Shown here in pieces: positions 1 to 64,000 of a stretch of 64,000 bases of DNA. A program made the translations under genes and the position numbers. Under the pieces are notes generated by a model. That model made no database searches and was not told the DNA's origin. It saw nothing but the letters and a program-made list of their open reading frames with translations. The stretch is from Candidatus Omnitrophota bacterium (lineage in GTDB: Bacteria; Omnitrophota; Gorgyraeia; Zapsychrales; Zapsychraceae): positions 205,547 through 269,546 of the forward strand of contig JBFWOS010000002.1 in the NCBI GenBank assembly GCA_050250375.1. Direction: 5' to 3'. Each line of letters opens with the position of its first letter. The first letter of the stretch is position 1.

Positions 1-569
1 CGGTTTTATTTAAAGATAAGCGTGTCGGTCTGGTCCATGGCCAGTTGAAACAGGAAGAAACGGAGAAAATTATGACGGCCTTTAAGAGGCAGGAGATCGA
101 TATACTGGTCGCCACCACGGTTCTTGAGGTCGGGGTAGATGTCCCGAATGCCAGTGTTATGGTCATTGAACACGCGGAAAGGTTCGGGCTGGCGCAGCTT
201 CACCAGATGCGCGGGCGCATCGGCCGGGGAAAATATGACGCGTACTGCCTGCTCGTCTCTGATCCAAGGACGCCCGATGGAATCAAGAGGCTGGAGGCCG
301 TTTGTTCCACCACCGATGGTTTTAAGATTGCTCAATATGACCTAGAAATCAGAGGTCCCGGCAAGTTTTTCGGGCGCCATCAACATGGGCTGAACGAGTT
401 GAAAGTGGCCAATCCGGCGACCCAGCTGGATATACTTGAACTGGCCCGAACAGAAGCCCTGGCTCTGACAACGGATGATCCCGCGCTTGCGAAAACCCCA
501 AATCAGGTTATTAAGCGGATTATTACAAGACGGTACCCGACTTATCTAGCCATGGTCAATGCCGGATAA
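1..569 (+). CDS. recG: ATP-dependent DNA helicase RecG, C-terminal part (5'-truncated by window edge; in-frame from nt 3)
   Basis: Translation ...VGLVHGQLKQEETEKIMTAFKRQEIDILVATTVLEVGVDVPNASVMVIEHAERFGLAQLHQMRGRIGRG matches the helicase C-terminal motifs V/VI of RecG. The ORF is open to the window edge. Confidence 0.85.
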   Translation, partial: VLFKDKRVGLVHGQLKQEETEKIMTAFKRQEIDILVATTVLEVGVDVPNASVMVIEHAERFGLAQLHQMRGRIGRGKYDAYCLLVSDPRTPDGIKRLEAVCSTTDGFKIAQYDLEIRGPGKFFGRHQHGLNELKVANPATQLDILELARTEALALTTDDPALAKTPNQVIKRIITRRYPTYLAMVNAG

Positions 570-1322
570 TTACTGGCCGAAAACTTCTTTAAGCACGTTT
601 GTGACCCTGGCCGTGGGGTCGGTCCTGATCTTTTTTTCTTCTTCTCCCATAACCAGGAATAAACCATCCAGGGATTTGGAGACGACATAGTCATCGATGC
701 TGGGAGCCGGGAAATTCTTGGCGAGAGGGAGCGACTGGTATTTGTCGATGATCACCTTGTATTTCGAAGTCACGTCGTATTTATTAAGGGAGGCATCGAC
801 AGCCGGTTTAAAGGCGGTGTACAGCTTGGGGTAGGCCGTTTTCCTGAAATACTCTGTCGCGGCGTTATTCTCCCCTTTGAAGATTTTCTGTGCATCTTCA
901 AAAGGCATATCAAATAATGAATTAAGGAAAATATCACGGGCCTGCGGTGCTGCGCTTTCGGCCGCGCGGTTCATACTCAGGACCAGTTCATCCATTTGTT
1001 CATCAAACCCGACCAGACGCATGGCTTTGTCGATTTTCTGGAGTTTTTCAGGCAGCAGAAGTTTGATCTGCTCATTATTGAAATATCCGTCTTTTTTACC
1101 GACGGCGCTGACGGTATTGTTGATCCCAACCTTCAGGGCTTCCTTTAAACCCTCACCGATCCTGGTGTCGCTCAATTTAGCGGTTTTCAGCGAGTCCATA
1201 TCTGAACTTGTCAAGGCATTGACCTTCTTTTTCAACCAATCAAATTGGGCCAAGGCCGGTGAATCAAATTTCAGGAAAACAACAGCCGCCAGTACGATTA
1301 TGAAGAGGATTTTTTTCATCAA
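570..1322 (-). CDS. secreted/periplasmic hypothetical protein (possibly DUF4197-like)
   Basis: 250-aa ORF with N-terminal signal peptide MMKKILFIIVLAAVVFL...ALAQ. No recognisable catalytic motif; family assignment is from memory only. Confidence 0.5.
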   Translation of the reverse strand: MMKKILFIIVLAAVVFLKFDSPALAQFDWLKKKVNALTSSDMDSLKTAKLSDTRIGEGLKEALKVGINNTVSAVGKKDGYFNNEQIKLLLPEKLQKIDKAMRLVGFDEQMDELVLSMNRAAESAAPQARDIFLNSLFDMPFEDAQKIFKGENNAATEYFRKTAYPKLYTAFKPAVDASLNKYDVTSKYKVIIDKYQSLPLAKNFPAPSIDDYVVSKSLDGLFLVMGEEEKKIRTDPTARVTNVLKEVFGQ

Positions 1323-1572
1323 ATATGTCCTGAGTTAGAGGTTAAAGGGATTAAACGGAATAGGTTTCGGTAAATATTTACCAAGTTAACGTCTACGGGG
1401 ACATTTGTCAAGCGGCATGACAAGATATGTGTAAAGATGTCCTAGTTTGGGCTCCTTTGTCATATTGACATTACTTCCCTTTTTATGTACATTGACAGTC
1501 ACACATAAATATTTAAATAAAACTAAGTATTTTTGTGATGATTTCTATTCAACTTACAACAAGGGGAGAGTA

Positions 1573-3198
1573 ATGTTTAATCGGATTGTGATACTCAGCT
1601 TAGCGTTAACATTCATTATTTCAGGAACAAGCCAGGCTTATTTTAAAAATTCTTCCTCGTCCAAGAAAGACGGCGCGGATAATGATCTGTCGGCCAAGTT
1701 ATATGATGACGATATGAAAGCGGGTAAAGTCGAAATGAAGTCAGAAAGTCTGGAAAAATCCGGGACAATGATGGATACGGTTTTGCCGTCTGATATGAAA
1801 GAGGGTTATGTCAAAACATCCATCGCCTATCCAACCGGAAAAGAAAACACCAGCACCGTCTTATTGGAAAAGCATTTTCCGGCCAAAGGAATCGTCGGCC
1901 GCGAGTATTCTTATATGATTAAAATCACCAACCTGACGGATTTAACGGTTGAGAACGTGAATGTTTCTGAAATCATCCCGGACAACTACACCGTTATCAG
2001 TTCGGAACCGCAAATTTCAAACAAGATGGGAACCAAAGCCAGCTGGAAAATCGGTTCATTGGCTCCGCGTGGATCTTCCGTCATCACCGTCAAGGGAAAA
2101 TCCAATGACAAGATAAGTTCACCGTGCTGCGCGCAAGTTCAATATGATGTCCCTGCGTTATGCCACAAAGTTATTTTGGAGCAACCCAATGTCGCCATTA
2201 AAGTCGATGCCCCCAAGGAAGCTTTATCCTGCGATTTGATTGAACTTGTTTATACCGTGGAGAATACAGGTGACAACTTGCTTAAAGACCTGAGCGTCAA
2301 AACTGAATTGCCGGATGGCATAACGACGTCTTCCGGAAATTCAATGGTTGAGTTTCCTGTTTTTTCTTTAGACGTCGGTGAGTCGAAAGAAATAAAAGAA
2401 ATTGTACAGGCCGATGATCCGGGGCAATACCGTTTTTCCGGTTCTGTAAAAGGGGAATATGTCTCCGGTGACGCCATGGCTGTTTTTACCAAGGTTGTTA
2501 AACCCAGTGTCACGGTCGACATCAAGGCCAAACGCATCAAACAATATCTTGGCCGGGAAATAGGTTATACCATTGAAGTTAAGAATACCTCTGCGGTTGA
2601 TGCGCAATCCACGATGGTTGTGGCCGAAATACCGAAAAATGCCGAATTTAAATCCGCCAGTCACGAAGGCCGGCAGGTTGAGAATATTGTCGGGTGGGAA
2701 GTCGGAACACTTAAAGCGTTCGAAACGAAAAAACTGGAATTGACCTTAAATTCTATCGGCCAGGGTATGGCAAAAACCAAGGTCGGTGTACAGGCCGCCT
2801 GTTGTGACCCGATAACAGATACAGCGGAAACGGAATTGGTCGGCATCCCGGCTTTGTTATTGGAAGTGGTCGACATGATCGATCCGATTGAAGTCGGCGA
2901 GGAAGAAACGTATGTGATTAAGGTAACCAACCAGGGAACGGCCAATGCAAACAACGTTAAGATTTCCGCCAGTTTTGACGGAATGGATTATGTCTCCTCA
3001 GATGGGGAAACTATGGGAATGCTGGATTTAAACATGTTAAATTTCAGTCCGGTTAAAACAATCGGGTCCAAAGAGAACGTGAGCTGGAAAGTTAAGGTCA
3101 AAGGAAATAAGGAAGGCGACCTCAGGTTTAAGGTTATATTAAACAGCGATGAATTAACCCAGCCGGTCGAAGAAGCTGAATCTACGTTTGTTTATTAA
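1573..3198 (+). CDS. DUF11 (conserved repeat domain) cell-surface protein with paired cysteines
   Basis: Start placed at ATG 1573 after GGGGAGAG RBS; signal peptide MFNRIVILSLALTFIISGTSQA. Repeated ~100-aa modules each containing a CC pair (SSPCCAQVQYD, VQAACCDP) and VKVTNQGTANANNV-type DUF11 signatures. Confidence 0.6.
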   Translation: MFNRIVILSLALTFIISGTSQAYFKNSSSSKKDGADNDLSAKLYDDDMKAGKVEMKSESLEKSGTMMDTVLPSDMKEGYVKTSIAYPTGKENTSTVLLEKHFPAKGIVGREYSYMIKITNLTDLTVENVNVSEIIPDNYTVISSEPQISNKMGTKASWKIGSLAPRGSSVITVKGKSNDKISSPCCAQVQYDVPALCHKVILEQPNVAIKVDAPKEALSCDLIELVYTVENTGDNLLKDLSVKTELPDGITTSSGNSMVEFPVFSLDVGESKEIKEIVQADDPGQYRFSGSVKGEYVSGDAMAVFTKVVKPSVTVDIKAKRIKQYLGREIGYTIEVKNTSAVDAQSTMVVAEIPKNAEFKSASHEGRQVENIVGWEVGTLKAFETKKLELTLNSIGQGMAKTKVGVQAACCDPITDTAETELVGIPALLLEVVDMIDPIEVGEEETYVIKVTNQGTANANNVKISASFDGMDYVSSDGETMGMLDLNMLNFSPVKTIGSKENVSWKVKVKGNKEGDLRFKVILNSDELTQPVEEAESTFVY

Positions 3199-3294
3199 TA
3201 TTATGTGATTGTGTTATTTTCAGAATAAACAAGGGCAACCTGCTTGAAAAGGTTGTCCTTGTTTTTTTTTGCGAATTGGATTAGACTTTACGGA

Positions 3295-3909
3295 ATGAAA
3301 ATTATCGGAGGACAATTTAAAGGGCGTAATTTTTACCGGCCGTTAGGGATACGGCCGATCCAGAGCATGGTGACGAAGTCCCTGTTTGATATGCTGGGGC
3401 AGGACATGGAAGGGCTTATCTTCCTGGATTTGTTTGCCGGGTCAGGTTCGGTCGGGCTTGAAGCCTTATCGCGGGGGGCGAAACACTGCACGTTTGTGGA
3501 AAAGGACCCCAAATGCGCCGCGGTGATCACCAAGAACTTAAAACTTTTAGATATAGGGGCTTACAGCCTGATTACGGCCGATTCGTTCGCGGCCATCAAA
3601 CAAATAACCCTGCAGAAACAGACCTATGATATCATTTTCAGCGACCCCCCGTACGAGAGGGATCTCGGGAAAAAAACCTTGAAAACGCTGGAGGCCTATG
3701 ATATATTACACCCCACTTCGATAGTCGTGATCAAGCATGAAAAGCATGAAACTCTGCCTGAAGAATACGGCAGATTTCGTCTTTTTAGGCAGAAAAAGTA
3801 CGGTTCAACGCTTTTAAGCTTTTATAGTAGTGGGGAAGCCGGGGACAGTTCCCAGTCTCAAGATGGCATGTCCGAATCCGGGGAATTGACAGGAGATGAC
3901 ATTGGGTAA
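3295..3909 (+). CDS. rsmD: 16S rRNA (guanine966-N2)-methyltransferase RsmD
   Basis: FLDLFAGSGSVGLEALSRGA (SAM-binding motif) and IIFSDPPY (N6-MTase DPPY motif). Start chosen at MKIIGGQFKG. Confidence 0.8.
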   Translation: MKIIGGQFKGRNFYRPLGIRPIQSMVTKSLFDMLGQDMEGLIFLDLFAGSGSVGLEALSRGAKHCTFVEKDPKCAAVITKNLKLLDIGAYSLITADSFAAIKQITLQKQTYDIIFSDPPYERDLGKKTLKTLEAYDILHPTSIVVIKHEKHETLPEEYGRFRLFRQKKYGSTLLSFYSSGEAGDSSQSQDGMSESGELTGDDIG

Positions 3910-4387
3910 AAAGGCTTTATATCCAGGAAGTTTTGATCCGGTGACATACGGGCATATTGATCTGATCAAGCGGGCCTGCAAGATATTTGACCAGGTGGTT
4001 GTCGGGGTTGCGCACAACACCCAGAAGAAAACCCTGTTTTCAAATATAGAACGGCTGGACATGATTAAAGAAGTCACGGCCGGGATCGGGAATATTGAGG
4101 TTGTCGAATTTAAGGGGCTGGTGGTAGATTTCGCGCGGGCCAACGGGATTAACGTTCTCGTCAGAGGCTTAAGGATGATCTCGGATTTTGAATATGAACT
4201 CCAGATGGCCTTGACCAACAGACGTTTGGACGAAACACTCGAGACCGTATTTTTAATGCCTTCTGAAGGGTATTCTTTCTTGTCATCAACATTAATCAAA
4301 GAAGCCGCCAGTCTGGGCGCCGACATGTCGTCATTTGTTCCGGCCAGCATTGATCGAAGACTGAAAGAAAAATATAAATGCGAATAA
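3896..4387 (+). CDS. coaD: phosphopantetheine adenylyltransferase
   Basis: KALYPGSFDPVTYGHIDLIKRA is the canonical CoaD N-terminus (T/HxGH nucleotidyltransferase motif). Length 163 aa. Confidence 0.9.
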   Translation: MTLGKKALYPGSFDPVTYGHIDLIKRACKIFDQVVVGVAHNTQKKTLFSNIERLDMIKEVTAGIGNIEVVEFKGLVVDFARANGINVLVRGLRMISDFEYELQMALTNRRLDETLETVFLMPSEGYSFLSSTLIKEAASLGADMSSFVPASIDRRLKEKYKCE

Positions 4388-4413
4388 CCGGCAGCCAGGT
4401 TGAGAGAACAGAT

Positions 4414-4863
4414 ATGAAAAAGATACTTATCCGCGACATTACCCCAAGCGGGTTAAATATTGAAGATACGATCAGTCAGAGTTTATTCGAAAAATCTGAA
4501 GAAGATTATATTCAGTTTATTGAGCCGGTGAGTGTGCAGGCTGTTTTAAGACGATTTGAATCCACTGTTTTAGGGGATATTAAAATAAAAACACGGTTTG
4601 AGTCATTTTGCTGCCGCAGTCTGGAGAAGATCCAGCGGGACTGGGCGATCCGTTTCAGTCTTGATTATGAAATTGAACCGTATCAGGAAACGCTGGATAT
4701 TGAAGATGATATCCGCCAGGAAATACTTTTGCAGCTGCCTTTGCGGATTTTGAGCGACGCAGAAGCCGCCAAGGAGGCCATGGAAATCCATGAAGTTCCT
4801 GATGAAGATCAGCCTCCGGAAAATACGTATAAACCTTTTAAAGGGTTGAAGGATCTTGAATAA
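4414..4863 (+). CDS. yceD: YceD/DUF177 family protein (large-subunit ribosomal RNA accumulation protein)
   Basis: CCRSLEKIQRDW...CxxC-like pairs; acidic C-terminus; conserved position immediately upstream of rpmF-plsX. Confidence 0.7.
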   Translation: MKKILIRDITPSGLNIEDTISQSLFEKSEEDYIQFIEPVSVQAVLRRFESTVLGDIKIKTRFESFCCRSLEKIQRDWAIRFSLDYEIEPYQETLDIEDDIRQEILLQLPLRILSDAEAAKEAMEIHEVPDEDQPPENTYKPFKGLKDLE

Positions 4864-4927
4864 ATCAGTCCGTTAATTAAATTATAATTTAATTGAGCGA
4901 ATTATCACATAACAGGAGTCATTTAAA

Positions 4928-5128
4928 ATGCCAAATCCAAAACGACAACATTCTAAACAACGCGGACGCAAACGCCGCACTCACCAGAAGATCGCCGAGA
5001 ATTTCGGGGCGTTATCAACGACCGGCAGCACGATGGGGTACAACCACCGGGTTGATCCTGTCACCGGGATGTACAAAGGCCAGCAGATTGTAGCCATTAA
5101 AGTAAAAGAAAAAGAAGAAAAAGCCTAA
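4928..5128 (+). CDS. rpmF: 50S ribosomal protein L32
   Basis: MPNPKRQHSKQRGRKRRTHQKI is the L32 N-terminal signature. Confidence 0.9.
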   Translation: MPNPKRQHSKQRGRKRRTHQKIAENFGALSTTGSTMGYNHRVDPVTGMYKGQQIVAIKVKEKEEKA

Positions 5129-5307
5129 TATTTTGTTGCTTTTTAAGCGATAAATATTATAAAGATAAAGGGGCCGCAGATTACTGCGGCCTAAATTCTA
5201 TCAACTAGTTTCTTCGGGCTTAAGCTTTTTGGCATTTCTGCAGGAAATTGAAAAGAGAAGCCAGCTAGGTCTCCCAAGAAATCCTGAACCTCAATCGGAA
5301 TTAATCC

Positions 5308-6294
5308 ATGAAAATAGTCGTCGACGCTATGGGCGGCGATTTTGCCCCGCAGGCTGTCATTGAAGGCGTTATCCAGGCGGTCAAAGAATTTGATGCCAAA
5401 ATCACTTTAGTCGGTCTGGAAGATCAGATCAGAGCCGAGCTCAACAAACACAACTGTTCACCCGACCTTTTTGAAATTATCCATGCCCCGGAAGTGGTCG
5501 GCATGGACGAACCGGCCAAAACACCCATCCGCACCAAAAAACAATCCTCCATTTCAATCGGGATCAATCTGCTTAAGAAACCCGGTTATGACGCGTTTAT
5601 CAGCGCCGGGAATACGGGCGCGGTTGTCGCGGCGTCCACCATCTTTTTGGGAATGCTGGAAGGGGTTGAACGGCCCGCGATCGGACTGGTGATCCCCACG
5701 TTAAACAAATTTTCATTTATCATTGATGTCGGCGCCAATTCCGAGTCCAAACCGGAACATCTGCTGCAGTCTTCCCTGATGGCCAAGATTTACGCCCGTG
5801 AGGTGCTGGGCATTGAATCACCCACGATCGGTCTTTTGAATATCGGTGAAGAGGCCGGCAAAGGGGGCGGGCTGGCCAAGGAGGCCTACAAATTGATGGA
5901 AGGCCGGCTTAAGAATTTTTCGGGCAATATTGAAGCGAACGAAGTGTATACCGGTAAAAGCGACTGCATTGTGTGCGACGGGTTTGTCGGAAATGTCTTG
6001 TTGAAGGTGTCGGAAGGTCTGATGGAATCGGCCCAGAAACTGGTGAAACGGGAAGTCATGAAAAATCCGCTGGCGATGGCCGGGGCTTTTTTAATGAAGC
6101 TGGGGATGGGAGATTTAAAAAAACTGGTCGATTATTCGGAATACGGCGGCGCCCCTTTACTGGGTGTCAACGGTGTGGTGATGATCGGTCACGGCCGGTC
6201 TTCGCCCAAGGCGATTAAAAACGCGATTAAGGCTACTATGCGCGAGGTCGAACACGATATTTTGTCGGCGATGATTAAAGAGATGAAAGAATAA
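5308..6294 (+). CDS. plsX: phosphate acyltransferase PlsX
   Basis: MKIVVDAMGGDFAPQAVIEG... canonical PlsX N-terminus; 328 aa; rpmF-plsX-fabH synteny. Confidence 0.9.
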   Translation: MKIVVDAMGGDFAPQAVIEGVIQAVKEFDAKITLVGLEDQIRAELNKHNCSPDLFEIIHAPEVVGMDEPAKTPIRTKKQSSISIGINLLKKPGYDAFISAGNTGAVVAASTIFLGMLEGVERPAIGLVIPTLNKFSFIIDVGANSESKPEHLLQSSLMAKIYAREVLGIESPTIGLLNIGEEAGKGGGLAKEAYKLMEGRLKNFSGNIEANEVYTGKSDCIVCDGFVGNVLLKVSEGLMESAQKLVKREVMKNPLAMAGAFLMKLGMGDLKKLVDYSEYGGAPLLGVNGVVMIGHGRSSPKAIKNAIKATMREVEHDILSAMIKEMKE

Positions 6295-6310
6295 TAAAGA
6301 CACATGTCAC

Positions 6311-6353
6311 AGGACACATGTGACTTGTGACCTTGTAACGTGTGTCCTTTTTG
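6311..6353 (+). terminator. rho-independent terminator-like hairpin after plsX
   Basis: AGGACACA(6311-6318)...TGTGTCCT(6341-6348) stem followed by TTTTT. Overlapping GTCACA/TGTGAC inverted repeats. Confidence 0.45.
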
Positions 6354-6368
6354 CGGAAACTTTAAGTT

Positions 6369-7346
6369 ATGAAAAACATCGGCATACTTGGATTAGGGCA
6401 TTGTTTGCCCGAGCGGATTTTGACGAATCATGATCTGGAGAAGATGGTTGATACCTCCGATGAATGGATCACCACCCGCACCGGCATTAAAGAACGGCGG
6501 ATCGCAGACCGTTTGCAGAATAACAGCGACCTGGCCAGCGGCGCGGCTTTGGAAGCGGTGAAAAATGCCGGGATTAAACCGGAAGACATCGAACTGATCA
6601 TCGTGACGACGATTTCGCCGGACAGTAATTTTCCTTCCGTGGCCTGCCTGGTCCAGAAAATGATCGGAGCGAAGAAGGCCGCGGCCTTTGATATCAGCGC
6701 GGCCTGTTCGGGGTTTTTGTACGGAATCACGACCGCGAAACAATATCTCGCCGGAGGGTTATTCAAAAATGCCCTGGTTATTGCCTCTGAAAAAATTACA
6801 AATTTAATCGACTGGAACGACCGGGACACTTGTGTCTTGTTTGGTGACGGCGCCGGGGCCTGTGTGCTGGGTGAAGTTGCTCCCGGAAAAGGGATCATTT
6901 CGGATTTTATGCACGCCCAGGGGGAATTCGGTGAATTGATGTCGGTCGTTTCCGACGGCCGTGACCCGATGGACCAGAAACGCGAGTTGATCCGCCTGCC
7001 GTATGTGGTTATGCAGGGCAAGGAATTATTCAAGATCGCCGTTAATTCGATGGCTATCGCGGTGGAAGAGTCGTTGAAAAAAGTCGGCCTGGGTCTGCAT
7101 GATATTGACCTGGTTGTTCCTCACCAGGCGAATGACCGGATCATTTCGGCCGTGGCCAAAAAACTGGACGTCCCGAAAGAAAAGTTTTTTATCAATATTC
7201 ACAAATACGGCAACATGTCGGCCGCCTCCATCGCCGTTGCCCTGTACGAAGCCCAGGAACAAGGCGCTTTGAAAGATGGTGATACCATCGCGCTGGTGAC
7301 TTTCGGTGCGGGTTTGGTCAGCGCGGCGAATATTGTGAAGTGGTGA
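6369..7346 (+). CDS. fabH: 3-oxoacyl-ACP synthase III (KAS III)
   Basis: GLGHCLPERILTNHDLEKMVDTSDEWITTRTGIKERRIA; AACSGF active-site Cys; HQANDRI and GAG motifs. Confidence 0.9.
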   Translation: MKNIGILGLGHCLPERILTNHDLEKMVDTSDEWITTRTGIKERRIADRLQNNSDLASGAALEAVKNAGIKPEDIELIIVTTISPDSNFPSVACLVQKMIGAKKAAAFDISAACSGFLYGITTAKQYLAGGLFKNALVIASEKITNLIDWNDRDTCVLFGDGAGACVLGEVAPGKGIISDFMHAQGEFGELMSVVSDGRDPMDQKRELIRLPYVVMQGKELFKIAVNSMAIAVEESLKKVGLGLHDIDLVVPHQANDRIISAVAKKLDVPKEKFFINIHKYGNMSAASIAVALYEAQEQGALKDGDTIALVTFGAGLVSAANIVKW

Positions 7347-7460
7347 TCTTGTGCGGTTTTAGTGCTGAAATGGTTTAATGTGTAAGGTTTAAGGTTAAAA
7401 TTAATTAAAAATAATCAAAGAAAAACTTCACATCCCCCTAGTTTTTCAAGGAGGGTGTGT

Positions 7461-7826
7461 ATGCAAAATAAAATATTTGAATTTGATTTTGAACGGCTGG
7501 ACGTATATCAGAAATCTCTGGAATTTTCAGACAAGATATTCCGATTGACACAAAAGTTCTCTTTTTATACTCAATTTTCATTAGGAGATCAGTTTCGTCG
7601 AGCAGGGTTATCAATTTGTAACAATATCGCGGAAGGTAGCCGAAAAGAAGGTAAGTCAAAGAAACAATTTTATGGATATGCGTTAGATTCATGTCGTGAA
7701 TGTATCCCGATGATTTCTATAGCAGGATTACAGGGGCAAATCACTCAGGATGAGAAAAATCAATTAAGATTTTCTTGTGAATCGATTAGCCGAATGCTGT
7801 TTCGATTAATACAATCTGTTATTTAA
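7461..7826 (+). CDS. four-helix-bundle protein (TIGR02436 / 23S rRNA-intervening-sequence protein family)
   Basis: ERLDVYQKSLEFSDKIFRLTQKF...CNNIAEGSRKEGKSKKQFYGYALDSCRECIPMI matches the characteristic motif set of this family. GGAGGG RBS upstream of ATG 7461. Confidence 0.7.
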   Translation: MQNKIFEFDFERLDVYQKSLEFSDKIFRLTQKFSFYTQFSLGDQFRRAGLSICNNIAEGSRKEGKSKKQFYGYALDSCRECIPMISIAGLQGQITQDEKNQLRFSCESISRMLFRLIQSVI

Positions 7827-7859
7827 ACTTTAAACGTTAAACCTTTAACTATTAAAACT

Positions 7860-8786
7860 ATGAAAACTGCGCTGATTTTTCCAGGCCAGGGCGCTCAAGT
7901 TGTCGGCATGGGGCGTGAATTTTATGATTCGTCCCCGGAGGCCAGAACTATTTTTGACCAGGCGGACACGATTGTTCCCGGACTTAAGGACGTTATTTTT
8001 AACGGTCCCCAGGAAAAACTGACGTCAACCGCATTTTGCCAGCCGGCCATTTTTACGGTCAGTATGGCGGCGTTAAGCGCGCTAAAGGCGCATCCGGTAT
8101 ACAAAACCATGGACGTGCAATTTACCTGCGGTTTGAGCCTGGGTGAATATTCGGCCTTGTGCGCCGCGGAGGCCTTGTCGTTTTCTGAGACGCTGAAACT
8201 TGTTGGTGTGCGTTCCTCCCTGATGGAAGAAGCCACTGGATTACGCGAAGGAGCCATGGCCGCGGTCCTCGGTTTCGAAAAGGAACGTCTGATAGAGATT
8301 TGCCGGGAAACAGGGGCGGAAGTCGCGAATTTTAATTCACCGGATCAAATCGTCATTACCGGTGAATCCGAAAAAGTAAAAGCCGCCTCTGCCAAAATAT
8401 CCGAAGCCGGGGCGAAACGGGTTATCCCTCTTGAAGTGAGCGGGGCTTTTCATTCCAGTCTGATGCAGTCGGCGGCGCACCAGTTCAAAGACCATCTGCG
8501 TTCGGTCGACCTGAATGACCCGGTTTTTCCCATCCTGAGTAATGTGGACGCCGTTCCGACGTCCAATACCGCCCATATCCTGATGAACCTTTCCAAACAG
8601 ATCACTTCATCCGTCCAATGGGTGGATTCGATCAACACGATCGCAGCGGCCGGGGTTACGAACTTTCTGGAGATCGGGCCGGGTACGGTTCTTAAAGGGC
8701 TGATCCGAAAGATTAACCGGGATTTAAACGTTCATAATATCCAGGTACCGAAGGATATTGAACAGCTTTCTGAGAACCTGCGGTAA
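7860..8786 (+). CDS. fabD: malonyl CoA-ACP transacylase
   Basis: MKTALIFPGQGAQVVGMGREFYD and GLSLGEYSAL (active-site GxSxG). Confidence 0.9.
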   Translation: MKTALIFPGQGAQVVGMGREFYDSSPEARTIFDQADTIVPGLKDVIFNGPQEKLTSTAFCQPAIFTVSMAALSALKAHPVYKTMDVQFTCGLSLGEYSALCAAEALSFSETLKLVGVRSSLMEEATGLREGAMAAVLGFEKERLIEICRETGAEVANFNSPDQIVITGESEKVKAASAKISEAGAKRVIPLEVSGAFHSSLMQSAAHQFKDHLRSVDLNDPVFPILSNVDAVPTSNTAHILMNLSKQITSSVQWVDSINTIAAAGVTNFLEIGPGTVLKGLIRKINRDLNVHNIQVPKDIEQLSENLR

Positions 8787-8935
8787 AAAGGCACAGGTCA
8801 CACGACACAAGTCACAGAATCAGTTGGTTGGGATGGCTGAGTTAGTGCCCTTTGCGTTAGCCCCCCAGTCCGATGAGCAATTAACTCAATAACCCCAACA
8901 AACGCAAGAACCTATAAAAATCCCCACAAAACCCC

Positions 8936-8966
8936 TTGACCTTCAATCAGTTATAAAGTTATACTA
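8936..8966 (+). promoter_or_regulatory. sigma-70-like promoter candidate for the HTH/hotdog/KS/AAR operon
   Basis: TTGACC (8936-8941), 17-nt spacer, TTATAC/TATACT; lies in a 270-bp intergenic gap. Confidence 0.3.
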
Positions 8967-9054
8967 ATATCCTGTAAGTAAATCGGTTATAAGGGTGATT
9001 AAGGCCGCATAATTTGAGATAATGTAAAATTTTGTCATTTAAGATGGTATTAAA

Positions 9055-9264
9055 TTGATCCGCGGAGCGAGCATGGAACATCCGGAAGATCCTGTATTAA
9101 CAATCAAAGATGTCGCAAAATATCTGAGCGTGCACACGTCCACGGTTTACCGTTACGCCCAGCAGGGGGTGATCCCGGCCTTCAAGATCGGGTCGGACTG
9201 GCGTTTTTCCCGCAAACATATTGATCAGTGGATTGAACAGAAGGTAAACGAAGGCAGGACTTGA
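9055..9264 (+). CDS. helix-turn-helix DNA-binding protein, excisionase/MerR-like family
   Basis: LTIKDVAKYLSVHTSTVYRYAQQGVIPAFKIGSDWRFSRKHIDQWIE is a classic HTH_17/excisionase-family signature. Confidence 0.7.
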   Translation: MIRGASMEHPEDPVLTIKDVAKYLSVHTSTVYRYAQQGVIPAFKIGSDWRFSRKHIDQWIEQKVNEGRT

Positions 9265-9740
9265 ATCGTTTTTCGAAAACGCAGGTGAAATCAATGCTGC
9301 TCGAAGAAATTAATATTGAAAATATTCTCCCGCAGGCGCATCCTTTTATCATGATCGACCGCGTCGTTGATTTTAAAAAGGGAGAATACCTTACGGCCGT
9401 CAAGAACGTAACGGCGAACGAATGGTTTTTTAAAAATGCCGGACCGATGCCGTATCTGCCTGAGACACTATTGATCGAAGCCGCCGCGCAGACGGCTGTC
9501 CTGTTTGCCCGGTTGACGCTGATCGAAAATCATTCCGGGAATTATTTATTTGTTCTGGGGAGGATCAATGCCGAGTTTGAGGGCCGCGCCGGCGTTGGAG
9601 ACCAGGTCCTTCTGAAAACTTCAAATTTTAAGATGATGAAAATGAATGGTTTTATTGATGTCGGGATCGAATCAGAGACCGGGGCCATCGCGAAACTGAA
9701 CATATTTTACAGCCTTATGGAGAATAAACCGCATGGTTGA
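9261..9740 (+). CDS. FabZ/FabA-like hotdog-fold (3-hydroxyacyl-ACP dehydratase family) protein, atypical active-site region
   Basis: AHPFIMIDRVVDF...NEWFFKNAGPMPYLPETLLIEAAAQTA parallels FabZ HRYPFLLVDR...NEPFFQGHFP..PVMPGVLQIEALAQ, but the HFP histidine position reads AGP. Overlaps the KS start by 8 nt. Confidence 0.6.
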   Translation: MNRFSKTQVKSMLLEEINIENILPQAHPFIMIDRVVDFKKGEYLTAVKNVTANEWFFKNAGPMPYLPETLLIEAAAQTAVLFARLTLIENHSGNYLFVLGRINAEFEGRAGVGDQVLLKTSNFKMMKMNGFIDVGIESETGAIAKLNIFYSLMENKPHG

Positions 9741-10992
9741 GATTTTATCGAAAGAAAGCCCATCGCAGAACGGCCGCCGTGTTGTCGTGACCGGCCTGGG
9801 CGTTGTCTCGTCCATCGGAATCGGCTGGCAGGAATTCTGGAAGAATTTGATCGCGGGTAAGTCGGGGATATCAAGAATTACTTCTTTTGATGTGTCCATG
9901 TATGAAAGGAAATATGCGGGAGAAATAAAAAATTTTGACGCAAATCTATATATTAATCGAAAAAAAATAAAATTTCTAGGTAGGTCCTCTCAATTTGCCA
10001 TTACAGCTGCAAAGTTGGCGCTTGAAGATTCGAATTTTGAAGTTAATAGTACAAATAGTAAGAATATAATTGCGAGCATAGGTATGACCATGGCAGAAAT
10101 GACAGAGTTAGAAAAATATAATGACAGTATTTATACGCAAAATTGTACAATTAATGGTAATGATGTAGCTTTAAAATTCCCTGCATTCTCAATAAGTTCA
10201 AATGTAGCTCGTGAATTAGGTTTAAATGGAAAAAATATAGTTTTTTCGAGTGCATGCGCGGCCGGAAATTACTCGATATGTTATGCATATGATCAAATAA
10301 AGAATTCGACTGCTGACTATGCATTGGCTGGAGGATCTGATAGTTTTTCAAGAGTTGTTTTCACTGGTTTTAGTCGTCTTTTTGCTATCGCAGATAAATT
10401 TTGTCAACCATTTGATAAAAATAGGAGTGGAATGATTCCTGGGGAAGGATCAGCTATTTTGTTTTTAGAAAGTTACGAAAGCGCAGTAAAACGAAATGCT
10501 AAAATATATGCGGAAATTCTAGGTTTTGGTATGTCATGCGATGCGTTTCACATGACGATCCCCAGCGTTGAATCTGTATCTAAAGCCATTATGAAGTGTT
10601 TAATGAATTCAGAGTTGTCAATAGAACAGATAAATTATATTTGTGCTCACGGGACAGGAACTAAAGAAAATGATGAAACTGAAGTAGCTGCTGTAATTAA
10701 AGTTTTCAAAAATAGGTCGAGATATATTCCAATGAGTTCAATCAAATCTATGTTAGGACATACGATGGGGGCTGCATCGGCCTTAGAGGCAGTTTCTTGT
10801 TGTTTATCTTTGGATTGTCAAGTAGTTCCTCCAACGATTAATTTTACGGAAAAGGATCCCCTCTGTGATATAGATTGTGTTCCAAATAAGGCGCGAGAAG
10901 CTACACTAGAAATAATCCTAAACAATTCGCAGGCGTTTGGAGGCAACAACGCTTGTGTTGCACTTAAGACTTTGAAACAGAATACAATTTAA
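9733..10992 (+). CDS. beta-ketoacyl-ACP synthase (KAS I/II type)
   Basis: VVVTGLGVVSSIG; active-site SSACAAG; CAHGTGT and GHTMGAAS His motifs; 419 aa. The first ~50 codons are GC-rich and the rest AT-rich. Confidence 0.85.
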   Translation: MVEILSKESPSQNGRRVVVTGLGVVSSIGIGWQEFWKNLIAGKSGISRITSFDVSMYERKYAGEIKNFDANLYINRKKIKFLGRSSQFAITAAKLALEDSNFEVNSTNSKNIIASIGMTMAEMTELEKYNDSIYTQNCTINGNDVALKFPAFSISSNVARELGLNGKNIVFSSACAAGNYSICYAYDQIKNSTADYALAGGSDSFSRVVFTGFSRLFAIADKFCQPFDKNRSGMIPGEGSAILFLESYESAVKRNAKIYAEILGFGMSCDAFHMTIPSVESVSKAIMKCLMNSELSIEQINYICAHGTGTKENDETEVAAVIKVFKNRSRYIPMSSIKSMLGHTMGAASALEAVSCCLSLDCQVVPPTINFTEKDPLCDIDCVPNKAREATLEIILNNSQAFGGNNACVALKTLKQNTI

Positions 10993-11014
10993 GAATACCA
11001 ATATAACAATTAGT

Positions 11015-12133
11015 ATGAAAAAAAATATTGCAGGGATGATTTTTCATCCACCAAATCTTGAAACTATTGATTCTGCTATTCGCTCATTATATCCAATGGC
11101 TAATACCGTTTATTCTAGGATATCTCCCTTTAGAAAAAAGGATATGTTGCGCAAAATTGCACCATTTAGATTGTTTTATTTGCGTAATATTCAATTTGCC
11201 CAAAATACAGGAATAGATTTAGTAGGCTATATGCTTCCTATGTTGCCAGAGCAAATGTTGATTTCTTCCGAGAATGCGAAAAAGAAAATAAATGAAATTA
11301 TTCATAAGGCTACCAATTTTGGCGTAGACGTAATAACCTTAGGTGCATTTACTTCTATCGTTACTAACCAAGGATTGGATGCACTAACTAGTAATCGAAT
11401 TAATATAACTAGCGGGAATACGTGTACTGCTGCCTTATGTATTCAATCGGTGTTAAAGTTGGTAAGAGTTTTAGAAATTGAGTTAACAAAATGTAATGTG
11501 GCAATCATAGGCGCGACTGGGGATATTGGTAGTATATGTGCGAAAGTATTAGTACGAAAATCTAAGAACGTATTCTTGTGTTCTCGAAATATTTCCGATT
11601 CCCAAGATTGGATTAAATTATTGAAAACTGAATTAGGTGAAAAAATCGTTGTTACGCAAGATATTAATAAATCGATTAAGAACGCAGATATAATAATTTG
11701 TGCTACAAGTTCCATTTCACCATTATTTGATATAAATGAGTTTTTACCCGGGACGATTGTTTGTGATTTATCAATGCCTCCAAACGTTGGAAAGAATCTA
11801 AAAGAGTTAAGAAGGGATATCTTGATATATGAAGGGGGGAGGGCTCAAATTCCAAATTATAAAGACATTCAAAGTAACGTGTGGAGCCATTTGTTTCCCA
11901 AGAATTCTATTTATGGATGTTTTATTGAATCGATAATCTTATCATTGGGGAACAAATTAGAGAATTTTTCCATTGGAAAAGGAAATATTACAGAAGAGAA
12001 GATTGATGAGATATATAATCTTGGTCTTAAATATGATATTGATATTGCTGATTACGGATTTGAGAATTATATATATACTGAAAAAGACTTAAAAGAATTT
12101 AAATTTAAAAGGAAAAGTTATGTTGGATCTTAA
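11015..12133 (+). CDS. long-chain acyl-[ACP] reductase (AAR)-family protein (aldehyde-forming)
   Basis: GVDVITLGAFTSIV / TSGNTCTAALCIQSV / VAIIGATGDIGSICAKVL / YGCFIESI align with cyanobacterial AAR (GIDISALGGFTSII / TTGNTHTAYVICRQV / VAVVGATGDIGSAVCRWL / HCFDID catalytic Cys) as recalled from memory. 372 aa. Confidence 0.65.
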   Translation: MKKNIAGMIFHPPNLETIDSAIRSLYPMANTVYSRISPFRKKDMLRKIAPFRLFYLRNIQFAQNTGIDLVGYMLPMLPEQMLISSENAKKKINEIIHKATNFGVDVITLGAFTSIVTNQGLDALTSNRINITSGNTCTAALCIQSVLKLVRVLEIELTKCNVAIIGATGDIGSICAKVLVRKSKNVFLCSRNISDSQDWIKLLKTELGEKIVVTQDINKSIKNADIIICATSSISPLFDINEFLPGTIVCDLSMPPNVGKNLKELRRDILIYEGGRAQIPNYKDIQSNVWSHLFPKNSIYGCFIESIILSLGNKLENFSIGKGNITEEKIDEIYNLGLKYDIDIADYGFENYIYTEKDLKEFKFKRKSYVGS

Positions 12134-14321
12134 TTTTATTGCAATATTTACATTTACAATTTCTTTGGTTCTGGGATATTTATTTCTTTTCATTCTCCTA
12201 AAAAATATAAAATCACAAATCAATAGATCATTTTCATTAGTCTGTTTAAGCGCTGCGATTTGGTTGTTGTTTTACTCATTTGCATACTTCTCAAATGACA
12301 AAGTTATGGCTAATCTTTGGTTTAGAATTGGGTATTCAGGAGTAATATTTATATCTGTTACGTATCTGAATTTTGCTTGTAATATTCTCGATTTTAGAAA
12401 AATTAGACATTTAGTTTGGGGGGCATACTTAACAGGATTTATTTTTATTTTGGTGATACACATTTCTGATTTATTAATAGCAGGTGTTCATGAGTATTCG
12501 TGGGGGTTTTATCCAAAAGCTGGAAAAATTCATCCGTATTTTTTAATTTTCTTTTTTGGCTTAGTTAATATTGCAACAGGTTTAATTGCGTATAACTATT
12601 TTTATCTAATGAGAAAAACTACGGCATCAATTCGAAAACAACAATTAAAGTATATACTCTTAGCATTTACTATTTTTACGTTTGCTTCAATGGACTTCAT
12701 TCCCAATTATGGAATTAACATTTATCCATTAGGGTTTATTCCAGTTTTATTTTTTATATTGATAATAACATATAGCGTTGTTAAATATCGTTTGCTAGAT
12801 ATTTCTTTGGTCATAACGCGGACAAGTATTTTTTTGGTTGTGTACTGTTTTGTGTTAGGGATACCATTCAATATTGCCTTCGGCCTACAAGATTTCTTAA
12901 AAAGTATTTTTCGTGAGGAATGGTGGATTTTTCCGTTGGTTGTGTCCACCGTTTTGGCGACCATCGGACCCTATATTTATATCTATATCCAAAAAAAGGC
13001 TGAGGACAGGATTCTTCAGGAGCAGCGTCAGTACCAGGCGACGTTACGGCAGGCCTCATTAGGCATGGGACAGATTAAAGATTTAAAACGGCTTTTGAAC
13101 CTGATTGTCCATGTGGTGACCCGCGCGGTCAAGATCGAGAATTGTAAAATATTTCTCCGGCATGAAGATTCCAAACGGTTTGTCCTGAAGGCTGTAAAGG
13201 GAGAGAAGAACAATGTCGATGAGAAGAATCATCTGGGGTTTGATTCCCTTTTGGTCAACTATTTTAACCAGGTCAAAGAACCGATCGTTTATGAGGAGGT
13301 CAAGCAAAGACGCACGGATATCGGAGGCGAGGGATTGGGTGAGATCGAGGCGATCCTGGAGAAAATGGATGCGGCCCTGGTCGTTCCAAGTTTTATCGAA
13401 CAGAAATTAATCGCTATTATTTCCCTGGGTAAAAAGCGTTCAGGAAAGCTTTATACGCACGACGACCTGGCGGTCTTTGCCATCCTGGCCAACCAGTCGG
13501 CCCTGGCGATTGAAAACGCCCAGTTTTACGAAGATATGAAACGCACCCATGTCCAGCTTTTGAAGGCGGAAAAGATGGCAACCGTGGGGACCATGGCCGA
13601 CGGCTTGAGCCATCAGATCAACAACCGCCTGCACGCGATGGGTTTCATCGCCGGTGATTTGATTGATACCATCCGGCACGGAAAACAAAACGGCCATCCT
13701 CCGAAAACAAAAGAACTTCTGGAAGAGATCGAAAGCGGTCTGGAACGGATTCAGCAGAATGTCAAACACGGCGGGGAAATCGTCGGCGGTCTTTTGCGTT
13801 ATACCCGCAAGGGGGAAAAAGGATTTGCTCCGGTCGAATTGTCCCAGCTTTTGAAGTCCGCCCTTGAGATGGCCCAGTTCAAGATCAAGGTGAATATGCT
13901 CGACATTGAGAGGCATTTTGATGACAGTATCCCGAAGATCAAAGGGAATTTTACCCAGCTGCAGGAAGTATTTTTCAACCTGATTGATAATGCCTACGAC
14001 GCCATGATGCAGCGTAAGGAAGAACTTCAGGAAAAGGGGTATAAGCCGCATCTGGATATTTACGCCCGGGAGGTTAACGCCAAAATTGAGATCATCATCC
14101 AGGATAACGGGATGGGGGTCAAGGATTCGGATATGCATAAACTGTTTACCCCGTTTTTTACCACCAAGGCAACGAGCAAGAAGGGCACGGGGCTGGGGCT
14201 TTACGTCATCCGGCAGATCATTGAGGATAACCACGGGGGGAAAGTCAATTTTTCTTCAAAATTTAAAATAGGTTCGGAAACTCAGATTATATTGCCGATC
14301 GCCCTGGAAAAGACAGCCTAA
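12120..14321 (+). CDS. sensor histidine kinase with N-terminal 7TM sensor domain and GAF domain
   Basis: Multi-TM N-terminus; GAF-like middle; HisKA MATVGTMADGLSHQINNRL; HATPase N/G boxes (IDNAYDAM, DNGMGV, GTGLGL). Confidence 0.85.
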   Translation: MLDLNFIAIFTFTISLVLGYLFLFILLKNIKSQINRSFSLVCLSAAIWLLFYSFAYFSNDKVMANLWFRIGYSGVIFISVTYLNFACNILDFRKIRHLVWGAYLTGFIFILVIHISDLLIAGVHEYSWGFYPKAGKIHPYFLIFFFGLVNIATGLIAYNYFYLMRKTTASIRKQQLKYILLAFTIFTFASMDFIPNYGINIYPLGFIPVLFFILIITYSVVKYRLLDISLVITRTSIFLVVYCFVLGIPFNIAFGLQDFLKSIFREEWWIFPLVVSTVLATIGPYIYIYIQKKAEDRILQEQRQYQATLRQASLGMGQIKDLKRLLNLIVHVVTRAVKIENCKIFLRHEDSKRFVLKAVKGEKNNVDEKNHLGFDSLLVNYFNQVKEPIVYEEVKQRRTDIGGEGLGEIEAILEKMDAALVVPSFIEQKLIAIISLGKKRSGKLYTHDDLAVFAILANQSALAIENAQFYEDMKRTHVQLLKAEKMATVGTMADGLSHQINNRLHAMGFIAGDLIDTIRHGKQNGHPPKTKELLEEIESGLERIQQNVKHGGEIVGGLLRYTRKGEKGFAPVELSQLLKSALEMAQFKIKVNMLDIERHFDDSIPKIKGNFTQLQEVFFNLIDNAYDAMMQRKEELQEKGYKPHLDIYAREVNAKIEIIIQDNGMGVKDSDMHKLFTPFFTTKATSKKGTGLGLYVIRQIIEDNHGGKVNFSSKFKIGSETQIILPIALEKTA

Positions 14322-14461
14322 AATAATAGAGATTCGGTTTGTTTTCTAAGAACCAGTCCTTTAAAATAATTGAACCTTCAGCACGGTTTTAAGTTGATAT
14401 TTAAAAGCTGATCACCTAAAGGTTTAGCGTAAATCACGATGAAGGTTAACCGGAGGAATAC

Positions 14462-14824
14462 ATGTCAAAACTGTTGATTGTCGATGATGAAACCGATATC
14501 CGCGAGTTCGCCAAAAGTTTTTTTAAGAAACGCGGGATAGAAGTCTCAACCGCCGGGGGCGGCAAAGAAGCGCTTCGTGCCGTCGAGAAAAATAATCCGG
14601 ACCTGATCCTGCTGGACATCACCATGGAGGATATGACCGGCGTGGAGGTGCTGAGGGCCTTGCGGGAAAATAAAAACGATGTCAAGGTGATCATGGTCAC
14701 GGGCATCGAAAACGAAGAAACAGTTAATGAAGCCAACAGCTGGGGGATCAAGGGATACATCCACAAACCCCTGATCCTGGAAGAACTCGAACAAATCGTA
14801 CTCGCGGAATTAAATGACAGTTAA
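14462..14824 (+). CDS. single-domain response regulator (CheY-like receiver)
   Basis: KLLIVDDETDIRE...LILLDITMEDMTGVEVL...IMVTG...KPL receiver motifs with phospho-acceptor Asp. Confidence 0.85.
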   Translation: MSKLLIVDDETDIREFAKSFFKKRGIEVSTAGGGKEALRAVEKNNPDLILLDITMEDMTGVEVLRALRENKNDVKVIMVTGIENEETVNEANSWGIKGYIHKPLILEELEQIVLAELNDS

Positions 14825-16019
14825 GCAGCCGATGATCAAAGTTGACTACAAAAAAGAGCTTGAAACAGCCAGCAAGGGCATGATCATGATCCATGATCCG
14901 AAACTGCTGATCAAGCTGATCGTGCGGATGATTGTAAGAAAACTGCGCATCAAACACGCCGCCATGATCCTCTATGAATCCGATTTTGACCGTTATGTTC
15001 TGAATATTTCCCGTGGAGAAACAGGGCACCGTATCCCGGTGGGTTTTACCAAGTTCAGCAAACAAAGCCCGATCATCAAATTATTCATTGATAAAGAATA
15101 CCGGCGCATTATCCAGGGGCGTAATGCCATCGTGGCTGAGGATATCAATCGGATTATTTGGAGGGAAAATGTCGTTGATAACGGCACCGGCAGCGGAGTA
15201 AAGGACCTCCTGCATAAAGTCAGCGAACAGATGGATGCGCTGAATTCGATTGCGTGCGTGCCGGCCTTTTACCAGGATAAATTGATGGCCGTCCTGTTGT
15301 TAGGGAATAAACACGACGAGTCCCGGTTTGCCCAGGAAGAACTGAATTTTTTTGCCGCCCTGGCCTCGGACGCCGCGATGGCGATCCGCAACGCGCAGTT
15401 ATTTAATGATCTCAGCCGCGAGGCCAAACGTAATCGCGAATTGTTTATCCAGACGATCATCGTCCTGAGTTCCACCATTGAGGCCAAAGACAAATACACC
15501 CACGGCCACACGGAACGGGTCACCAATTATTCCGTGTCTATTGCCCGCCAGATGACCGCCAACGGGAGCGCGGATTTTGATAACACTTTTTTTGAAAATA
15601 TTTATATCTCCGGTTTGCTTCATGATATCGGCAAGATCGCCATCCCCGAAAAGATCCTCAACAAGACCGGCCATCTTACGGAAGAAGAATATGAGATCAT
15701 GAAAAAACATACCATCAAGGGGGCGGAGATGATCCGTCCGCTTAACCTTCCGAAGGATTGCATCGACGGAATCAAACATCATCATGAACGCTTTGACGGG
15801 TGCGGTTACCCGGACGGGCTCATCGGTGGGGCGATTCCGATCACCGCGGCCATCATGGCCGTGGCCGATTCCTATGACGCCATGACTTCATCCCGTCCTT
15901 ACCGCAAAGGTATGAAAAAAGAAGACGCCCTCAATGAAATCAAGAAAAACGCAGGGACCCAGTTTAATCCCATCCCGGTCCGCGCCATGGTTGAGTTATA
16001 TAATCAGGGAAGGCTTTAG
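14814..16019 (+). CDS. GAF-domain HD-GYP phosphodiesterase (c-di-GMP)
   Basis: HTERVTNYSVSIA...LLHDIGKIAIPEKIL...HHERFDGCGYPDGL = HD and GYP signatures. Confidence 0.85.
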   Translation: MTVKQPMIKVDYKKELETASKGMIMIHDPKLLIKLIVRMIVRKLRIKHAAMILYESDFDRYVLNISRGETGHRIPVGFTKFSKQSPIIKLFIDKEYRRIIQGRNAIVAEDINRIIWRENVVDNGTGSGVKDLLHKVSEQMDALNSIACVPAFYQDKLMAVLLLGNKHDESRFAQEELNFFAALASDAAMAIRNAQLFNDLSREAKRNRELFIQTIIVLSSTIEAKDKYTHGHTERVTNYSVSIARQMTANGSADFDNTFFENIYISGLLHDIGKIAIPEKILNKTGHLTEEEYEIMKKHTIKGAEMIRPLNLPKDCIDGIKHHHERFDGCGYPDGLIGGAIPITAAIMAVADSYDAMTSSRPYRKGMKKEDALNEIKKNAGTQFNPIPVRAMVELYNQGRL

Positions 16020-16096
16020 CGTTTCTTGGGGGTATTGAGTTCGTTGGGTTTATAGGGTTAGTTTGTTGGGGTGACTCAAACAACTTAATAACACAA

Positions 16097-17743
16097 TCAA
16101 CCCAATTGACTTACAGGCAATTCAATGATTATTTCCGTCCCGATGCCGATTTTACTTTTAACTAAGATTTTTCCGTGATGGTTTTCAATGATTCCTTGGA
16201 CGATCGCCAGCCCTAGTCCGGTGCCGAAGTCTTTATTGGTAAAGAAAGGGTCGAATATCTGTTTGAGGTTTTCTTCAGCGATACCCACACCGGTATCTTT
16301 GATGGTGATTTGTACGATTTTATCGTGTTTGACAGAGGATTTGATTTGTTTGGGCAGCACCGCGGCCCCGATAAATAACTGCCCGCCGTCCGGCATGGCG
16401 TCAACCGCGTTGAGCATGATATTCAGCAGGGCCTGATGGATCTGGTTCGCGTCGAGTCTTAACGTCAACTGATCATCGAGGTTGATATTTCGCGAACACT
16501 GCACGTGACGGCTTAAGAAATTGTTGCTGAGGGTGTCGATGCTCTGATTCAGTAATTTTTTAACGGAAACATCGGTAAATTTGGGAGGGTTTGGTTTGGA
16601 GTACTCCATAAGCCGGTTGACGAGTTCACTGATCCGTTCAACTTCTTTGGCCGTAAGCCGTGAATATTTATTAATAAATTCACGATCGTTATGCCGGGCG
16701 GGCAGATATTCATTAAAAGTCTTGATCACCGTCAACGGATTCCGGATTTCATGAGCAATTCCTCCCGCCAGTGTGGCAAGGGTTTTGTATTTCTCAGTTT
16801 GGGCGACTTCTAGCCTTAATTTTTCGTTTTCGAGGGCGATTTCTTCTTGGGTTCCTCTAAAAAAGTATCTTTCTATATACTGTTGAATTCTATGTTGTAA
16901 AGGAATAAAAATTATTCCAAGAATAAATGCTGTAAATATATTAAAAAAGGGAGAATCATAGTTTAATTTAATTTTCAATGATTCACCAAAAGAAATAATT
17001 ATTAAAAGATAGAATAATGATATTACCGAGATCACTAAAGAATATATGAATCCTTTTTTAAGCGCTATAGTAATGTCCATCAGTTTGTATTTGACAGTTG
17101 CATATGCGTATATCCCGATAAATATCGTTGAAGGGAAAAATCCAACTGGATAGAATTCAAAACCATAATTTGGTATAAAATCAAGAATTGCAAAGTTCAA
17201 AATGAACATAGCCACCAATAGATATTTTATTTGGTTTCTTTCGCTCCATTCAGAAGAGTTAATCAAGACTTCAATGAAAACTTTATAAAGTGTTATCATC
17301 GGAATTATAAAGAAAATTAAGTAGAGTGGGTGGAGCCTTCCAGCAACGGGATAATAACCCCAATAGTAATTGTGGTAATAGTTCTGAATAATAAGGTTTG
17401 TATTAATTATTAAGAAACTAAGCGATATAAAGATAAAGTAAAATAATGGAAGTAGAATCTTATATTTTCTGGAGTTAAGAAGTTCAATGGTGTGGTGAAA
17501 ACAAAAAATTGGGATAAAAGTGATAAAACAATAAGCGGCTTTTAATAGTACAACGATTAAAGAATGGTGTTTTTTGTCTAGATTTAAAACTAGTGCATAG
17601 AGAAAGAACCATGCCGCGATCGAGAGACAAACAAAAAAAAATGTTATATTTTTTTTAGATTTTTTATTCTTACTTAATACAATAAATCCGAAGAAAATCG
17701 CGACTGTGGTACATACTAAGAGAGGGAGGCTATATAAATTCAT
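16097..17743 (-). CDS. sensor histidine kinase with N-terminal 7TM sensor domain
   Basis: HisKA LAGGIAHEIRNPLTVI; HATPase LNAVDAM, DTGVGI, GTGLGLAIV; AT-rich multi-TM N-terminus paralogous to 12120..14321. Confidence 0.85.
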   Translation of the reverse strand: MNLYSLPLLVCTTVAIFFGFIVLSKNKKSKKNITFFFVCLSIAAWFFLYALVLNLDKKHHSLIVVLLKAAYCFITFIPIFCFHHTIELLNSRKYKILLPLFYFIFISLSFLIINTNLIIQNYYHNYYWGYYPVAGRLHPLYLIFFIIPMITLYKVFIEVLINSSEWSERNQIKYLLVAMFILNFAILDFIPNYGFEFYPVGFFPSTIFIGIYAYATVKYKLMDITIALKKGFIYSLVISVISLFYLLIIISFGESLKIKLNYDSPFFNIFTAFILGIIFIPLQHRIQQYIERYFFRGTQEEIALENEKLRLEVAQTEKYKTLATLAGGIAHEIRNPLTVIKTFNEYLPARHNDREFINKYSRLTAKEVERISELVNRLMEYSKPNPPKFTDVSVKKLLNQSIDTLSNNFLSRHVQCSRNINLDDQLTLRLDANQIHQALLNIMLNAVDAMPDGGQLFIGAAVLPKQIKSSVKHDKIVQITIKDTGVGIAEENLKQIFDPFFTNKDFGTGLGLAIVQGIIENHHGKILVKSKIGIGTEIIIELPVSQLG

Positions 17744-18111
17744 TTATTTAATAGTTTTCGTATTGATTCAAGTATTTCCTTCGAATCAAACGGTTTGGTG
17801 ATGTATCCGTCCGCGCCTAGTTTTTTAATCTCACTGAGCAATTCAACCGACTGATATCCTGTTACAATGATGACTTTCTGCCCGGGATGTTTTTCTTTAA
17901 TTTCCTTAAGTGTATCCAGGCCGTTTTTGTTGGGCATTTTGATGTCCAGTAAGACCAAGCCGATATCGCCGGCGTTTTTCAGGCAGTCGAGACACTGATC
18001 GCTGTCTTCCGTCAGGATTAGTTCATAATGCTCTTCCAGGATCAGTCTCAGTGATTCGCGGATCCCCTCCTCATCATCACAGATCAGAATTTTTTTTGTG
18101 TTGGTGCTCAT
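17740..18111 (-). CDS. single-domain response regulator (receiver)
   Basis: KILICDDEEGIRE...LVLLDIKMPNKNGLDTL...IIVTGY...KPF; 4-nt ATGA overlap with the kinase. Confidence 0.85.
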   Translation of the reverse strand: MSTNTKKILICDDEEGIRESLRLILEEHYELILTEDSDQCLDCLKNAGDIGLVLLDIKMPNKNGLDTLKEIKEKHPGQKVIIVTGYQSVELLSEIKKLGADGYITKPFDSKEILESIRKLLNK

Positions 18112-18149
18112 TTACTGCTCCTTCTTAGGTTCATTAAGTTTGTGGGGTG

Positions 18150-18701
18150 CTACAAAGCCACCGGGGTTGCTATAATCAAAATTTTTGATGCGGTCACGTT
18201 TTCATTATGAAAATAATGTTTCATGGAAGCGTCGAAATAAATCGACTGCCCCTTGGACAAGACATAAGGGGTCTCGCCAATAATTATTCTTACAGTGCCT
18301 TCCAGGACTAAAATGAATTTTTCCGTTCCGGTTTTATTTTGCTCAATGTTTGTCTTGCCGCCGCTTTCAAGGGTCAGCAGGGTGGGCATCATCTTTTTTT
18401 TCAAAACATTGGTGGTCAGTATTTCAAACGACGCCTTTTCACCGTGGATAAAGATATCTTTTTGTGAGTCCTGGTCAGTCAGGTCGACTTTTTTTTCTTC
18501 ATTGATTATGTCCGCGTAAAGCTGAAGGACATCAATTCCCAGCGCCTTGGCAATCGCCATATGAGAATCGACGGTGCCGGTCATTTTGAGGTTTTCCATC
18601 CGGCTGAGAGTGGCAATCTGCACATTGCTTTTTTCAGACAGTTCGACCAAGGTCATCCCTTTGGATTTACGAATTTCTTTCAGCTTCTTTCCTATATACA
18701 T
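18150..18701 (-). CDS. XRE-family HTH + cupin domain transcriptional regulator
   Basis: N-terminal LKEIRKSKGMTLVELSEKSNVQIATLSRMEN (HTH_3); C-terminal cupin-like beta region. Confidence 0.75.
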   Translation of the reverse strand: MYIGKKLKEIRKSKGMTLVELSEKSNVQIATLSRMENLKMTGTVDSHMAIAKALGIDVLQLYADIINEEKKVDLTDQDSQKDIFIHGEKASFEILTTNVLKKKMMPTLLTLESGGKTNIEQNKTGTEKFILVLEGTVRIIIGETPYVLSKGQSIYFDASMKHYFHNENVTASKILIIATPVAL

Positions 18702-18983
18702 GCTGACATCCCGTTCATTTTGTGTACTCCTTTTTTAGGGGTAATGACGAGGCTCGCCTTCGGCGAGATCTCGCCGATGCAAAGCATCGGTGGACTCGCC
18801 ATAAAATAGGACGGCCTTTGATTTGGTTTTAGGGGGTTCACCATGCTCTAAGGGTATCATATGGTTTAACTTTATGTCAATAAATTTGATCATAATACAA
18901 AAATTTCACTGAGAAATCGATAAATATTCCAAAGACTTATGTTTGTAACTATTTGGTATTTATTTGATTATATCAATGTTATT

Positions 18984-19011
18984 TTATTTGTCAAATAAAT
19001 TTGACAAATAA
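18984..19011. promoter_or_regulatory. perfect palindrome TTATTTGTCAAATAAATTTGACAAATAA, candidate operator
   Basis: 12-bp arms, 4-bp centre, in the divergent intergenic region between the XRE-cupin regulator and 19055..19345. Confidence 0.45.
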
Positions 19012-19054
19012 TCAAATTAATGTTATCCTTCGGTTAACACGTCAGGAGAAGATT

Positions 19055-19345
19055 ATGGAAATGAATAACGAACAATTTGATCATCAGGCTGAACGATCCC
19101 CCAAACACTCGCACCATCAATTCCCCCACCATATAACTAAGATCAATGAATCCATTGCCGTGTACACGGTTTTATCCATTCTGGTAAAGATGCGTCATCA
19201 ATTGGGCTTAGAGGCCATGATGGAGTATCTGGATCATTATTTGAGAGTGATTGAACAGCATAATCCGAAATTGAAATATGCTGTCAGCCGCGCTCTGACC
19301 ATGATGAATATCCAGAAAATGTACGATCAAGCCGTTACAGAATAA
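19055..19345 (+). CDS. hypothetical protein (His-rich N-terminus)
   Basis: ORF after AGGAGAAG RBS; MEMNNEQFDHQAERSPKHSHHQFPHH...; no recognisable domain. Confidence 0.45.
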   Translation: MEMNNEQFDHQAERSPKHSHHQFPHHITKINESIAVYTVLSILVKMRHQLGLEAMMEYLDHYLRVIEQHNPKLKYAVSRALTMMNIQKMYDQAVTE

Positions 19346-19371
19346 CGATTTAACAAACAGGAGAGATTGCG

Positions 19372-21009
19372 ATGAGGTCAAGCAGAGGAGCTGCTGCAGT
19401 TCTGGGGATTGTCTTGTTATGGCCGGGTATTCCAGGCGAAAGCAACGAAACAGCTGTCTGGGAAAAAATATCCAACGGTTTGAATGAAACATATGTTCAG
19501 TCAGTCGCAATGATTTCGACAGGTCAACAGAGTATATTGGCCGGAACCAGTAAAGGCCTTTATATGAGTCCGGATGGACACAATTTCCGCTCACTGTTTT
19601 CATTCCCGGGAGACCAAACAAATGTTAATGCTATCCATTTCGACAAAGTGACAGGAACAATTCTGGCGGCGACTGATTCCGGACTATATAAGAGTAGTGA
19701 CCAAGGCCGAAAATTCGACCGGGTTTTTTATTCATCGGATTCCAGAGAGAATCGATGTCTGTCGGTTTTTTATGGAAAAGAGGGTGTTTATCTCGGGACA
19801 CAAAAAGGACTTTTTTATCAAGGCGCAGGTCAAACCGGATGGGGGAAGATCTTTAATCCATTAAGCCTGGTTCCGGTTTATCAAATTTTAAAAGACGACG
19901 CGTATATATATTTTGTGAGCGGTCATACAATTTTCCGGTTGAAAGAGAGTGCGTCCGTGCCGGATGAGATTTTTACAGATCAACCCGGCGACGTTCAGGA
20001 ATTGGACGACACGACTGAAATAATCCAGGAGGATAAAACGGTTAATTTCGTTTCGTTGAGCGGTGAAGGCGGAATCATTGTTTCCGCCGATAGCGGGTTG
20101 TCGTACAGTCCGGATTTCGGGAGCACCTGGCAGCGGTTTGATCAGGGAATCGTTCCCTATAAGGAAATTAACGGGATGTTACCGGTTTCTGTTCATTGCG
20201 GCGGATCAACAGCGTTGTGTCTGAGGTTTTTGGCCGCGACAGACAACGGCGTATTTTTGTATGCAGAAGGAAGATGGATTCCTCTTTATAAAGGGCTGGA
20301 TGCGGGGCGGGTGAATGATCTGGATATTTCTGAAGAACGGATGGTGATTGCGGCAACGGAGAACGGAATTTATAAACTACCGTTAAACGAAACGCTCGCC
20401 ATGTTAAACGACACGGTTAATCATGCCATGGCAAAAATTGATTATGATGAATTCAAGTCCCGTATCAAAGATGAGCCGAGCATCCATGAGGTTCAACGAC
20501 TGGCGATTGAATATGCCGAAGTCCATCCGGACAAGATTAAAGCGTGGCGCAGGAGCGCGCAGAAAAAAGCGTGGGCTCCTTCCCTGAATATCGGTATTGA
20601 TGGCGGCCGCAGTTTGACCCGCGCGGATAGCATCTACGGGAGTTCTTCTTCAGGAGGTGCTCATTATATCGCTCCCGATGATAAATCTTCTAGGGATGAT
20701 CTTGGCTGGGATGTTTCTTTGTCTTGGGATCTGGCCGATGTGATCTGGAGTACAGATCAGACAACGATTGACAGCCGGTCAAAATTGATGGTGGAGTTGC
20801 GTGAAGATATTTTAAATCAGGTCACCCGGCTTTATTATGAACGTCTCCGGCTTCAGGCAGAATTGCAAGGAATAGGCGAAGACCTGGGAGCCGTCTTTGA
20901 CCGGAAAATGCGGATTGACGAATTAACCGCGTTGCTGGACGGTTTGACCGGCGGAGAATTCAGTTTGCGTTTGAATGAAAGAGAATATCAAAATTACACC
21001 TCAAAATGA
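19372..21009 (+). CDS. secreted BNR/Asp-box repeat protein with C-terminal coiled-coil
   Basis: Signal peptide; Asp-box-like SxDxGxxW/F motifs (SPDGHNF, SSDQGRKF, SPDFGSTWQRF); C-terminal heptad-rich region. Confidence 0.6.
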   Translation: MRSSRGAAAVLGIVLLWPGIPGESNETAVWEKISNGLNETYVQSVAMISTGQQSILAGTSKGLYMSPDGHNFRSLFSFPGDQTNVNAIHFDKVTGTILAATDSGLYKSSDQGRKFDRVFYSSDSRENRCLSVFYGKEGVYLGTQKGLFYQGAGQTGWGKIFNPLSLVPVYQILKDDAYIYFVSGHTIFRLKESASVPDEIFTDQPGDVQELDDTTEIIQEDKTVNFVSLSGEGGIIVSADSGLSYSPDFGSTWQRFDQGIVPYKEINGMLPVSVHCGGSTALCLRFLAATDNGVFLYAEGRWIPLYKGLDAGRVNDLDISEERMVIAATENGIYKLPLNETLAMLNDTVNHAMAKIDYDEFKSRIKDEPSIHEVQRLAIEYAEVHPDKIKAWRRSAQKKAWAPSLNIGIDGGRSLTRADSIYGSSSSGGAHYIAPDDKSSRDDLGWDVSLSWDLADVIWSTDQTTIDSRSKLMVELREDILNQVTRLYYERLRLQAELQGIGEDLGAVFDRKMRIDELTALLDGLTGGEFSLRLNEREYQNYTSK

Positions 21010-21049
21010 AGATAGTGATTCGTGACCAGTATACAAAAAGGAGGACAGG

Positions 21050-21319
21050 ATGATCGACATGTTAGAAGTTAAAGTGCATAAAATGTACCGCCTGGATGGG
21101 AATAGACCGCTTAAAGCATTTGCGGACATATCGTTGAACGACGCCGTTTTAATCAAAGGGATCAAAGTTATCCTCGGGAAGGAAGGTTTATTTGTGTCCA
21201 TGCCGCAGGAACAGGGCAAGGATAACAAGTGGTACGAAAGCGTGCGCTGTTTGAAAAAAGATATCCGCGAACAGATTTCCGAGACGGTGCTCAACGCTTA
21301 TCAGGCACAAACCGGTTGA
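21050..21319 (+). CDS. spoVG: septation protein SpoVG
   Basis: MLEVKVHKMYRLDGNRPLKAFADISLNDAVLIKGIKVILGKEGLFVSMPQEQ closely parallels SpoVG. Confidence 0.85.
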   Translation: MIDMLEVKVHKMYRLDGNRPLKAFADISLNDAVLIKGIKVILGKEGLFVSMPQEQGKDNKWYESVRCLKKDIREQISETVLNAYQAQTG

Positions 21320-21497
21320 TAAAGAAAATTGGGGTGTTCACGTTCTCAGGCATGAGAAGTACAAAGGGGGATGAACCGAAAGAAAAGGGGAATCGAGTGG
21401 TACTAGTGAACACCCTCTTTTAGATTCAATTGTGATTAAATAACTTGTTAGATCGGTGATATCTGGGTACAATTAGGCTATATTTTGGAAAAACCCT

Positions 21498-21794
21498 ATG
21501 ACCGACAGAGAACAAGAAGTCATTAACAATGTTTTAAGCGTCCTTAAGAAAAGGCTGAACCCCGATAAGATCATTTTATTTGGGTCTCGGGCCAAAGGGA
21601 TATCTGCTCCGGGAGCGGACATTGATCTTGCTTTGGAGGGAGACAGACCGGGAATAAGTGTGCTACAGAAGTTAAACGAAGAAATCGATCAAGTATCCGG
21701 GTTATATTCGGTTGATCTGGTATTCTTGAATGACGTGGATGTTTCATTCAAAGAGATAATTATGAACACAGGAAAAGTGATCTATGAACGCTGA
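21498..21794 (+). CDS. minimal nucleotidyltransferase (MNT/MntA-type antitoxin)
   Basis: ILFGSRAKGISAPGADIDLAL = GS...D.D Pol-beta NTase motif; 98 aa. Confidence 0.8.
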   Translation: MTDREQEVINNVLSVLKKRLNPDKIILFGSRAKGISAPGADIDLALEGDRPGISVLQKLNEEIDQVSGLYSVDLVFLNDVDVSFKEIIMNTGKVIYER

Positions 21795-22158
21795 GCTGAA
21801 TGAATCTAAGCGCAAATTAAAAGAAGGTTTTATAAAACTCCAGGAAGGAGTTGACTCCGCCCGGAATGAATTGGAAAAAGATGGTGTAATTCAGAGGTTT
21901 GAATTCACATTTGAGTTGTTATGGAAATCAATAAAAATATATTTGGGACATCAGGGCATAACAGTGAAAACTCCGCGTGAGAGTTTTAAAGCCGCGTTCA
22001 AGATTGGAATAATTGTTAAAGAGCAAGAGTTTCTGGATATGCTTGAAGACCGGAATAAAACGTCGCATATTTACAGCAAAGAAGAATCGGAAAAGATTTT
22101 TAATCGGATTAAAAATATCTATTTAGGCAGTATTCAGCAGATTGTAGACAAGATTTAA
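21784..22158 (+). CDS. HEPN-domain protein (HI0074-type nucleotidyltransferase substrate-binding protein; HepT-like toxin)
   Basis: Overlaps the MNT gene by 11 nt; QRFEFTFELLWKSIKIYL...NKTSHIY carries the R-x4-6-H HEPN motif. Confidence 0.75.
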   Translation: MNAELNESKRKLKEGFIKLQEGVDSARNELEKDGVIQRFEFTFELLWKSIKIYLGHQGITVKTPRESFKAAFKIGIIVKEQEFLDMLEDRNKTSHIYSKEESEKIFNRIKNIYLGSIQQIVDKI

Positions 22159-22297
22159 ATATATACCGGCGCCCCCGCCGTCACTCGCCAAACCGTTCCC
22201 CCTTCAGAATCAATTAAATCAATTTATCGTGCCACGATACCCCCCGTATACTCGTGTCGTCTCAGTTAACAGGATTATTACGTTTGAGGAGGAGAGT

Positions 22298-25200
22298 ATG
22301 CGCCAGTGGGCTATTGTAATTTTTATCGGGATTTTCATGTCATCATTTTATCCGTCCAGCTTGTATTCCATGGAGAGCGGGGTCCGCAGCGGACTGGAGG
22401 ACCTTCAGGTTGATCCGCATTCGGGCAGCGCGTCAATGGCTTACCCGATTATGGTCCCGCCCGGAAGAGGAGGGATACAACCGAATCTTGCGATTACATA
22501 TAATTCCAATAATAAAAACGGCATGCTGGGAATGGGCTGGGGACTGGAGACCGGGGCGATCCTGCGTTCGTCCCGGAACGGAATCCCGAATTTTGACAGT
22601 TCCGATATTTTTGTTTTGAATCAGAACGGTTCCACCCAGAAATTGATGAAAGACAATACAACCGGATTTTATGTTCCTGAAATTGAAGGGTCTTTTCTTA
22701 AAATCGAAAAGCTGGCCGGCCACTGGCAGATTACTGACCGTTCAGGGATCAAATATTTTTTTGGTGAAGGTTCCGAGGACCGTGAAGAGGAAAACGGTCA
22801 GGTGATCAAATGGGCCCTCAATAAAGTTGAAGACCTTTACGGGAATTTTATGGAGATTGACTATTACAAAAACGGTAATACCCTTTACCCCAAAGAAATC
22901 CGTTACACCGGAAACTCTCAAGTCCCCTTAAGCCCTTATGCCAAAGTTGTCTTCGAGTATGATCAGACATCCCGGATGGATGTGCAAAGCACCTACATCA
23001 TGGGGATAAAACTGGTGACGGCCTGGCGTTTGCAGGGAATCAAAGTTTACGCGAAAGTCAACGGAACGGATAAACTTCAACGCCGGTACGAAATGATTTA
23101 TCAGTCCAGTCCGGTTACGGGACGGTCGCTCTTAACCGCGGTTAAACAGTATGGTAAGGATGATGCGTCCCAGCTTCCGGTCACTGCTTTTGCTTATGAA
23201 GATAATTCGGAAATAACAGAAGAATATTTGCCGGTCGTCCAGTTCGACTCCGCACTGACCGGCGGCGGGGATAAGATGTGGTACACCATGGTTCACGCAG
23301 GACAATTGTATGATCATAACGGGGCAACATTGTACCCGCAATACAACGGTAATATTTTCCAAGGGCGATTTTTACCTCAAGGACACATAATCAATTGGAT
23401 CGGCGCTTTTCTAAAAAAATCACATACTGATCACACATGGCATTGGGACATTAATAACACGACTGATGGAAGGTTGTGGTTTCAAGGGGTTAACGATACC
23501 GCGTTTAAGGCCTGGACCAACATTTATCTTAGTCAACAAAGGCAGGTCAATTTCAATTCTTCCGGGGCTCCGCATAAGATCTACATGGATCAGAATTACA
23601 GCCAGCCTCTGTCGGGAGGAAACAACACGATCAACGCGGGGTTTCATCTGATTGAAGTAGTCGCATATCAGCAATCCGGGGGAGAACACTACAGTTTTCA
23701 TGTCGGGACGGGATTGGCCGGGCAGGTGGATTACATGAATTCCGTTGTTGTCAGCGCGCCGGGTTTACCGGCGGATTTTAACGGCGACGGGTTTGTCGAT
23801 ATCGGGCGGTTCACGTCCAATGACGGCAAGATAAAAGTCATGCTGGCCAACGGAAATTCATTCGGGACAGAACAAGTGTGGCTGGACCAGATTGCGGCCG
23901 GAGAAGGTGTATTGACCGGAGATTTCAACGGTGACGGCAAGGCGGACATTGTCCGGTTTACCAAGTCTAGCGGAAATTGGAAGGTCGCGCTATCAAACGG
24001 CGGTAACCAATTCATTAATCAACCGAACAATTGGCTGCAGGGTTTCGGGCAGAATGAAGAGCCTTCCGCGGGTGATATCAACGGCGACGGGCTGACTGAC
24101 ATCTTTACGTTTTATAAATCCGGCGGGCAATGGAAGACCCGGGTCGCGTTAAACCAGGGCGGAAGTTTTGTTTCCGCCCCTGAATACACCTACACGATCG
24201 GGAACCAGAGCTTTACGCCGATTGTCGGTAATTTTAATGGGGACGGCCTGATTGATTTCGGGACATTTGATAAATTGAACGGCAGCTGGAACATCCTGTT
24301 AAACAAAGGGATCACCAGTGATCAATTTAATGCCCTGGCGCCGGTGACCAATTTCGGGGCCGGGCAGGTGATGGTGGTGGCGGATTTTAATGCCGATGGT
24401 CTGACGGATATCGGGTATTACAATCCATCCACCGGAAAGATCTCCAGCCGGGCTTCACACGGCGGCGGATTTTGTAATGAACGACTGCTTCCGGTCACTT
24501 TTACGATCACGGACTCCGGCGCCCAGGTCCAGGCCCAGGACTTTAACGGTGACGGTGTGGCCGACTGGGTGGTCTACGACACGTTTGGAAAATTTGAAAT
24601 CGCTTATTCAAATTCCCATGTACCGGATTTGCTGGTTTCCGTGGATAACGGGATTGGAGCGGGTACCGATATTTCTTATAATCCATCCACCGCGTATCCG
24701 AATACATCCCTGCCGTTTGTCGTGCCGGTGATTGAATCGGTCAGAACCAGTGTATTGAATGAAACGTATACGACACGGTACGAATATGCCGGCGGACTAT
24801 GGGACAGTGCGCAAAGAGAGTTCCGGGGTTTCGGGACAGTCATGGTCAAAGACCCGGAGAATAATTATTCGACCGCCTATTTTCTCCAGGATGATATTTT
24901 TAAAGGCCGGCCTCAAAGACAGGAGACATATGATTCAAACAATACTCTGTTTTCCAAAACCGTCAATACCTGGGACAGTCAGGTTTTGCCAAACGGCGCG
25001 AGGTTTGTCTTTCTAAAACGAAAAGACAATTTTGTTTTTGACGGAAATACAACCGGACGCCGTACGGCTGAAGAATTTTTCTATGAAGAGAACCCGCAAT
25101 ACGGGAATCTGACCAGGGCCGTTCAATTGGGAGAAGTTGACCTGCAAACAGGAGAGAACACCATCGGAAATGATACGCGAACGGTGGAAACGGTTTATGT

Positions 25201-28200
25201 GCGAAATACTTCGTCACCGAAATGGCTGATCGGATTGCCCGGACAAACCATTGTCCGGGATAACGCCGGGAACATCGTTCGGCAGACCTGGTTTTATTAC
25301 GACAATCACCCCAACGCGAACGACCAGCCTGACAAAGGATTGTTAACCAAAAAGATGGATTGGGCCGGAGGCGGAGCGCAGGACATTAACCCTGTCACAA
25401 CGTATTCGTACGATGCGTACGGAAATCTTAAAACAACCGTTGATCCGGTGGGGAATCAGACAAGTCCAGCGAATCATCAAACAACGATGATCTATGATTC
25501 CGTTTACCGGTTGTTTCCGGTCACAACCCAAAACGCGCTGGGGCACAGTGTGCAAAATAAATATTATGGAATTGACGGGGAATCGCTGGATGACGGGCAG
25601 GGTTACAGCGGATTATGGGGGCAGTTAAAATCAACGACGGATCCCAATAACCAGCAGGGCGGGCGCAGTTATGATGTGTTTGGCCGGACGGTTAAAAGCG
25701 TTTCACCGCTGGATACAATCAATTTTCCGACTACAGAATCGGGTCTGGAATATTTAACGGATCACGTCCGCGTGACCGGTAAACAACGCGTGAAACACGG
25801 GCAGGCCCAGGTCATCACCGCGGTCAGTTTTACCGATGGACTGGGAAGATCCATCCAGTCCAAATCACCGTCTTTCCTGGCCGGGCAGTATACGGTCAGC
25901 GGCCAGACGGAATACAACTCACGGGGTCTTGCCGTAAAACAGTACCTTCCCTATTTTACAACAACCGCCATGAACTCAATCAACTCAATTAACCCGGCCA
26001 ACCCGCACACGTCGATTGAATATGACGCCATGGGCCGGGTGGTCAAATCGGTCAATCCGGACGGAACGTATTCCACCATGAGTTATGATGACTGGCGAAC
26101 GGTTGCCATCAACGAAAACGGCCATAAACAGGAATCGAACTTTGACGCGTACGGGCGTCTGGTCGAAAAGAGGGAATACGCCGGAGCAGACGGGCGTAGT
26201 CCGGATTATCCGTTAGCCCCGTATGTGTTGTATGCCACGACAAAATATGAATACGATTCTGAAGGAAACCTGACGAAAACCATCGATGCCCAGCAGAACC
26301 AGACCGTGATCGCGTATGACAAGCTTGGCCGCAAGATATCCATGGATGATCCTGACATGGGGCATTGGGAATACAAATATGATGTGAACGGTAATCTGAC
26401 CGAACAGAAAGATGCCAACCTGAAAACAATCTTTTTTTCTTATGATGTTTTAAACCGGCTGACACGAAAATACGACAACAACGTCCTGGATGTCCAATAC
26501 ACCTACGACAGTCCGGCTGATTTTAATTCAAAAGGCCGGTTGACGCAGGCTGTTTATCCCGGCGGAGACGCTGAGTTCAAATACGACACCATCGGCCGCG
26601 AGATTGAATCGGTCAAACAGATTAACGGGATGGCGTATACGGTCCAGCGGAATTACGATGCGCTGAATAATCTGGTTGATGTCCAGTATCCGGACAGCTC
26701 GAAAGTGTTTTATCAATACAACGATGCCGGGCAGGTTGCGTGTGTATCCAGCTATGAAGTGTCGCAGCCGACAGCGCCTGTATCGCCTGTTTTGAATAAC
26801 CCTGTCCCGGGAAACATGCAGGTGTCCTTGTCCTGGAATTCAGTTTCCGGTGCGGATGGATACAAGGTTAAATACGGTACATCCGCGTCAAATCTGAACT
26901 CAACCAAAGAGGCCAATGCCGGCACAGAGATTGTTGTTGATGGATTAACCAACAGTGTTGAGTATTTCTTCACGGTCGTTGCTTACAATACTGTCGGTGA
27001 AAGCCTGCCGTCTGCGGTTAAGAACGCGACACCGCAGATGCCGATACTCGGACAACCCGCGATTATTTCCGCGGTTCCCTCAAACGGCAGTGTGGCCCTG
27101 AGTTGGGGAAATGTCAGCGGCGCAAACACCTACACGGTCAAATACGGGACGGTCAGCGGGAATTATCCGGACACAGTCTCTAATATCTCAGGCACTCAGT
27201 ATACCGTCAGCAATCTGACCAACGGCATACTTTATTATTTTGTCGTCTCCGCGGTCAATAGCGGCGGGGAAGGAATGAATTCGTCTCCCGCGTCAGCCGT
27301 TCCGGCCGCAGGCGGAGGCGGTACCATGGATATTGTCAGGGATGCCACGACGACGTTTACAGTGACGACGGAAACAAACGTCTCAATGAATCATGCTGTT
27401 TCCGCATCCGGGACCAACCGGATGCTGGTTGTGGCCGTTGAATTGCGGGACTCTTCACTGATTCCGCAGACAACGGCATTGACCTACGGCGGGCAGGCCC
27501 TGATACTGGCCGGCCGCGCGTCAAATAACAGCAGTTCCAGTTATCAGTTGACCAGTGAACTCTGGTATCTTATCAATCCGCCGGTTGGAAGTAATTCACT
27601 TCAGGGTGTATTCAACACGGACGTGAATGAAATCGCACTGCAGGTCACGTCCCTGCAAGGCGTCAAGCAGGCAGCGCCGGAAGTATTTGGCATGGATTCT
27701 GGTTCCAGTAATGCGCCGGGTATTTCAGTGAATACAGCCACGAACGAGGCCTGGGTGATTGACGCGTTGACATTTAAAGCGGCCTTTGAATCGTGGGTCA
27801 CCATCGGTTCCGGACAGACATTGTTAGGCCAGAATGATATGGGCAATGTTTTCGGAGGATCATCGTATAAAATGGTCAGTCCCTCCGGTGCGGCTGTCAT
27901 GCAATGGAATACGACCTTCTCGGACAAATGGGCGACGGTCGCGGCTGTGTTCGCGCCGGCGCCGTTATCCGCCGCGCTGGTGCAGGAGGACGGGAATCAC
28001 TATGTTTATGATTATTGTCCGGACCTTTCTCCAACCGCGAAGGAAAATGATTGGTCGCGGTTAGGCCGAATGGTCATAGAGTTCGGCCGTTCATTCACCG
28101 GGCTGTTTACGGCCAAGGAAGCCTACGCGGATGAACTGGGCACGGTGAGTTTTAATTCTTTTTCGGAAGAGGATCCAACGTCCCAGATCAATCGATCTGC

Positions 28201-35684: not shown

Positions 35685-36231
35685 GAAATGGATACCGGTA
35701 TTAATGGCAATCGTCTTACTGGCCGGCGGATGTTCGATTTACGACCGGGTCGGCCCCGGGCTTCACCGTAATCATTTTCAGCATTTCAGTTTTGACATCA
35801 AGGCCGAAAACTGGATGTCCAACCCGTACAGTCCTGGTTTTTTGATGTCCAAGGACGGTTACGATATCAATTACATTTATGTTTCCCGGGAGAAACTGAA
35901 TACTGATCTTGGACTAACCAAACAGAGGTTTCTCCAAGGAATGGAACCCTTTGAACTTTCGGATGTTGATAAAGACCGGATCCGGTGTAACGGCGGGATC
36001 ACCCGTTTTCAGGTCCAGGCCGATGAACCGGTCAAGATTGACGGCCATCGCGGTTACCGTCTGGAATATTCGTACACGACCTACCAGGGGCTTGACGTCC
36101 GGGGCATCCGTTACGGGTTCATCCATGACCGCTGGATATACCAGATTATTTACGAAGGGTTAAGCGACCATTATTTTGAAAAGAACCGCCTGGATTTTGA
36201 AGAATTTCTGGGCTCATTTAAAGTGCTTTGA
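35674..36231 (+). CDS. hypothetical lipoprotein
   Basis: MAVKKWIPVLMAIVLLAGGC lipobox; overlaps the previous gene by 11 nt. Confidence 0.5.
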   Translation: MAVKKWIPVLMAIVLLAGGCSIYDRVGPGLHRNHFQHFSFDIKAENWMSNPYSPGFLMSKDGYDINYIYVSREKLNTDLGLTKQRFLQGMEPFELSDVDKDRIRCNGGITRFQVQADEPVKIDGHRGYRLEYSYTTYQGLDVRGIRYGFIHDRWIYQIIYEGLSDHYFEKNRLDFEEFLGSFKVL

Positions 36232-36325
36232 TTTTTTGAAACAAATATGTTATAACTGTTAAAGTTTAAAAGCACTTACGGTCAACTCAGTGCGAAAAAA
36301 AATCAACATTCACCGAAAGAAGGAT

Positions 36326-36751
36326 ATGTTTTTTAAAAAATTATTCCCGTCCCCCAAAAAATTCAGCCGGCATAAAGTTTTGATCGTAGATGATAATGAA
36401 GTCGACCGCAAGTTAATCGCCAGGACTCTTGATAAAATGGGCTGTGTTGTCTTGACGGCCGTTGACGGGGAAATCGGTCTTCACCTGGCCTTGTCGGAGA
36501 AGCCCGACCTGATTTTGTCGGACTGCCAGATGCCCCATATGGACGGGCTGACCATGTGCAAGGAATTGCGCGAGAATGAGGAGACCAGGGATATTCCGGT
36601 GATTTTCCTGACCGGCGATAGTTCCCCGGCTATGGTGGTCGATTGTTTTGACATGGTCAATGTGGATAATTATATGTGCAAACCCATCAATGCCAAAATA
36701 CTCATCGGACAGATCGAAGACATCCTCAACGAACATTTACCCAAAAAATAA
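36326..36751 (+). CDS. single-domain response regulator (receiver)
   Basis: KVLIVDDNEVDRKLI...LILSDCQMPHMDGLTM...VIFLTGD...KPI. Confidence 0.8.
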   Translation: MFFKKLFPSPKKFSRHKVLIVDDNEVDRKLIARTLDKMGCVVLTAVDGEIGLHLALSEKPDLILSDCQMPHMDGLTMCKELRENEETRDIPVIFLTGDSSPAMVVDCFDMVNVDNYMCKPINAKILIGQIEDILNEHLPKK

Positions 36752-36762
36752 AAGAGTGACCT

Positions 36763-38037
36763 ATGTTTGACATTAAATTAATCCGCGATAATCCGGAAGC
36801 AGTGAAGGCGGGGCTGGCGGCCAAGAAGATCAAGGCCGACCTGGACCAGATCCTGAAAGACGATAACGTCTACCGTCAGAAACTGGTGAAACTTGATGAC
36901 CTGCGTAATCTGAAGAATGCGGCCAATGATGAGATCAGCGTGGCCTTGAAAAACAAACAGGACCCCAAACCGAAGATTGAGGCGATGAAGGCCGTTGCCG
37001 CCCAGATCGACGCGCTTGAACCGGAAGTGAAAGACCTCGCGGCGAAGATCAAGGATGTCCTGATCGGCCTGCCGAACCTTCCGCATGAATCTGTCCCGGT
37101 CGGAACGATGGAAGACAATAAGATCGTCCGGGAATGGGGCCAGCCGGTCAAATTTGATTTTAAACCCAAGACTCACATTGAGATCGCCGAGAGCCTGGAC
37201 ATCATTGATTTCAAACGGGCCACTAAGATTTCCGGGGCCAATTTTATATTATTCAAAAGAGAAGGAGCTCGTCTGGAACGGGCCTTGTACAATTTCATGC
37301 TCGATGTTCACACCACCCAGCACGGATACACCGAGATATTTCCGCCGGTCCTTGTTAATCCGGACTCCATGACCGGAACCGGCCAGCTTCCGAAAATGGC
37401 TGAAGACATGTATAAATTGAAAGATGACGACCTGTATCTGATCCCGACGGCCGAGGTGCCGGTAACCAATATCCACCGGGATGAGGTTCTGGAGGAAAGT
37501 GAACTTCCGATTTATTATACGGCCTACACAAGTTGTTTCCGCCGGGAAGCGGGTTCCTACGGTAAAGATACGCGGGGGCTGATCCGCGTGCATCAGTTCG
37601 ACAAAGTTGAACTGGTCAAGTTCGTCAGGCCGGAGACATCGTATGATGAACTTGAAAAGCTCGTTGCCAACGCGGAAAAGATTTTTCAGCTCCTGAAACT
37701 GCCCTACCGTGTTCTTTTGTTGGCCAGCGGGGATTTGAGTTTCGCCGCCGCCAAATGTTTTGACCTTGAAGCGCATGCCGCCGGGATGGACAAATGGCTG
37801 GAAGTTTCCAGCTGTTCGAATTTTGAATCCTTCCAGGCCCGCCGGGCTAATATCCGGTATAAAGGCGCAGACTCCAAAAAAACAACTTTTGTCCATACCT
37901 TAAACGGCTCGGGGGTCGCGCTGGCCCGTTGTGTCGTCGCCATTCTTGAGAATTATCAAACCAGAGAAGGGGATGTTGTCATCCCTGAAGTATTACGTCC
38001 TTACATGGGCGGACTAGAGAAAATAACCCGAGACTAG
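36763..38037 (+). CDS. serS: seryl-tRNA synthetase
   Basis: MFDIKLIRDNPEAVKAGLA...; class II aaRS motifs (FRRE, GSGVAL); 424 aa. Confidence 0.9.
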   Translation: MFDIKLIRDNPEAVKAGLAAKKIKADLDQILKDDNVYRQKLVKLDDLRNLKNAANDEISVALKNKQDPKPKIEAMKAVAAQIDALEPEVKDLAAKIKDVLIGLPNLPHESVPVGTMEDNKIVREWGQPVKFDFKPKTHIEIAESLDIIDFKRATKISGANFILFKREGARLERALYNFMLDVHTTQHGYTEIFPPVLVNPDSMTGTGQLPKMAEDMYKLKDDDLYLIPTAEVPVTNIHRDEVLEESELPIYYTAYTSCFRREAGSYGKDTRGLIRVHQFDKVELVKFVRPETSYDELEKLVANAEKIFQLLKLPYRVLLLASGDLSFAAAKCFDLEAHAAGMDKWLEVSSCSNFESFQARRANIRYKGADSKKTTFVHTLNGSGVALARCVVAILENYQTREGDVVIPEVLRPYMGGLEKITRD

Positions 38038-38066
38038 AGTTTGTCTCCAAACACTGGAGGGGAAGG

Positions 38067-38660
38067 ATGTTCAAATACATTCTGTCGATCCTTAAAGTTA
38101 TTCTCTCGATCGCGTTGATGCCCGTCTCGATCGCGGTCACTCTCACCTTGTACGATCATCTCAACACATATCCGGCGGTTTTATCGGTAAACTTTTTTTA
38201 TGGAGCCGCCTTCTTTGTCCTCATTTTTCTGTTTTTTTACCAGTTCTGGGGTTTTTTTGAATTGGGGTACAAGGTATTGACCAACCTGTTTCAGTTTGCC
38301 GCCCCCATGGACAAATGGCTGGCCTACGCGACCCCGATTTATACCATTCTGGTGTTATTGATCTTTTATATCGTTCGTGTTTTGGGCAAGGTCGTTACCC
38401 TGGACCACCAGTTCAGCTTTATGGCCGGATTTACGCTGGTCATGCATTTTCTGGTTTTGGCCCAGGAATTGCAAAACCAGGAAAAAACACCGGTCAAGCC
38501 GGATTATCTGCTGGCCATCAATGTGATTTATATTTACGACATTTTTCTGGTGGTTTTTTTGATGGATTTGGTGTTCCAGAAATGGACGGTTCCGCAGTTC
38601 TTTCAGTCATTCCTGCTGGATATTAAGCACGTTTTTCTCTGGGTGAAGAAATTGATCTGA
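38067..38660 (+). CDS. hypothetical integral membrane protein
   Basis: 197 aa, 5-6 predicted TM helices; no motif recognised. Confidence 0.5.
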   Translation: MFKYILSILKVILSIALMPVSIAVTLTLYDHLNTYPAVLSVNFFYGAAFFVLIFLFFYQFWGFFELGYKVLTNLFQFAAPMDKWLAYATPIYTILVLLIFYIVRVLGKVVTLDHQFSFMAGFTLVMHFLVLAQELQNQEKTPVKPDYLLAINVIYIYDIFLVVFLMDLVFQKWTVPQFFQSFLLDIKHVFLWVKKLI

Positions 38661-38847
38661 CACCGCTAACCCGCAGAAAGAAATCCGTTGACAATATTAG
38701 AATTATATTTATATTAATAGAGATCATTTTGCTTCAAACTTGATTTTTACCAGTTATTTGCTTGTTTTAGTCGTTTTTGAGACGTTGTCTGACTATTCCT
38801 GACATTTAATCACGAAAGTCAACAATAGCTCCTTCGAAATACATACC

Positions 38848-38935
38848 GGAGAGGTGGCTGAGCGGTTGAAAGCGGCAGTCTTGAAAACTGTTGAGGGGCA
38901 ACCCTTCCAGAGTTCGAATCTCTGCCTCTCCGCCA
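38848..38935 (+). tRNA. tRNA-Ser (anticodon UGA)
   Basis: GGAGAGG acceptor stem pairing with CCTCTCC+G+CCA; anticodon loop CTTGAAA (anticodon TGA); long variable arm TGAGGGGCAACCCTTCCAG; T-loop GTTCGAATC. Confidence 0.85.
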
Positions 38936-39016
38936 TTTCAGCTGTAAACTGAAATGGCGCGACTAGGCTCTCCAAAGTATTCAAATTACTTTGGAGAGTC
39001 CGGTCCGCCGTTTTTT
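38936..39016 (+). terminator. two consecutive stem-loops plus T6 tract downstream of tRNA-Ser
   Basis: CCATTTCAG-CTGTAAA-CTGAAATGG, then GGCTCTCCAAAGTA-TTCAAAT-TACTTTGGAGAGTCC, then ...CCGTTTTTT. Confidence 0.4.
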
Positions 39017-39092
39017 CGCCATCGTTTTCTCTGTCGGTGATAATGCCAATGGACGGCTCATAAACAGCATATGCTTTGTATAAAAGGCGGCT

Positions 39093-40307
39093 ATGAAAAA
39101 AGTTTTAACGTTTTTAGTTTTGATCATCCTTCTCCCGAATCCTCTCCATGCCCAAGACCAACCTTCTGATGACGGCCTCGTTGAAGAATTCTATCCGGAC
39201 GGAGCCCTGAAATCGCAGAATCAATACAATCACGGTAAACTGGAAGGGATCAGCAAGACGTATTACCCTAACGGCAGACTATTAAGCGAAGGGCGTTACA
39301 AGTCGGGGCAGATTGACGGGACGTATAAATCCTATTATGATTCCGGACAGCTTTATCTGGTCAAAGAATTCAAAGACGGCCTGCTGGAAGGGGAAAGTCT
39401 TGAGTATTATCCCGGAGGCCAGATAAAATCGCGGGAAAATTATCAGTCGGACGAACTGAACGGCTCAAGTCTCTATTACTTTGAGGACGGGAACCTGCAG
39501 TATTCGATGGAATTCAAGAACGGCCGCCTGGACGGCATGAGCCGGGAGTATTTTGAAGGCGGGGTCCTAAAAAGTGAAGCCCTGTATGAAAACGAAAATC
39601 TGGAAGGGATCGTCAAGGAATGGGACAAAAACGGCAAGCTCGAGGCCAGCTGGAGGTATGAAAAAGGACTCCGTCAGGAGTTATCCCAGATTTATTATCC
39701 GAACGGGAAATTGAAATGGGAAGCCGGTTTTAAAGACGACCAGATATCCGGGATTTCGACGGCCTACAGCGAAGACGGAACACTGGTGATGAAATCCTCA
39801 TTTAAAGACGGCCGGCTCAACGGGCTTGTCCAGGAGTTTTATCCTGACGGGACGGTAAAAATTGAAACGAATTATAAGGATGACCAGAAACACGGGGTCA
39901 CACACGAGTATTATCCGAACGGGACCTTAAGCCTGGAGCGGGAATTTAAGGATGGTGAGGACATCGGGAATTCGTTCGAATATTACGAAGATGGAACTAT
40001 ACGGATTTCCCGCCGGTACGCGAATAAAAACCGGGACGGGACGCTGGAGGAATTTTACCTCGGCAGCCAGCTCAAGCAGCGATGGACGATCAATAACGCC
40101 CAGCTGGACGGCCCCAGCCAGAGTTATTATAAGACCGGAGAGCTGATGAGCGAAGAGCAGTACAAAAGCGGGGCCAAAGACGGGGTCAGCAAATACTACC
40201 ACCAGAACGGAAATCTGGCCTTTGAAGACACATACAGCCAGGGAAAGCGCAAGACCCGAAAATCGTTCGACGGCCGGGGAGAGTTCATCTCTGAAATTAA
40301 GGAATAA
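39093..40307 (+). CDS. secreted MORN-variant repeat protein (YwqK-like family)
   Basis: Signal peptide; more than ten tandem ~23-aa repeats of the type YYPNGxLxxExxYKxGxxDG. Confidence 0.7.
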   Translation: MKKVLTFLVLIILLPNPLHAQDQPSDDGLVEEFYPDGALKSQNQYNHGKLEGISKTYYPNGRLLSEGRYKSGQIDGTYKSYYDSGQLYLVKEFKDGLLEGESLEYYPGGQIKSRENYQSDELNGSSLYYFEDGNLQYSMEFKNGRLDGMSREYFEGGVLKSEALYENENLEGIVKEWDKNGKLEASWRYEKGLRQELSQIYYPNGKLKWEAGFKDDQISGISTAYSEDGTLVMKSSFKDGRLNGLVQEFYPDGTVKIETNYKDDQKHGVTHEYYPNGTLSLEREFKDGEDIGNSFEYYEDGTIRISRRYANKNRDGTLEEFYLGSQLKQRWTINNAQLDGPSQSYYKTGELMSEEQYKSGAKDGVSKYYHQNGNLAFEDTYSQGKRKTRKSFDGRGEFISEIKE

Positions 40308-40326
40308 TTTCTTACTGGAAAAATAA

Positions 40327-40914
40327 ATGATTCGATTAAGAAGCCACGTCATCAAGAATTTAGTCAAACTCTGTTTATTGATCTTGCTTTTTCTTGCGCC
40401 GGTTTTAGTGCTGATGGGTGTTTTTACCCCGTTCGCCTCAAAAAAGATCTCCGAGCGGATCGTCAACAGTTATCAAATCCCCGATGATTTTAAAATCGAA
40501 GACATTACGCAGATAGTCAAAAAAATGAGCCTGGACCCCGAATTCCTGTTTTATTTTAATGTCCTGGACAAGGAAAATATTGCGCGGGGCGCCTTTGAGG
40601 CCTATGAGATCATGAACCGTTCCCGCAGCGCCGAAACGTTCCTGAATGAAATAAACCTGCTTCAGAAAAAAACAAAATCGCTGGCGGTCATGTTTTATCA
40701 TTTGGAATACACCGAAGATTTTGTCGAGAATCCGAAAAGTTATCCGGATCTGGACAAGATCATGAAGGATTTTCTGTTTGAGGATTTTAAACTGGCCGTC
40801 CTGGGGGTCTGTTACAAGGCAAACTATGATGAGTCGTTTCTTTTTAAGTGGGATCAACCTTCCCGGTTAGCTGCCCGAAAATTGTACACCATTGTCAAAA
40901 AGCTAAACAAATAA
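40327..40914 (+). CDS. hypothetical membrane-anchored protein
   Basis: N-terminal TM helix; 195 aa; no motif. Confidence 0.45.
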   Translation: MIRLRSHVIKNLVKLCLLILLFLAPVLVLMGVFTPFASKKISERIVNSYQIPDDFKIEDITQIVKKMSLDPEFLFYFNVLDKENIARGAFEAYEIMNRSRSAETFLNEINLLQKKTKSLAVMFYHLEYTEDFVENPKSYPDLDKIMKDFLFEDFKLAVLGVCYKANYDESFLFKWDQPSRLAARKLYTIVKKLNK

Positions 40915-41005
40915 AATTATAAAAAATTCTGATAACTTCTGGAATTTGTTCTTATTTAAAGTAAAATATTGTTTAACATAATTTTATAACAGTGTTGAGG
41001 AACCC

Positions 41006-42472
41006 ATGTCCGAATATCCACACAAAAAGCTGATCACAGGATCGATTGAAAACGCATCCATCATGCGCAAGTTTACGGTCCTTTTTCTTCTTATGTCGAT
41101 GGTGCCGATGCTGGTGCTGTTCTATTTTTATTGGAATTTCAGAACGACCGGAAACCTGATGATTACCGAGACGTCATTTAATGTCGCCTTGATCTTTATT
41201 GTCTGCGGGGTTACCTTAGGTTATGCCTCGATGCGTAATGTTGTGCAGGCCCTGATCGATCTGAACCGGGCGAACACCAAGGCCCTGCAGCGGGTGTTGA
41301 CCCCTGAAAAGGTTGATGAACTGGCGAACGAACAAAATGAGATTACGGCTTTGGCGCAGTCTTTTAAGGCCATCACGGAACGGCTGGAAGAAAATGTCCG
41401 CAGCCTTGAGCTGGCCAAGAAAACACTGCATTCGGTCATGTCCCGGGTCGGCCACGGGATTTCCAACATGCAGAATATTGATAATTTCCTGGAATTGATT
41501 TTGGAAACCGTCATTAAGGCTTTATCCGGAAAGACCGGGATTATTCTGGTTTATGATAAAGACACGCAGCAGTTAGTCGTGAAAATGGCTTTCGGGGTTG
41601 ATGTAGAGAAGAGCACCAATATCCGGCCGATTAAAATTTCAGAAGGTTCCCGCATCAAGGAAATTCTCAAGACGAAAGGGCCCCGGGTGTTTCAGGAAAC
41701 GTTCCCGGAGTTTACGTCCAAGTATTACAAGAAATTTGTCGATGGCCCGTTCATTTGTACTCCGTTATTAGTCAAGGATAAACCAAAGGGGCTGATGATT
41801 GTCAACCATAATGATCCCAACGGAACATTTGATAATGACGAAATCAACCTGTTTTTCAACCTCGCCTCGCAAACGGCCGTCGCGATCGAGAATTCTCTTC
41901 TCAGCCATGATATTGAATCGACCTATTTTGAGACCATTTCAGCCCTGGCATTGGCGGTTGACGCCAAGGACAGGTATTCCCGCGGGCACCTGGACCGGGT
42001 CGCCCACTATTGTGTGATGATCGCCAAGAAAATAGGGCTGGATGAAGATGATGTCAAGACATTACGCGACGCGGCCCGTCTGCATGACCTGGGGAAAATC
42101 GGCATCCCGGATGAGGTCCTTTGCAAACCCGGCCCGTTGACCGACCAGGAATGGATCCTGATGAAACGCCATCCGGAAATCGGGGAGACAATCATCAAGC
42201 CGATCACATCCCTGCGGCATTTGTGCGATCTGGTCAGGCATCATCATGAAAAGCTGGACGGTTCCGGTTATCCTGATGGACTAAAGGCGGACGAAATTTC
42301 GCCTCTGGTCCGTATCATGACGGTGGCGGATATTTATGACGCGATTACAACCGACCGGCCGTACCGCGACCGGATGAGTCAGGAACAGGCCAGCGCTGAA
42401 TTGCGGAAAATGAAAGATCAGCTGGACCAGGATATCGTTGAGTCCTTTATTGAAGCGTTGAATGAGGCATAA
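41006..42472 (+). CDS. membrane-anchored GAF-domain HD-GYP phosphodiesterase
   Basis: TM segments, coiled-coil/HAMP-like linker, GAF-like domain; HD-GYP: RGHLDRVAHYCVMIA...LHDLGKIGIPDEVL...HHHEKLDGSGYPDGL. Confidence 0.85.
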   Translation: MSEYPHKKLITGSIENASIMRKFTVLFLLMSMVPMLVLFYFYWNFRTTGNLMITETSFNVALIFIVCGVTLGYASMRNVVQALIDLNRANTKALQRVLTPEKVDELANEQNEITALAQSFKAITERLEENVRSLELAKKTLHSVMSRVGHGISNMQNIDNFLELILETVIKALSGKTGIILVYDKDTQQLVVKMAFGVDVEKSTNIRPIKISEGSRIKEILKTKGPRVFQETFPEFTSKYYKKFVDGPFICTPLLVKDKPKGLMIVNHNDPNGTFDNDEINLFFNLASQTAVAIENSLLSHDIESTYFETISALALAVDAKDRYSRGHLDRVAHYCVMIAKKIGLDEDDVKTLRDAARLHDLGKIGIPDEVLCKPGPLTDQEWILMKRHPEIGETIIKPITSLRHLCDLVRHHHEKLDGSGYPDGLKADEISPLVRIMTVADIYDAITTDRPYRDRMSQEQASAELRKMKDQLDQDIVESFIEALNEA

Positions 42473-42528
42473 TCATAACCTCGCCAAACTCCATTCATCA
42501 CCCACATCATCCATGCCGCGGCTAATTT

Positions 42529-43458
42529 ATGGGACGAATTTTAGAGATTAACGGTGAATATTACGTCGAATTTTACGGAAACGGTCTGCGTTTCCAGAAA
42601 AAAGCCGGACCATCCTATGAAGAAGCTGTCCGGAAATTAAAATCGATCGAAGAGTCTTTAGAAACAAGCGCCCTTAAGGTGGACCCTGCCGCCGTAACGG
42701 TCGATTTGTTCCGAGAGCGGTATCTGTCTTTTTGTGAACAGGTGCACCCGCCTAAGACGGCTGCCCGGTTCAAACAGACCCTGGCTCATTTTATGCGGTT
42801 TCTTGAACCGCATTTGTCCGGGGATAGGTATCTTCCGGAAATAACCCCCCGGATGATTGAATTGTATAAAGAAAGTCTTCTGAAACAATATCCCTATCGG
42901 CCGCATCTGGTCAACTTCACCCTGTACCTGATCAGGGATATCCTGCAGTACTGCATTACTCTCGGCTGGCTGAATGATAACCCGACGCTGCATACGCCGT
43001 TTCTTAAAACCTCAAGAAAATATTCTCCGCGTATTTATTCGGACGGGCAGATCAAGGCCCTTGGTTCCGGTTTAAGTGAAAAAGACCGTCTGGTTTTTGA
43101 ACTTTTGTTAGGGTCCGGGATGACGCTGGATGAACTGAAACAATTAACGTGGGAACATATCAATATCAAGTCGCAGAGCATTGAAGTCGAAACAGGTTTT
43201 CCGGACAAGTCGTATACCCGGATCGTTCCCATGGATTATCACCTGCTGGAACTCATCAAGATCATAAAAGAAAAGAACCCGGGGGATCGGCTGGTTTTTA
43301 AGAATCCAGAACTTGCCGACGGGATTAACCCGGGAATTCTAAGAAATACGTTTGCCAAGCGGTTAATCGAACGAGGTGTATCCCTGTCCCAATTGTACAA
43401 ATTGCTCGGGGCGGATGACATCGCCAAGGTTTTCCGGTATCAGGTGTTCCTGCCGTAG
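42529..43458 (+). CDS. tyrosine-recombinase/phage-integrase-like protein with apparently divergent catalytic motifs
   Basis: N-terminal SAM-like core-binding region; C-terminal ...GILRNTFAKRLIERGVSLSQLYKLLG...VFRYQVF resembles the Int box II region but His appears replaced (RNTF rather than RHTF). Confidence 0.5.
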   Translation: MGRILEINGEYYVEFYGNGLRFQKKAGPSYEEAVRKLKSIEESLETSALKVDPAAVTVDLFRERYLSFCEQVHPPKTAARFKQTLAHFMRFLEPHLSGDRYLPEITPRMIELYKESLLKQYPYRPHLVNFTLYLIRDILQYCITLGWLNDNPTLHTPFLKTSRKYSPRIYSDGQIKALGSGLSEKDRLVFELLLGSGMTLDELKQLTWEHINIKSQSIEVETGFPDKSYTRIVPMDYHLLELIKIIKEKNPGDRLVFKNPELADGINPGILRNTFAKRLIERGVSLSQLYKLLGADDIAKVFRYQVFLP

Positions 43459-43484
43459 GCCGTGCAGGCTAGAGGAAATTATTT

Positions 43485-45182
43485 ATGCCCAGGATCGTGT
43501 ATCACCTTATCGCGCTGCTGATGATTACCTCCGGCGCATGGTTTGTATACGGGCAGACCTTACACTATTCCTTTCATTTCGACGATTATTATTTCATTAC
43601 CGAGAATCTGAAGATAAGGGACATCACCCAGGTCCGCGATATCTGGCATTCGCTGGGCAAACCGTCCAGGTTTCTGGGAATGTACAGCTTTGCCCTGAAT
43701 TACCATTTTTCTCAAGCGGATGTATTCGGTTACCATCTGGTTAATATCCTTATCCATATGGTTAACGGATTCCTGGTTTACTGGCTGATCCTTTTGACTT
43801 TGAGGACAAGGCCCGGATGGGCCGAAGGGCGAAGAATGTTGGCGGTGTCGACGGCGCTTTTGTTTGTCTGTCATCCGATGAATACCCAGGGTGTAACCTA
43901 TATCTCCCAGCGGTTCGCTTCAATGGCAACCCTTTTTTATCTGTCAGCCTTATGTTTTTATATACAGGGCCGTTTGACCGCGGGGAACAAAGGGAAGCTG
44001 TTTTTTGTTTTTGCTTTTTTATCCGCCGTTTTGGGGATGTTTACCAAACAGATCGTGCTGACATTGCCGGTCTGCATTTTGGTATACGAATACTGTTTTC
44101 TGGATGCGGACAAAAGAATAAAAATATTTCGCTGGCCGTATTTGTTGATTCTGTTGGGATTGTTTTTGATTGTGCCGACCCTGCATTCATGGGATTTCAG
44201 CCGGCTTTTTGATGCCAGGATCGAATCACGTTCCCATTCCGGCGACATCCTGACGAGTTACACCTATATGCTGACGCAGTTCAGGGTAATCCCGCTGTAT
44301 ATCCGGATGATGTTTTTTCCCATCGGGCAGACGCTGGATTATGATTTCCCGGTGTCCACGCAGTTCTGGACATGGCCGGTCTGCAGCGGGATGGTGTTTA
44401 TCTTTTCGGTTATAGCTGCCGCCGTGATGCTGCTCAGACGCAGTCCGCTGATCGGTTTCGGGGTGCTCTGGTTTTTTCTCACACTCGGGATTGAATCAAC
44501 GATCATCCCGATTTATCAGGTGATCTTTGAACACCGCTGTTATTTGCCCGGCATCGGTTTGTTATTTGCTTTTAATATATTTATGTGGCAGTCTTTCAAA
44601 TCCCGTAAAAAATATCTTGCCGGGATCACGCTGATCATCATCGTATTTGCCTGGACCGCGTTCAAACGCAATCAGGTCTGGGAAAATGAAACGACTCTGT
44701 GGAAGGATATTAAACAGAAAGCCCCCCGGAAAATGCGGCCCTATATTCATCTTGGTGTTTCTTATATCATGAAAGGCGATTACGACCTGGCCCTCAATGA
44801 ATTCAATGAGGCCCTTCAAATCAGCCGGGATGATTATAAAATTTATCACAACCGGGGGATCGCGTTTGAGATGAAGGGCGATCTTGAACAAGCTGAAAAA
44901 GATTACACCCGGTCGATCGAATTGAACCCCGGATCGGCGGTGAGTTACACCAACCGGGGCACTGTTATGGTCAAGTTAAAGCGGTATAATACGGCCCTGC
45001 GGGATTATAATAAAGCGATTGAACTGAAGCCGGCGTACGCGGATGCGTATGTCGGGCGGGGAAATTTGTATTATCTCGCCGGCCGTTATGAAAAAGCCCT
45101 GGATGACCTGGTCAGGGCCAAAGAACTCGGCAGTCCGATTGAAGAGAGTGAAATAGATAAAGTGAAACAATTGACCCGATGA
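43485..45182 (+). CDS. DUF1736/TMTC-like GT-C-fold membrane protein with C-terminal TPR repeats (paralogue 1)
   Basis: N-terminal polytopic domain with FHFDDY loop motif, GYHLVNILIHMVNG and HPMNTQGVTYISQRFASMATLFYL. C-terminal 3-4 TPRs (YHNRGIAFEMKGDLEQAEKDY...). Confidence 0.7.
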   Translation: MPRIVYHLIALLMITSGAWFVYGQTLHYSFHFDDYYFITENLKIRDITQVRDIWHSLGKPSRFLGMYSFALNYHFSQADVFGYHLVNILIHMVNGFLVYWLILLTLRTRPGWAEGRRMLAVSTALLFVCHPMNTQGVTYISQRFASMATLFYLSALCFYIQGRLTAGNKGKLFFVFAFLSAVLGMFTKQIVLTLPVCILVYEYCFLDADKRIKIFRWPYLLILLGLFLIVPTLHSWDFSRLFDARIESRSHSGDILTSYTYMLTQFRVIPLYIRMMFFPIGQTLDYDFPVSTQFWTWPVCSGMVFIFSVIAAAVMLLRRSPLIGFGVLWFFLTLGIESTIIPIYQVIFEHRCYLPGIGLLFAFNIFMWQSFKSRKKYLAGITLIIIVFAWTAFKRNQVWENETTLWKDIKQKAPRKMRPYIHLGVSYIMKGDYDLALNEFNEALQISRDDYKIYHNRGIAFEMKGDLEQAEKDYTRSIELNPGSAVSYTNRGTVMVKLKRYNTALRDYNKAIELKPAYADAYVGRGNLYYLAGRYEKALDDLVRAKELGSPIEESEIDKVKQLTR

Positions 45183-47146
45183 AAAATAAAATCATCCTTC
45201 AGCACTTTTTTGCGGTTGTCCTTATCGGTATTCTGGGACTGGCGGTTTATTCAAATTCGTTTGATGCCAGTTTCCATTTTGATGATTATACCTACATCGT
45301 TAACAAAAAAGAGATCAGGGATCTGGGTGACATCCGGGCGATTTACAGGGCCCTGGGCCACCCGTCAAGATTCATTGCGTTCTGGACGTTCGCCCTCAAC
45401 TATCACATACACCGTTTTGATGTGTTCGGTTATCACCTGGTGAATTGGTTTATTCATTTTTTCAACAGCATCCTTGTTTACGGGCTGGTTCAGCTGCTTG
45501 TCCTTCTGCCAAAAATAAAAGAGGAACAACGGACTGCGGATGTTTACCCGCTGGCGTTTTTTTGCGCGTTAATGTTTCTGGTCCACCCGGCCCAGACCGA
45601 GGCGGTGACGTACATCGTGCAACGGTTTACATCTTTGGCGGTTTTGTTTTATTTAATCGCGATTATCTCCTACCTGAAAGGACGTTTGAGCCAGGGGATA
45701 AAGCGTGCTGTTTATTTCGGGGTGTTCGGTGTATCGGCTGTGCTGGGGATGTTCACTAAACAGATCTGTTTTACAATACCGTTTATGGTCTTATTCATTG
45801 AATGGCTGATGATTTCCTCCAGCTTGTCCCAGATGATCAGGAAACGCTGGAAGATGTTGATTGTCCTTACTCTGCTTGGGCTGGTGATCCCGTCGTTTTT
45901 CGGGTTTAATTCCTCCGGCATCATCGGGCGTGAATTCGCTTCGAGATCACACACGCCGGATATCATTAATACGAAGACATATTTCCTGACCCAGTCCCGT
46001 GTCATCCCGACGTACATCCGGCTTTTGTTTGTTCCGGCCGGGCAGACCCTGGATTATGATTTTCCCGTTTCAAGCCGTTTGTTCGACGCGAAGGTGATCG
46101 CCGGTTTTCTATTTTTATCCGCTCTGGCCGGTATCGCCTTCGGGTGTATTCGCCGGTACAAACTGATCACCTTCGGCATTGGCTGGTTTTTCCTGACGAT
46201 TTCAGTCACCTCAAGTATTATCCCGATCCCGCATGTTATCTTTGAACATCATATGTACCTGCCGTCGGTCGGATTTATTCTGGTTTTTAATCTTTTGGTT
46301 CTGGCCTTGATGAAAACACGCGGACGGTATTCTGCTTTGATGGGCCTGGTCATTTTCTTGTTTTCGGTGCTGACGTACCAGCGCAACGAGGTTTGGAGGA
46401 CAGATATCAACTTATGGACGGACATCGTCAAGAAAGCCCCGAACAAAGTCCGGGTCTGGAATAACCTGGGGATGGCGCATCTGGAAAATGAGGACTATGA
46501 AAAAAGCATCGAGTGTTTCAACCGGGCCCTGTCGATGAATGAAAACGCGGCCAGGGTTTATAATAACCGCGGATTAGCCTACGCCGCCCTGAAACAGGAC
46601 AAAGAGGCCTTCGCTGATTTCAATCAGGCGATCAGTCTTTACCGCCATAACCGGGAGACTAATCCGGATCTTGGGAAGAAAGTGTGGGCCGAGATTTTCA
46701 ATAACCGCGGTGATTTGTATATAAAACATAAAGATTTTCAGCCGGCCCTGGACGATTTTAAAGAAGGGTACTCGATCGACCCGCAGAATGAACGTATCCT
46801 GTATAACCTGGGGTATGTTCATGAATTTTCCAAACAATTCGATCAGGCCCGTCTTTTTTATGAACAATCGATCGCGGCCAACCCGGAGTTTATCAAACCT
46901 TATGTCGGCCTCGGGTTCGTCCATCATAATCAGGGAAACAATGACGGAGCCCTCACGTATTACAACAAAGCCCTGGTGATAGACCCTCAGAACGGGGAGG
47001 CGTATTATTTCCGGGCGATTGTTTTGTATGAAATGGGGCGCAAAAAGGAGGCCTCCTCGGATATGAGGTTGTCCGTGGACCTGGGATTCGAGGCGCAAAG
47101 TGAAGAACTGCGAGATGTCCGGAGAAAAATTTTAAATATGGATTAA
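45179..47146 (+). CDS. DUF1736/TMTC-like membrane protein with C-terminal TPR repeats (paralogue 2)
   Basis: FHFDDYTY, GYHLVNWFIHFFNS, HPAQTEAVTYIVQRFTSLAVLFYL; TPRs; 4-nt overlap with paralogue 1. Confidence 0.7.
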   Translation: MKNKIILQHFFAVVLIGILGLAVYSNSFDASFHFDDYTYIVNKKEIRDLGDIRAIYRALGHPSRFIAFWTFALNYHIHRFDVFGYHLVNWFIHFFNSILVYGLVQLLVLLPKIKEEQRTADVYPLAFFCALMFLVHPAQTEAVTYIVQRFTSLAVLFYLIAIISYLKGRLSQGIKRAVYFGVFGVSAVLGMFTKQICFTIPFMVLFIEWLMISSSLSQMIRKRWKMLIVLTLLGLVIPSFFGFNSSGIIGREFASRSHTPDIINTKTYFLTQSRVIPTYIRLLFVPAGQTLDYDFPVSSRLFDAKVIAGFLFLSALAGIAFGCIRRYKLITFGIGWFFLTISVTSSIIPIPHVIFEHHMYLPSVGFILVFNLLVLALMKTRGRYSALMGLVIFLFSVLTYQRNEVWRTDINLWTDIVKKAPNKVRVWNNLGMAHLENEDYEKSIECFNRALSMNENAARVYNNRGLAYAALKQDKEAFADFNQAISLYRHNRETNPDLGKKVWAEIFNNRGDLYIKHKDFQPALDDFKEGYSIDPQNERILYNLGYVHEFSKQFDQARLFYEQSIAANPEFIKPYVGLGFVHHNQGNNDGALTYYNKALVIDPQNGEAYYFRAIVLYEMGRKKEASSDMRLSVDLGFEAQSEELRDVRRKILNMD

Positions 47147-47423
47147 ATGCCCCGTTTGGTTATAATAGAGGCTATTGGAAAAATGCGCATGCCCAAACCT
47201 TCGTTATTAAGTTGTCTAACCTTGCCTGAAACGTCAGAGTTATATATTCTGAATGACCCATCAATGGCTGTTTTTCACAGGAAAATATTAACCGGAAAAT
47301 CTTTTAAGTTCCGGTTTCATTATTTTGGGGGAGGTTCATGAACCCTGACATTAAAGAAATGACCTTGTTTGTAGTTATGGATTGTACGGGCCGTCTATTT
47401 CACTTTCACAGGAGGGGGAGATT

Positions 47424-48209
47424 ATGACAAAAACAGCGACTAAACGCATTTTGATTGTCGATGACGAAGAAGACCTTGTCGACATGGCCAAACGGAAACT
47501 GGAACGCAGCGGTTATGAGGTGGAGGTGGCCTACAACGGAAAACAGGGGATCGACAAGGTCAAGGCCGATGCGTTTGATCTGATCGTGACGGATGTGGTG
47601 ATGCCGGTTATGGACGGGTTTACGTTTTATAAACTACTTAAGGACGATACGAAGACGTCCAACATCCCCGTGATCATCCTGACCGCCCGCTCCAATATGG
47701 AAGGGTCATTCAGGGCTCTGGGGGTCGACGAGTTTTTATCCAAACCCTTTGACGGGGGGAAATTGCTGGACAAGATTGAAAGTTTTATCCGTGAACCGGA
47801 AACGGTGAAAAAACATGTCCGGGTTTTTCTGACCGGAGAAAAAGCGAACATCATGCGCGAGATGGAGCAGATCCTGAAGGATTTCGGATGCAAGACGGCG
47901 GTCATTGACGATCCGTTCATCCTGATTAAACGCTGTTATGAAGAACAGCCGGACATTGTTCTTTTGGATATCCTGCTCGACGGCCTGCGGGCGCAGGAGA
48001 TTATCAAGGCCCTCCGTTCTTTCGGCCGTCTGCAAAACCTCAAGATCATCACGTTCACGCAGTTTAGTCCGGAAGAACTTTCCGATGTCAAGACGATCGA
48101 ACAACTGAAGGAAGCTAAGAATGATTGTATGATTGCCGGCGCCACCAAATACATCGGCCGGTATACGATGGTTTCCTTTATGGACAGCCTGCGGGAATAC
48201 CTGATTTAA
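47424..48209 (+). CDS. response regulator with receiver domain plus a second, degenerate receiver-like domain
   Basis: KRILIVDDEEDLVDM...LIVTDVVMPVMDGFTF...ILTA...KPF; second half VRVFLTGEKANIMREMEQILKDFGCKTAVIDD...IVLLDILLDG is REC-like without clear acceptor context. Confidence 0.7.
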   Translation: MTKTATKRILIVDDEEDLVDMAKRKLERSGYEVEVAYNGKQGIDKVKADAFDLIVTDVVMPVMDGFTFYKLLKDDTKTSNIPVIILTARSNMEGSFRALGVDEFLSKPFDGGKLLDKIESFIREPETVKKHVRVFLTGEKANIMREMEQILKDFGCKTAVIDDPFILIKRCYEEQPDIVLLDILLDGLRAQEIIKALRSFGRLQNLKIITFTQFSPEELSDVKTIEQLKEAKNDCMIAGATKYIGRYTMVSFMDSLREYLI

Positions 48210-48260
48210 AATAATTATAGTTGAAGCATAAAAGTCGACAGCAGGATTGGGAGCGATTTA

Positions 48261-49103
48261 ATGCCAAATATTAAAAAACCAAAAGATCCCTTATTGGCGT
48301 TGATGCTGACGTTTATATTGTCCGGTCTTGGACAAGTTTATGCCGGCCGAGTCAAACGGGGGGGGATATTCCTTTTGATTCAAATTGCCGGAATAATTGG
48401 GTTGTGGGGGTATGTCTTACAGCCGCAAACCAGGACAACGGCCCTTCTCGTGTGTATATACCTGGCATTTCTTGTTTTTGTTCTTTATATCATGGCGGAT
48501 GCTTATGCAGGAGCGGTTCGGTATAACCGGGTTAACAACCTTCCGTTTAAAAAATCCTTCTTAAAGAAACTTATTATGATCGTGGGGATAGTTTTCTTTA
48601 TGTTTTTTCCCGTTATCCGCGGGCCTATTAAATATTTCATCCAGACAAACTTTGTTCACGCTTTTACGATAACATCGGAGCCGATGAGCCCTGTCTTAGT
48701 TCCTGGAGACAAAGTTTTAGCCGACACGAAAATATATAAGACAGTACCCCCTGAGCGGGGGGATATTGTGGTCTTCCAGTTCCCACAGTCACCGGAAAAG
48801 AAATCCGTTCTTCGTTTGATCGCCTTGGGGGGAGACAAGGTGGAGATTAGAGACGCGAAAATTTATGTGAATGACCGGTTGATGGAGTACGCCCGGACTG
48901 AGCAGATCCGCTCATTGAATAAGGGGGATTACGGATCGATGGAGAATCCGGTTCAGGTTCCGGAGGGAGAATATTTTCTGCTCGGCGATAACAGTGAGAA
49001 GAGCCATGACAGCCGGATCTGGGGATTTCTTCCCGGAAAATATCTTTATGGAAAGGTGTATAAAATATATTGGCCGCCCTTACGGTCGGGAAAAATAGAG
49101 TAA
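48261..49103 (+). CDS. lepB: signal peptidase I (S26 family) with extended N-terminal membrane region
   Basis: SEPMSPVL (catalytic Ser box), GDNSEKSHDSRIWGFLPGKYLYGKV (box E). Confidence 0.8.
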   Translation: MPNIKKPKDPLLALMLTFILSGLGQVYAGRVKRGGIFLLIQIAGIIGLWGYVLQPQTRTTALLVCIYLAFLVFVLYIMADAYAGAVRYNRVNNLPFKKSFLKKLIMIVGIVFFMFFPVIRGPIKYFIQTNFVHAFTITSEPMSPVLVPGDKVLADTKIYKTVPPERGDIVVFQFPQSPEKKSVLRLIALGGDKVEIRDAKIYVNDRLMEYARTEQIRSLNKGDYGSMENPVQVPEGEYFLLGDNSEKSHDSRIWGFLPGKYLYGKVYKIYWPPLRSGKIE

Positions 49104-49122
49104 TAATGACGAAAGGTTTCGT

Positions 49123-49668
49123 ATGAGGTTCAAATGGATTTTTGTCATCTTCATTATGTATTGTTTGGTAAATCCCCGGGCCTATGCCCTGGCCGAGACC
49201 GTTCGGTTGAAGTCCGGGAAGGACTATCAAGGTGAAATCATCGGTCATAATGAAAGTGAGATTGAATTATGGACGGAAGAAGGTTCGGTGCATATACCAT
49301 ACCGGATGATTGATTCAATTGAACGGGCCGCGGATGAATCCGCAGAGCTTTATCCCATGCTGGATGATATCAAAGAAAAATTGGCGAAAATTGCCGAGAA
49401 CGATGAAAAACGAAAATATGTGTACGCAAATTCAAATGACAATGAAAGAGTCGAACTTTATATGACCAGCTGGTGCCCGTATTGCAAAAAAATGGAGTAT
49501 TTTTTACAGAAAAATAAAATTGATTACGTCAGGTACAATATTGAATACGACCAGGCGGCCAATGCCCGGTATAAAAAAATGGGTGGGGACGGAGTCCCTC
49601 TGTTGAAAGTCGGACGTCAAATCATTCGCGGGTATAATCCTTCGGCTGTGACCCGGGCCTTGAGATAA
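49123..49668 (+). CDS. secreted protein with C-terminal glutaredoxin-like domain
   Basis: Signal peptide; VELYMTSWCPYCKKMEYFL...GVPLLKVGRQIIRGY (CPYC motif). Confidence 0.7.
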   Translation: MRFKWIFVIFIMYCLVNPRAYALAETVRLKSGKDYQGEIIGHNESEIELWTEEGSVHIPYRMIDSIERAADESAELYPMLDDIKEKLAKIAENDEKRKYVYANSNDNERVELYMTSWCPYCKKMEYFLQKNKIDYVRYNIEYDQAANARYKKMGGDGVPLLKVGRQIIRGYNPSAVTRALR

Positions 49669-49688
49669 AAGAATAATCCTAAACAAGA

Positions 49689-50387
49689 TTGAGCATGCAA
49701 GAGTTAATCATTGGAGTGATGTGGTATTTTGTTTTTCTGTTCTCGCTGGTTTTTCACGAGGCAGCGCACGCGTTTGCCGCGCTGAAGCTCGGAGATGAGA
49801 CCGCTTACGACGGAGGGCAGGTCACCCTTGACCCGGTCCCGCATATCCGGCGCGAACCGCTGGGGATGGTGGTCGTGCCCCTGATATCTTATTTGATCGG
49901 CGGGTGGATGTTCGGCTGGGCCAGCGCGCCTTATAATATCCAGTGGGCCATGAATTATCCCAAACGGTCGGCGTTGATGTCGCTGGCCGGACCGGTCGCG
50001 AATCTGGTTTTGGTGATCGCGGCGATGATCCTGATCAGAGTCGGCATCGTTCTGGGGTATTTTTCGGTTCCATGGCAGTTTGACTTTACGCAAGTTGTTC
50101 TTGCGGATCAGGCGGGATTTCCCGCCTCGTTTGCCATTCTTTTAAGCATTATGTTCTCGTTGAATGTGCTGCTTTTCGTTTTTAATCTGATCCCCGTTCC
50201 CCCGCTGGACGGTTCCGGGGTCGTTCCCTTATTCATGAAAGAAGAGACGGCCCAGGCCTACATGGGGTTTATTCATCAACCCATTTTTATGATTCTGGGG
50301 ATTTTTCTGGCCTGGGAACTGATTGGGCATCTGTTCTATCCTGTTTTTTATTTCTTCCTGAACATCCTGTATCTGGGTATTTCATAG
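49689..50387 (+). CDS. site-2-protease-family (M50-like) membrane metalloprotease
   Basis: FHEAAHAF (HExxH) in a TM helix, downstream ...PLDG-like motif, polytopic. Confidence 0.7.
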   Translation: MSMQELIIGVMWYFVFLFSLVFHEAAHAFAALKLGDETAYDGGQVTLDPVPHIRREPLGMVVVPLISYLIGGWMFGWASAPYNIQWAMNYPKRSALMSLAGPVANLVLVIAAMILIRVGIVLGYFSVPWQFDFTQVVLADQAGFPASFAILLSIMFSLNVLLFVFNLIPVPPLDGSGVVPLFMKEETAQAYMGFIHQPIFMILGIFLAWELIGHLFYPVFYFFLNILYLGIS

Positions 50388-50506
50388 GCCTGTCTTTCCC
50401 CTTATAATGTCCGGGTGTGTCAGAGAATGTCATATTGACAATGCCCGGGTTTCCTTTAGAATATATCTGTAAATAGTATATATACTTAGAATCTTTATTA
50501 ATAAGA

Positions 50507-51925
50507 GTGCCGGATATGATGCCTTCAAATATATACAACTTCTGCCGCAAATATTTCCAAATGTTTGGCAGCCTTTTTTTGTCCCTTTTTTTACTTCTGG
50601 TCATGTGTACGCACGTTTTTGCCGCCATAAACTTACGCGTTTCTCCGGTTGACGGGGGGAACAGCCTGCGTTTCGGGCGGGTTGATTTGCCGTCCACCAC
50701 CAATAAAGAAGTGCGTATCCGAGTCACGTCATCCGAAGAAACCCAGTATCAGGTCTTTCAAAGAATCCTTGAACCGTTTCACAATGAACGCGGCGAGACC
50801 CTGGATTTTGATGCCATTGTCGTGTCGTCTTTATCCGGATCGAACAGTTCCGGGACCATTGAACTGCAGAACGTGGAACAGCTGAGTTACGCCGAACAGC
50901 TGGTATACACGTCGAGCAACAACGGGATCAGTGATTCCTTTGTCCTGGTCTACCAGGCCAATCCCGACAAAATCAATACCGCCGGTGATTTTTCCGGCCA
51001 GATCATTTATACGGTCCGCCCGATCGGCGGCGGCGGATCGCAGGAGGAAGTCATCTTAAACGCCTTTCTTGAGATCTCCTCCGAACTGACCGTTCAGACG
51101 GAAACCTCAACCGGGGCAGACCTGATCAGGCTGCATTCGACGGGACAAACCACCAAAGAAGATTATTTCAAACTGAAATTTGAGGGAAACCGCGGGAAAA
51201 AACTGAGCGTCTACCAAGAGGTTGTGGAATTTCCGGCCAATGAAATCAATCAAACGCTGGATACGGACACGCTGGAGTTGTCATCGGTCGGCGGGGATAA
51301 CGGTCAGTTGTATTTAACGGAAAGTTTACCACTCAGCCGTCAGCGGACGCTGGTCTATTCATCCGAGGCTGCCGACGATGAGATCTGGGTCAATTACCGT
51401 TTGAACGAAAGAAAGAAAGCGCCCCAGGGCGCGGGCCGTTTTACCGGAAGGGTCAGTTACACCGTCGAATCGGACGTTTACACGCAGACGTTCCCGGTTG
51501 ATCTTGAAGTTGAAATCGAACCGGTGTTTGAACTATTCGCGGAATACCCGGCCGGCGGGATGAGTTTTAAAGGGTTATTGCCGAATTCGGAACCGCAGTA
51601 CAAAGAAGTGGTCGTCACGGTTAATTCCAATACCGGAAAACCGTACTGGGTCAGCCAGAATATCACGGCCACGTTGATGAATGAAAAGGGCGAAAAGATT
51701 GATGATGATTATTTTACGGTCAAGCAGGAGATTATGGGGGACGGTACCGGAAAAGTAGAGAACGCGGATTTTTCTTCTCTGACGGAAGGCGAAACGGCCC
51801 TGTATTATTCGGACCGTTACGGCTCGCCGGTCAAGTTCAAGGTTGTTTACCGGCTGAGGCCGTACAAAGGGATGCAGGCGGGGGATTATAAGACAGCGGT
51901 GGTTTACTCCTTGGGAGAAATTTGA
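50507..51925 (+). CDS. secreted hypothetical protein (472 aa), internally repeated beta-rich domains
   Basis: Signal peptide FLSLFLLLVMCTHVFA; two ~200-aa repeats with similar sequence pattern; no known domain. Confidence 0.5.
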   Translation: MPDMMPSNIYNFCRKYFQMFGSLFLSLFLLLVMCTHVFAAINLRVSPVDGGNSLRFGRVDLPSTTNKEVRIRVTSSEETQYQVFQRILEPFHNERGETLDFDAIVVSSLSGSNSSGTIELQNVEQLSYAEQLVYTSSNNGISDSFVLVYQANPDKINTAGDFSGQIIYTVRPIGGGGSQEEVILNAFLEISSELTVQTETSTGADLIRLHSTGQTTKEDYFKLKFEGNRGKKLSVYQEVVEFPANEINQTLDTDTLELSSVGGDNGQLYLTESLPLSRQRTLVYSSEAADDEIWVNYRLNERKKAPQGAGRFTGRVSYTVESDVYTQTFPVDLEVEIEPVFELFAEYPAGGMSFKGLLPNSEPQYKEVVVTVNSNTGKPYWVSQNITATLMNEKGEKIDDDYFTVKQEIMGDGTGKVENADFSSLTEGETALYYSDRYGSPVKFKVVYRLRPYKGMQAGDYKTAVVYSLGEI

Positions 51926-52044
51926 CCAACAGAACAAAAATAAAAGGAGGTGCCAAGAATAACAAATCGTTCTTAATCCATTTTTCTTGCTGAGCATCAC
52001 GCGAGTTCGACCATTATTAAACTATAAAAAAAGAGAGGGATACC

Positions 52045-52671
52045 ATGAAAAAATTATTCTTATTCCTGATTGCGCTATTCGCCGGTTTAAGTTTGATCGC
52101 TGCGCCGGCTTATGCGCAGGTTAATTTCTTTATTGATGCCGAGATCCCGGCATCCGACGGTGCGACATTTGCCGTCAGCCAGGTGGATCCAGGCCCGCCG
52201 GAAGTATTCACTCCCATGGCACCGGGATTTACCGCGCTTGATTTCGGGTTATTAACCCTCGACACCGTCAACGGCATTTTTGTTCCTAATTATTTTTGGG
52301 TCGTCGACGTCGGAGCCAACGGAGCCGGTTTCCCGGATGTGGATTTCGCGTATACTGATACGGTCAATCCAAACGGGGCCTTGAATAACGGCGATGGATT
52401 AGGCGGACGCGGTACGATCGCCTATTCTGAAGTGGTGACAAATCCTGATTTATCCCAAACGGTCAATTTGATCCGGGGTGAATCGCTCGCCGAATCCAAC
52501 ACCTCAGGCGGGATTGATGAACTTGACTATGCCGATGGATTCTTGCGTTTCTCTATTGGTATCGCGACTGGCGATCCATTATTGCAGGAAGGGACCGCCG
52601 TCCCGTTTACGGCAGCTGATGCGGCCGGAACTTACAGCGGCACATTAACCGTCACAGCAACGTTTGATTAA
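52045..52671 (+). CDS. secreted hypothetical protein (208 aa), Gly/Asp/Thr-rich
   Basis: Signal peptide ...AAPAYAQ; pilin/adhesin-like composition. Confidence 0.5.
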   Translation: MKKLFLFLIALFAGLSLIAAPAYAQVNFFIDAEIPASDGATFAVSQVDPGPPEVFTPMAPGFTALDFGLLTLDTVNGIFVPNYFWVVDVGANGAGFPDVDFAYTDTVNPNGALNNGDGLGGRGTIAYSEVVTNPDLSQTVNLIRGESLAESNTSGGIDELDYADGFLRFSIGIATGDPLLQEGTAVPFTAADAAGTYSGTLTVTATFD

Positions 52672-52723
52672 TCTTTAAGAAAGGCCGGGGGACAATCCGC
52701 GGATTGTCCCCCGTTATTCTTGT

Positions 52724-53521
52724 ATGTTAAAAAAAATTATAATTTTAATTTTGATGATTCTAGCGAGCAGGGATGTCTCCGCCCAGCTGCTGATGGAAAA
52801 AAGCCGCATTCACCTGACGGTCACTCCCGGGGAAACGGTCGTTGATTCCATGACCATCCATAATACGGGCAGTGTGGCAGCCGACGTTAAAGTTTACTGG
52901 CAGGATTTTGTCTATATTGATCCCTTTGACGGGAAAAAGAATTTCTCCCAGCCAGGAACCTCCGAATATTCGATGGCCGAATGGATTTCGTATTCACCTC
53001 AGCTGTTAACAGTGCCGCCCCAGGGGAAACGCGACATCAATTTTACCATCAAGGTTCCCGAGAATGCCAAGGGCGGATATTACGGCGTTCTTTTTTTTGA
53101 ACAGGGACTGGGGACAGGGACAACGACGACGGGGGTGAATATCATTACCCGCCTGGGTTCGTTATTTTTTGTGGAAACGATCAACCGCGACAAGACATCC
53201 AAAATAGATAATATCCGGTTTGAGGAAAAATTTTTAAAAGGCAGTTTTAGTAATGAAGGCGACATCTTTCTTTTTCCGAAAGGCATCTATTATTTGATCA
53301 ACCAGGACGGGGTCGCGGCTGAGCGGGGAGAGCTGGATAAAATTTATTTGACGCCGGGGAATACGGTCGATTTTAAGATCTATATCAGTGATGAAGTCCC
53401 GGCAGGGGATTATACGGCTGTCATCACCCTTGATCTGGGTGACGGTGACAGCCTGATCAAAGAAGTGGATTTCAGCAAGACGGGAACAGGTTCGTTTAAA
53501 ATTAATGAAATCAGAGATTAA
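52724..53521 (+). CDS. secreted hypothetical protein (265 aa), two Ig-like beta domains (chaperone-like?)
   Basis: Signal peptide; LTVTPGETVVDSMTIHNTGSVAADVKVYWQDF pattern in each half. Confidence 0.45.
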   Translation: MLKKIIILILMILASRDVSAQLLMEKSRIHLTVTPGETVVDSMTIHNTGSVAADVKVYWQDFVYIDPFDGKKNFSQPGTSEYSMAEWISYSPQLLTVPPQGKRDINFTIKVPENAKGGYYGVLFFEQGLGTGTTTTGVNIITRLGSLFFVETINRDKTSKIDNIRFEEKFLKGSFSNEGDIFLFPKGIYYLINQDGVAAERGELDKIYLTPGNTVDFKIYISDEVPAGDYTAVITLDLGDGDSLIKEVDFSKTGTGSFKINEIRD

Positions 53522-53657
53522 AAAGGAAATTGCGCAACGAGGTATTGATCACACATCCTTATAAAAAAACTTGAAACACAAGTTCTGTTAAGAAGTAACC
53601 TTAGGAACGTCCGGCCAGTGCGATTGAGGAAATGGATTTTGATCAAAGAGTCTGCGA

Positions 53658-56600
53658 TTGAGTGTCATGAAACGGCGAAACAAATCTGTCATTTGGTTTT
53701 TAATTTTTAATTTATTCAGCGCGCCATGTGCGTACGGCGTTGTTGATCCTTCTTATCAGAATTTTATGGCCGAGGCCAGGGCCGCGTTCGATAACAATGA
53801 TTATGTAAAAGCCTTATTTTATATCCAGTCCGCCCAGCAGGCCGACCGGTCCAGCCTTGAACCGTTTGAACTATCCGAACAAATCCCGCCGTTAACCAGA
53901 CATTATAAATCATTAAATTTTTTCTTTAACCTGGCGACGAAATATTATTACAAAGGGGATTACCAGTCCGCCCGTTTTTATTATGAAAAGGCCTACGCCG
54001 TCGACCCTTCAGTCCCCGGCCTGCAGGAAATGGCCGACCACGCGGACAGGGTTATCCTGGGGATGGAGCCGCCGCTGTTCACGCCCCGGGAACCCGTTTT
54101 TCAGGATATTGAAACAGATCCGGTTGTCGCCGGCCGTTTATCTCAGGAAGAAACCAAACAGGGACGGCGTTATGCTGTTCCGCACAACCAGGAAGTCGAA
54201 GATATCATTGCCAAGTATCAGGGACAGTCTCCTGAACATAAGAAATCAGTCCAGGCGGTCAGGACGCCGGATCAGGAAGACAAGATCCATGTCCTGAGCA
54301 CGACGGACCAGACACCCCAGCAATACCGCAAAACATTTATCCCGGTTGCTGCCGGCCGCAAGATGCCGGTGACCCAGATCCCCCGGGCGATGGAAAAGGA
54401 CACCGTCGCGAAGGAAACAGAATATTCCGCATATCAGCGCAAGAAAGCCGTCATCCTGTCCAAGCAGGAGGAACGGCTGGCCTCGACAAATAAAGAGACC
54501 ATCGCGGCGCAGGAAATGATCGAGCTGGATGCGGAGTTGTGGAGCCAGCAGCCCGGCACGGTCCTGGAGATCGAGTTCGGCAAGTCAGTCATTCTGCACG
54601 GGCGCCAGGTCCAGCAGTTCCTGGTGTTTGACCCGGACATGCTTATCGCCCAGCGGATGGACAATGACAGTGTCTTAATCACCGTTCAGCAGCGGGGATC
54701 GACTTTGTTTCATCTCTGGGACGGCCAGGGCCGGTGGACTTTTAACGTCAAAGGGGTGCTTCCGGAAATACAATTAACCAAGGCCCAAATGAACGAAGAC
54801 CATCTGGAGAAACACGTCCGGCCGTTTCGGGTCAGTTATGCGAATAACTGGAACAGTTTTTATCTGGGGCAAAGTATTCCGGAGCTGGAGCGGCGCAATC
54901 TGAGTTTTACCCAATGGGTCGGCGTATACGGGGAGACGCCGCACGGGTTCCTGGATGCATCCGGGAATTTTTTCAAGTTTGACGAATCAACCGAAAATAC
55001 CGGACGCACCGTGGGTTTGAGCAACGCCAATCTCGGTCCGTTCGAGGATTTTTCCATCCGCGGCTGGGACGCTTCCAAACGGTTTTCAAATTTATCGCTT
55101 CCGGGGCGGTCCTTCCGGGGGATATTATTCGACTCATACACGCTGGACCGCAATGTTCAATTCACTTATCTGAAAGGACAGGACCGGGCCAACTTCCGGC
55201 AGATCTCCGAGGGCACGGTCGAGGTCAGGAAGTCCTACATTGAAGGCGGGAGGATCACACTTTTTCCCGACCAGGAAAATAAATATTCGATCAATTACGC
55301 CCGCGGCCATGGGGAAGAACGGCCGAAGACGTTAAAAGACAAAGTGTTTTCCGTTGAGGCGGTCAATAAATTCGGCGCGGTGGACACGCACTTTGAAGTC
55401 GCCTGGGATGAACAGGATTTCGGCGAACTGCTTTTGACCAAATACGAACAGGACGACCTGGTCTTCAGGGTCAATGTCCGTGACCTGAACCCGGGATTTA
55501 AGACCATCACCTCACGTCCTTCAGGGGCGGGAGAGGTCGGCGGGAATATCGTGTTTGAATATTCTCCCGAGGAATACTCGCTGTCATCCAATCTGGATAT
55601 TTACCGGGACCGGGACCTGGCCAATCCGGAAAAACCGAACAGTGTCAATTATGATTTCGGGACGGTTTTCGGCATGCCGCTGACCGACACTTTGAGCTGG
55701 AACAATTCCTTCTTTTATTCGAATACACCGCAGATCGTTTCGCCGCATGAATCGTTAAGGTTCAATACGACGTTGACGAAATCGTTTGAGATCTTTAATC
55801 AAAAAACAATCACGGCATTTTTGGGCGGCAGTATTCAGCGCAGCCGTTATGACCGGTCTTCGTCCGCCGAATATGATCGGATGGGGTTAAGCCTTGGGGT
55901 CAGGTTCCCTATCGTAAAAAATTTAAATTTCTTCTCGAGTTATGATTATTCCTGGGTGGATGTCCTTGAGTCGGGTGAAATGAGCCAGCCGAATGTCATG
56001 AACACCGGATTGAGTTATTATCAAAGTTTCGGCAGCAAGTTGTCCGGCCGGTTGAGTACGACCTACCGGAATGAAGAAGACACGGACGCGGACTTCAGCT
56101 TTTTGTCCGGGACGGACACCCTGCGGCATAACATCGGATTCAGTTACCGCCCGTCTCCCGAAGTGGAGATCTTTATGGACGGCAGTATCCGCAATGTCTG
56201 GCGGGAAAATCCGGAGCGCGAGGCTTATAATGACGCGGATATCAGAGTCGGCATGCGCACCAGCTGGGAAACGATTTTCCGCTGGGACCCGACGGCCACG
56301 ATCACCGGGACGGTGTACAAGGATTTAAACCGGAATTCCAAACAGGACGCGGATGAACCCGGCCTTGAGGGGATTGAAATACAGCTCGGGCGAAAGACCG
56401 TCAAGACCAATTACCGGGGGCGTTACTCCAGCAAAGTCCGGGCGCAGGAGGTCAAGGTCGGGGTCAATTTCGACAGCGTGCCGAAAGGGTATTCGTTATT
56501 ATCTTACCTGATGAAAGACATTCACATTGAGAACGGACGGACCTACACCATCGACTTCGGATTCATCACCCGCTCGGGGATCTTCGGCGTGTTCTTTGTG

Positions 56601-64000: not shown

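Follow-up and report, generated by a model that had tools for sequence, protein, structure and literature searches.

A candidate accessory acyl-chain module with a specialised ketosynthase, a His-less hotdog protein and an AAR-fold thioester reductase in a Candidatus Omnitrophota bacterium

[quoted passage not shown] We give about an even chance to the explanation that these genes form a pared-down accessory module for acyl chains, which would release a specialised ACP-bound chain as an aldehyde and be controlled by two-component and c-di-GMP signalling. Direct support exists for the folds, the catalytic residues, the orthology to specialised paralogues, the conserved synteny and the purifying selection; we infer what the enzymes act on, that the product is an aldehyde, the part played by the hotdog protein and the logic of regulation. 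The analysis was carried out on a window of 64,000 nucleotides, which is the whole stretch of DNA considered here.

In the proposed mechanism, the ketosynthase would extend or prime a particular ACP-bound acyl chain with malonyl-ACP from the upstream FabD, with the ACP, the ketoreductase and any CLF-like partner supplied from elsewhere in the genome, and the hotdog protein would handle the acyl chain so made. The reductase would then load the acyl group on Cys302 and reduce the thioester with NAD(P)H to a free aldehyde, which could be converted to an alcohol, go into an envelope or ether lipid, or serve as a signal. In mycobacteria, HadAB/HadBC together with KasA/KasB provide a dedicated elongating ketosynthase and a non-catalytic hotdog subunit that tunes the chain-length specificity of its partner. 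This system may be taken as a working analogy for the module, although the phylum and the products differ.

Organization of the locus

The four ORFs of the region first delimited (9055-12133) lie on the plus strand, and their family assignments are far above chance. The order of HTH, FabZ-like, ketosynthase and AAR-like genes after plsX-fabH-fabD, as given in the preliminary description, was confirmed by ORF analysis and by Pfam and NCBIfam searches. The genes before the module, also on the plus strand, are arranged as rpmF-plsX-fabH-(IVP)-fabD. They comprise an L32 ORF (4928-5128, named through the PF01783 assignment of its orthologue), plsX (5308-6294) and fabH (6369-7346), both identified by Pfam and NCBIfam, a 23S-IVP four-helix-bundle gene inserted between fabH and fabD (7455-7826; Pfam/NCBIfam), and fabD (7860-8786; 320 bits on TIGR00128, cutoff 261). 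The order plsX-fabH-IVP-fabD (5308..8786) is also found in loci L001, L003, L005 and L019. These are housekeeping genes, and they can supply malonyl-ACP.

The module is a separate unit after fabD. In the 268-nt gap between fabD and the HTH gene (8787-9054) there is a sigma-70-like sequence, TTGACC-18 nt-TATACT (8936..8965, plus strand), which agrees at 10 of 12 positions and is the top match of the region; promoter-like sites in the region are not more numerous than expected from shuffled sequences, and this one is considered a candidate only. Its presence in the gap suggests a separate transcription unit, and transcription of the module probably starts from a promoter of its own, downstream of fabD.

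The first gene of the unit (9055-9264, plus strand) encodes an HTH_17 (excisionase/MerR-like) DNA-binding protein (PF12728, 68 bits, 8.6e-19) of 69 aa, or of 63 aa if translation starts at ATG 9073, presumed to be the regulator of the unit. It is 94% identical to its counterpart in L001, and in 10 loci the homologous clusters begin with an HTH_17 gene. In addition, protein P0189 is an HTH_17-PilZ-SRPBCC-reductase fusion.

Overlapping stops and starts had been described for these genes. This is the case for the hotdog and ketosynthase genes (8 nt), but not for the HTH and hotdog genes: the hotdog ORF is open from TTG 9261, and only with that start does an overlap arise, whereas ATG 9294, which is the start in homologues and the one chosen by two gene callers, leaves a 29-nt spacer. 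Two further true overlaps were found, between the reductase and kinase genes (14 nt) and between the receiver and HD-GYP genes (11 nt). Position 12133, previously taken as the end of the region, falls inside the unit, which continues through a 7TM-GAF kinase, a receiver and an HD-GYP gene to 16019, where the next gene is convergent. A low-GC3 island (9910..12840, plus strand; GC3 0.17-0.37 vs 0.58 +/- 0.08 elsewhere) begins about 60 codons inside the ketosynthase gene and ends about 240 codons inside the kinase gene, and the same contrast is present in L001 and L003.

Missing partners and fuller clusters in relatives

The lack of fabG and acpP after fabD, and of an aldehyde-deformylating oxygenase (ADO) or ACP gene nearby, had been noted before and was found again here. 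By tblastn, neither acpP, fabG, fabI, a second fabZ nor any second hotdog gene (ApeI-like/FabZ partner) was found in the 64-kb window, and Pfam detected no ACP, SDR, ADO (PF11266) or aminotransferase among the 40 window ORFs scanned, nor in extra flanks of 6 kb to the left and 10 kb to the right. Furthermore, no ketoreductase, enoyl reductase or CLF partner (of the triad-less amxFabFmut type) occurs within 80 kb, and no aldehyde-using enzyme was found near the reductase.

Fuller clusters were observed in at least 13 other loci, with a CLF-like ketosynthase (KS'), a ketoreductase, an ACP, a His-containing dehydratase and a CrtI-like oxidoreductase. The triad-less partner and a dedicated ACP are present in relatives L006-L021 and L016, and CrtI/PDH-like genes in L005, L014 and L020. 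Among solved structures, the proteins of these Omnitrophota clusters are closest to 9s5h_C (KS', 422 bits), amxFabZ 7QV0/8AYB (dehydratase, 136 bits) and amxACP 7QV0_D (ACP). The anammox "ladderane" Cluster I (amxFabF2/amxFabFmut, amxFabZ, amxACP; bioRxiv 10.64898/2026.05.19.726425; PMC10139942) is homologous to the window in its ketosynthase and hotdog genes. However, the B12-radical SAM and PDH genes of Cluster I are both missing from the window, and a B12-radical SAM enzyme was found in none of the annotated Omnitrophota loci examined. Compared with Cluster I, the Omnitrophota clusters carry in addition a ketoreductase, an AAR-like reductase, an HTH gene and a 7TM kinase, whereas the version in the window has no CLF-like partner, ACP or PDH, and its FabZ homologue is His-less.

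The module was formerly thought to replace fabG-acpP-fabF, which is unproven. Since ACP is required by PlsX, FabH and FabD alike, acpP must lie elsewhere in the genome. In L020, a homologous module adjoins a canonical fabG-acpP-fabF set whose products pass their cutoffs; therefore, the module of the window is probably accessory and does not replace core fatty-acid synthesis. In L016, the hotdog-ketosynthase-reductase trio lies not near plsX but after pilus genes, accompanied by an ACP and a CLF-like gene of its own.

The ketosynthase and the hotdog protein

The ketosynthase (9733-10992, plus strand; 419 aa) matches the N- and C-terminal ketoacyl synthase families of Pfam (5e-38 and 2e-31). Its triad Cys175-His306-His343 is intact, together with Lys338, and the triad is invariant in 46 homologues. 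On the FabF model TIGR03150 it obtains 394 bits, below the cutoff of 493.75; in L020 the canonical FabF obtains 658 bits on the FabF model and the ketosynthase of the module 420. Among solved structures, the best sequence matches are 9s5h_B (415 bits, 48% identity) and then Iga11 (6kxd, 323 bits), with FabFs at 273 bits or less, and the best Foldseek match is Iga11 (TM 0.91/0.95). The entry 9s5h would be the anammox amxFabF heterodimer, with amxFabF2 as chain 9s5h_B, since a constant +5 offset in residue numbering fits and 9s5i has an ACP chain. Judged by its sequence, the protein is a specialised amxFabF2-like or KS-alpha-like paralogue and not a housekeeping FabF, an identity against which the sub-cutoff score and the closeness to amxFabF2 and Iga11 both speak. 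The earlier proposal of a dedicated ketosynthase was in this respect well founded.

It should be noted that anammox amxFabF2 is inactive alone in vitro and requires amxFabFmut, and that a negatively charged helix-loop-helix is said to disfavour homodimers (bioRxiv 10.64898/2026.05.19.726425). By a crude count, this element has a net charge of -3 in the ketosynthase of the window, the same as in 9s5h_B, in a clade that spans 0 to -4. By analogy with the partner requirement of amxFabF2, the ketosynthase may therefore be inert without a partner. Highly reducing type II PKS such as Iga11/Iga12 (ishigamide, PDB 6KXD), and aryl-polyene systems such as ApeO/ApeC, follow a KS/CLF logic that is present in relatives of the window. 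At the window locus itself, none of their CLF, ACP, ketoreductase, thioesterase or aryl starter genes was found; conversely, these systems lack the release by an AAR-type reductase proposed here.

The hotdog protein (9294..9740, plus strand; 148 aa) is FabZ/amxFabZ-like (Pfam FabA/FabZ-like 9e-12; NCBIfam FabZ 3e-19), with 65.5 bits on TIGR01750, below the cutoff of 155. The identical protein P0257 and orthologues also match the Pfam family ApeP-like (PF22817). The description of this protein as atypical proved correct: the catalytic His of FabZ is missing, with "KNAGP" in place of "GHFP", and the loop is variable and His-less in 30 of 30 family members. The catalytic Glu of the central helix is kept ("LIEAAAQ"), E62 being invariant in the family alignment. 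With these residues, dehydration by this protein alone cannot proceed by the known FabZ mechanism; the loss of the His implies that it would only bind acyl-ACP or give the Glu half of a shared heterodimer active site. The dehydratase ApeI/ApeP, a heterodimer that has only one active site (PMC8041823), may be considered a precedent for a protomer without a catalytic residue.

These data bear on the possibility, to our judgement unlikely, that the hotdog protein and the ketosynthase are the divergent housekeeping FabZ and FabF of this lineage, replacing fabG-acpP-fabF, with the reductase as an unrelated neighbour that belongs to the kinase unit. The location immediately behind plsX-fabH-fabD, seen in six related loci, would agree with it, as would the FabF model being still the top-scoring one for the ketosynthase, the failure to see any other FabF or FabZ in 80 kb, and the many Omnitrophota that have reductase and kinase without any ketosynthase. 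However, a protein of a family uniformly devoid of the His cannot be the sole dehydratase, orthologues of the ketosynthase coexist with true FabF in L020 and L015, and no FabF is as close to the ketosynthase as amxFabF2 and Iga11 are. The L016 trio described above also argues against a housekeeping role, and so does the presence of the HTH gene and the promoter-like site between fabD and the module.

The thioester reductase

The last of the four genes (11015..12133, plus strand) encodes a predicted AAR-fold NAD(P)H-dependent acyl-thioester reductase of 372 aa, assigned by NCBIfam, PDB and AF2/Foldseek comparisons. The homology to AAR put forward in the preliminary description holds for the fold: the AF2 model (pLDDT 95) has AAR structures 6JZY/6JZU as top Foldseek matches (E 8e-27; TM 0.78/0.84 to 6JZY). 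The motifs cited in its favour are all present, namely GATGDIG (166-172), TSGNT (132-136; TTGNT in AAR) and Cys302, which is aligned to AAR Cys294 and PigE Cys296 (residues: PMC8341465). Cys302 is invariant in 106 homologues, and GATGDIG and Arg191 are conserved. An Arg after beta-2, like that of the "ARN" of AAR, suggests NADPH as cofactor.

In contrast, the term "cyanobacterial-type" had to be abandoned. On the AAR profile TIGR04058 the reductase obtains 100.1 bits (E 1.6e-28), the equivalog cutoff being 449.7. With AAR (EC 1.2.1.80; PDB 6JZQ/6JZU/6JZY), an enzyme of another phylum that turns long-chain acyl-ACP into fatty aldehyde, it has in common the three-domain fold, GATGDIG, T(T/S)GNT and the Cys position, but only 24-26% identity. 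The AAR partner ADO is absent nearby, and the genes around the reductase encode instead a ketosynthase, a hotdog protein and a sensor kinase. The top NCBIfam match is PigE (NF053554; 156 bits, 1.1e-45, profile positions 52-330), and the best PDB sequence is 4ppm (PigE, 89 bits), the AAR crystal structure giving E 2.3e-19. In the NJ tree, the reductase groups with the PigE thioester-reductase domain, away from AAR, with PigE-N inside the Omnitrophota FAS-linked group (79/100 bootstraps). [quoted passage not shown] In PigE, a class III aminotransferase is attached as a C-terminal fusion (full-length cutoff 850 bits); the reductase of the window ends after its fold, and neither an aminotransferase nor a ThDP enzyme is present at the locus.

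Elsewhere, the reductase family is always found in a context of ACP-linked acyl metabolism. In Bacteroidota it lies next to an ADO-like di-iron protein in which the six metal ligands are all present, in Fibrobacterota it is accompanied by an ACP, an AMP-ligase and a ThDP enzyme, and other members carry SRPBCC lipid-binding fusions. Both AAR and the N-domain of PigE, which are biochemically supported, reduce acyl thioesters to aldehydes through an acyl-Cys intermediate (PMC8341465), and an aldehyde or alcohol is a plausible product of this module. We consider it improbable that the reductase releases no aldehyde and puts its Cys and nicotinamide cofactor to some other use, such as acting in reverse as an acylating aldehyde dehydrogenase that salvages aldehyde to acyl-ACP for PlsX, or carrying out a terminal modification of the TAD type. 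The aldehydes made by AAR and PigE speak against it, as does the Bacteroidota branch, where the ADO-like enzyme would need an aldehyde. Putative terminal amidation domains (TADs) of carmabin are the second-best structural relatives, sharing fold and Cys with a different proposed outcome (bioRxiv 10.1101/2024.10.28.620694); these TADs, however, are fused to NRPS modules, and none is found here. The location of plsX upstream and the lack of an aldehyde-consuming enzyme nearby would be in line with this alternative.

Conservation and selection

The gene order of the module is shared with L001, L003, L005, L012 and L019, with identities of 41-74%; across six or more lineages, the most distant at 41% identity, synteny is kept and the ORFs are uninterrupted. 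In comparison with L001, dN/dS is 0.10-0.12 for the hotdog, ketosynthase and reductase genes (0.10 for the hotdog gene), which indicates purifying selection; their dN is 2-3 times that of the flanking genes. Such selection on intact ORFs, the invariant ketosynthase triad, reductase Cys and nucleotide motifs, and the 12 invariant columns of the His-less hotdog family make it very unlikely that the module is a productless, decaying remnant of a fuller Cluster-I-like system, even though the ACP, CLF partner, ketoreductase and oxidoreductase genes of L014, L020 and L016 are missing, the hotdog His is lost, evolution is fast, codon usage is AT-rich and amxFabF2 needs its partner for activity (bioRxiv 10.64898/2026.05.19.726425).

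As regards the accessory, aldehyde-releasing module that we favour, the points against it are the missing aldehyde user, the missing partners in 80 kb, the dependence of amxFabF2 on amxFabFmut, which the ketosynthase of the window may share, the His-less hotdog protein, the fast evolution and the low-GC3 island.

Association with signalling genes

Three plus-strand genes complete the unit. The first (12120-14321) encodes a 7TM (HisKA_7TM)-GAF-histidine kinase, identified by Pfam, whose start overlaps the stop of the reductase gene. It is followed by a stand-alone receiver domain (14462-14824; sequence and Pfam) and by a GAF-HD-GYP protein with the motif HHERFDGCGYP (14814-16019; HD_5, 132 bits), presumed to be a c-di-GMP phosphodiesterase. 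The translational coupling of reductase and kinase, with the receiver and HD-GYP genes next, makes a link between the module's output and membrane or c-di-GMP signalling probable. This coupling, the homology of ketosynthase and hotdog genes to anammox Cluster I and the fuller Omnitrophota versions had not been part of the preliminary description. The kinase is 93% identical to its L001 counterpart. Of 38 Omnitrophota-type loci, 24 have a kinase gene directly after the reductase and nine more have it as the last gene of the cluster (33/38; rough binomial P about 1e-18), and the kinase/receiver/HD-GYP trio is also present in L001, L003, L004, L012 and L016.

Organization of the locus

The locus encodes an amx-type type II FAS/PKS-like module that is coupled to a 7TM sensor kinase and includes a thioester reductase of the AAR/PigE type (AAR, cyanobacterial acyl-ACP reductase). 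To our knowledge, this combination has no experimentally characterised equivalent; the chemistry is familiar, but the phylum, the link to an anammox cluster and the coupling to signalling are not. We found no description of such a module in the literature on Omnitrophota FAS, non-cyanobacterial AAR homologues, ladderanes or Bacteroidetes ADO (aldehyde-deformylating oxygenase).

The genes from plsX to the HD-GYP gene of the unit lie on the + strand. An L32 ORF (4928-5128, named after the PF01783 call on its orthologue in the related locus L001) is followed by plsX (5308-6294) and fabH (6369-7346), both identified by Pfam/NCBIfam, and by fabD (7860-8786; TIGR00128, 320 bits against a cutoff of 261). 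Downstream there are genes for an HTH_17 protein (9055-9264), a FabZ-like hotdog protein (ORF from 9261, ATG at 9294), a ketosynthase (KS, 9733-10992) and an AAR-like reductase (11015-12133); the sequence contains all four ORFs as the preliminary description had them. The overlapping stops and starts claimed there were observed between the hotdog and KS genes (8 nt) and not between the HTH and hotdog genes, since the homologues and two gene callers place the hotdog start at the ATG at 9294. The unit extends past the reductase: a 7TM-GAF histidine kinase gene starts at 12120, before the reductase stop (14 nt of overlap), and is followed by a receiver (14462-14824) and a GAF-HD-GYP protein with the motif HHERFDGCGYP (14814-16019), whose genes overlap by 11 nt. 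The gene after HD-GYP is convergent.

The gap between fabD and the HTH gene measures 268 nt and contains the best sigma-70-like site of the region, a candidate promoter TTGACC-18-TATACT (8936-8965, +) found by promoter scan, where the number of such sites in the region shows no excess over the shuffled expectation. The promoter/terminator scan gave no convincing terminator 3' of fabD, and the search for riboswitches and RNA families in this gap and in the whole window returned only a chance-level sRNA match (E 0.82) and one tRNA.

Using E. coli proteins in tblastn, acpP, fabG, fabI and a second fabZ were undetected within the window. Pfam revealed no ACP, SDR, ADO or aminotransferase in the 40 window ORFs, nor lipid genes other than those of the fab/module set, and exact-protein look-ups showed no FAS genes in flanks of 6 kb on the left and 10 kb on the right. 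The statement that no ADO or ACP is adjacent therefore holds for these ORFs and flanks; ACP, ketoreductase and a CLF partner are absent from the 80 kb examined.

Between fabH and fabD a gene for a 23S-IVP four-helix-bundle protein is inserted (7455-7826, +; GC3 0.27). Its L001 orthologue is a weak bAvd-like match, and copies at other positions in L005, L012 and L016 suggest a mobile or multi-copy small gene.

The reductase

The best solved-structure matches of the reductase by sequence are PigE (4ppm) and AAR (6jzq). Its Cys302 aligns with Cys294 of AAR and Cys296 of PigE, GATGDIG is the same as in AAR, TSGNT corresponds to the TTGNT of AAR and SRN to its ARN, so that the nucleotide-binding motif, the TTGNT-like motif and the Cys in catalytic position proposed earlier were all recovered by alignment to AAR. 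Cys302 and the motif cores are invariant or nearly so in 106 homologues. The AlphaFold model (pLDDT 95) has AAR 6JZY as its top fold match (E 8e-27, TM 0.78/0.84).

Fold, motifs and Cys are shared with AAR, but orthology to the cyanobacterial enzyme, and with it the qualification as cyanobacterial-type, is not supported: the AAR-model score is far under the equivalog cutoff of 449.7 and the tree sets AAR apart. In this neighbour-joining tree the window reductase forms a clade with those of L001, L003, L005, L012, L016 and L019 (89/100), which groups with the other KS-linked Omnitrophota reductases and with PigE-N, the thioester-reductase domain of PigE (79/100). It should be noted that these support values are approximate, since one distance correction overflowed in some replicates, and that AAR was represented by a single sequence. 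Matches to shikimate dehydrogenase and glutamyl-tRNA reductase span the Rossmann domain only (about 1e-11), while AAR and PigE-N match over the full length at 1e-28 to 1e-45; together with the conservation of Cys302 and motifs, the AAR fold, ranked first in the fold search, and the tree, this excludes an unrelated Rossmann family.

In AAR and PigE-N the acyl group is moved onto the Cys and the thioester is reduced to an aldehyde (PMC8341465). After AAR, the next fold matches of the model are putative terminal amidation domains of the carmabin pathway (bioRxiv 10.1101/2024.10.28.620694). The possibility that the reductase uses other Cys/NAD chemistry, as a reverse acylating dehydrogenase or in a reaction like that of these domains, is improbable in our opinion, given the behaviour of AAR and PigE and the pairing of the Bacteroidota reductase with an ADO-like enzyme.

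The profile search gave about 1,650 sequence clusters at E <= 1e-30, counted over the whole reductase superfamily. AAR-type reductases have so far been known experimentally from cyanobacterial alkane synthesis and prodigiosin biosynthesis; a third, large branch is added here, whose members belong to type II FAS/PKS-like modules in an uncultured phylum. The family is a source of new thioester reductases for making fatty aldehydes and alcohols.

The hotdog protein and the ketosynthase

The hotdog protein scores 65.5 bits with the FabZ model (cutoff 155), and E. coli FabZ and K. stuttgartiensis amxFabZ 8AYD (PMC10139942) are among its best structural relatives. It is without the catalytic His (KNAGP in place of GHFP) and retains the catalytic Glu in LIEAAAQ, which agrees with its earlier designation as an atypical hotdog protein. 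Alignment of 30 family members showed a variable loop instead of the His in every one of them, with the common motif FPE(T)LLIEAAAQ, whereas GHFP was kept in the three canonical FabZs included. In fuller Omnitrophota clusters, the dehydratase at the same position retains the His, and among solved structures it is closest to amxFabZ (136 bits; FabZ, 104). The His-less proteins give an ApeP-like Pfam match, and the aryl-polyene dehydratase ApeI/ApeP is a heterodimer with one active site (PMC8041823), a precedent for a protomer that supplies just part of a site.

The KS has an intact triad, Cys175-His306-His343, and Lys338, all invariant in 46 homologues. It remains under the FabF cutoffs (394 against 493.75; subfamily model, 375 against 387). 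Its nearest solved relative is chain B of 9s5h (415 bits, 48% identity), and the ishigamide KS Iga11, which is also its top structural match (Foldseek), gives 323 bits compared with at most 273 for FabFs. These scores uphold the term dedicated ketosynthase. We infer from three features that 9s5h represents the Brocadia fulgida amxFabF2/amxFabFmut heterodimer and 9s5i its complex with amxACP (bioRxiv 10.64898/2026.05.19.726425): Cys170, His303, His340, Glu349 and Asn394/395 of 9s5h chain B are Cys165, His298, His335, Glu344 and Asn389/390 of that paper at a constant +5; chain C is the best match of KS', the triad-less, CLF-like KS partner found in Omnitrophota; and 9s5i contains an ACP chain related to amxACP. 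For the charged helix-loop-helix interface that enforces heterodimerisation, a crude count gives the window KS a net charge of -3, like amxFabF2, with values from 0 to -4 in other members of its clade. The anammox amxFabF2 shows no activity without amxFabFmut (bioRxiv 10.64898/2026.05.19.726425).

Distribution and architecture of the module

A scan of one genome per species gave at least 514 reductase relatives, 80 of which were kept. Their loci (designated L) were annotated by phmmer with the window proteins and E. coli AcpP, FabG and FabI, and then by Pfam and NCBIfam; they were sorted by architecture, since some MAG labels (Planctomycetales, Rhodocyclaceae) may be binning errors.

The window type is shared by L001, L003, L005, L012 and L019 (41-74% identity), in the order L32-plsX-fabH-(fabD)-[HTH]-hotdog*-KS-reductase-kinase-receiver-HD-GYP, where hotdog* lacks the catalytic His; L019 has no hotdog gene. 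Lineage-specific inserts are a CrtI-like gene with a second 7TM kinase in L005 and, in L003, a SAM-dependent methyltransferase of 383 aa (7624-8775, GC3 0.22) between the hotdog* and KS genes. SAM methyltransferases also occur in anammox FAS clusters (PMC9821293), which by analogy hints at chain methylation in some lineages. An intermediate form, ACP-KS'-hotdog*-KS-reductase-kinase, follows pilus genes in L016. The full type (L006-L011, L013-L015, L017, L018, L020, L021, L024) comprises HTH, KS', reductase, FabG-like ketoreductase, ACP, sometimes a His-containing dehydratase, KS, a CrtI/phytoene-desaturase-like FAD enzyme, 7TM kinase, receivers and HD-GYP; here KS' is missing Cys, His and His, making it CLF-like. 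In L023-L040 and others the reductase occurs without KS, as an SRPBCC-reductase fusion followed by at least one 7TM kinase.

The full-type locus L020 also carries a canonical set, FabG (338 bits, cutoff 298), AcpP (117, cutoff 70) and FabF (658, cutoff 494), a few kb from the homologous module, whose KS and ACP score 420 and 51. As judged from sequence, the window KS matches the module paralogue of L020 and not its canonical FabF. It had been suggested that the module replaces fabG-acpP-fabF: these genes are indeed absent from the window, but the coexistence in L020 speaks against replacement. We likewise consider it unlikely that the hotdog and KS are the housekeeping FabZ and FabF in divergent form, the reductase being unrelated to them, as the hotdog protein has no catalytic His and the L020 and L016 comparisons argue against it; if true, core fatty acid synthesis, an essential pathway, would here be rewired in an unusual way.

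Two other groups of relatives should be mentioned. In about 30 Bacteroidota-type loci within L047-L082 (e.g. L049 7202-10804; L047 8068-12976), from Flagellimonas, Lutimonas, Algoriphagus, Rhodocytophaga, Chitinophagaceae and Flavobacteriaceae, the AAR-like gene is in a conserved operon with a GNAT acyltransferase, an ADO-like di-iron protein, DUF3419 (BtaA-like) and sometimes a fatty-acid desaturase. The ADO-like protein (PF11266, 56 bits) has no PDB matches other than ADO structures and retains the full set of six metal ligands, and the operon looks like an AAR/ADO-like pair outside cyanobacteria, of which we found no description in the literature. In the Fibrobacterota-type loci L037, L039, L044, L045 and L062 (e.g. 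L037 8845-14678), the reductase is flanked by SRPBCC(+PilZ), a dedicated ACP, an AMP-dependent ligase and a ThDP enzyme, an arrangement reminiscent of PigD/PigE, where a thioester undergoes ThDP chemistry before reductive release.

Relation to anammox Cluster I

Cluster I of anammox bacteria (KustE3603-3608) encodes amxACP, amxFabZ, amxFabF2, amxFabFmut, a phytoene-dehydrogenase homologue and a B12-radical SAM enzyme, and has been reported as exclusive to ladderane producers (PMC10139942; bioRxiv 10.64898/2026.05.19.726425). In the full Omnitrophota clusters, ACP, dehydratase, KS and KS' each have the matching anammox protein as nearest solved relative, and a gene like that of the phytoene dehydrogenase is also present. 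Unlike Cluster I, no radical SAM gene was seen in the Omnitrophota clusters, which add ketoreductase, AAR-like reductase and signalling genes. The form that the window holds is reduced the furthest, as just the amxFabF2-like KS and a His-less protein like amxFabZ/FabZ are represented. These clusters are probably the reason why antiSMASH calls "ladderane" clusters in Omnitrophota and in other MAGs outside the anammox group (PMC9902471), and relatives without radical SAM help to separate the ladderane-specific parts from a general specialised-lipid chassis.

A more specific reading, which we hold to be rather doubtful, is that Omnitrophota have a non-ladderane sister of Cluster I in which the AAR/PigE-type reductase releases an aldehyde or alcohol, coupled physically or regulatorily to the 7TM kinase and c-di-GMP (PilZ fusions, HD-GYP), with its minimal form in the window. 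If true, PVC-group bacteria would have a route under signal control that leads to fatty aldehydes, alcohols or ether-lipid precursors, and the system would offer a tractable handle on the ancestral product of the Cluster I enzymes.

Probable signalling link

In 24 of the 38 loci that could be assessed, a 7TM kinase starts at most 400 nt from the reductase, and in a further 9 it ends the cluster (binomial P ~1e-18 at a kinase density of ~7% of genes, a value that ignores shared ancestry). The profile search also returned fusions of HTH_17, PilZ and SRPBCC to the reductase (proteins P0189, P0173 and P0184). The tight link of reductase, 7TM kinase and HD-GYP/PilZ suggests that lipid aldehyde production is sensed or controlled by a second messenger; no report of this in the reductase family was found in the literature searched.

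Convergent with the module, on the - strand (16097-18701), there are a second 7TM histidine kinase (HisKA_7TM + HisKA + HATPase), a receiver and an HTH_3-cupin regulator; L003 has a receiver and HTH-cupin pair at the matching relative position. A second GAF-HD-GYP protein is encoded 25 kb downstream (41006-42472), and the two HD-GYP proteins indicate a rich c-di-GMP turnover repertoire in the region.

Proposed function

The module genes are paralogous to core FAS genes, conserve their synteny, and encode proteins with the folds and catalytic residues described; they are under purifying selection, with dN/dS of 0.10-0.12 for hotdog, KS and reductase against 0.02-0.07 for flanking genes, at dS of 1-2, near saturation. 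A decaying remnant is very improbable, and pseudogenisation is ruled out, because the ORFs are intact, dN/dS is ~0.1 and the catalytic residues are intact and invariant.

Our principal proposal, which in our judgement could equally prove right or wrong, is an accessory acyl-chain module under signalling control. The KS would use malonyl-ACP supplied by the neighbouring FabD to prime or extend a particular ACP-bound chain, the His-less hotdog would bind the KS-made chain or pair with a catalytic FabZ, and the reductase would take the acyl group onto Cys302 and reduce it with NAD(P)H, releasing the aldehyde; the HTH protein and the kinase/receiver/HD-GYP set would link the module to membrane or c-di-GMP signals. 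The characterised relatives prefer short-to-medium chains (amxFabFhet ~C8, amxFabZ C6-C8, PigE a branched C10 thioester), so by analogy a medium-chain product is possible, although this is a hint only. The chief weak points of the proposal are the absence of ACP, ketoreductase and CLF partner from the 80 kb and the dependence of amxFabF2, which the window KS resembles, on amxFabFmut. Overall, the observation made in the preliminary description stands, and its interpretation does so in part.

Base composition and other features of the region

Part of the module lies in a low-GC3 island (9910-12840), in which GC3 falls from ~0.60 to 0.17-0.37 starting ~60 codons into the KS gene and recovers where the 7TM domain ends, ~240 codons into the kinase gene; the mean of 26 other window genes is 0.58 +/- 0.08. 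Since an equal contrast is kept in L001 and L003 (69% and 45% identity), including the extra methyltransferase of L003, it is old and maintained, and recent horizontal transfer is ruled out as its cause. A weaker dip was seen in the 7TM part of the second kinase (16097-17743).

Further downstream (22229-31344) there is a toxin-like protein of 2,827 aa of the SpvB/TcdB/FG-GAP/RHS-repeat kind, followed by a 211-aa ORF without Pfam match (GC3 0.33), possibly the immunity protein of its neighbour; L001 has a similar RHS/YD-shell locus downstream of the module. A phage-integrase-family gene (42529-43458) lies 3.6 kb beyond the single tRNA gene (38848-38932; Rfam, 59.5 bits), and this may be an integration hotspot. 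Finally, a HigB-like toxin and HTH antitoxin pair (NCBI record) is located at about 57700-58300 (L085 5968-6540), between an SdrD-like protein and a DUF3313 gene.

Follow-up and report, generated by a model that had tools for sequence, protein, structure and literature searches.

In animals, TMTC1-4 are endoplasmic reticulum protein O-mannosyltransferases for cadherins and protocadherins (Pfam TMTC_DUF1736 followed by TPRs), and they are disease genes (cobblestone lissencephaly, hearing loss). As of a 2021 analysis, their transferase activity had been inferred rather than reconstituted; the same paper describes functional roles for the TMTC DD, SHKSYRP, HP.HTE, K219 and AERV residues (PMC7801869). 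Among bacteria, the Pseudomonas aeruginosa group IV pilin O-arabinofuranosyltransferase TfpW O-glycosylates pilin. [quoted passage not shown] We found no experimental work in the literature on any bacterial member of the family described below.

The window analysed here is a stretch of 64,000 nucleotides from a Candidatus Omnitrophota bacterium, for which a preliminary description had proposed five paralogous TMTC-like membrane proteins in 20 kb. We located all five (ORFs A to E) on the forward (+) strand, with the last running off the window end. ORF A (43485..45182, 565 aa) and ORF B (45179..47146, 655 aa) have exactly the coordinates first given for them. The TMTC-type GT-C membrane domain of A (residues ~1–402) is followed by about 163 aa of predicted periplasmic TPRs (~4 repeats), and that of B (residues 1–409) by about 246 aa of TPRs. 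The second array opens with ORF C (59507..61747, 746 aa), a paralogue from the same subfamily as A, B and D with the longest TPR module (~336 aa), and continues with ORF D (61744..63690, 648 aa; TPR module ~240 aa). The first 98 codons of ORF E (63705..64000) fall inside the window. Its full 717-aa protein, read from the source contig, runs from an N-terminal HTH-like, cytoplasmic extension (HTH_23 match, E = 1.2e-4) through a TMTC-type GT-C domain to TPRs. Past the window end, 3′ of E, lie a methyltransferase gene and a sixth gene for a GT-C protein, which comes from a different family (PMT/PMT_2, 509 aa, no TPRs) and was detected neither by the A1 profile nor by the TMTC profile.

The five had been described as diverged paralogues with distinct TPR modules, and the comparison of A–D agrees with this. 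Their membrane domains share 40–44% pairwise identity; the TPR domains, at 29–38%, are more diverged than the catalytic domains and differ in length (163, 246, 336 and 240 aa in A, B, C and D). At E ≤ 1e-3 the domain profile retrieves 96,963 cluster representatives (50% identity), spread over many phyla, which puts the similarity among A–D far beyond chance. A–E are unexceptional within a very large bacterial family, the proteins of which databases label simply 'TPR protein'.

The idea that these are TMTC-like, polytopic GT-C proteins with C-terminal TPRs held up in three independent tests: TMTC profile comparisons, AlphaFold structural neighbours and conservation of hallmark residues. In the profile comparisons, the A1 profile matched 12 of 12 animal TMTCs from a published TMTC1-4 alignment (E = 4.5e-38 to 7e-27), and hhalign aligned the bacterial and TMTC profiles over 376 columns with a probability of 100% (E = 9.1e-40). 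An HMM of animal TMTCs scored E (full length) at 1e-41, B at 1.1e-23, C at 1.5e-22, D at 7.7e-22 and A at 4.9e-13. By these sequence measures, A–E belong to the same sequence family as animal TMTC1-4 (CAZy GT105). ORF E, which the A1 HMM matches at E = 5.4e-50, represents a different subfamily, one nearer to the animal TMTCs than A–D are. The motifs of ORF E include FIWDDN, KHSSYRP, HPVHTEAVTYISGRAD and MAEHWLYVPSMG.

The literal 'DUF1736 + TPR' architecture first assigned to these proteins did not stand. TPR matches were strong as expected (TPR_1 E values of 4e-29, 5e-39, 3e-57, 6e-52 and 9e-34 for A to E), but neither DUF1736 nor PMT_2 matched A–D even at E ≤ 10. PF08409 (TMTC_DUF1736) gave no match in A–D or in the N-domain of ORF E at that threshold, and no match in 36 family members at E ≤ 1; human TMTC3 and TMTC4, run against the same library as positive controls, matched it at 1.1e-31 and 8e-33. 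An HMM covering just the animal DUF1736 loop gave no signal (at most 7.6 bits), and no PF08409-carrying bacterial protein was present among the best 120 homologues of ORF E. Pfam and NCBIfam searches of full-length proteins and isolated N-domains at E ≤ 10 returned TPR matches only, and Pfam scans of 36 homologues added sporadic weak matches to PMT (one), PMT_2 (one) and GtrII. [quoted passage not shown] The bacterial proteins have an equivalent of this loop, diverged in sequence, and the homology signal comes from the remainder of the domain, for which Pfam has no model. Pfam and NCBIfam miss the family because the Pfam model is limited to the 75 residues of the DUF1736 loop, the part that has diverged in bacteria; the TPR-only result accounts for the names in databases and is no argument against homology.

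Neither phmmer nor a profile hmmsearch matched any PDB sequence, so the fold is beyond the reach of sequence search; the PDB copy searched contained no TMTC-family structure. In a confident AlphaFold model there are 11 TM helices, and the only structural neighbours are GT-C enzymes. The model contains the conserved module of TM1–7 and the long loops EL1 and EL4 that identify a GT-C fold. Lysine and arginine account for 9 of 35 residues in the short cytoplasmic loops vs 3 of 40 in the short periplasmic loops. TPRs begin about 10–15 residues after TM11, with no hydrophobic segment after TM11. The predicted topology therefore places the N-terminus in the cytoplasm and, with the TPR solenoid directly following TM11, the TPR domain in the periplasm. 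It is very improbable, in our estimation, that these proteins are something other than glycosyltransferases, whether polytopically anchored TPR scaffolds, a non-catalytic GT-C relative like PIG-U, or a Wzy_C-type oligosaccharyltransferase of the O-antigen ligase kind; they lack the Wzy_C domain and fold of O-antigen ligase, PglL and PilO/TfpO.

Eleven residues, D35, D36, R64, H86, N89, H136, P137, Q148, R149, K194 and E356, are invariant in 36 diverse members of the family, and they align with the TMTC DD, SHKSYRP, HP.HTE, K219 and AERV positions. In the predicted topology, 29 of 34 invariant residues lie in periplasmic loops or in the periplasmic third of helices. The early acidic motif noticed in the preliminary description is FHFDDY in both A and B (residues ~31–37), and FDD or WDD occurs in the first extracytoplasmic loop of all five proteins. 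The GYHLVN..H motif is likewise present in A and B; the proposed HP.QTE.V.Y..QR is exact in B (HPAQTEAVTYIVQR) but not in A, which reads HPMNTQGVTYISQR. A–D carry HP.(Q/N)T(E/Q) and QRF(T/A)S, with no aspartate, and keep the invariant EL3 lysine (K194). ORF E reads HPVHTE...GRAD and so has both HP.HTE and the EL2 aspartate that corresponds to TMTC1 D169, the partner of the EL3 lysine in TMTC. In a census of the subfamilies these features were found in 0 of 120 proteins of the B type and in 91–93 of 120 of the E type. The missing DUF1736 signature and the replacement, in A–D, of the EL2 aspartate (GRAD) mean that substrate chemistry may differ from that of TMTC.

At the TMTC AERV motif, which holds the lipid-phosphate-binding arginine in front of TM10, the glutamate aligns, the TMTC arginine falls opposite a near-invariant His357, and the bacterial arginine, Arg358, comes one residue later. 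Arg358 is a candidate phosphate ligand. ORF B has FEHH where the family has FEHR, and the histidine at the otherwise near-invariant position 358 is shared by its three closest orthologues (P0002-P0004). It is possible, though we think it quite unlikely, that the products of these tandem, translationally coupled genes assemble into a heteromeric enzyme, as in Pmt1-Pmt2 and POMT1-POMT2, with one partner, e.g. ORF B, catalytically weakened and serving mainly in substrate binding. Several features of the gene pairs fit such an arrangement. Adjacent genes overlap by 4 bp (ATGA), the start of B lying over the stop of A and the start of D over the stop of C. The A–B pair is kept in a relative at 57% identity with equal lengths and an equal 4-bp overlap, tandem arrays are common, at 19 of 80 loci, and reach six genes, the R358H change is restricted to the ORF B clade, and PMTs, the nearest structural relatives, are dimeric according to PDB entry titles. 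However, the gene is single copy within ~6 kb at the remaining 61 of 80 loci, both A and B preserve every other invariant residue, the DD pair among them, and more distant ORF B orthologues retain Arg358. The order of flanking genes around the pair is also unchanged in the 57%-identity relative. We asked whether the integrase-like gene immediately 5′ of ORF A marks a mobile element and rejected this; a 311-aa gene holds that position in the relative.

Our preferred reading, which we hold to be probable, is that A–E are inner-membrane GT-C glycosyltransferases acting in the periplasm, with transfer from a lipid-phosphate sugar, probably to proteins chosen by the TPR domain. The active site would be at the periplasmic face, formed by the loop-1 DD, HPSRF, YHLVN..H, HP.QT(E/Q), the TKQ lysine, the LDYDF loop and FEH(R/H). 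By homology, a cytoplasmic GT2 would build a polyprenyl-monophosphate sugar, which would be flipped to the periplasm and held in a groove beside the TM7–TM8 loop; the first Asp of the DD pair would then activate an acceptor hydroxyl, and one sugar would be moved to the acceptor. In the bacterial periplasm, an undecaprenyl-type phosphate sugar would take the place of Dol-P-Man as donor. Mannose as the transferred sugar is suggested by analogy. Recruitment of the acceptor is the most likely role of the periplasmic TPR solenoid, and Ser/Thr of exported or envelope proteins would be the most plausible acceptor. The analysis itself establishes homology, the fold, a predicted topology, the conservation of residues and that of the gene pair in a relative; from these we infer catalysis, the lipid-phosphate donor, the protein acceptor and the role of the TPRs as selector. 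The broader description of the family as protein or glycan transferases whose TPRs would select the substrate is plausible.

Gene neighbourhoods bear on the nature of the acceptor. Within the window, we found no polyprenyl-P-sugar synthase (GT2), flippase, pilin or obvious client gene adjoining either array; association with a synthase was seen in the loci of relatives only. There, GT2 genes are the most frequent direct neighbours (9 of the 123 ORFs that flank 78 genome loci), and each of the nine belongs to the polyprenyl-P-monosaccharide synthase type (PpgS, AglJ, ArnC or PgfS-like). N_methyl (type-IV-pilin-like) genes account for 3 of the 123 family neighbours, and DUF2304 genes and sugar-nucleotide genes (epimerase, GDP-mannose dehydratase) also occur beside relatives. 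Flanking GT2 synthases with DUF2304 genes are a hallmark of three-component periplasmic glycan-modification systems, which combine a polyprenyl-P-sugar synthase, a flippase and a GT-C enzyme (framework in PMC11194591). We regard it as possible, if somewhat unlikely, that A–E are the GT-C enzymes of such a system, with a non-protein acceptor such as lipid A/core, O-antigen, exopolysaccharide or a peptidoglycan-linked polymer, and TPRs that dock on envelope machinery. The sugar-nucleotide genes near relatives would be in keeping with this, ArnT, GtrC-type, Emb and Aft proteins are close structural neighbours, and many bacterial GT-C enzymes act on lipids or glycans and not on proteins.

Returning to transfer to proteins, the differing TPR modules of the paralogues suggest that their clients probably differ too, as is the case for animal TMTC1-4. 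An extended version is more speculative, and we think it unlikely: a bacterial periplasmic system of domain-specific protein O-glycosylation with several TMTC-type isoenzymes, some of them translationally coupled heterodimers, in which each TPR module picks different exported beta-sandwich or repeat proteins, and in which the E-type subfamily (HP.HTE, GRAD) would be the prokaryotic stock of the animal cadherin O-mannosylation enzymes.

The locus itself is ordinary, comprising further members of a family and implying no unusual mechanism. The wider point is that a large bacterial family (~97,000 clusters at 50% identity, cultivable Geomonas included) is homologous to TMTCs over the entire catalytic domain. 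Bacterial members could be tractable for the structure and enzymology of the TMTC mechanism, and a whole-domain HMM could, as a simple annotation fix, move a large fraction of them from 'TPR protein' to glycosyltransferase.

Among other GT-C enzymes, ArnT (GT83), the lipid A aminoarabinose transferase, differs in having a lipid acceptor and no TPRs, and shares no detectable sequence similarity with A–E. The Synechococcus pilin glycosyltransferase 'Ogt' was rejected as a comparator; it is a soluble GT41 protein with N-terminal TPRs and not a GT-C enzyme. Unlike PMT/POMT (GT39), A–D have no PMT or PMT_2 match at E ≤ 10, although ORF E reaches 27.6 bits on PMT_2 (cutoff 26.1), and none of the proteins has a MIR beta-trefoil, the C-terminal TPRs being in its place. 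TMEM260 (DUF2723), for which distant bacterial homologues are reported in the literature, likewise combines an 11-TM GT-C core with extracytoplasmic TPRs, which in TMEM260 bind the acceptor peptide. However, the Pfam scan of A–D gave no DUF2723 match, and in TMEM260 a Rossmann-like domain separates TM11 from the TPRs; here the TPRs start within ~15 residues of TM11, too close for such a domain. Judged from the published description of TfpW and not from its sequence, A–E share its architecture. TfpW also polymerises its glycan, and tfpW directly follows pilA, whereas neither array in the window has a pilin gene beside it.

TMTC1-4 differ from the bacterial proteins in having a DUF1736 loop signature (DNPA...DW), which is undetectable in the latter, and in reading HP.HTE where A–D have HP.QT(E/Q) and no GRAD aspartate (ORF E has both). 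The bacterial Arg is one position later (EHR instead of ER), and the bacterial genes, unlike those of TMTC1-4, form overlapping tandem arrays. In common, the two groups have homology across the whole 11-TM catalytic domain and the same order of motifs: F.(F/W)DD; H.S(Y)R(P/F)...LNY; YHLVN..H; LLF..HP.(H/Q)T(E/Q).V; (C/T)K(E/Q); LL.P..L..D(W/Y); E(R/H)..Y.PS.G; and RN..W. They also share an N-in/C-out topology (predicted for the bacterial proteins), with TPRs on the extracytoplasmic side right after TM11, and the presence in one genome of several paralogues that differ in their TPR modules.

The five TMTC-like paralogues lie in two arrays on the forward strand. Array 1 consists of ORF A (43485–45182, 565 aa) and ORF B (45179–47146, 655 aa), whose ATG overlaps the TGA of ORF A as ATGA. 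Array 2 consists of ORF C (59507–61747, 746 aa), ORF D (61744–63690, 648 aa; joined to C by another ATGA overlap) and ORF E, which starts at 63705 and runs past the window end; the full gene encodes 717 aa at positions 11962–14115 of L081, the source-contig locus that extends array 2. The preliminary description's count of five paralogues in 20 kb was correct, with ORFs C, D and E found in addition to A and B. Two of the motifs it quoted are present in the translations of both ORF A and ORF B, the acidic one as FHFDDY at about residue 31 and the other as GYHLVN..H at about residue 84; the third, HP.QTE.V.Y..QR, is exact in ORF B (HPAQTEAVTYIVQR), but its counterpart in ORF A reads HPMNTQGVTYISQR. 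NCBI labels ORFs A, B and D "tetratricopeptide repeat protein". Identities of 40–44% among the first 400 residues of ORFs A–D point to old duplications as their origin. Their TPR modules (163, 246, 336 and 240 aa in A, B, C and D) are diverging, at 29–38% identity.

For comparison with TMTC1–4, the animal protein O-mannosyltransferases, we used the N-domain alignment that Eisenhaber et al. 2021 (PMC7801869) provide in their supplement, taking 12 sequences from human, zebrafish and fly. Our A1 profile, built from 36 diverse bacterial N-terminal membrane domains of the A–D family, matched all 12 over profile positions 10–405 (E 4.5e-38 to 7e-27, computed with a search space of 10^6). Conversely, the animal TMTC profile matched ORFs B (1.1e-23), C (1.5e-22), D (7.7e-22) and A (4.9e-13), its positions 5–431 aligning to ORF B residues 10–403. 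Alignment of A1 to the TMTC alignment with hhalign gave a probability of 100% (E 9.1e-40; 376 aligned columns, 25% identity). Even with all filters off, the profile comparison did not detect ArnT, which offers TMTCs their best template in the PDB.

The animal TMTCs and the A–D family have a common motif order. Outer loop 1 (EL1) has F.(F/Y/H)DD in the animal proteins and F.FDD in the A–D family, followed by SHKSYRP..L.F.LNY and HPSRF...TFALNYH, respectively. The corresponding pairs are YHLVN..LH and GYHLVN..IH in TM2, LLFAVHPIHTEAV and LLF..HP.QT(E/Q)AV in TM3/EL2, CKEQGIT and TKQI.FT in EL3, LLL.P..L..DW and RLLF.P..QNLDYDF in EL4, AERVLY.PS.G(F/Y) and FEHR.YLPS.GF in EL5, and RN and RN.VW after TM11. 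Two TMTC-specific residues are missing from A–D. The TMTC EL2 aspartate (GRAD) is missing, and the conserved bacterial Arg sits one residue past the TMTC Arg position. FEHR occurs in 101 of 116 regex-matched family members; residue 358, a candidate lipid-phosphate ligand, is substituted in ORF B, which has FEHH (His358) along with its three closest orthologues (P0002–P0004, at least 65% identity), while more distant orthologues keep the Arg. Judged by sequence, ORFs A–E are members of the TMTC family in the broad sense, although they fail the narrow Pfam definition (DUF1736).

The Pfam DUF1736/PMT_2 check suggested in the preliminary description was negative for A–D. None of the DUF1736, PMT, PMT_2, DUF2723 and Wzy_C models matched the isolated N-terminal 400 residues of A–D, even at E ≤ 10. 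On the full proteins, Pfam and NCBIfam matched TPRs alone, in the C-terminal parts, as had been described. PDB sequence searches found nothing. Among the 36 diverse family members, Pfam gave one match each to PMT (1.7e-5) and PMT_2 (0.002) and none to DUF1736. In the same library, the N-domains of human TMTC3 and TMTC4, our positive control, matched PF08409 (TMTC_DUF1736; 1.1e-31 and 8e-33) and nothing else significantly. The absence of DUF1736 from A–D is therefore a real negative, and the lack of any other match in the controls indicates that Pfam models just the 75-residue TM7–TM8 loop (EL4). An HMM of the DUF1736 loop alone reached no more than 7.6 bits against A–E and 120 homologues, and the N-terminal half of EL4 (DNPA...) is the sole part not carried over from TMTC. 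NCBIfam had no match to the TMTC catalytic domain. Because of this blank and the restriction of Pfam to EL4, a large share of this family, which numbers about 97,000 clusters at 50% identity, probably carries the names "TPR protein", PilF, PilW or TadD, a gap that an HMM of the whole domain would mend.

AlphaFold2, run on ORF B residues 1–409 with the A1 alignment, predicted 11 transmembrane helices and placed helical elements in EL1 and EL4, the two long outer loops (mean pLDDT 89.8, pTM 0.92). Foldseek against the PDB matched this model to the GT-C proteins ArnT, Pmt4, AglB, STT3A, DPY19, EmbB, ALG3, PglB and Pmt1/2 with probabilities of 0.94–1.0 and modest TM-scores (0.37–0.50); lower-ranked matches were just unrelated transporters and GPCRs (probability ≤ 0.2). 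The N-terminus is MKNK. Lys and Arg number 9 in 35 residues of the short predicted cytoplasmic loops versus 3 in 40 of the short periplasmic loops, no hydrophobic segment follows TM11, and the TPRs start about 10–15 residues past it, so a periplasmic location is predicted for both the DD loop and the TPR domain. In this predicted topology, 29 of the 34 invariant A1 positions fall in periplasmic loops or the periplasmic third of helices. Their TMTC/ArnT counterparts have assigned roles in acceptor, metal and lipid-phosphate binding (PMC7801869).

ORF E matched the animal TMTC profile at E 1e-41 and PMT_2 at 27.6 bits, just over the 26.1-bit cutoff, and carries KHSSYRP, HPVHTEAVTYISGRAD and MAEHWLYVPSMG. 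A census of 120 homologues each of ORF B and ORF E gave median scores against the animal profile of 83 bits for the B-type and 143 bits for the E-type. HP.HTE was present in 91/120 E-type and 0/120 B-type sequences, and GR.D in 93/120 and 0/120. By these sequence measures there are two subfamilies, the E-type nearer to animal TMTCs than the B-type. ORF E is also extended at its N-terminus by about 60 cytoplasmic residues that weakly match helix-turn-helix models (HTH_23, E 1.2e-4; Sigma70_r4_2, E 1.1e-3; SAKEIAARLNIKERTVQRLI), an odd fusion partner for a glycosyltransferase.

At E ≤ 1e-3 the A1 profile matched 96,963 cluster representatives (50% identity); tightening the cutoff to E ≤ 1e-10 left 71,884, and E ≤ 1e-30 left 23,544. 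Searching species-representative genomes with just two short peptide patterns brought up no fewer than 593 loci, from Omnitrophota, Latescibacterota, Bacteroidales, Planctomycetales, Nitrospirota, Thermodesulfobacteriota and Saprospiraceae; cultured Geomonas paludis is among the sources. Two or more copies occurred within about 6 kb in 19 of 80 loci, and the longest run comprised six. The A–B pair is kept in a relative at 57% identity, with the same lengths (565 + 655 aa) and an identical 4-bp overlap; common neighbours are an M48-TPR peptidase, serS, HD-GYP and a 311-aa gene upstream and a response regulator downstream. The gene 27 bp upstream of ORF A (42529–43458, +) resembles a tyrosine recombinase, with a partial Phage_integrase match (E 2e-11) and a SAM-like domain. 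It is unlikely to mark the edge of a recent mobile insertion, since the relative has its 311-aa gene at the same place in the same flanking order.

Array 2 continues beyond the window's 3' end, in the order C-D-E, PMT-like gene, methyltransferase. The PMT-like GT-C gene (509 aa, 4-bp ATGA overlap with ORF E) and the Methyltransf_23 gene next to it lie within L081:14112–16303. The former matched PMT_2 (9.5e-19) and PMT (2.2e-10), has no TPRs, and was undetected by either the A1 or the animal TMTC profile. These two genes suggest that array 2 is part of a larger glycosylation operon. Among 123 immediate neighbours of family genes in 78 loci, Glycos_transf_2 was the commonest Pfam family (9); DUF2304 and pilin-type N_methyl were each found three times. 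All nine GT2s had polyprenyl-phosphate-monosaccharide synthases as best matches (PpgS, AglJ, Dol-P-hexose transferase, ArnC, PgfS), all under equivalog cutoffs. Within the window, no gene for such a synthase adjoins either array.

Between the arrays, a 1067-aa protein (53658–56861, +) combines a signal-like segment at its N-terminus with a single TPR, a T2SS/T3SS pilN-type domain, an extended middle part of uncharacterised sequence and SdrD_B-like domains at the C-terminus; this large envelope protein is a conceivable client of the arrays. A HigB-like toxin and HTH_3 antitoxin (57711–58001 and about 58005–58283, +) separate it from array 2, and long ORFs are nearly absent around them (56.9–58.4 kb). 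Elsewhere, a giant 2827-aa ORF (22229–30712, +; SpvB, TcdB_toxin_midN, FG-GAP, RHS-repeat, DUF6443 and fn3 domains) resembles a polymorphic toxin of the Rhs type or a Tc-toxin, and the overlapping 211-aa ORF after it (30709–31344), without a Pfam match, might be an immunity or partner protein. Signalling modules recur in regions 12120–17743 and 41006–42472, in the form of two histidine kinases with 7TM receptors (HisKA_7TM), two GAF-HD-GYP proteins that are probably c-di-GMP phosphodiesterases, and several stand-alone receiver domains. GC content is 0.34–0.39 at 10001–14000 and 16001–18000 versus 0.45–0.52 in the rest of the window.

Prokaryotic TMTC homologues have been mentioned in passing in the literature, and JGI already names some relatives "protein O-mannosyl-transferase"; we found no functional study of any bacterial TMTC-type member in the literature. 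The value of this work lies in an explained annotation gap, the two-subfamily picture with E-type proteins nearer to animal TMTCs, the recurrent tandem arrays, and the chance that bacterial members could serve as models for enzymes whose family has no solved structure in the PDB copy searched.

The donor would be a lipid-monophosphate sugar, with the first Asp of the DD motif as putative catalytic base; a single sugar would be transferred in the periplasm to an acceptor recruited by the TPR domain. The association with polyprenyl-phosphate-sugar synthases is found in relatives. A three-component glycan-modifying system is the main rival. We favor a protein acceptor by analogy, because the experimentally studied GT-C enzymes with extracytoplasmic TPRs that we examined (TMTC1–4, TMEM260 and TfpW) all have protein substrates, and the TPR domain of TMEM260 is sufficient to bind the acceptor peptide. 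A–E would work as TMTCs do, and the predicted periplasmic placement of the DD loop and TPR domain corresponds to the lumenal orientation in TMTCs.
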